DNA from: Macrostomum lignano
Taxonomy: Eukaryota
DNA: 64,000 nucleotides
NCBI GenBank assembly: GCA_002269645.1
Contig: NIVC01000827.1
Location: forward strand, 124,001 to 188,000
Direction: 5' to 3'
The position numbers and the translations under genes are program-made. Below the pieces are notes generated by a model. That model was not told the DNA's origin. It saw only the letters and a program-made list of their open reading frames with translations, and did not search any database. This document shows positions 1 to 64,000 of the stretch, in pieces. Position 1 is the stretch's first letter. Every line of letters begins with the position of its first letter.

Positions 1-49
1 TCAGTTGCCAATGCCGATAGCCTGGCCGATCAGAAACCAACAGCAAGCC

Positions 50-716
50 ATGCTAGGACTGCTCACTGTGCTCAGCATCGCTGCGGCCGTCTGCGAGGCC
101 CCCGAGCCACCGGGCTCGATCAGCTGGACGCAGAGCTTCGACAAACTCGAAGACTACGAGGTGGCTCGGACTGAACGAGTCGCGTCCGAAATCCAGTGCG
201 TGACGCTGGCCAGCCGAGCGGCCTCGGCCCAGGTCGCCGCCTACGACGCCAAGACCGAGCTGTGCAGGACTTACCGCTGCCGAATGGGGCTGCCGCACTG
301 CAGGAAGTGCCGGAATGTGCACAAAGGCAATCAGGCTGTTTGGGTGAGCACCAGGTTATGCGTCCTTCCAGGCGAAACTTTAATGCCTTACACTCGTCAT
401 CACCAGCTTTCACAAGCAACAATTTACAGACCAACATAAACGATTTGTAAAGTTGTTTTTCTGCTCGACCTTCCCTTTCAATAGCTTGGATCGAATCGTC
501 TTTTGGAAGGCCACTAAGTACGAGTAATGCATTTTCATAAAACTTCGATTCACTTCAGACGGCCAGCACCGACTGTTGGATTACAATCCAGCACCGGACC
601 TCCAGCTCCACCAGCTTTAACGCTAGCTACGCCGCTTACAAGAGTGGCTTTGGTGAAGGCGAGAATGGAAACTTTTGGATCGGTGAGTTCCTTTGTTAAG
701 ACTGTAGAATACATCG

Positions 717-755
<39 letters not shown>

Positions 756-1264
756 CGTGTGTCTGTCTGTCTGTCTATCTGTACGCACCCGTCTTTGAGG
801 ACATGGCAAGTCATTCTCGCAATCGTCTTACCAAATGAATCACAGGCCTGAGAAATATTTTTGAGTTGACTTCAAGTCCGCAGCCACGGCAGCTGCTCAT
901 CCTGATGAAGCTGTGGAACAACACTGAGAGCTGGGCGCGCTACTCCAGCTTCTACATTTATGATGAAGCCAACAAATTTAGAATGTTCGTTTCCGGTTTC
1001 TCCGGAAGCTCCGGTGTTGCTGATGACCTCGCTCAATTTGACAACAAAGACTTTTCCGCCAGAGACGGACCATCAGGAGATGGACAAAAAAACTGTGCCA
1101 AGTTCGCAGGCGGCGCTTGGTGGTTCGGAGGCTGCCCGGACGGCCACCTAAACGGAGCTTATCAGACATCATCTGCCGTGCCTGGCAAGGGCCAGGGCGT
1201 CATCTGGTCCCGGTCGTACGGCGCTGAGTACTCGCTGAAGGAGGTCGAGATGCTACTAATTTGA
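50..1264 (+). CDS. Secreted PAN/apple-like + fibrinogen-related domain protein, copy A (278 aa); exons 50-343, 559-682, 846-1264
   Basis: Signal peptide MLGLLTVLSIAAAVCEA. GT-AG junctions TGG|gtgagc, ttcag|ACG, ATCG|gtgag and cacag|GC join in frame. FReD motifs IQHR..F..Y..GFG...FWIG, GAWWFGGCPDGHLNG and YSLKEVEMLL are present. Confidence 0.9.
719..782. repeat. (TCTG)n microsatellite in intron 2 of FReD A
   Basis: Direct reading. Confidence 0.95.
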
Positions 1265-1544
1265 ACTGGGACACTCAAAACTAACTTTTGATACCCTAAC
1301 TGAAAATGGTGGTCACTTCTCTGAGTACTAACAGTAGTACATTTCCATACCTAATCAAAATACACATAGAATCGAATAATTATCCTGAGTCTTGTGCCTC
1401 TGCAAGGACAAAGTACGAAATACAAGGCACTGCAAAAATCTATTGACTTCACATGATAAACTTATTTGGCTTTGAAAAAGTAAAACGGCCGCTGAACAGA
1501 GAAGTCGCGGTTATAAAGATTGTTGCGATATCGTGTTTGCTTGG

Positions 1545-2478
1545 TGTAGGCAGCGCCTAATAGCGTGTCAACCGCAGCATCGGGAAGGTGGTGAAGACTT
1601 CTGTTGCTGAAGGTCGGAACTGGAGAAAGGCCCTGGACGACTGGCTTCTGGCATTCCGCACAACGCCTCACCGAGCAACTGGGCGGACTCCGGCCAAGCT
1701 CCTCATGGGCAGGCCGATCAACGACGTAATCCCAGTCAGCAGACAGCCGAAGTCATCTGGTGTCGGCCAGGAAGCCGTGAAGGACTAGAACCGGCGGTAC
1801 ACGCAGCAGATGAAGAGAGTGCGTTCGACAGGCGCACGGCCGCAAAGGAGCACCGCATCGTTCCCGCCATGAATGTCTTCGCAAGCAGCAGGCACGCAAA
1901 AAAACGCAGCTGCCATTCGAAACTCCGCCATATGGACGGTGCAGGAGGTTCGAGGCGATACCTGCATCCTTCGGCGAGGCCAGTAGTCTTGCATGCGGCA
2001 CGTGACCCAGCTGCGGCCTCTAATGGAACCGTCGGACCAGTCAGCCGACCAGTCCGCCGGCCAGTCAGCCGACCAGTCCGCAGAGCGGCCCGCGACACTC
2101 CGAAGTGCTATACGAGTTAAATAGCTGATCCGCATTGCCCGAAGCGGCGTAACTTAAGCTGTGTTTCGTGCAAACAGTCCATTTTCTTTAGTTCGAAGTT
2201 TTTTTTCTTTTTTCAATTCCTTTGGGGGGGGGAGAAGCGTAGGCAGCGCCTACTCGTACTATCGCGTGTGTTGGGGTGGTTGTTAGCGGCTGCGTCGCGT
2301 GACTCTGCTAGCTCAACCCCTTGTGCGTACAATATCAAATGTGCATAGTGCGACTTTAGCCACCACCCTGACTCAGCTCAATTATTCAATAAATATACTG
2401 ATCCCTATTATTCTCGCCTGTAAGCTTTCGGCAACTATCGACTACAACAAGCAGCCTAGTCTCGTTTCACTCACAACA
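1545..2478 (+). mobile_element. Internally deleted Ty3/Gypsy LTR retrotransposon: 15-bp stub of 5' LTR, integrase C-terminal fragment, polypurine tract, 3' LTR 2238-2478
   Basis: TG...CA ends flanked by a 5-bp TSD CTTGG (1540-1544, 2479-2483). TGTAGGCAGCGCCTA at 1545 recurs as CGTAGGCAGCGCCTA at 2238, right after a G-run/AGAAG polypurine tract. Integrase-like peptide NRSIGKVVKT..WRKALDDWLLAFRTTPHRATGRTPAKLLMGR. Confidence 0.85.
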
Positions 2479-4556
2479 CTTGGCTCTATATAGCTACGAT
2501 GCAACATCATTGATATGGTGTTTGCTTGGCTCTTTAAAGCTACGATGCAATATCATTGATATGGTGTTTGCTTGGCTCTTTAAAGCTACGATGCAATATC
2601 ATTGATATGGTGTTTGCTTGGCTCTTTAAAGCTACGATGCAATATCATTGATTTGGTGTTTGCTTGGCTCTTTAAAGCTACGATGCAATATCATTGATAT
2701 GGTGTTTGCTTGGCTCTATAAAGCTACGATGCAATATCATTGATATGGTGTTTGCTTGGCTCTATAAAGCTACGATGCAATATCATTGATATGGTGTTTG
2801 CTTGGCTCTTTAAAGCTACGATGCAATATCATTGATATGGTGTTTGCTTGGCTCTATAAAGCTACGATGCAACATCATTGATATGGTGTTTGCTTGGCTC
2901 TTTAAAGCTACGATGCAATATCATTGATATGGTGTTTGCTTGGCTCTATAAAGCTACGATGCAACATCATTGATATGGTGTTTGCTTGGCTCTATAAAGC
3001 TACGATGCAATATCATTGATATGGTGTTTGCTTGGCTCTTTAAAGCTACGATGCAATATCATTGATATGGTGTTTGCTTGGCTCTATAAAGCTACGATGC
3101 AATATCATTGATTTGGTGTTTGCTTGGCTCTTTAAAGCTACGATGCAATATCATTGATATGGTGTTTGCTTGGCTCTATAAAGCTACGATGCAATATCAT
3201 TGATATGGTGCTTGCTTGGCTCTATAAAGCTACGATGCAATATCATTGATATGGTGTTTGCTTGGCTCTATAAAGCTACGATGCAATATCATTGATATGG
3301 TGTTTGCTTGGCTCTTTAAAGCTACGATGCAATATCATTGATATGGTGTTTGCTTGGCTCTATAAAGCTACGATGCAACATCATTGATATGGTGTTTGCT
3401 TGGCTCTATAAAGCTACGATGCAACATCATTGATATGGTGTTTGCTTGGCTCTATAAAGCTACGATGCAACATCATTGATATGGTGTTTGCTTGGCTCTT
3501 TAAAGCTACGATGCAATATCATTGATATGGTGTTTGCTTGGCTCTTTAAAGCTACGATGCAATATCATTGATATGGTGTTTGCTTGGCTCTATAAAGCTA
3601 CGATGCAATATCATTGATTTGGTGTTTGCTTGGCTCTTTAAAGCTACGATGCAATATCATTGATATGGTGTTTGCTTGGCTCTATAAAGCTACGATGCAA
3701 CATCATTGATATGGTGTTTGCTTGGCTCTATAAAGCTACGATGCAATATCATTGATATGGTGTTTGCTTGGCTCTATAAAGCTACGATGCAATATCATTG
3801 ATATGGTGTTTGCTTGGCTCTTTAAAGCTACGATGCAATATCATTGATATGGTGTTTGCTTGGCTCTATAAAGCTACGATGCAATATCATTGATTTGGTG
3901 TTTGCTTGGCTCTTTAAAGCTACGATGCAATATCATTGATATGGTGTTTGCTTGGCTCTATAAAGCTACGATGCAACATCATTGATATGGTGTTTGCTTG
4001 GCTCTATAAAGCTACGATGCAATATCATTGATATGGTGTTTGCTTGGCTCTATAAAGCTACGATGCAACATCATTGATATGGTGTTTGCTTGGCTCTATA
4101 AAGCTACGATGCAACATCATTGATATGGTGTTTGCTTGGCTCTATAAAGCTACGATGCAATATCATTGATATGGTGTTTGCTTGGCTCTATAAAGCTACG
4201 ATGCAATATCATTGATATGGTGTTTGCTTGGCTCTATAAAGCTACGATGCAATATCATTGATATGGTGTTTGCTTGGCTCTATAAAGCTACGATGCAATA
4301 TCATTGATATGGTGTTTGCTTGGCTCTTTAAAGCTACGATGCAATATCATTGATATGGTGTTTGCTTGGCTCTATAAAGCTACGATGCAACATCATTGAT
4401 ATGGTGTTTGCTTGGCTCTATAAAGCTACGATGCAACATCATTGATATGGTGTTTGCTTGGCTCTATAAAGCTACGATGCAACATCATTGATATGGTGTT
4501 TGCTTGGCTCTATATAGCTACGATGCAATATCATTGATATGGTGCTTGCTTGGCTC
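2479..4556. repeat. 46-bp tandem satellite, about 45 copies (CTCT[A/T]TAAAGCTACGATGCAA[T/C]ATCATTGAT[A/T]TGGTGTTTGCTTGG)
   Basis: Head-to-tail units with no spacers and three recurrent variable sites. Confidence 0.97.
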
Positions 4557-5334
4557 AAAATGCACCGTTTCAATATCTTTCACGGCTACCATTTGTTCGA
4601 AAGAACCAAAATCTAAGCCACGGAAAACTCTCTGGAACTCTGCCGGTGTTTTGGGTGTCATTTTCTTAGAACTTCGTCTGACTAAAGGGATGAATCAAAC
4701 TCGAACAAACCGCATACTTGAATTTTTTTACAGTTGCAGTCCAGAACATTAGGAAACTGCCTAATACAGCGCTAGAAAACTGAACATCAATTTTTTTGCA
4801 AAAGTAGGCCTGTTGAGATAATTTTTGCGATTCAAGACAACGCTTTAGCGCTAGGCGAGCTATAAGCTTGCAAGCCAAGAATTCTTCATTGTCTTGCTTA
4901 TCAAAACCAAACCAAGGAAGTATTTACTGCTGAAGTACCTATGTTAGTACCTAGCAAGCGCTTGGCAGAAGAAACACCAGGAAGCGGTGCCGCATTTTTT
5001 TAGCCTACCACCTCTTACCAGCAGCTTGACTCCCAAGAAGTCAAAGAAGCGGCAACTGCGCACCGTCTTTGAGACCGGTGAGCGATCCATCCCAGCGATT
5101 TTCTACCACCCCTGACACACGCTCTCTGCTGACTTCATCGCGGATGTGCGGCAGAGCTGCCACAGGAAAGAGCCGATCCACAATTCCGGAATCCAGCTTC
5201 GGAACCTCGGTGCTTCCTGGATAGCCGGCCCATGCAGAATCTTTGACTAGCGAGTTCAGCCTTATCTCTATTTAAAGCCTGAAGCAGAGTTGCCAATGCC
5301 GATAGCCTGGGCGATCAGAAACTAACAGCAAGCC

Positions 5335-6086
5335 ATGCTAGGATTGCTCACTGTGCTCAGCATCGCTGCGGCCGTCTGCGAGGCCCCCGAGCCACCGGGC
5401 TCGATCAGCTGGACGCAGAGCTTCGACAAACTCGAAGACTACGAGGTGGCTCGGACTGAACGAGTCGCGTCCGAAATCCAGTGCGTGACGCTGGCCAGCC
5501 GAGCGGCCTCGGCCCAGGTCGCCGCCTACGACGCCAAGACCGAGCTGTGCAGGACTTACCGCTGCCGAATGGGGCTGCCGCACTGCAGGAAGTGCCGGAA
5601 TGTGCACAAAGGCAATCAGTCTGTTTGGGTGAGCGCGTGCTGTCTGGCCTTGAAGTCAGTGAGGGGAAGCAGACTCAAGGACAGGCAGAACTCATGATTT
5701 TGAAAGTCATGAGTCCTTAGGCTGGAATTTAAATATGAGCGTTGCTGCTATCAATCAATATCAATCCCTTTTCTTATCGATATAACAGCACCAGCCACAC
5801 AAGCCCTCAGCAGCAGGCACTTCAACACTCAGCACCGCCCACAACACTCAGCACCGCTCACAACACTCAGCACCGCCCACAACAACACTTACGCAATTAC
5901 CAATTCTACTCCCATTTAGACGGCCAGAACGAACTGTTGGACTACAATCCAGCACCGGATTTCCGACTCGACCAGCTTTGGTGTCGGCTACCACAGATAC
6001 AAGAAAGGCTTCGGTGAAGGCGAGAATGGAAACTTTTGGATCGGTGAGTTCGTTTGTTAAGACTGTAGAAAGACAACAGTCTGTCC

Positions 6087-6127
<41 letters not shown>

Positions 6128-6618
6128 CCTGCCTGTCTGTCTGTCTGTCTATCTGTCTGTCTGTTTGCCTGTCTCATACGTCTCATATTTTATCAATGGC
6201 AGGCCTGAGAACTATTCGCGATTTAACATCCGGTCCTGAACGGCAGCTACTCATCCTGATGAAGCTGTGGAACGGCACTGAGAGCTTTGCCCGCTACACC
6301 AGATTCTCAGTTGACACCGAAGACAACGATTTCAAGCTGTTCATCTCTGGTTTCTCCGGAAGCTCCGGTGTCGGTGACGACCTGGCTCAATTCAACGGCA
6401 AAAGGTTCTCCGCCAAGGATGACGCATCGGGAGATACGGAGGAAGACTGCGCTAGAGACGCCAAAGGCGCTTGGTGGTTTGCTGGCTGCCCGGACGGCCA
6501 CCCGAACGGAGCTTATCAGACGTCATCTGCCGTGCCTGGCAAGGGCCAGGGCGTCATCTGGTCCCGGCCTTACGGCGCTGAGTACTCGCTGAAGGAGGTC
6601 GAGATGCTGCTAATTTGA
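5335..6618 (+). CDS. Secreted PAN/apple-like + FReD protein, copy B (277 aa); exons 5335-5628, 5920-6043, 6203-6618
   Basis: Same exon phases as copy A (294/124/416 nt), canonical splice sites, intact frame. Confidence 0.9.
6080..6172. repeat. (TCTG)n microsatellite in intron 2 of FReD B
   Basis: Direct reading. Confidence 0.95.
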
Positions 6619-6693
6619 ACTGAAACATGCATGGGTTGATTACTAACATACAGAATTTCTTGTTTCTCAAGTATCTTCCCCAAGGCAAACCTT

Positions 6694-7178
6694 AGTCTAG
6701 AGACCAAGGCAGTCCAAGTCTAGAGACCAAGGCAGTCCAAGTCTAGAGACCAAGGCAGTCCAAGTCTAGAGACCAAGGCAGTCCAAGTCTAGAGACCAAG
6801 GCAGTCCAAGTCTAGAGACCAAGACAGTCCAAGTCTAGAGACCAAGGCAGTCCAAGTCTAGAGACCAAGACAGTCCAAGTCTAGAGACCAAGGCAGTCCA
6901 AGTCTAGAGACCAAGGCAGTCCAAGTCTAGAGACCAATGCAGTCCAAGTCTAGAGACCAAGGCAGTCCAAGTCTAGAGACCAATGCACCATCAAATCTAG
7001 AGACCAATGCACCATCAGGTCTAGAGAGCAATGCACCATTAAGTCTAGAGACCAATGCACCATCAAATCTAGAGACCAATGCACCATCAAGTCTAGAGAC
7101 CAATGCACCATTAAGTCTAGAGACCAATGCACCATCAAGTCTAGAGACCAATGCACCATCAAGTCTAGAGACCAATGC
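6694..7178. repeat. Compound minisatellite: 23-bp units switching to 24-bp units, sharing the core AAGTCTAGAGACCAA
   Basis: AGTCTAGAGACCAAGGCAGTCCA repeats to about 6975, then AGTCTAGAGACCAATGCACCATCA-type units follow. Confidence 0.95.
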
Positions 7179-7756
7179 AAGAGCCTATATCCGGTTAATT
7201 AACTACGAGCCTGTGCGAGCTTCAGAGCACTTCAAATACACAGCCGATAACCCGGAAGCTGAGACAAACAATAAAGCAAGCAGCATTCCAAAAATTCAAC
7301 TTGATGATTCCAGCCCAACTTTATTGCACTCACGCTGGCGCACACACCGCTCGCACTTTTGACGAGCAGGATTATTCAGCCAACAAGCTACAGATCTTCT
7401 GCCTCCCTGAGCAAACACAGTCTGGAGATTATTCGGTCCTCGCGATAAGAAATAATAAAAATGTCAGTTCCTCCATCCGTGTAGCACTGATGTCGAGTCG
7501 CTCAGGTTTGCTCTGCAAGATTAAATAAGCTGTCCGAATTGACTGAGAATCAATCTGCTGCTTACAGGACACGCATGGGGGTTGCCTGTAGGTGGCCAAT
7601 AAATTCTAACTAATTGCTAGTCGGCATCTCTCTTTGAGATCGATTTCGATGAGTTGAGCTCTAAGCTCTTATTTTAGACGATTAACTCACACCCAAGCGG
7701 TAGAAAGACCCAGTGGAAGCAGTCAGCTCCTCTTGCGGGGGAAATTGTTTCCGACA

Positions 7757-10700
7757 ATGAGGTGAGTATTGAATTGGCTCGTAAAGCTGATTAATGTCTC
7801 TTGAATCTCAACTTGCTTTATTCAGACTGGTGAAAAAACTACTTAAGTGTGTTAAACTAAACACGCCACTCAATTTCAATTAGTGGAAAGCAATTTGCAG
7901 CATTTCCTAGAAATCGCCATCTCTCATCCCGCAGAATTGAAGACGCTGAAAGCGGCGAGTTCTATCGCAATCAAACGCAGTCACCGCCGCCGCCGCCGAA
8001 ACCGCAGGCGTCGTTGACCCGCGGCGCCAAGCTGGTGCTGGCTGAGTGGCTCTGCAGCACCAGCACGCACGGGGTCGGCCAGTGCGTGAAGTCGCAGTCG
8101 ATCGCCGGCCGACTTCTCTGGCTGCTGCTCATCGGCGGCTGTCTCGGCTTCTCAGCCTGGCACCTGGCCAAGCTGATGTCGCAGTATGTGAACTTCCCAA
8201 CCACCATGAGCATGTCGGAGGTCAACGTGCCGGCAACCCTGCCGGACGTGGTGCTGTGCAACAGCGATCTGGTGTCGGCCTACCGGCTGAGCCTGCTGAA
8301 TGTGTCGGCGCGCGCAGAGCTGGAGTCCGCCTACGCGCGCTACCTGAACGTGTGCCTGAAGGCCGGCGCGGACAAGGGCCAGGTGTCCTACACCAGCCAC
8401 TTCAAGCGGCTGTTCTACCGGCTGCCGATCACCGCTTCCATTCGACCTCAGCTGCAGGACGTCATCGTTGGATTCACGTACGGTGACCAGCTGGAGGGCG
8501 GCTGCTTCGATTTTCGTAGCTACCTGGCCGACGTTAACGATCGGCTGATGATCTGCTACCGCCTGATCCTGCGGGACGTGATCCACCGGATGCAGCTCAA
8601 TAGTGTTCCATTCAGCCAGGAGGTCCTGAAGCTGCTGCTGTTTAAGCGGCCTCGGGCCGGGAACACGTTCAGCAGCTTCTTTGACACTGACTGGGCAAAA
8701 AACCAAGCTCTGAAGCTGCTGCTGCAGGAGAGCGGCGAGGACGCCCTGCAGCTGTTCTTCGTTGACGGGACAGACGCCATCAACTCGCAGACTGCCCTGG
8801 GCACGAAGAGTCTGCACCTCACCCACGGCAGGCACTACGATGTTCAGGTGCGTAAAGTTCCATATTAAGAATATACGCGTAGATTGCTACCCTGCATGCA
8901 GCGAGCATGGCAACGAATTGAAAATGCTTCGAAATAATTTTATGACAAAAAGGCATGCTCAGGGGCCAGGGAAATGGGCACGAATGCTTGCCTCCCTTGC
9001 TGGCTGCTGCAGGTCGTCCGTCTCTTCAATTTTGGTGAAACTCAGGGCTCAAGGACGAAAGGTAGGAAAAGGAGGGGTGAGGGTAAGACGAGAGGAGAGG
9101 CAGAATGAAATTGAAGAGGGAAGAGGAGAGACGGGAGAAAAGTAGAAAAAAGGAGAGTTGAGAAAGAGAAGGTGAGTAAAGATGGGGAAAGGAAGAGAGG
9201 AGAGAGGAGAGAAGGGAGAAGAGAGAAAGGAAAGAGGAGAGAGGAGACCAGAGGAGAAAAGAGCTGAGAAGAGACAAACGTTGAGCGGGCCAGATTGCCA
9301 TTGTCAAGTTTCGAAGGACTCAAGGACCGGATGGAGAGGCTTCGTCTTCGTAGGCGGTACATGTATGTGGCCCGCAGGCCCAAGGCTAGAGTCCACCTTT
9401 CTACTTGTACTCTGCCCTCTCGCATGGCGACATTTCTTTACTCGCCATGCAGGCTTTTCGTGCCACACTCGACACTGTCTACTTACACGCATCAGTAGAT
9501 GAACTCTGAAATCACCCAAGCCTCTATAACCGCGATATGCCCCGACCGCAGGTCTCTCAGGTGATGTACGAGAATTCCGACCCGAGCGACTGCGTCACGG
9601 ACACCATCTATCAGGTGGAGGACGTTCTCAGCAACTTCCCCATCAACTACAGCCGGTCGAACTGTCAGGCAAAAATTTGTGCGAAGAAAATCACGGCCGA
9701 CCTGAACTGCTACCACTCGGGCACCATCGTGTTCACCGAGTTGGCTAAAAAGTTTCGCGACTGCAGCAGCTTCGATGAGGACCTGCCGCCGGACTCAGAG
9801 TTCGTGTCCGCTCTCGAGCTTCTACACCGCCTTAGCAACCGGATGAAGCGAAGCATCGTCTGCAACGGTTCGAAAATCAGCAGCTGCCCTCAGGAGGCCT
9901 GCGTCCGCTTCAAGCGCACGGTGGAGGCGGACAGCTACAGCTGGCCCTTCCTGTCCGCGGTCGGCAGCAGGAACTACTCGTCTGAGATCAAAACTGCCGG
10001 CAACCTGAGGAGAACGCTGAATGCCTTCAGGAGGGCTATGGCTAACGAGACTTCCGAAATTGCCGATGCCTATCCGGACAGCGAGCTCAATAACGAGACG
10101 GACACCTGGTACCTGATGCGGGTGAGTTGCTGGCGGCCAACCCCCAAGGCACAGAGAGTGTACAAGCCGGAGGATTACAGAATCTGGGCCGCTGTACGAG
10201 TGCTGTGCCTGCGTGTACAGTGTAGGCACGCTTGTACATGTTTGTGCTCAGAAGTCAGCGGAATGGGCAGAGTTGCCTCAGCGCTGGTTGTGGAGCCATG
10301 TTGCCGAGGACGTTGTGCCAGTCTTGCGAAGGACTGAATGCAGCTATTGATGGAGCAGATATCGTGAGCAAGTTGGCAATTTTAATAGTTCGAATGGGGC
10401 GCTTTCACTATGCCGAAACTTCACTATGCCGAAACTCCACTAGGCCGAAACTTCACTATGCCGAAACTTCACTATGCCGAAACTTTACTATGCCGAAACT
10501 CCACTAGGCCGAAACTTCACTATGCCGAAACTTCACTAGGCCGAAACTTCACTATGCCGAAATTTCACTAGGCCGAAACTTCACTATGCCGAAACTTCCA
10601 CTATGTCGAAACTTCACTATGCCGAAACTTCACTATGCCAAAACTTCACATTGCCGAAAAAAACATTTTAGCAGCGTCTTTCACTAGGCCGAAACTTATG

Positions 10701-11155
10701 AAAGAGCGTGCTAGCTATTTCGGCAATGTGAAATTTTGGCCTAGTGAACCCCCCCCCGTTCAATTTCAATTTGTACTGTGAACCAGAAATTGAAGATTAA
10801 CTCCATGGAAAATCCATGGGAAACCCGCAGTCCTATCAAAATTACGTTGAATGTAGCTCAGCTTGAAATTTCACGACTAGCCTGCACTCCTCCATGCACA
10901 CAACCGCAGGTGTTCATCCAGTACCAGTCCGACACCATGCTGCACTATTCTGTGTCACGAAAATTTGAAATCCACGACTTGCTCAGTGATTTCGGCGGAG
11001 CTCTGGGCGTGTGGCTGGGCGCCAGCTTCCTGACCCTCAGCGAGCTGCTGGTGCTGGCCGGCTCCCTGGCCAGTCTGCTGCTGCACAGCCGAGCTATTCG
11101 GGCGCCTCGAAACAAGACTGAAGACACGAGCCGTGATGAAAGTGGGCAATGCTAG
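7757..11155 (+). CDS. DEG/ENaC (amiloride-sensitive channel family) subunit, about 577 aa; exons 7757-7761 (tentative), 7935-8847, 9552-10121, 10910-11155
   Basis: Pre-TM1 STHG motif, TM1, LPDVVLCN (variant of FPAVTICN), Cys-rich thumb YSRSNCQAKIC, TM2 LLSDFGGALGVWLGASFLTLSE with the GAS filter. All junctions are GT-AG and in phase. The 5-nt first coding exon is the least certain part. Confidence 0.88.
9040..9280. repeat. Purine-rich (GA) low-complexity tract in channel intron 2
   Basis: Almost entirely G and A on the + strand. Confidence 0.85.
10396..10757. mobile_element. MITE-like element with tandemly amplified 16-bp subterminal repeat (TGCCGAAACTTCACTA)
   Basis: About 15 tandem units at 10404-10660. 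The same motifs are inverted at the right end (TTTCGGCAATGTGAAA, GGCCTAGTGAA), with GGGG...CCCC termini. No TSD resolved. Confidence 0.55.
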
Positions 11156-11806
11156 ACAATATGCGCTGGCGTAACGACATAATAGCTACAGATTTATTTA
11201 ACAGGGAGTGGCCCGGACTTAATTTGGCAGATTCACTCATTTTAGCGCCATCATTTTAGCGCCATAGTCACTTATCTTGGCAAAGCGCTAACCCCGCGGA
11301 AACCCAACCCGGTTCCTCCGCAGGCGAAGTCCCACAGAGAATAGTGAAAATAAGCAGAGCAAATCCGTTCCTGCAGAGTTAGTCAGCAGTTTTGGCCATA
11401 GACTATGGCTGCCATTTTAAAGTTAACGCCCTCCTGCGCTGCAAAGCAATCCCCCCCCCCCCAAGGCTCAGAGAGTGTACAAGTGCAAGTCACAGAAGTA
11501 GTCAATACAACAGAGATAAAGTGCAATAAAATTGCTAAGTCGAACTTAGAGACCGAATCAAACTTAAAAAGAAGAATGTTGCAGCAGTCTTGGCTGGAAT
11601 CCAACCTGTGTATTCTTCACAGCGCCTGGTTTCGGAATGCTAAAAAGTTGCCGGCGGCAGGCCGATTTAAAACAAATCAGGAAAAAAGGGGGCAAACAAA
11701 GTTTGTGAAAGCAGCAGACAAGAAAAGTTGAATGAGAAGCACAGTTAATAAGTTTGTTGTTGCGAAAAAATGTTTTTTTAGAACTGCAATTTCTGAAAGC
11801 AAATAC

Positions 11807-11876
11807 TGGCTCAAGTCTAGCAGCCTGCACCCTCAGCCCGAATGCAAGCTCCGGGGTTCGATTCCCCACGCAGCCA
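11807..11876 (+). other. tRNA-like remnant (tRNA pseudogene or SINE head)
   Basis: A-box-like TGGCTCAAGT and a T-arm GGGGTTCGATTCCCC ending GCAGCCA. The acceptor and anticodon arms do not form properly. Confidence 0.4.
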
Positions 11877-12602
11877 AATGTGAGAAATGACCTTATTTGA
11901 CCTTCATCAACTTTCCTTCATAACACAATAAAAATTTATTAGCATACCAGCTTGCCACTACTAGCAGTCCCCAATAAGTAGTGTGATTAGGGTCAGAGCG
12001 GATAAACAAGTCAAACTATTTAGAAATTATCAAGGCAAAAAATGAATTCGACCAGACATCTCGAGCTACTTACTTATGGAGCATCAGTAGTATATAGCAT
12101 AAAATAGCATTGGAATGTGTCAACAACTGAGGCAGCAAATATACACGCTTAAAACAATTTGTTGTACTAAAAAATGAACGGAATTAATAACAAAACAAAT
12201 TTTTGCACACTTGGAAAGTAGTTTTTGAACAGAAACAAAAAAGTGACACAGCCTTTGGCGATTACACTAATGAGTAAATTAATTAATCGATAATAAGTGT
12301 AGATAATTGGCCTAATAATACAAAAGTGCTCCTGGTGAAAACGATAGTAAAAATAATGGAAAAAAATTAGAAACTGTCTTACTTAATACCCGACAAAATC
12401 AAAGCATTCAAGGGCATAAATAACATTAAATGGAATAATTTACCGAACTGTAAATAAAATCACTCGCTAAAAATGATTCAGGCTCCCGTTGGCCCCGCCT
12501 GGTGCCAAGTGGTGTCCTGGGCTTGGCAAAGTGACTGACAGGTTAAAACATCTTCATTGAGCAGCGACACTGTTCGACCTTTTGAAGCCTCAAAAACCGG
12601 TC

Positions 12603-35396
<22,794 letters not shown>

Positions 35397-36009
35397 GCCG
35401 AGCTTCAAGCTGGAGAATTCACTCAGTTTGAATTGGCGCGCTTTTTCTTATTATTATTTTGTTATAGTTGGGGTGACCGTCGCCTGTCGGCAAGTGCGAG
35501 AGCTGAAGTTATTGACAGCTGCGGTAGGTGAACAGGGACACAATGCTGGCATCGTATTAGCAAAACGAAAAATTCAAACAAAACTTAAATAAAAAACATA
35601 ATAAACTACAGAATTTAATTTATTTACAGTCTCATTAAACAGGAAATCTGCAGCATCATAGGAAGGCAGTTTATTGGCAATCATTTTTGCAGGTAAATAA
35701 CTGCGAAAAAAAATGGGAGCAGTCGGATTGAGCAATGATTTTATTTGGCTTGGAAAATACACTAATGCTTGGAGATAGAAATATTGAGTGACATTCATGT
35801 GAATCTGATAAATTTATTAATAATTGCACTGCAGCTTGGAAGCTTCAACTAATCAATCGACAAAATTAAAGGCACTGAAATTTTAAAAAACTATGAAATC
35901 AATGAAATTTAAAACTAAGATTGAGTTTTTAAAAAAGTATGTTTCGAAAATTTTGAATACATGCTAATTATTCTGTCTATGAGCATTACGGCCCGTGAAT
36001 ATTCGGGTT

Positions 36010-36766
36010 GGTTGATGAAGATTCGGGCTGGTGAAGATTAACTGGTGAAGATTCAGGTTGGTAAAGATTCGGGCTGGTGAAGATTCGGGCTGGTAAAGAT
36101 TCGGGTTGGTGAAGATTCGGGCTGGTGAAGATTCGGGCTGGTGAATATTCAGGCTGGTGAAGATTCGGGCTGGTGAAGATTCGGGCTGGTGAAGATTCGG
36201 GCTGGTGAAGATTCGGGCTGGTGAAGATTCGGGTTGGTGAAGATTCGGGTTGGTGAATATTCAGGCTGGTGAAGATTCGGGCTGGTGAAGATTCAGGCTG
36301 GTGAAGATTCGGGCTGGTGAAGATTCAGGCTGGTGAAGATTCGGGCTGGTGAAGATTCGGGTTGGTGAAGATTCGGGCTGGTGAAGATTCGGGCTGGTGA
36401 AGATTCGGGCTGGTGAAGATTCAGGCTGGTGAAGATTCGGGCTGGTGAAGATTCGGGTTGGTGAAGATTCGGGCTGGTGAAGATTCGGGCTGGTGAAGAT
36501 TCGGGTTGGTGAAGATTCGGGCTGGTGAAGATTCGGGCTGGTGAAGATTCGGGCTGGTGAAGATTCGGGCTGGTGAAGATTCGGGCTGGTGAAGATTCAG
36601 GCTGGTGAAGATTCGGGCTGGTGAAGATTCGGGTTGGTGAAGATTCGGGCTGGTGAAGATTCGGGCTGGTGAAGATTCGGGTTGGTGAAGATTCGGGCTG
36701 GTGAAGATTCGGGCTGGTGAAGATTCGGGCTGGTGAAGATTCGGGCTGGTGAAGATTCGGGCTGGT
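36010..36766. repeat. 16-bp satellite (GGGCTGGTGAAGATTC), about 47 copies
   Basis: Direct reading. Confidence 0.97.
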
Positions 36767-36960
36767 AAACATTGATTCACTCTAGTCGCGACAGAAAGCG
36801 CACTACAAAACCGGGTAAATAAACTACCGCCTTTGCAAACACAAGTGGAAACTTACAAAATACTTTTAGTGAATCGCTGAAAAAATCAGACTAAATTAAT
36901 GAGGCTACAAGTACAAACGATGATGTTAATATCGATGGAGCTCTCAGCACCGCCAGAGGT

Positions 36961-39702
36961 TCATCCCAATGTGTAGCAAATTCTGTTGAGCTTCTCAATG
37001 AGCTGAGAAGTCCTTAGCATGGCCATAGACAGGCACTGGAGAACTTTGCCCAGCCAGGGGACCACAGCCTGGATGTTCAGCCTGTAGGCAATTTCGTGCG
37101 CATGAGGATGAGGCGCTGCCAGCTGGTTGTGGTGCAAGAAGTACACCGCCAGGATCAGCTTCTGCCCGCTGACGTACAGCGACAGGCAGATGTCGTTGGG
37201 CAACTGAGGCTGGAACAGCTCCTGGGGTGCCGGGTGTGATGAAGGATGCTAAGCATAGTTGAGCTGTAGGTACTTTTATAGAGGCACTCTGATTCTGAAC
37301 TCTTGTGAATTTCGATTCTAAGCACTCTGATTCTAAGCCCTCTAACTCTAACCACTCTGATTCTAAGAACTCTGATTCTAAGCCCTCTAACTCTAAGCAC
37401 TCTGTTTCTAAGCACTCTGATTCTAAGCACTCTGATTCTAAGCACTCTGATTCTAAGAACTCTGATTCTAAGCCTTCTAACTCTAAGCACTCTGATTCTA
37501 AGCACTCTGATTCTAAGAACTCTGATTCTAAGCACTCTGATTCTAAGCACTCTGATTCTAAGAACTCTGATTCTAAGCCTTCTAACTCTAAGCACTCTGA
37601 TTCTAAGCACTCTGATTCTAAGAACTCTGATTCTAAGCCTTCTAACTCTAAGCACTCTAACTCTAAGCACTCTGATTCTAAGCACTCTGATTCTAAGCCC
37701 TCTAACTCTAAGCACTCTGATTCTAAGAACTCTGATTCTAAGCCCTCTAACTCTAAGCACTCTGTTTCTAAGCACTCTGATTCTAAGCACTCTGATTCTA
37801 AGCACTCTGATTCTAAGAACTCTGATTCTAAGCCTTCTAACTCTAAGCACTCTGATTCTAAGCACTCTGATTCTAACCACTCTGACTCTAAGCCCTCTAA
37901 CTCTAAGCACTCTGATTCTAAGCACTCTGATTCCAAGCACTCTGGCATTCTAAACAATCGGATCCAGCATATAAAACATACTGGATTTCTAAGCTAACTG
38001 AGTTCATTCTAAACACTCTGATTTACAGAACTCAGAGTTGTAAAATTCGAACAAACAGACACACTCACGCACACATCACACTCACCCTTGTAGTGCTGCG
38101 GACCAGATCCTCAACTGTGCGTTTCTGCGGCAGCACAATATGATCCCTGGCCTGCTTGAGCAGCTCAAATATTCGACCCAGTGACTGCGGCAAAAAAGTG
38201 AAAATATGATGCTTAAAACCATGAACTGACGCCAAAACTGGAACAGAGGCAGAGCAGAACTCACCGCGATAGTAGGCCTCGGCTCGGAACTTGCAAAGCC
38301 AAACTCAATGGCATCTTGAACTGACAGGCGAACCGCTTGCAGAGCGTTGCAGCAGTTTACCAGCTAAAATAATTGGTTGGGGTTTAAACAATGGCTGATC
38401 ATGTTAACTAACAGGGAGAAGCAATGCCACTGGTGCTTGCGTAACGTGCATTAGAAAACCATGAATCATGCATTTAAGAGTTGTTGATCTAACCAACCAG
38501 TTTGATGAAATCTTTGCTGAGAGCCTTGTATAGTAATAATAACTCATTACACCTGCCCTAATGGCCAGATGTGCAACCGACAGCTCAGCCGCAGGCGCAG
38601 CTATTGCGTGGCGCATCTGAAGGCTGTACGACTTTTCAGTCCAAGGACTGGGGGGGGGGGTCGCCACACGCATTCTCAATTACCCCAGCTAATGCTGGCA
38701 CCCATTTTACAGCTGGCTGAATTGAAGCAATGCAGATCTCAGTGTCTTCCTCAAGGACACAGATTGTTCCAGCGGGATCGGGAATCGAACCTACGACCTT
38801 CAAGTCGTGAGTCCGACGCTCTTAACCACTAGGCTACAACCCCCACTAGGCTACAACCCCCACTAGGCTACAATCCCCACTAGGCTACAACCCCCCCACT
38901 AGGCTACAAGCCCCACTAGGCTACAACCCCACTAGGCTGCAACCCCCTGGATAGTAATATGAACGATCAATCTATTCAGAGAAGTGCTGTGGGGCTATTA
39001 AGGTGAGTCAATTCCGCCCATTCCAGCAGGCTCCTGAGCACGTACAAGCGTGGCAATACTGTACACATGCACAGCACTCATGCCTGCACAGGGTTCTAAT
39101 CGTCAGAGATGTACAGTTACACTCCAGCCAGGCTGCACACCAAATCAAACTAGGGGTTCGTGGCGCGAGAGTCGGAAGCAGTTAGCGCCAAACTGCTCTG
39201 CTTTTTTAAAAAATAAGAATATCATGCAAACGGCTTTTATTTAGCATAAGGATTACCTGCTGCATTCTGTAGCTACAGCCATCAGCAATGACTGTCCTGT
39301 AGGTCTGCTTGTTGGGGCACTCAACACTGATGTCCTATAGGTTGAAAGGACAAAACTGCATTATTAATGCATTATCCTGATGCTCAAATTCCAATGACCA
39401 ATAACACTTACAGCTTCAGTGATTTCATCTGAGTTCATGGTCACCATTGCTTTGAGTCCATTGAGCTTTAAGCTAAAGTTTGAATTGCACAAATAGGCAT
39501 TGTTGAAAATGTGAAATCATTGGTTCTTATTCAGGCTTTTTTAAATAGCTAAAAGTAAGACTTACTCATTGCCACCAAGTATAAATTTTCCTGTTGCACT
39601 TGTTATAATTGAGTTGCATTCATCCACTAAGGTGGTAATTTCATGCAAAGTTGGGGCAAATTCTGTGTCAAGAACCCATTGCAACTCACTCATACTGAGA
39701 AT
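36961..39702 (-). CDS. ROGDI: Protein rogdi homolog; exons 39702-39566, 39472-39412, 39334-39257, 38363-38265, 38184-38086, 37221-36961 (5' end unresolved: ATG at 39693, or an upstream exon near 41252)
   Basis: The spliced peptide (ELQWVLDTE..FILGGND LKLNGLKAMVTMNSDEITEA DISVECP..YRMQQ ..ARDHIVLPQKRTVEDL ..LFQPQLPNDICLSLYVSGQKLILAVYFLH ..AVVPWLGKVL) is collinear with human ROGDI as I recall it ([47 protein letters not shown], VIPWL). All junctions are GT-AG and in phase. Confidence 0.88.
37285..37945. repeat. 15-bp satellite (CTCTGATTCTAAGCA and variants) filling the last ROGDI intron
   Basis: Direct reading; variant units recur in higher-order blocks. Confidence 0.96.
38563..38843 (-). mobile_element. 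tRNA-derived SINE with a CORE-like central segment (most complete copy)
   Basis: On the - strand: A box TAGCCTAGTGG, B box GGTTCGATTCC, then GTCCTTGAGGAAGACACT...CAGCTGTAAAATGGGTGCCAGC, shared with copies at 46971 and 54093. Confidence 0.8.
38844..38945. repeat. Tandem copies (about 6) of the SINE 5' head (ACTAGGCTACAACCCC)
   Basis: The unit equals the reverse complement of the first 16 nt of the adjacent SINE. Confidence 0.85.
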
Positions 39703-41249
39703 CTGAAAAAATGTAGAAATACTTAAGTTAAGAAAATTACACTAGAAAAATACTAACCATTAAGTGTTCTAAGTTTAACAATCAAACAAAAAATATTTGT
39801 CAACTAACTTGTTGCTAGAATAGTTAAGCTTATCATATACAAAACAATAAAACAAAAATTAGCTTACCAAAAGATCAACAGTTAAAGATATTAATAGACT
39901 TCTATATGTGTAAAAAAGTATATTTTTGGTATTTATTTTATTAACTAATATAAAAAATATAAGTATAAGGTAAAATTTTTATAATTTAATTCAATCTAGA
40001 TAAAATTTAGTAATTATTTATTACTAATATTATGTTACTAAAAATTATAAGGCTTAAGAAACATTTTATATCGTTAAAGTTAAATTAATGTATTATTTAA
40101 TATAAGAAAATTCATAAAAGTTTTTTTTGATACTGCCAAACCTAAAACTGAAAGATTTTATTACTGAATATTTATACAGATATTATTTTAAATATTTATA
40201 GGATTTAACATGGGAGATTATAAAGTGGCAAAAAAATATATACTCAATAATAATACTAATAGCAAACTATTATTAATAAACATCTACTCCTAGACCTAGC
40301 TAGACAAGCTAATAAAGATAACTTTTTATGCCTAATACTTATCTAGTACTTATCTAGTTATACAATTTATTTTAAGAACTTTTAAAGCCAATGTTTGACA
40401 ATATAATAAACAAAAAATAATTTTGCACTAGTTTTATGATTTTTGACATGAAAATCTCTATTAATATATTAATTAGAAAGTAATCTAATTATAATCTAAT
40501 AATTTATATTATCTAATGATAAATAAGCTCTAATATTCAAATAATCAAATAAATTATTATAACTTTATAAATATACAACTACTAGCCAACCTAGCTTATC
40601 TAACCAATATAAATTAAAAAACCAAGAATAAGTTGTGAAACAGATGACCAAAAAAGTAAAAAGACAAGAAAGAAAAGAAATGCAAAGGAAAAAGAAAAAT
40701 TAGCAATAGGAAATCAAAAAAGCAAAATATAACAAGAACTTAAAAAGCAAAAAGATAAAAAATAAAGGAATCTGTAAAAGAAAAGGATCAGACTAAGTCA
40801 CATTTTCAATAAAAATAACAAAGTCGCATGCCAGTTTAATTTACAGATTGCGCACACAACATGTACTTCTTTGCAGTGGTCCATTTATATTTGATGAATC
40901 TGAATGCAATGCATTATTATTATTTTTAAAAAGCAAAAAATTAGGTAAACGGTGGAAATAGATTGAAGAATACAGCACAGTGGGACCACTATAGCATATC
41001 ACACTGTCTGTAACAACAATGGCAACAAAAGGCTTTTCTGGTTTCATTTTCACTGAAAAATGAAGTAAAATCTTTTATTCTAATATTCTTATAGGCCCAA
41101 GTAGAAATATCTACAGTCTCTACAGTTTCTTTTATAAATGAGTATGAAAGAATTCATTCCAAAAATCAAGATAAATTTATGAGATAATTGTGCTTTCACT
41201 CTTAGTCTTAGGCCTAGCCTAGTCATACTACGAGCGCTCGTATTTCAAG

Positions 41250-41300
41250 CATCGTGGGGCGGACGGAAGTCCAACACAGGGCGTTTTCGTGGATTTACCA
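41250..41300. promoter_or_regulatory. Possible promoter between divergently oriented ROGDI and mucin genes
   Basis: Small GC-rich patch with a GC box (GGGGCGG) and an ETS-like CGGAAGT inside a very AT-rich block. Motif match only. Confidence 0.3.
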
Positions 41301-41595
41301 CAATTTAAATTTAAGTCAAAAAGACAGAGAAAAACAACACGAACAAACTCTCAGTCAGTTTTACAGCATAACGAATCAATACACGTTGTATATTTTTACT
41401 ATCTAAACTACGTGGGTTAGTGATAATAAAAACCTAATTTTTGTTTATTATAGATCCTACGATAATTAGCATAACGCACTATTTAAAATTTTCATGAATT
41501 TGTCAAAGTATCCGTTCATTCGATATATTAAAGGCATTGAATAGATTGACTAGTTCCATCAATTATGCAAGTGTGAACTGTTAGATAGTACAACT

Positions 41596-44570
41596 ATGGT
41601 GCGTTTTCTGCTTCTATTTTGTACTTTTACGGCGCAAATATTTGTTTCGGCTTCTCGGTAAGCATAAGCATACCTAATCCATGTTTTTAACTGTATCAAA
41701 TCTCAGCCAGAGATAAATGTAAATTTTTATCAAAATACGCAGATTCACTTCAATGCAACTCGTTCGAGCTCAATATGTACCATTGTAACGTAAATTACGT
41801 TTTAAACCTATAGGCTAAAAGTTTAACTGTATAAATGTCTAATTTTTTACAGTCGCATATCATGCATGAAAAAGCACTTTAAGTACAGCTTGTAAATTTT
41901 ATCATCATAACACCAGGCTTTCAAAACAATTTACCTAATTATTACATTTAATTAAGCTGCACGTTAATGAACTATGTCCATCTGAATTATAAATTATAAA
42001 TTTAATAATTCTTTTGTGCTTTGGAATTGTTTGCGTAGCTTTTGGAAAAAAATAAATAACTGATCATATATGTACATTTCTAAGAACTTTAAAAGCGGTT
42101 GGAAACACTCATCATAGCAGTTTGTAAAAATGCATGCTATTACTTTATAGTCGAGCTTCTTTTCTTAGTCAGTAATAATTGCAAACTATTTCTAATAATA
42201 AGTACTGGTTGATTGGTCTTACACCAGCGTACTTTCGATCAGCCGCGCATTCTCTTCCAAAAATATTTCAGATTTGAAACTAATCTGTTAGCCGAAGCTA
42301 CAACAACAGCAAACGCACCACCATTTGAGACTATCTACTCACCAAAATCCGCAACACCAGCAACCTCAACACTTAAAAATACAACACCAACAATCAAAAC
42401 TACAACCACAAAACCTACAACATCAACATCGACAACAAAAGCTACAACAACCCTAACAACAACTACAAACACGCTAACAACCACAGCAGTACCAACAGCC
42501 AAAACCACAACCACATTAACAACCAAAACACCAAAAACTAAAACACCAGCAATCAGAACCACCCCGCCAACAACCACAACACCAACAACCACAACACCAA
42601 CAACCACAACACCAACAACCACAACACCAACAACCACAACACCAACAACCACAACACCAACAACCACAACACCAACAACCACAACACCAACAACCAAAAC
42701 ACCAACAACCACAACACCAACAACTAAAACACCAGCAATCACAACCACAACCATACCAACAAACACAACACCAACAACCACAACTCCAACAACCACAACA
42801 CCAACAACCACAAAACCAACAACCACAACACCAACAACCACAACACCAACAACCAAAACACCACCAACCACAACACCAACAACCACAACACCAGCAATCA
42901 CAACCACAACCATACCAACAAACACAACAGCAACAACCACAACTCCAACAACCACAACAATAACGACTAAAACACCAGCAATCACAACCACAATCACACC
43001 AAGAAGCACAACACCAACAAGCACAACTCCAACATCAACCTCAACAACAACCACAGCCGCAATCACACCAAAAACCACAACACCAATAACTACAACACCA
43101 ATAACCACAACGCCAACAACTAAAATACCAACAATCACAACCACCACCACCCCAAAAACTACAACCACAATACGAACAACAAAAACAACACCAACAAAAA
43201 ACATAACACCAACAACTACAACATCAAGAATCAAAACACTAACAAACACAACCACAACCACCCCAACAACCACAATAACAACAAAAACCAGAATACCAGC
43301 AACCACAACACCAAACACCACAAAACGAACAAGCAGGGCTCTAAAAGCCACAGCAACACCAACACAAACACCAACAACCACCACAACACCAACAACCACA
43401 ACACCAACAACTACAACTACAACACCAACACCAACAACTACAACATCAAGAATCAAAACACCAACAAACACAACCACAACCACCCCAACAACCACAATAA
43501 CAACAAAAACCAGAATACCAGCAACCACAACACCAAACACCACAAAACGAACAAGCAGGGCTCTAAAAGCCACAGCAACACCAACACAAACACCAACAAC
43601 AACCACAACACCAACAACCACAACACCAACAACTACAACTACAACACCAACACCAACAACTACAACATCAAGAATCAAAACACCAACAAACACAACCACA
43701 ACCACAACCACCCCAACAACCACAATAACAACAAAAACCAGAATACCAGCAACCACAACACCAAACACCACAAAACGAACAAGCAGGGCTCTAAAAACCA
43801 CAGCAACACCAACACAAACACCAACAACAACCACAACACCAACAACCACAACACCAACAACTACAACTACAACACCAACACCAACAACTACAACTACAAC
43901 ACCAACACCAGCAACTACAACATCCAGAATGAAAACACCAACAAACACAACCGCAACCAACCCAACAACCACAATAACAGCAAAAACCATAATACCAGCA
44001 ACCACAACACCAAACACCACAAAACGAACAAGCAGGGCTCTAAAAACCACAGCAACACCAACAACGATAACACCAACAACCACAACACCAACAAAAACAT
44101 CAACAACCACAACGCAAAGAGCCATAAAACCAGAAACTACAGCACGACCTACCAAAGCACAAGCGGCCATGACAACAAGCGGCATATCAGCCTCAATTCA
44201 ACCGATGATATCACAACAGTCAACAATGTCAACAGCAAAACCAACCAGAAGATCAGTTCAATCAGTCGCTACCGAGCGTCTTAAACAAGATTATTCTGCG
44301 GTAAGTTCCTCAGTTCCATTAAGCAGCGACAGTTTTGCATAGCAGCAAGTATTCATTACGGATGTAAGAGTAGCAAGCACTACACCGCACCGCATCCTGA
44401 CACGTATTTCCTCAGGTGCTGTTAGCCACTCAACTGACACTGTCGGCGCTCTCTCTGACAAAGTTAGCCATCCTGATCGTTGTGTTGGTGTGCATTGTGC
44501 GCGTACGGCGCAGACTGCAGAACAATGTCTACCGAATCCGAATGGAAAGCATCGCGAACAGAGCTAGCAG
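41596..44570 (+). CDS. Thr/Pro-rich type I transmembrane mucin-like protein; exons 41596-41657, 42272-44300, 44416-44570, last exon unresolved
   Basis: Signal peptide MVRFLLLFCTFTAQIFVSAS ends CG|gtaagc (phase 2), matching ttcag|A at 42272. A 2-kb Thr-rich exon ends GCG|gtaagt. The TM exon reads VLLATQLTLSALSLTKLAILIVVLVCIV-RVRRR and ends AG|gtaagg. Confidence 0.75.
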
Positions 44571-44655
44571 GTAAGGCTGGATATTTACCTGATTTACTAC
44601 TGAATCGTGAAGCTGAGGCTGTTGAACGTCCGTTATCAAACGTAGATCCTTATTA

Positions 44656-44890
44656 GCTTTGGACCGTGTCGAGCAGAAGGCTGCCAGGATCACTGGTGAC
44701 TCCATACAGGCTCCATACAGCCTTAACAGTCGCAGAACTGTTGCTGTACTGGCTTTTGTCCACAGCTTTCTGCGAGGTCAAGGCCAGCGAACTTCAGCAG
44801 CTCCTCCCTCCTTTTGCTCCACAGTCGCACCATCAGGTCTCCGCTCTAATAGCAAACATCACAGCTTCTCCTTAACAGTAGAAAGACCAC
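44656..44890 (+). mobile_element. 3' fragment of a non-LTR (LINE) retrotransposon ORF2
   Basis: LDRVEQKAARITG..SLNSRRTVAVL..H resembles the post-RT region (LDRVQRRA..SL.HRR.VA.L) of CR1/L2/Jockey-like LINEs. Short and judged by eye. Confidence 0.55.
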
Positions 44891-45039
44891 GCTATTTTTC
44901 CCCATGGGGAAAGACCACGGGGGTGTATTACAAATACACACGACCCATTTCACGATAGCTCGCAAACCGAACTACCGATTTTCGCAAAAGTCCACCATAT
45001 GGAAAATTTTCCGCCCTTTCCGACGAACTAACCTTCAAA

Positions 45040-46270
45040 GTCATCCGACGTCAGCATTGTCGAGATATTAAACAATTCTTGTCGAAGACACTGGTGGCAA
45101 GGAAAACCAACACTACACTGTATAGACCTTTATGATGAATCCATATTGGCTCAATAATTTGGGTCCATCTGTCGTAGAGGCCTTTGTTCTCAGCATCCCA
45201 GGCACCAGGGTCCCCTTCATCACTGTCTGGAGCATCGGCGGCGAGCATCGGGACCTTCAACAAAAGCACCCGATCGGTATCTCAGAGACCACCGCTGAGG
45301 CAGGCCAACACGAGTGCGCATCTCTGTTCCAAGAAACATGAATCCCATTTCCTGTACCAGTGTCATCTGAATGGATCAGCCAAGCGGTAAACAACTTGCT
45401 CACCACTCCACACCTTTGAGCCCTCGGCCGGCCGAGCATCGGATTCCTGTAATGCAAAAGTAGTGGACAGCAGTGTTCCTTTGCCAGTGCAGATTTCCGC
45501 ATTGAACTCATAGCGGATGTCCATGTCATCCTGAATCTCTGGATTTCCAGCCGATGTCAGCAGGAACAGCTTGGCACCTTTGCGACCGGGCTTCTCCTTA
45601 GAAAGACCGTGAAGTCACAGTTCACACCCCAGTAGACAACCAGAGTTTCGTCGACGCAGAGGTACGGCCCGGAAAGAACAGGATGGCGCAGCTGACCTAC
45701 AGGCGTCGGATGCCGTAGAGCTTGTCCGTTGCGGCCCTCCGCTGACGATATTCGGCAGTTTCGAATTTAACATGGTGCAAAAGCACTGTATAATACGCAG
45801 ACCTGCCTGGTTTGGTGCCTTGATAGAAGAAGCACGATGTTGGCGGTGTCAGCTTATCGGGGCCGCGTGGTGGCACTCCGTTGAAGGTCTCGAAGGTCGC
45901 CTGTAATGTCTACAGGTCAGCCTAGAGGGTCGCCATCGTCCATTTCATTCACCGATTATGTCTAATGTTTGAATGCTGCATGCAGAAGAGGATTCTTCCA
46001 CTTCAGTTTTGGGAACGCAGCCGTCTCTGAGATGCCGATCGGGTGCTTTTGTTGAAGGTCCCGACGGTCGCCGCCGATGCTCCAGACGGTGATGAAGGGG
46101 ACCCTGTTGCCTGGGATGCTGAGAGCAAAAGTCCCTGCGACTGATATGCATAGATTGTTGAGCCGACGTGGTTTCATGATGAGATTTTGTGAGCAGAAAA
46201 TTTTTGCCAATGTTGGTTTTTGCCACCAGACACCCCGAGGAGAATCGTTGAATATCTCGACGATGCCGAT
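45040..46270 (-). mobile_element. Degraded, rearranged piggyBac-like transposase
   Basis: The - strand at 45800-45380 gives HVKFE..R..TDKLYGIRRL*, GPYLCVDETLV, KPGRKGAKLF and IRYEFNAEICTGK (PGBD motifs) with stops and frameshifts. Inverted duplicate segments flank it. Confidence 0.75.
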
Positions 46271-46970
46271 TTTTCGTGATTCTCGAAGTTGCTTCATCGA
46301 ATAGAGTGGAAAATTTTAGCCCGCGTTCTGGATTTTCATGGCAATTGGCTGAATATTTTTGGAGATCCAGACAAAGGAAAAATGTGTGCATTTGAAATGG
46401 TCTTTATACTGTTAAAGCTTCCTTTCTTTTCCACAAATTGTAGATTATGGAATGCTCAACCTGCAGCATTAGCTAATCCTGGCATCAAGTCATCCATTTT
46501 CAAGAGCCAGGTGTGTCTCAAAGACCACCTTGGTCAGCTTTTTAGGCAATTCTTTTTTCCTTTGTCTTGTTACGTTCTTCTTCCATCCTCTCCCTTTATC
46601 TTCTTTCACTTCCTTTCCCCTTTTCCTCTTCGTAGTCATGGGGCACCGTTGGTGCTATTCGTTCTGGACTGCTCTCATGGTGAGTTGAATTTACACGATT
46701 AATAATAATAACGCCCCTACTGACATTCAGGCCTCTACCGTCGATTGTGACTATGCCAGTCACCTCAGCTGATCAGCGCGAGCCGATGATGCAGCAGCAG
46801 AGCTGGCAGCCTGAGAACATTGACCTGGACTACGAGGACATTGTTTAGATGAAGCCTGACAAGCCATGAAGACAACACTGAGAACGACAGCAACAATAGT
46901 GACGCTATCGGAGAGGCTCAACATCAAGATCTGTCGACAATTCAACAGTGTAGCAATTAAAAGTTGTATA

Positions 46971-47160
46971 CTTGAGCAAGACACTTAACTCTGCATTGCT
47001 TCAGTTCACCCAGCTGTAAAATGGGTGCCAGCATTAGCTGGATAATTGAGGGTGTGTGTGGCGACCCCCAGTCCTTGAACTGAACAGCCGTACGCAGCCT
47101 TCAGATGCGCCGCGCAATAGCTGCGGCTGAGCTGTCGGTTGCACATCCGGCTTACGGGGG
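46971..47160 (+). mobile_element. 5'-truncated copy of the tRNA-derived SINE
   Basis: CTTGAGCAAGACACTTAACTCTGCATTGCTTCAGTTCACCCAGCTGTAAAATGGGTGCCAGC... matches the 38563-38843 copy. Confidence 0.8.
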
Positions 47161-47819
47161 AATTGCTGAGATGTCAAGGCTTGCTAGTTTAGTGGTAAAA
47201 ATTGAAATGTTTCTGTCTTCCTGTTCATGGATTTTATCACTGCGAGTACTGCTAAATTAATTGCAATTCACAGTTAAGCTTCTAAACTGTTGATATGTTC
47301 GAATGTTTCAATTATAAATAGTTTTTCGCCCCATGTAGTTGGTAGTTTTGGGTGAGAGATGATTCATCGATTAAACATGAAACGGTTGGAAGCATTCCAG
47401 CTGTGACAACTGTCTGACACTCTCAGTTTCAGTTTCAGTTTCTAAAAGTAGCTGGTTATCAACAAAAATCGCAAGTTACCCAGTAAAGCAGTTAAAATCT
47501 GGTAAAATGATTTTTTAGCGCATCTTGTAAAATTATTTGCATTTTCCGACCCGGGAGAGCATGGTCAAAATAGCATCAGATTTTGTTTTTAACGAAAGTT
47601 TTGGAACTTCATAAACTGATTAGAAAATCACACCTGATCCGAAATTCTATTTCGGACATGCAAGTGAAAATTAGTGATGTTTTTTTTAACTCCTCTCTGT
47701 CCCAAATGATTGGCTAATCAAGCTTATTTAAGTACAAGTTTCCACATTATATTAATCCGTACAGATCCAAGAGGTATTTTCTGCCTTGTTCCGCGTTTAA
47801 TGCTTGTTGAACCCTGTTA

Positions 47820-48710
47820 AACTGGCACTGATGCACAGGCCATAGATAAACAATGGTACTGATGTACAGGCCATAGATAAACAATGGCACTGATGCACTG
47901 GCCATAGATAAACAATGGCACTGATGCACTGGCCATAGATAAACAATGGCACTGATGCACTGGCCATGGATAAACAATGGCAGTGGCACTGGTGCACAGG
48001 CCATAGATAAACAATGGCACTGATGCACTGGCCATAGATAAACAATGGCACTGATGCACTGGCAATAGATAAACAATGGCACTGATGCACTGGCCATAGA
48101 TAAACAATGGCACTGATGCACTGGCCATAGATAAACAATGGCACTGATGCACTGGCCATAGATAAACAATGGTACTGATGCACTGGCCATAGATAAACAA
48201 TGGCACTGATGCACAGGCCATAGATAAACAACTGGCCATACTGATGCACAGGCCATAGATAACCAACTGGCCATAGACACTGATGCACAGGCCATAGATA
48301 AACAATGGCACTGATGCACAGGCCATAGATAAACAATGGCACTGGTGCACTGGCCATAGATAAACAATGACACTGATGCTCTGGCCATAGATAAACAATG
48401 GCACTGATGCACAGGCCATAGATAAACAATGGCACTGGTGCACTGGCCATAGATAAACAATGGCACTGATGCTCTGGCCATAGATAAACAATGACACTGA
48501 TGCACTGGCCATAGATAAACAATGGCACTGGTGCACTGGCCATAGATAAACAATGGCACTGATGCACAGGCCATAGATAAACAATGGCACTGGTGCACTG
48601 GCCATAGATAAACAATGACACTGATGCACTGGCCATAGATAAACAATGGCACTGATGCACAGGCCATAGATAAACAATGGCACTGATGCACTGGCCATAG
48701 ATAAACAATG
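47820..48710. repeat. 31-bp satellite (GGCCATAGATAAACAATGGCACTGATGCACT), about 28 copies
   Basis: Direct reading. Confidence 0.96.
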
Positions 48711-49697
48711 CTTTGGTATGTGTGCAGTGCTCATGTACGGAGGCAGGGGCATGTCCAGAAAGTGCCCAGTGGTTGATGTGCAGCAGTTTGGCCAGAAATT
48801 AATCAACAGTTTTTCATCAGCTTTTTGAGTGAATACTTACAGTTCCGAACCTTTTTAATTGATACTTTCTACTAACAGTAGCACAAGTACGGTATATCTT
48901 GTTTTAATTTATTGTTTTTTACCACTAGACTGGAACATTGGAGCGAAAGTCTCCAGAAGTGACTTTAAACTTCTCTAAAAGATACTCACAGATTCGCGAG
49001 CGCTCATCGCAGTTGTTGAAAATTGCCAAGTATACTGGAATTTATTGATTCATTGCTGCAACAGTTATAATGCTACAACATCAGGAAATTGGACAGAAGT
49101 GTACTAATATTGTCATTGAACTTGAAGACTGCAATTGTTGAGTCTACATTGCTGGGAAAATGCTGTTTTGTTTCTTGCAGCCTTTGCACCATGACCTCCA
49201 ATATAATTGTCCAAGTTGCTCAGTACAAATTCCGCAATGCATAATTATCAGACCATCATTATTATTTATAAAATTGAGCCAATCTGTTTAGTGCGCACAT
49301 CAAACTGTGCAATCCAAAAGCAGATGAATTCAACCTAAACAGGTGCGAATCACAGAGCCTTCAAGCCAATTTAGGATCGAAGCCGAGGATAGAAAAGCCT
49401 AAAAACGCACTGTCAATGTTCTTAGCGTTTACTGAAACCTACGTCGGAAATTTGCTTGCCGCAGGCCAAACAACCTAGCAGCGCAATTTGAATTCATTCG
49501 CGCTGTTACCTTTCTATAATTCGAAGCTCTTTCTATAATAGACAAAGTGGGCCACAGTCTCTACCCTAATGCTAGCAGAGTTTATCTCTCCACTAATAAA
49601 CAAACCGGCCAAAAATTGAAAGTTTATGCGCTAATAAGAGAGAAATTCAACGCTAACATGTTTATCCTGCGCAACTTGACTCTCCTAGAGTTTCAAT

Positions 49698-52600
49698 ATG
49701 GACACGAGACATCTAATAGCAATTTGGCTTACTGCCTTCTTGGTAAGTTAGTGACAGATTTTTTAAGTGATTTTCGTTGTCTTGAAGCAGTTCTCCAACA
49801 AACCCATGATCCATTCATTTCAGTCATTTCAGCCGCTTGCAAGCTCGTCCGCAGCGAGTGGAGCAGTACACGTGAAATTCGACTCGTATCGACAGAGAGA
49901 CCGAGGCAGCTGCGACCGGAGCTTCTTTGGAAGTGACCACTGCGACCCGTACTTTCTCATATCCGTGTCGACGCCAAGGAAAATTCTGGCAACCTTCGTT
50001 TCGTCTGAATACGAGAATGCCCCGACAGTGATTCACTTCGGAGATTTCATCGGCCAGCTTATCAACCCTCTGGAGTTTCACTTCACCGGATCGGATCTGA
50101 AGCCCACTGACAATGTCCAAGTGTCGGTCACTGTCAAGGACAAAGACCCCGGAGAGCATGAGCTCATGTGCAGCTTGCACCGCTCCTACAACGCCGCAGA
50201 GCTCCCATTTTTTGCTAACAACTCAGCAAACAGCCGCTGGTCATCGCACCTTACGGAGATCTCTAGCAATGGCCACATCCTGAAACTGGCTGTCTGGATC
50301 GGGTGCAGGCCGAACTTCTACCAAGCTGCCTGTTCGGTGCACTGCGACCCGTCCAGGTTCGGCTGCAGCCCCAACGGCTCTGCGATCTGCCCTGCAGGCT
50401 ACACGGCTCTCAACGGCAGCTGCGCTCCGTCAGACAAGTGTCTGCGGCAGGGACAGGCCTTCTGCCAGAACGGAGGCAGCTGCTCGGAGGACCTGCAAGG
50501 ACGGCCGGTTTGCCAGTGCCCGATGAACTTCACCGGACCTCACTGTCAGCTGGAGACTCACCCGTGCCATCGCAACGCCACGTGGTGCCGCAACGGAAGC
50601 TGCCAGACTTTCAACAGCAACGGCTCATCGGTGTGCGTCTGCGACAAAGGATTCACTGGCTACCACTGCGACCAGGATGTTGACGAGTGCCGCCTGGTGG
50701 CAGGTCTCTGCGGCTCCTATGGCGACTGCGTGAACACCGTGGGCAGCTTCAGATGCGACTGCAGGAGCGGCTTCTCAGGAGCTGTGTGCCAGTTTCAGCA
50801 AACGCCTTTGATGAAGCGAGAGTCAGCACTGGACGATTCACTTCGACACACGAAAGCTTTTAAAGCCTCGAAAACTACTGCTACTGCAGACTCGTTCGCA
50901 CAGGGCCTTGCACCAACCAAGCTGACAACATTCATAGCTCTACTTAGTGGCTCTACTAAAAAAACTTCGAAAATCAATTATGCCACAACAGCCTCGATTC
51001 CGTCCAGTCTTTCAAAAGCTGTTGCACTGGACAGTTCTGCCACAAAAGTATCTACTGCTGCAAGCACAGCGACTCAATTAGCTAACAGAAATCCCCATAC
51101 TAACGCTGAAGCAACAGTACCTTACAGTTTAGCTACTCATGCTAAGGAGACTTCACACAGAGCCACATCTGCTTATACTGCGATCCCTACAGCTGCTTTC
51201 ACAAAAAAACGTACAACAGCAGTGCCTTCAACAACAACAATTGGAGCAGTACACGTGAAGCTCGACTCGTATCGACAAAGAGACCGAGACAGCTGCGACC
51301 GGAGCTTCTTTGGAAGTGACCACTGCGACCCGTACTTTCTCATCTCCGTGTCGACGCCAAGGAAAATTCTGGCAACCTTCGTTTCGTCTGAATACGACAA
51401 TGCCCCGACAGTGATTCACTTCGGAGATTTCATCGGCCAGCTTATCAACCCTCTGGAGTTTCACTTCACCGGATCGGATCTGAAGCCCACTGACAATGTC
51501 CAAGTGTCGGTCACTGTCAAGGACAAAGACCCTGGAGAGCATGAGCTCATGTGCAGCTTGCACCGCTCCTACAACGCCGCAGAGCTCCCATTTTTTGCTA
51601 ACAACTCAGCAAACAGCCGCTGGTCATCGCACCTTACGGAGATCTCTAGCAATGGCCACATCCTGAAACTGGCTGTCTGGATCGGGTGCAGGCCGAACTT
51701 CTACCAAGCTGCCTGTTCGGTGCACTGCGACCCGTCCAGGTTCGGCTGCAGCCCCAACGGCTCTGCGATCTGCCCTGCAGGCTACACGGCTCTCAACGGC
51801 AGCTGCGCTCCGTCAGACAAGTGTCTGCGGCAGGGACAGGCCTTCTGCCAGAACGGAGGCAGCTGCTCGGAGGACCTGCAAGGACGGCCGGTTTGCCAGT
51901 GCCCGATCAACTTCACCGGACCTCGCTGTCAGCTGAAGACTCACCCGTGCCATCGCAACGCCACGTGGTGCCACAACGGAAGCTTAACAGCATCTCATTC
52001 AATAAAAACCGCTTCAACGAAACCCTTCTCAAATACGTCACCTGCAAATACACATGCGACAAGAACATCTGCGAAAACACCTCCGAAAACACCTGCGAGA
52101 ACAACACATGCGACAACAGCATCTACGACAACAGCACCTGCGACAACAGCATCTGCGACAACAGCACCTGCGACAACAGCACCTGCGACAACAACACCTG
52201 CGACAACTACACCTGCGACAACTACACCTGCGAAAACAATACCTGCGACTACAACACCTGCGACAACTACACCTGCTACAACAACACCTGCGAAAACAAT
52301 ACCTGCGAAAACAACACATGCAACAGCACCTGTGACAACACCTGTGAAAACCACGCGTGCAACAACACCTGCGATAACAATACCTGCGAAAACAACAGTC
52401 TTTTCAAACTCTGTCCCTTCAATAAGTGACAGCTCAAAACCTTCTCCAAGAGCGACGGTCACAGCGGCAGGCGCTACATCGGCGTCAGTAATTAAAGATA
52501 CATCAGAATCCCATCAAATCAACAAGCCAACCCAGATTAAGTTTCGTTTCTCGGCTTTAAATATCAAAGTGGTGAGTAAATTTAAGCAATTTAGCGACGG

Positions 52601-52953
52601 TGCATGACGCTCTGGCTGAGTAAAAATGAAATAGATGCAATATGTATTAAAACATATCGCCCCCATTCAGGTTTCCTTAGTTCTGATGATCACCATCGTT
52701 CTGATGCTGTGCATCATGATTGCAGTTATTGTCGGCTTTATTCTCTACCTAAAGAAGAGTACTTTAAGGCATCCGCTCACTCGGACAGTCAATTATCCCC
52801 TGGACGATCGCGAACAGAATGGGTGAGTGGCTGTGAAGTCTTGCTTATTGTCAAACAAGTTCTGACATTTGTATCTGTGCCACCAGGTTCTGGTCTGTAC
52901 TGTACAGAAATCCGAGGTCGGATACGTCAATCGAGGTTGATGGACGTCGCTGA
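49698..52953 (+). CDS. Delta/Notch-ligand-like type I membrane protein, about 1000 aa: SP-[C2-DSL-EGFx3]-S/T linker-[C2-DSL-EGF]-Thr-rich stalk-TM-short tail; exons 49698-49742, 49833(or 49824)-52571, 52671-52822, 52887-52953 (alternative last exon 53148-53328)
   Basis: Signal peptide MDTRHLIAIWLTAFL|PLASSSAA. C2-like region with HCDPYF. Six-Cys DSL-like CRPNFYQAACSVHCDPSRFGCSPNGSAICPAGYTALNGSC. EGF CQNGGSC and calcium-binding EGF DVDEC..CVNTVGSFRCDC. TM VSLVLMITIVLMLCIMIAVIVGFILYL-KK. Confidence 0.8.
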
Positions 52954-54092
52954 CATGGGTACATTTACAATGCACCGACGTTCAGCCGACGAATGACTTA
53001 GTTATTCCATAAAGTTATTCGTCGGTGTAATGTAGAGGTGCGATGGGTACTTTAAATTACCCTGCATTTTCCATCAACGTCAGGTAACGTCGGCTTACCT
53101 CGGTAGAGCAGGTCAGTCAGGTGTACACGTACTCTGCCAACCCGCAGGCGGCACACGGCGGAGTCGTTGGAGCTGCGCTATGCGAGACCAAACGGCGCCC
53201 AAAGTGCATCGACCGCTGACGCCAGCCAAGCGGCGTCTGTCGCTAACAGGGCCTACCAGTTCCAGCCCAGAGAGTCGTCAAACCGCGAATGGCAGCACAC
53301 GCAGAGCTTCTCCTGGCATCAGGCTTAGCTTTGCTGGCATTCAAAACCCGTGTGCACATTTTATTGGAGGCCTCAACATGGACAACAAGGGTTGGAGGAC
53401 GCAACACTTGGATTTGTGCTGCAAGATGCATTCGCCATGCATGTGGGAAGTTTTGTCTTTTTTAGCATTAAATTCGCAGCATTTTACCTCAGGACCTTCG
53501 AATTATGCAGGGTGCACCAACCAAATCAGCAAAACGGCATTGTATACCTTTTTTATGGTTCAATCGCACCTTTGGCAAACCTTTGGTAAGACCCAATAGG
53601 TAATCTAATTAAGAATGATTCTCATAAATATGAGCTCATTTCGTTCTCACAAGTCTGGGATAATCTCTCCGAGTTTTGGGAAAAACAAGTTTGGCCTTCT
53701 TCTCAAGCCCTGTGTGGAGAGTTTGTGAGCTGGATGTCAACAGCGAGCTGGAGCTGGTTTTGAGCTAAAACAGGCAAATTGATGGGGCAGTTGCATCGGG
53801 GATCGGAAGCTTGTCGAAAAAATGCAGTTTGGCAAAGTACCTATGGTAGAGCTACCAGCGCACATTTGTTAAACCAATTTTGCCGACTTTGGATTTTTCC
53901 GTAGCGCTAAAATGGGGTTTCAAAAGAGACGAATTCCAGGACTGAGATGTTGCGAATTTATCACTAAAAAACTTCAAACTTCCTCTGTCGGCAATGCATT
54001 TCCCTGAGAGAGCCGTTGCTCTCTCAGGGAATCTATATCTATATCTATAAATCAAAAATCTATAAATATAGCCGTTTGATTGGCACCTATTT

Positions 54093-54300
54093 CTCGCCTA
54101 GTGGTCGGACTCACTACGTACTCAAGCGTCGGGGTTTGACTCGGAACGATTTGCGTCCTTAAGCAAGACACTCAACTCTGCATTGCTTCAGTTCACCCAG
54201 CTGTAAAATGGGTGCCAGCATTAGCTGGGGTAATTAACGATGTGTGTGGTGACCCCCCAGTCCTCGGACTGAACAGCCGTACGCAGCCTTCAGACGGTGC
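54093..54300 (+). mobile_element. Degenerate copy of the tRNA-derived SINE
   Basis: Head remnant GCCTAGTGGTCGGACTCAC followed by the same CORE-like body. Confidence 0.75.
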
Positions 54301-54974
54301 GCATTTGCGATGCCTTGAGTTCGGACGCAGCCCCTGACAAACTATATCTCAAAAGCTATGAAGGGGGGTTGTTGCTAGGGGGGGGGTCGGCTCTGCCCTT
54401 GCAGGGGTGGCGGAGTGGGGATTTGAACGCCCTGGTTGCGTTGGATGCAGCCTCCCCTTTTCTGAGCCTCTGCCCTCTGTTCCTCCCCGTCAACGGTGCA
54501 AATTCTTCTGCTCATCTCTGGGAGGGGTCCAGCTCTGTTCAGGTTGTCTCCCGGCCGGCCTGATCTCGTCGGGTTGCTAGGGTGGTGCGCGGCAGTTGTT
54601 GATCGGGCTGTTTCTCCGCGGGCCCGCCCTCCGATTCCGCTCTGGTTGGTGTGCAAAACAAACGAATTGTTTCACCGGAAACCTGACGAAAAAAAACTTG
54701 AACCAGCAGCAGTTTATTTAGCCGGGCACTGGCTAATTCTCTGCTGCAGACAGAGCCATGGACAACAGCCTTAAGTTGAATGCTTAACATCGGTGGGAAT
54801 TCAGTACCGTGTATTTTCTCTATCAGTACCGAGCGCTTCATCTCACAGGTTTCTTTTGCGTTACAAAAAATGTTTCAGTTGGGACAAAAAATTACAGAAT
54901 GTCAAAGTTGTTTAGAAACTGCTTGAGCGCTCGATTTTGTAAGTTGCATCTTCTACTCCATCATGCTGGTGCTG

Positions 54975-57900
54975 CTACAGAAGCAGCATCTCGATCTCCT
55001 TCAACGAGTAGTAGTAGCTAAAATTTAGCCTCCAAATAATTCCCTCTGCAAAGGCACCTCCAATGGCATCAGATGAGTCTTTGTACTCGCCGTTCGGGAG
55101 GGTGAAGTGACATTGGCTAAACCACCAGGCACCTTTATACTTTGTTGCGCAGTTGTCAGTAGCCCTGGTGTCGTGATCAGTGAAATAAAGTCAAGACAAA
55201 ACTTTATTTTGGTTCAATAGCACGAAAAATATTACAGGCTGAAAAGCCTGCTTTATATCGAACTATTGGTTATCGATCGGCATACTCACCGCACCCCCCA
55301 ACCCGCGCTAGCAAGTACATGCAGCGAGAGAGAGAGAGAGAGAGAGAAACCAGAACAACGCAACCTAGCCCCGCCCCCAGCGCGCACGCAGGCCAAGCTA
55401 TCACATCCCTCCATGCCAAGACAAAAGCAACAGAACTGGCAACAAAAAAGAAAAAAAAACCCACAACCCAAAAAAACTATCAGTCACGGTCAGATCAAGT
55501 TCACTCGTAGGTCAGTCGATCCGGTGCCCTTGTAGTCCTCTCCGAACGCCGCAGCAGCGGCGGTGGCGGCAGCGGCGGTGGTGGCAGCGGCGGCAGTGGC
55601 AGCGATTGCGGCGGAGGTGGCGCTTCCAACGTTGTCCCCGACGGAGTCAGAAGCTGTGGCGCCGCCCCACTTGACTGGGCTGATCCTGCCGCTTGCTCAG
55701 GTGGGATGACCGCCGGCACCAGGTGGTCGGCATGCCGCCGCACGATGCGCTCGTCGGGCAGGCGGCACTCGTAGGACAGCGGCCCGGTCTGGCGGCTCAC
55801 GGAGGCCGGCGCCCACTTCTCCGGACCGTTGAAGTCACGCACCAGGACGCCGTCGCCTTCTTCGAAGTTGCGATCCCTGGCTCGCAGGTCGTGGTACTCC
55901 TTTTGCGAGTCTTGGCTGCGCCTGACTGTAGCAGAGACATCGGGCCGCACAATGTCTAGAAGCGTCCGCAGCTGCCTGCCCATCATCAGCTGGCAGGGTG
56001 GAGCACCGGTTGTGCTGTGCGGAGTGACCCGGTAGGTCAGCAGGAACCGAGCTAGCCGAAGCTGCAGGGACGCCGGCCGCCCCTTCGCCAGGGCCGCCTT
56101 CACCGTCTGGACCGCTCGCTCGGCCAATCCGTTGGACGATGGATGATATGGAGCCACTTTGATGTGCCGGATGCCGTTACTGGCCAAGAAGTTGCTCATC
56201 TCTTGGCTCACGAAATTCAGACCGTTGTCGCTCACTACGACCTCTGGCAATCCCAGCTGACTGAAAGTCCTTCTCAGCCGATCGATGGTGGCAGCACTGG
56301 TGGCTGACTGGCAAATGTGGACTTCAATCCATTTGGAATGAGCGTCCACCAGTACTAACAGCATTTTTCCCTCGAATGGTCCAGCGTAGTCCATGTGGAT
56401 CCGGGACCACGGCTTGTCCGGCCACGGCCACGGCCGCAGGAGGGCTGGCGGCGGGCAGTTCTGATGACGCTGGCACTCGCCGCAGTTCTGCGACATCTGC
56501 TCGATGTCCCGGTCCAATCCCGGCCACCAGAAATATCCTCGGGCCAGGGACTTCATCCTTGAAGCTCCTTGGTGGCTCTGATGTAGACAGTCGAGCAGCG
56601 CTTGTCGTCCCTGAACCGGCACAATCACACGGTTGCCCCACAGCAGGCAGCCGTCCTCCAAGCTCAGCTCTGCCGCCCTAACTGCATACGGCTGCAGTTC
56701 CGCATCCAGCCGAGGACGCTCTGGCCATCCACCCTGCACGAACCGCAGCACTCGACTGAGCAGCGGGTCCCGCCTTGTCCAGCCGCGAACCTGAGCAGCC
56801 GTCACGGGTCCCTCATTGAACGCATCGATGAGCAGCACTACCTCAGCCGGTGACGGCGTCTCCACTGACTTGGCAGAGGTATGCGTGGAAGTGCTTGATC
56901 CCAAAAATGATCGCCAGGGCTTCCTTCTCTGTCTGCGAATAGTTCCTCTCGGCGTCGGCGAGTGATCGGGACGCGAAGGCAATCGGCCTTTTAAGGCCAT
57001 CAATGCGGTGGCAGATGACGGCCCCGACACCGTATGGCGAACTATCGCACTCCAGAATCATCTCCTTTTTGACGTCGAAATGGACAAGCGCCTGCGAGCT
57101 CAGCAGCAGCTCCTTACTGCGCCGAAAAGCATCGGACTGCGCTTCGCCCCATCGCCAGACAGTTCCTTTCTCGAGCAGCCGGTGCAGAGGAGCCAGAACA
57201 CTGGACAGGTTCGGCAGAAACCGGCCGTAATAGTTGAGGAGGCCCAAGAAACTGCGCAACTGCGTGACGTCCTTTGGCATCGGCGCGTTAACGATCGCGT
57301 TGACTTTGTCACCCATCGGATGCAGGCCCTGGGCGTCAATCCAATGCCCCAAATAGGTCACCGAATCCTCCATGAAGCGGCACTTGTCAAGCCGGCATTT
57401 CAGCCCAGCATCCTTCAGGCGCTGCAGGACGGTCTCCAGATTCTCGAGTTGCTCAGCGTCATCGGCGGCGGTCACCAACACGTCATCAATAAAGGTTGCC
57501 GTATGCTGTGCGCCTTCCAGCAGGCCGTCCATGGTTCTCAGGAAGATTCCAACTGCTGGTGTGATTCCAAACGGTAGCCTCGTATACCTCAGCAAACCCT
57601 TCGAGGTGTTGATGGTGCACAGGCGCTGAGACTCTTCGTCGAGCGGAAGCTGCATGTATGCCTGGCTGAGGTCCAGCTTGGTGAACTTTTGGCCGCCGGT
57701 GAGCTTGGCGAACAACTCCTCAATCCTTGGCAGCGGGTAGCAGTCCATCTCAACATCCTGGTTTACCGTGCACTTGAAATCCGCGCAGATTCTGACGGAG
57801 CCGTCCGACTTCAGCACCGGCACGATTGGGGACGCATACTACGAATCGGAGACCGGCCGCAGGATGCCCTGCTGAATCTCCCGCTCGAGCTGCTCTTCCA

Positions 57901-60317
57901 CCTTGGACTTCAAGGCGAAAGGTACCTGCCGCGCCTTCGTGAACTTGGGTCGCGCCCCGGGCTTCACTTGCAGTTTCAGAGGGTCACCCGTGTAGCAGCC
58001 GAGGCCACTCGAGAAAACGGGGCTGAACTTCTCTAGCAACTTCTGCACTTGCTGATCCTTTGGAGCCGACGCTTCGGGCAGCTGCTTGACGCTCCCCCAA
58101 TTCAACGGCAGCACAGCCAGCCAGTTCCTACCGATGAGGCTGGAACCGGATCCAGATACCACTAGAAGAGGAAGAAGCTACTTGGCTTTACCTGGAATCT
58201 CTGCAGACACGCTGATCTGACCGAGCACGCTGACCGGCTGTCCGCAGTAGTTCCGCAGTCGAATCGGGGTACGCTCGAGCTCAGGAGCCCCGCCCAGCAG
58301 GTCGTGATAGGCTGTAGCCGATATCAGCGATACCGCCGCGCCCGTGTCGATCTCCATCTGACAGGACACTCCGTTGAGCAGGACCGTGGTGATGTACGGC
58401 GGTACCTTGGCAGCTGCACTGGGCAAGGTGTTCAGGGAGCCGCAGTCTTGGCTTTCCTCCTCCACGGCGGCGACTTGCGACCGCGGCTCAGCTCCAGCCG
58501 AATCCGCGCCTCCTCGACAGGCTGCAGCGGTGTGCCCTATCTGCCGCACTTTAAACAGGCCTTCTTCATGAATGGGCACTTCGCCGCCAGGTGTTTCGCT
58601 GACAGACACCTGTAGCACCTTTTCGCAGGTCGCTGAGTCGTTACCGCATTGGTCTGGCCGACTTGGTCTACCGATGCTGCCGAGGCGGCTTGCGGAGTTC
58701 CTGAGGACGAGCCCTTGACCAAGTTGCAGCCCTTGGTTGCCAGCTCCACCGCCTGGGAGATCGCCAGTGCTCTGTCCAGGTCCAACTCTGTCTCGGACAG
58801 GAGTCTGCGCTGTAAGCGATCATCTTGGATGCCAAGCACCAGACGATCTCTCAGCATGGTGCTCAAGCTGTCACCGAAGTTGCAGTGGACAGCCAAACGC
58901 CGCAGTGCCGCCAGGAAGTCGGCCACGGACTCCGAGCTCTCTCGAACGCGCTGGTAGAAGTGGAACCTTTGCACGATCTCTGACGGCTTTGGGTCCCAGT
59001 GATCGTCAAGCTTTTTGCAGATGTTAGCGAAGGAAGCCTCTGAAGGCTTAACTGGGGCCAGAAGACTGGTGACAAGCCTATAGGTGTCCTTGCCGCACAC
59101 GCTGAGGAATACCGCTCGCTTCTTTTCTTCGCTTTCGATTTCATTTGCAATGAAAACTTGTTCAATGCGCTCCTTGTATTGCGGCCAGTCCTCTGTTTCA
59201 GGCTCAAACGGCCCTATGCTACACAGTGGCCCAGTGGCCATCCTCGTCGCCAGTGAAATAAAGTCAAGACAAAACTTTATTTTGGCCCAAAAGCACGAAA
59301 AACATTACAGGCTAAAAAGCCTGCTTTATATTGAACTATTGGTTATCGATCGGCATACTCACCGCACCCCCCAACCCGCGCTAGCAAGTACATGCAGCGA
59401 GAGAGAGAGAGAGAAACCAAATCAACGCAACCCAGCCCCGCCCCCAGCGCGCACGCAGGCCAAGCTATCACAATCAGCGTCCTTCGTGCTTAACTGCATG
59501 CCGTTGTTCTCGTCGAGGCAGTCCCCGATGCCGGCGCTGCCGGAGAAGCCGGACACGCTCAGCCGGTAGTTGTCCGACTCGGGACCCACGGAGAAGCTGG
59601 AGTACTCGGCCCAGTGCTCAGAGTCGTTCCACGCCTTCATCAGGATCCTCAGCTTCCGAGGACCAGAAGCAGTGAGAGCGTGGAGAGAGTTCAGGCCTGG
59701 GAAGATGCGGACGTCATGGCGGTGTTTGTCATTGAAGTCCGAGTTGGAAAAGAAGCGAATGGAGCAGATCTGGGATGCACTCACCGATCCAGTAGTTTCC
59801 GTCGGGTCCCTCGCCAAACTCGCTCTGGTACTGAGTCCAGTTGCGGTAAAAGTCCACTGAGCCGGACACCCTGTGCTGCACGGTGGTCCAGCAGTCTTTG
59901 CCGGCTGTCTGCAAGGTGACACAACAGGTGTGTCAGCTTTTATGCTCTGCGTAAAAGCGTGGCTGTGATGCTGACACATCAAACTGAGTGACTCACCCAC
60001 ACTCGCTGAGCTCCCTTGTTCGCATTGCGGCACTTCCTGCAGTGGCTCAGGCCCAGGCGACACCTGAAGTGAGTGCACAGGCTGGAGCTCTCGCTATACG
60101 CCACTAGGTGCACAGCGGAGTCGCTGCTCGCTGAAATCGCACATTCAGGGTCACTTCGGACAGGCACTGACCTCACGGCCTCGTAGTCGGAGAGGCTTTC
60201 GTGGCTCGCATGCCACAGCTTAGAGTTGGTGGTGGCTTCAGTCAAGTGATGCGGGACTGTAGCGAGCAGCAGCAGCAGCAGAGCGACTTGACGAGCGTTT
60301 TGGAGCTGCATTTTCAT
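54975..60317 (-). pseudogene. PAN-like + FReD copy C, exon 3 interrupted by a Gypsy element; exons 60317-59997, 59908-59785, 59696-59473 + 55175-54975
   Basis: Removing the element and one TSD copy restores an intact 289-aa frame (..STKDAD|HDTRATDNCATKYKGAWW..YSLKEIEMLLL*). Confidence 0.9.
55181..59472 (-). mobile_element. Ty3/Gypsy (Mag / K02A2.6-like) LTR retrotransposon, 4292 bp, defective; 5' LTR 59472-59254, 3' LTR 55405-55181
   Basis: TG..CA LTRs differing at about 9 sites plus the (GA)n length. 5-bp TSD ATCAG at 55176-55180 and 59473-59477. PBS TGGCGACGAGGATGG is complementary to the tRNA-Ser(GCU) 3' end. Gag with two zinc knuckles, protease IDTGA, RT FIDDVL, RNase H and integrase are present. 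Lesions: frameshift near 58540, TAG stops at 58178 and 57839, and a deletion with frameshift near 56870. Confidence 0.95.
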
Positions 60318-61517
60318 CTGGATATGAATAGTGGGTGAAAGCCGTCACCTTACTGCGGATATCCAGGTCTGATGAATGATATTGTGGAGGGAGACGGAGG
60401 GATGTAGAGGGCGGAGGCCCAGCTCATGGCCCGTGCCTAAGACTTACCAGCTACATGTAAGCAGACTCTGCTTTGATCTCTCAGCAATTGCAAAATTCAG
60501 TCCGCAGTGACACAGCAGGCGGACACTGCAGGTTTAATATAAAAGCCCCGAGGCAGAAATATGCAATTAGCAGCGGTCGCCATGGCAACCACGAAGCTAC
60601 TGCTTTCAACAGGGGCTGTCCCTCTCAGAGGCGGTGGGGATGGCTGTGGAGGTGACTGCAGCTCATTAATTTCTGGGTCAGAAGGTGCTGGCAGCTCAGC
60701 TCATTGCGGCCCCACCTCCCTCCCTTCCGGACCGCGCAGGCGGCCTGTGGGAGCGCCGGCCAGGGAGGATATCTTCCCTATTTTCCCACTGGGCTCGTCC
60801 GTGAGGCTGGTAGTTATTTAGTTTATTGGGGCTAGAATTTACAAAATATTGAAATAATTTTGAAGTGGAGGTTGGAGGCTGCGGCATCGGCACTGGAGGG
60901 ATGGGCGCCAATGCAAAAGAATAGGAGAGGAAGAATGCACTGCGGAGATGGGAGGAGGGCAATAAATGTTTTACTGCTGCACAGAGGGTAGTTCGCTGGT
61001 GTGTGCTTACCTTGCTAGGTGGGCTGGCTTGGATTGTGGGGGTTGAACCAGTGGTAAAGTAATTACCTGAGCGTGTGGCTGGACGCTCAAATGCGAAATG
61101 AAAAAGTGCAGCGCATCAACATGGACAAAAATTTGGCATATCAACAACCACATTCTTAGATTGTTAGATAGGGAGACAGATTGGTAGATACGAAGACAAG
61201 TTGGTAGACAGGGAGGCAAACTGGTAGATAAGCTTGCTAAGTAGATAGGTAGTCTGACTACGTATTAAGCTTGCAAATTAGCAAGTAGTTGAAAGCAAAC
61301 TTCGTCAGAGAGCTGCTGCAGTTCTGAACCACTTCGTCGGGTTAGTGGCGCACGCAGGAATTTTGTACTGTGTATTTTCTCTGTCGGTATGGAGCGCTTC
61401 ATTTGACGTAATTTTTTTCAGTATAACAAAATATTTCAGTTTGACAAATTATCGCTTGAACACTCGATTTTTCAAGTTGCAGCAGCAAAAATCTTCTACG
61501 CCATCATGCTGGTGCTG

Positions 61518-62599
61518 TTACAGAAGCAGCATCTCGATCTCCTTCAGCGAGTATTTGGGTCCAAAATGAAAAACCCAAATGACTCCCCGTCCAAAAGCAC
61601 CTCCGATTTCATCAGATGAGTTTTTGTACTCTCCATTTGGATGAGTGCCGAAACCGTTGCTGAACCACCAGGCACCCTTAAAAGCTGTAGCGCAGTTGCC
61701 ATAGGTGGTATCGTGATCGGCGTCCTTAGTGCTGAACTGCATGCCGTTGCTCTTGGAGGTGAGGCTGTCGCCGATGCCGGCGCTGCCAGAGAAGCCGGAC
61801 ACGCTCAGCCGGTAGTTGTCCGACTCGGGACCCACGGAGAAGCTGGAGTACTCAGCCCTGCAGCTGACCTCCGGGACAGCCCTGCAGCTAAGTCAGCCCA
61901 GCGCTCAGAGTCGTTCCAAGCCTTCATCAGGATCCTCAGCTTCCGAGGACCAGAAGCAGTGAGAGCGTGGAGAGAGTTCAGGCCTGGGAAGATGCGGACG
62001 TCATGGCGGTGTTTGTCATTGAAGTCCGAGTTGGAAAAGGAAGCGAATGGAGCAGATCCGGGATGCACTCACCGATCCAGTAGTTTCCGTCGGGTCCCTC
62101 GCCGAACTCGCTCTGGTACTGAGTCCAGTTGCGGTAAAAGTCCACTGAGCCGGACACCCTGTGCTGCACGGTGGTCCAGCAGTCTTTGCCGGCTGTCTGC
62201 AAGGTGACACAACAGGTGTGTCAGCTTTTATGCTCTGCGTAAAAGCGTGGCTGTGATGCCGACACATCTAACAGAGTGACTCACCCACACTCGATGAGCT
62301 CCCTTATTCGCATTGCGGCACTTCCTGCAGTGGCTCAGACCCAGACGACACCTGAAGTGAGCACACAGGCCGGAGCTGGCGTTGAATGCCACCAGGTGTA
62401 CAGCGGAGTCGCTGCTAGCAGCAGCTGAGCACTCGATTTCGGACTCAATGGAGAGCGACCTCACGGCCTCGTAGTCGGAGAGGCTCTCGCGACTGGAATG
62501 CCACTTCTGCACAGAGAAGGCAGCTTCGGTCACGTGACGCGGGACTGCAGCGAGCAGCAGCAGCAGCAGAGCAACTTGGCGAGCGGGTTGGAGCTGCAT
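61518..62599 (-). pseudogene. PAN-like + FReD copy D, frameshifted by a 41-bp insertion in exon 3; exons 62599-62285, 62196-62073, 61983-61518
   Basis: A 36-bp insert at 61857-61892 is flanked by duplicated TCAGC (61852-61856, 61893-61897). Removing 41 bp restores WAEYSSFSVG and a 287-aa frame. The Cys of WWFxxC is also replaced (WWFSNGFG). Confidence 0.85.
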
Positions 62600-64000
62600 T
62601 TGATCTGGATATGGAGTAGTGGGTGAGAGCTGTCATCGCACTTCGGAGTTTCAGGTCTGGTGAGATAATACTTGTAGAGAGAGACCGGGGGATGCAGAGG
62701 GCGCAGGCCCAGTTTATGCCATATGCTCAGCAGACTTACCTGCTAAGCTGACTCTGCTGTAATTTCTCTGAATTCGGAAAAATCTGTCCGCAGTTACACA
62801 CCAGACAGACGCTGCAAGCCAATATAAAAGCCCCGAGTCAGAAATATACAACAGCTGCGGTCGCCATGGCAACCAGGCAGCTACAGCTTTTAACAAGGGA
62901 TGCCTCTCTTAGAGGCTGTTGTGATGGATCCACGCTTGCATCACACTACTACTGCTGGGGGTAAGAATTTACAAATTTATTTTGATTTGTTGGTCATATC
63001 TCATGAACTGAAGTAAATGAGTCACTTAAGCCGTACTTCTTGACTATTTAACAATCGCTCAACAGCCTAAAACTCTCCACAAAAAAAGTCCCACACGAAT
63101 TTCCATTAGCCAAAAACAAAAGCCTTGACATTTTAGGAATGTCTTAGAAAGTTAGGACGGTCAGGACATCTTAGAAAGCCCCCATAATTCTTTTATGGAA
63201 GACATGGCGATTACTCTATGGTGGAACTCTGACCCTAACCCCAAAACTGACCCTTAACCCTAATCATAATACCATGGGTGAGTCTTTGCATTTTAGCAAT
63301 TCCCCCATGAGCTTTGAGCCTCAACTTCTCAGCAGCTTTCTGGTTATCCGAAATCTAAACACAATTCCCCCGTAAGCCTTGACCTGTCAGCAATTCACAT
63401 GAGCACGGTCAACTCATGAGCATTGACATCTCAGCAGCTCCCCCTTGAGCCACAGCATTTCGCAGGGCAGTCCCCCTCGACGTCGATTCCGGTCAGAGAA
63501 CAGTGATATGCGAAATATCGGAGAGCTTATCAGACCATTAAGCGTTTATAATGATTAGCTAAATGTGCTTAACGATTAGCAGAATACTTTAATTTCAACA
63601 TACGACAGATTCTCCACTTTGCAGCGTCCACAAAAACTGAACGGATTGGGAAAACTTTTAGTCAGCCCCGTCTGGATCGGTGTAAAATGTCCGAGTCTGC
63701 AGTTGCCAAGATCAATGTTTGCTTGCAGCGCCAACCCGATGCCGGATGCCAACTCTCACAGGTAAAGCAGCTGCTAGATGTTAGATTGCTTTTTTCACTT
63801 TTACAACTGGGTCTGACTTTTTGCACAATTTCATCTACGATTCTGTACACAATACTGCATGGGTGTCAACTGCAGCATCCAGATCAGGTTCCACTAAGTA
63901 AATTTAGATTGTGGAAATCGACAAACATTGGAGAATAAAAAAATAATATTGGATATACTATTTTCTAGGAAGCCTTGCAAAGTTTGCATGCCTATGGCAA

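What the first reader, a model, noticed from the sequence alone, without database searches (positions are those of the whole stretch)
49860..51984. Double-headed Delta-like protein: recent in-frame duplication of the entire C2-DSL-EGF head
Seen: 49860-50601 and 51243-51984 (offset 1383 nt, 461 codons) are about 742-bp copies differing at roughly a dozen sites. They lie within one exon and are separated by an S/T-rich spacer. Known: Notch ligands have a single N-terminal C2-DSL module that engages membrane and receptor. Inference: a bivalent ligand or adhesion molecule with two reach lengths.
Basis: partly seen in the sequence, partly recalled or inferred. Interest (0 to 1): 0.7.

Follow-up and report, generated by a model that had tools for sequence, protein, structure and literature searches.

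The report
Two-headed Delta-like gene in a flatworm
A gene of the flatworm Macrostomum lignano predicts a membrane protein carrying two near-identical copies of the receptor-binding "head" of a Notch-ligand-like protein; the duplication looks real and young, but nothing yet shows that the second head is used or even that the gene is expressed.

Summary
The repeat is real: window 49857-50601 and 51240-51984 are ungapped direct copies (745 nt, 12 mismatches, offset 1383 = 461 codons) in one open exon. The organism is Macrostomum lignano. A three-exon model gives a 982-aa type I membrane protein: signal peptide, C2-DSL-EGF1-EGF2-cbEGF3, S/T-rich spacer, a second C2-DSL-EGF1 ending after two cysteines of EGF2, a (TTPAT)n mucin-like stalk, TM helix, 25-aa tail. 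C2-DSL identity rests on a family profile (Jagged-1, Delta, DLL1/4; E 1e-16 to 1e-11) and a predicted fold (DLL1/DLL4/Jagged, E about 1e-14). Pfam DSL is below threshold, with no MNNL hit, so it is a very divergent member. The head-plus-EGF cassette is 98% identical to three single-headed 513-aa homeologs at another locus, while all flanks are unrelated; GC3 marks the cassette as imported. All eight changes unique to copy 2 lie at its two ends (p about 6e-6) and its core is unchanged, so neither decay nor selection can be claimed. No independent assembly, read or transcript confirms the junctions. Most likely this is a young in-frame partial duplication inserted into the stalk of a mosaic Delta-like/mucin gene. 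A bivalent ligand remains untested. Interest is moderate to low.

The parts
49698..49742 (+). Exon 1: start codon and first 15 codons of the signal peptide (MDTRHLIAIWLTAFL); donor ttg|gtaagt
   Evidence: Matches residues 1-15 of P0003; sequence read
49743..49823 (+). Intron 1, 81 nt, GC 0.36, gt...tttcag
49824..52571 (+). Exon 2, 2748 nt, one open frame holding both heads, the spacer and the stalk; donor gtg|gtgagt; no strong internal donor
   Evidence: the spacer and stalk are free of stops only in this frame
49857..50601 (+). Copy 1 of the repeat (head 1): C2 about 49860-50294, DSL 50304-50423, EGF1 50439-50546, first part of EGF2 from 50565
49857..50799 (+). 943-nt cassette (head + EGF2 + cbEGF3), 98.2-98.7% identical to the three single-headed homeologs (L001, L002, L003); flanks unrelated; GC3 0.72
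50602..50801 (+). Rest of EGF2 (to 50669) and calcium-binding EGF3 (50676-50789); present only after copy 1
   Evidence: Pfam EGF_CA 3.7e-08; cysteine map
50802..51239 (+). S/T/A-rich spacer, 146 codons (S 13%, T 20%, A 18%), unique sequence, GC3 0.31; its last 28 nt resemble the stalk repeat unit
   Evidence: family D3
51240..51984 (+). Copy 2 of the repeat (head 2): C2 about 51243-51677, DSL 51687-51806, EGF1 51822-51929, EGF2 stub 51948-51984 with two cysteines only; its 8 unique changes are all at the ends
51985..52571 (+). Mucin-like stalk, 196 codons (T 30%, P 12%, A 18%), including a 15-nt tandem array (about 24 units, TTPAT-type) at 52050-52397
52572..52670 (+). Intron 2, 99 nt, phase 0, gtgagt...cattcag
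   Evidence: the acceptor is the one used in P0003
52671..52826 (+). Exon 3: TM helix (52671-52748, VSLVLMITIVLMLCIMIAVIVGFILY), 25-aa tail and TGA; the stop overlaps a possible further donor (aatgg|gtgagt)
   Evidence: 100% match to P0003 residues 244-294

Best explanation
This is a real, evolutionarily young, in-frame partial duplication inside a lineage-specific Delta-like gene of Macrostomum lignano. The gene is a mosaic. Its signal peptide, S/T-rich juxtamembrane region, TM helix and short tail are its own: old, low in GC3, and unrelated to anything else found. Its C2-DSL-EGF1-3 cassette is 98% identical to that of a single-headed 513-aa Delta-like gene present as three homeologs elsewhere in the genome. 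The cassette was therefore recently overwritten by, or imported from, that gene (inferred). A 744-745-nt copy of the first part of the cassette (C2-DSL-EGF1 and a stub of EGF2) was then inserted, in frame, into the S/T-rich region. That insertion split the region into the present 'spacer' and 'stalk' (inferred from the unrelated flanks and from the repeat-like end of the spacer). The predicted product is a 982-aa type I membrane protein. It would hold one complete head at the tip and a second, partial head about 250 residues nearer the membrane, on top of a stalk that is probably O-glycosylated. The distal complete head is the likely working unit, binding membrane and receptor as in other C2-DSL ligands (inferred from family knowledge). 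The proximal head is most likely a recent passenger that has neither been lost nor demonstrably recruited. Its core carries no change of its own, and the only changes sit within 50-80 nt of the two junctions. That pattern fits error-prone repair synthesis at the time of the duplication, or gene conversion that keeps the centre identical.
For: The repeat and the single ORF are shown. The gene model has canonical splice sites and is partly matched by an independent annotation, P0003. Homology to those loci is limited to 49857-50799 and 51242-51984, with unrelated flanks and different neighbouring genes. The two copies share four derived sites against all three homeologs, so they are sister copies. 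GC3 is 0.72 in the cassette against 0.26-0.31 in the spacer and stalk, whereas in the single-headed gene the cassette matches its own exons. Upstream of 49857 the peptide is conserved (SSA-S) but the codons differ at synonymous positions, and identity then jumps to 98%. The left flanks of the two copies differ, and so do the right flanks. The remainders of the 1383-nt unit are not similar to each other, except that the end of the spacer resembles the stalk repeat unit. There are no Ns, no wider duplication and no strong internal donor. The C2-DSL-EGF identity rests on the profile against PDB (Jagged-1 1.2e-16, fly Delta 2.9e-16, DLL1 4e-15, DLL4 3e-11) and on the AF2 model (pLDDT 72) against DLL1, DLL4, Jagged and Serrate (E 6e-15 to 2e-10). 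The eight copy-2-specific changes cluster at the ends (p = 6e-6). Replicative rearrangement mechanisms are reported to be error-prone near junctions (PMC4352052).
Against: There is no independent witness. No protein among 5.8 billion covers the spacer, either junction or the stalk, and the ORF is not on record in other assemblies. The gene appears to be absent from the transcriptome-based Mlig_3_7 protein set, since the head search returned only the single-headed genes and P0003. The only annotation of this locus, P0003, splices from EGF1 straight to the TM exon and so skips the second head. The published assembly of this neopolyploid genome has many scaffolds chimeric between subgenomes (PMC10733133), and the c1-c2 divergence (1.6%) is in the range of the divergence between subgenomes. 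The left end of copy 2 (49857-59) nearly coincides with the left end of the tract shared with the single-headed genes (49848-57), and a simple two-step history does not explain that. Copy 2 leaves two EGF2 cysteines without partners.
Confidence: 0.58

Rival explanations
1. Assembly artefact. The two copies are the same head from two subgenomes (S, L1 or L2), or from two paralogous loci, joined into one contig, so no molecule carries both heads.
For: This genome is a neopolyploid with three subgenomes about 1-2% apart, and 36% of the published assembly length lies in chimeric scaffolds (PMC10733133). The c1-c2 divergence of 1.6% fits homeologs. No second assembly, read or protein confirms either junction. 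The older assembly shows indel errors in this gene family: P0002 is frameshifted, and P0011 and P0020 are fused models.
Against: A false tandem join should repeat the flanks as well. Here the left flanks differ (signal peptide and intron against spacer), and so do the right flanks (EGF2-3 against stalk), as shown. The join would have to fall exactly at the start of the head and exactly at the spacer/stalk boundary, stay in frame, and leave no gap; there are no Ns. The end of the spacer resembles the stalk repeat, as expected if copy 2 was inserted into a continuous region.
Confidence: 0.12
2. Functional bivalent ligand or adhesion protein. Both heads are displayed and used, at two heights above the membrane, and the core of head 2 is kept by selection while its ends adapt to their new context.
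For: The frame is intact over 982 codons. The C2-DSL-EGF1 core of copy 2 has no change of its own in 619 nt, while copy 1 has three there. Both copies keep all C2, DSL and EGF1 cysteines and the invariant Asp pair of the C2 loop. C2-DSL is the minimal receptor-binding unit in solved ligand-Notch complexes (established knowledge; structures 4xl1 and 5uk5 are among the hits).
Against: With about 138 synonymous sites in the core, only about 2.5 silent changes would be expected, so zero changes is also what a short elapsed time gives (P about 0.05-0.08). There is no evidence of expression and no orthologue. The EGF2 stub leaves two unpaired cysteines. The DSL is atypical and below the Pfam threshold, and the tail is only 25 residues and unlike that of the single-headed paralog. 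Even head 1's ability to signal through Notch is therefore unproven.
Confidence: 0.12
3. Dead or dying mosaic locus. The structure is real, but the gene is an unexpressed by-product of cassette copying in a repeat-rich region, on its way to becoming a pseudogene.
For: It is absent from the transcriptome-based protein set of Mlig_3_7. The cassette is compositionally foreign to the rest of the gene. The region is crowded with minisatellites and has a retroelement 2.7 kb downstream. Seven of the eight changes unique to copy 2 alter the amino acid.
Against: There is no stop or frameshift in 982 codons. That includes 342 codons of low-complexity sequence, where the other two frames hold 3-8 stops per segment. 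Splice sites are canonical. Changes on the copy 1 lineage are mostly silent. The locus was called as a gene in another annotation (P0003).
Confidence: 0.15

Closest known systems
Delta/Serrate/Jagged (DSL) Notch ligands, e.g. DLL1, DLL4, Jagged-1, Drosophila Delta
   Same: It has an N-terminal C2 (MNNL) beta-sandwich, a six-cysteine DSL and EGF repeats including a calcium-binding one, and it is a type I membrane protein. The profile and the predicted fold match the solved C2-DSL-EGF structures.
   Different: It has two C2-DSL-EGF1 units in one chain instead of one. There are only three EGFs. The DSL has a shortened C3-C4 loop and scores below the Pfam threshold, and there is no Pfam MNNL hit. 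Long mucin-like S/T/P-rich segments are present, and the tail is only 25 aa. Single-sequence similarity to solved ligands is nil.
Single-headed M. lignano paralogs Mlig025798.g1, Mlig013027.g1 and Mlig008026.g2 (P0001, P0018, P0019; 513 aa)
   Same: The C2-DSL-EGF1-3 cassette is 98% identical at the DNA level. Both have an intron in the signal peptide after codon 15 and another intron just before the TM helix.
   Different: They have one head, a short non-mucin stalk and a roughly 120-aa proline-rich tail. Their neighbours are different (tetraspanin and cadherin), and all sequence outside the cassette is unrelated.
Multi-DSL proteins of cnidarians (1-11 DSL repeats; one with MNNL + 3 DSL) and the two-DSL receptor kinase of Capsaspora
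   Same: They have more than one DSL in one polypeptide (PMC2770060; PMC4810162). P0012, found here, has one N-terminal module plus six DSL repeats.
   Different: In those proteins only the small DSL unit is repeated head to tail. Here the whole C2-DSL-EGF1 module is duplicated once, 233 residues downstream, and the copies are 98% identical, so the event is recent rather than an ancient array.
Membrane-tethered mucins and mucin-stalked adhesion proteins
   Same: The stalk has tandem T/P/A-rich repeats (15-nt unit, about 24 copies; T 30%, P 12%) between the globular domains and the TM helix.
   Different: It has no SEA or other mucin-defining domain, and glycosylation is only inferred from composition.

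Membership tests
DSL (Delta/Serrate/LAG-2) Notch ligands | N-terminal C2 (MNNL) domain | tested here: met
   Pfam MNNL gives no hit and the sequence alone finds no solved ligand. However, a profile built from the window sequence and its direct relatives covers the C2 of fly Delta, DLL1 and DLL4 from about residue 2 (E 3e-16 to 3e-11). The AF2 model (C2 part pLDDT 80-92) matches DLL1, DLL4 and Jagged and then generic C2 domains. The Asp pair D94/D96 is invariant.
DSL (Delta/Serrate/LAG-2) Notch ligands | DSL domain with six cysteines | tested here: met
   The six-cysteine segment is CRPNFYQAAC..C..C..C..C in both copies. It aligns with the DSL of relatives that pass Pfam (P0012 3e-40, P0013 1e-10, P0015 2e-10) and with the DSL of Jagged-1 and Delta in the profile search. 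Pfam on the window protein itself is below the curated cut-off, 22.1 against 24.2 bits.
DSL (Delta/Serrate/LAG-2) Notch ligands | Conserved receptor-contact loop of the DSL (the PRDDxFGH-type stretch between cysteines 3 and 4) | tested here: inconclusive
   By eye against the Jagged-1 sequence printed, the loop here is DPSRFG (6 residues) against RPRDDFFGHYA (11). Only the FG is kept. The identity of the contact residues in Jagged-1 is recalled from the literature and was not tested here.
DSL (Delta/Serrate/LAG-2) Notch ligands | EGF repeats following the DSL | tested here: met
   Pfam EGF 5.9e-08 and EGF_CA 3.7e-08. There are three six-cysteine EGFs after head 1, and one plus a two-cysteine stub after head 2.
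DSL (Delta/Serrate/LAG-2) Notch ligands | Type I membrane topology (signal peptide, one TM helix) | tested here: met
   This rests on the gene model and on inspection: an N-terminal hydrophobic leader and a 26-residue TM helix followed by KK. No dedicated predictor was available.
DSL (Delta/Serrate/LAG-2) Notch ligands | Cytoplasmic tail that recruits ubiquitin ligases for endocytosis-driven activation | not testable with these tools
   The tail is 25 residues and unrelated to the roughly 120-residue tail of the single-headed paralog. No motif model was available.
DSL (Delta/Serrate/LAG-2) Notch ligands | Binds and activates Notch | not testable with these tools
   This needs binding and signalling assays.
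DSL (Delta/Serrate/LAG-2) Notch ligands | One C2-DSL head per polypeptide (canonical architecture) | tested here: not met
   There are two heads in one exon. This is the variant feature.
Cnidarian-type multi-DSL proteins | Head-to-tail array of DSL units without intervening C2 | tested here: not met
   Each DSL here is preceded by its own C2, and the two DSLs are 461 residues apart. Compare P0012.
Mucin-like membrane proteins | Tandem S/T/P-rich repeats in the extracellular stalk | tested here: met
   TRF finds a 15-nt unit in 24 copies at 52050-52397, and the composition is T 30%, P 12%, S 10%. O-glycosylation itself is not testable here.

The most novel reading that the evidence does not exclude
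The gene is expressed and both heads are displayed. The membrane-distal complete head would engage Notch on neighbouring cells, while the membrane-proximal partial head, sitting on a mucin stalk, would engage receptor or lipid at a different height or in cis. That would be a natural two-headed DSL ligand caught within about 1-2% divergence of its birth, with single-headed paralogs in the same genome as built-in controls.
Probability: 0.1. Interest if true: 0.65.

Novelty: new variant of a known kind. Interest (0 to 1): 0.35.

Why it matters
If the structure is real, it is a dated snapshot of how a multidomain signalling protein gains a module. A whole receptor-binding unit was copied in frame into a disordered stalk, in a genome that also keeps three single-headed copies for comparison. 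It also shows a head cassette kept 98% identical between two otherwise unrelated genes, which is a clean small case of gene conversion or cassette import. Macrostomum lignano can be transformed and knocked down by RNAi, so the question is testable: does a second C2-DSL head at a different height change signalling, or is it tolerated baggage? If it is an artefact, it is a useful warning about intragenic repeats in assemblies of this neopolyploid.

Tried and rejected
(1) Haplotypes or homeologs assembled in tandem: not excluded, but disfavoured, because neither flank is repeated and the junctions are in frame at domain or linker boundaries.

(2) Simple tandem duplication of the whole 1383-nt unit: rejected. 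The remainders 50602-51239 and 51985-52622 share only one repeat-unit-like 27-mer.

(3) Other two-headed proteins among the relatives: P0011 (924 aa), P0020 (1041 aa) and P0022 are frameshifted or read-through fusion models of single-headed genes.

(4) An internal intron that would remove head 2: there is no GTRAGW donor inside exon 2. The P0003 model uses a weak ccg|gtttgc donor that exists in both copies and probably reflects errors in the older assembly.

(5) 'Copy 2 as a whole evolves neutrally': I first inferred this from 7 nonsynonymous against 1 synonymous changes and a codon-position Fisher p of 0.0099. I withdrew it when all eight changes proved to lie at the two ends.

(6) Independent witnesses of the junctions: two protein searches (one search was saturated by low-complexity words; one search was a composite query without the repeats) and an exact look-up of the ORF found nothing.

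(7) AlphaFold on the single sequence was unusable (pLDDT 43). The 12-sequence alignment was needed.

(8) Polishing artefact homogenising copy 2 to the majority: rejected, because in its centre copy 2 keeps the two window-specific states against the three homeologs (50396, 50433).

(9) Literature on Delta or Notch in this species: nothing relevant was found.
Full report
OBSERVATION. At offset 1383 the window holds one ungapped direct repeat, 49857-50601 and 51240-51984. It is 745 nt long with 12 mismatches, 98.4% identity. The offset is 461 codons. Both copies lie in one ORF of 946 codons, 49767-52607 on the + strand. The window contains no N, and the cassette is the only long dispersed repeat near the gene.

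ORGANISM AND GENE MODEL. The head finds proteins of the flatworm Macrostomum lignano only:
- P0001 is 513 aa, 98% identical, from the Mlig_3_7 assembly.
- P0002 is 478 aa and is a frameshifted model of the same gene.
- P0003 is 294 aa (UniProt A0A1I8FXK2).

P0003 carries this window's own N-terminus and C-terminus. Mapping it gave a signal-peptide exon at 49698-49742 and a TM/tail exon at 52671-52826. Reading the junctions gave the rest of the model:
- the exon 1 donor is ttg|gtaagt, followed by an 81-nt intron;
- the acceptor tttcag|tca opens exon 2 at 49824;
- the donor gtg|gtgagt closes exon 2 at 52571, followed by a 99-nt phase-0 intron;
- the acceptor cattcag|gtt opens exon 3.

The model encodes 982 aa, in this order:
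- signal peptide;
- C2-like domain (aa 28 to about 172);
- DSL (176-215);
- EGF1 (221-256), EGF2 (263-297) and calcium-binding EGF3 (300-337);
- an S/T/A-rich spacer (341-488);
- a second C2 (489 to about 633), DSL (637-676) and EGF1 (682-717);
- an EGF2 stub with two cysteines (724-735);
- a T/P/A-rich stalk (736-931) that includes about 24 units of a 15-nt repeat;
- a TM helix and a 25-aa tail.

The spacer and the stalk have no stop in the gene's frame, against 6-7 and 3-8 stops in the other frames. No strong donor lies inside exon 2.

IS THE HEAD A C2-DSL-EGF MODULE? Pfam on the window protein finds EGF and EGF_CA above threshold. DSL scores below it (22.1 against 24.2 bits), and there is no MNNL hit. 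The C2+DSL part alone finds no solved ligand. An exhaustive HMMER search of 1.84 billion representatives with that part did find relatives:
- another M. lignano paralog group, P0010 (E 1.7e-21);
- several short proteins (P0012 2.5e-9, P0013 7.6e-5, P0015 3.7e-4).

Those short proteins pass Pfam DSL at the aligned position. A profile built from these sequences matches the following over C2 and DSL together:
- Jagged-1 (1.2e-16);
- Drosophila Delta (2.9e-16);
- Jagged-2;
- DLL1 (4e-15);
- Serrate;
- DLL4 (3e-11).

It also gives faint hits to synaptotagmin C2. AlphaFold2 failed with one sequence (pLDDT 43). With a 12-sequence alignment it gave pLDDT 72 overall and 80-92 in the beta-sandwich. Foldseek placed that model on DLL1, DLL4 C2-EGF3, Jagged-1, Jagged-2 and Serrate (E 6e-15 to 2e-10), and then on generic C2 domains. 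So the module belongs to the C2-DSL-EGF class, but it is a very divergent member. Its DSL loop between cysteines 3 and 4 is 6 residues long against 11 in Jagged-1, by inspection of the sequences. Ability to bind Notch is not established.

WHERE THE CASSETTE COMES FROM. The single-headed gene exists three times in Mlig_3_7 (P0001 = L001, P0019 = L002, P0018 = L003). This matches the three subgenomes described for this neopolyploid, which differ by 2.2% genome-wide and 1.1% in coding sequence (PMC10733133). These three loci are 0.7-1.6% apart in the cassette and about 2% apart in introns.

The window shares with them only two segments: 49857(48)-50799 at 98.2-98.7%, and 51242-51984 at 97.0-97.7%. 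Everything else is unrelated. The neighbouring genes also differ: tetraspanin and cadherin there, against F-spondin-like, retroelement and fibrinogen-like here.

Immediately upstream of 49857 the two genes encode the same peptide with different codons (SSAAS against SSAIS). Both have an intron after codon 15 and another just before the TM helix. They therefore look like old paralogs whose head region was recently homogenised or replaced.

GC3 gives the direction. In the single-headed gene the cassette (0.72) matches that gene's own exons (0.72-0.80). In the window gene the cassette (0.72 and 0.71) sits among a spacer at 0.31 and a stalk at 0.26. One caveat applies: the low-complexity segments have a skewed codon set.

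HISTORY OF THE SECOND COPY. The two window copies share four states against all three homeologs (49869, 50396, 50433, 50597) and are nearest to L002, so one was copied from the other. The flanks of the copies are unrelated, and the remainders of the 1383-nt unit are not similar to each other. The exception is that the last 28 nt of the spacer resemble the stalk's repeat unit. The simplest history is that a 744-745-nt copy of the start of the cassette was inserted in frame into a once-continuous S/T-rich region.

Of the 12 differences, eight are unique to copy 2, two are unique to copy 1, and two are shared with one homeolog each. Seven of the eight copy-2 changes alter the amino acid. Elsewhere in the five-copy tree the ratio is 10 nonsynonymous to 14 synonymous (codon-position Fisher p = 0.0099; nonsynonymous/synonymous Fisher p = 0.041).

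All eight changes lie within 50 nt of the left end or 77 nt of the right end, and none lies in the central 619 nt (p = 6e-6, or 1.2e-4 for a conservative count). The core of head 2 therefore carries no change of its own. Three readings fit, and this one sequence cannot separate them:
- error-prone repair synthesis near the junctions at the time of the event (mechanism reviewed in PMC4352052);
- an older duplication whose centre is kept identical by gene conversion;
- selection on the core with release of the ends.

ARTEFACT OR NOT. I could not reach reads or a second assembly. Three protein searches and an exact look-up found no other record of the spacer, the junctions or the stalk. The only annotation of this locus skips the second head (P0003). 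The older assembly behind that annotation shows frameshifts and fused models in this very family. The published long-read assembly has many scaffolds chimeric between subgenomes.

Against an artefact: a false join would need one contig to end exactly at the spacer/stalk boundary and another to start exactly at the head, in frame, with no repeated flank and no gap. I put the artefact at about 0.12.

COMPARISON WITH WHAT IS KNOWN. Canonical DSL ligands have one head. Proteins with several DSL units are on record in cnidarians (1-11 DSL, and one with MNNL + 3 DSL, whose authors warned of misassembly) and in Capsaspora (PMC2770060, PMC4810162). P0012, found here, is of that kind. A duplicated whole C2-DSL-EGF unit did not appear in my searches. 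The structure is therefore a new architectural variant of a known family, present so far at one unverified locus.

VERDICT. The structural part of the interpretation, two C2-DSL-EGF heads in one reading frame, is supported with corrections. The functional part, a bivalent ligand, is untested. The finding is of moderate to low interest until reads and transcripts are checked.

Noticed in passing
window 49848-49859 and 51240-51242: The left end of the tract shared with the single-headed genes (49848-57) and the left end of the internal copy (49857-59) coincide within about 10 nt, at the first codons of the mature protein. A two-step history (conversion, then duplication) does not predict this. 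It may point to a recurrent breakpoint, or to two imports from one donor.
   Followed up: partly
window 42213-44342 (+): A 709-codon open frame is almost entirely T/P-rich (TTTPTTTT... with 15-, 30- and about 222-nt periodicities). It lies 5.4 kb upstream on the same strand and is weakly similar to the stalk repeat (68% over 130 nt at 43797-43920). It may be a separate mucin-like gene, or a relative of the stalk.
   Followed up: partly
window 55501-59241 (-): Retroelement coding region: integrase (rve, Integrase_H2C2) at 55501-57030, reverse transcriptase and RNase H at 56843-57823 in an overlapping frame, and a gag-like ORF with a zinc knuckle at 58537-59241. It starts 2.7 kb downstream of the Delta-like gene. 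LTRs were not sought.
   Followed up: partly
window 59422-60643 and 61716-62927: A segment encoding a Fibrinogen_C domain (Pfam 3e-15, minus strand) is present twice at 83% identity over about 1.2 kb. This looks like a local tandem duplication of a fibrinogen-related gene.
   Followed up: partly
window 23989-31102 (+): Exons of an F-spondin-like gene that also carries protease-inhibitor domains: Spond_N, spondin-type TSP1 repeats and two Kunitz domains.
   Followed up: partly
window 8014-8868 (+): An exon-sized ORF matches the amiloride-sensitive sodium channel family (ASC, 4e-13).
   Followed up: no
window 2479-4556, 12769-14017, 31764-32633, 33188-33876, 36016-37944, 47823-48710 and others: Minisatellites are unusually dense, with 22 TRF rows scoring at least 200 in 64 kb. 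They include a 46-nt unit in 45 copies and a 31-nt unit in 28 copies ending 1 kb upstream of the gene's start codon. Several create long spurious ORFs in all frames.
   Followed up: no
window 33184-34389 (-): An ORF with a PH-domain match (3.7e-5) runs into a 57-nt minisatellite (33188-33876), which it reads as a 19-residue protein repeat.
   Followed up: no
window 3-349 and 5288-5634: A 347-nt dispersed direct repeat at 98.8% identity; its nature is unknown.
   Followed up: no
P0012 (397 aa; Logan, ENA and JGI environmental assemblies): This protein has one C2-like N-terminal module followed by six tandem DSL repeats (Pfam DSL 3e-40). It belongs to an 11-member cluster and its organism is unknown. 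It resembles the cnidarian MNNL + nDSL genes that Gazave et al. suspected of misassembly, so that architecture appears to be real.
   Followed up: partly
P0002, P0011, P0020, P0022 (UniProt models from the older M. lignano assembly): Public models of this gene family are frameshifted or fused to neighbouring sequence. For example, P0020 runs from the Delta-like gene into cadherin-like sequence, and P0011 has 440 residues of junk before the head. They could mislead domain-architecture surveys.
   Followed up: yes
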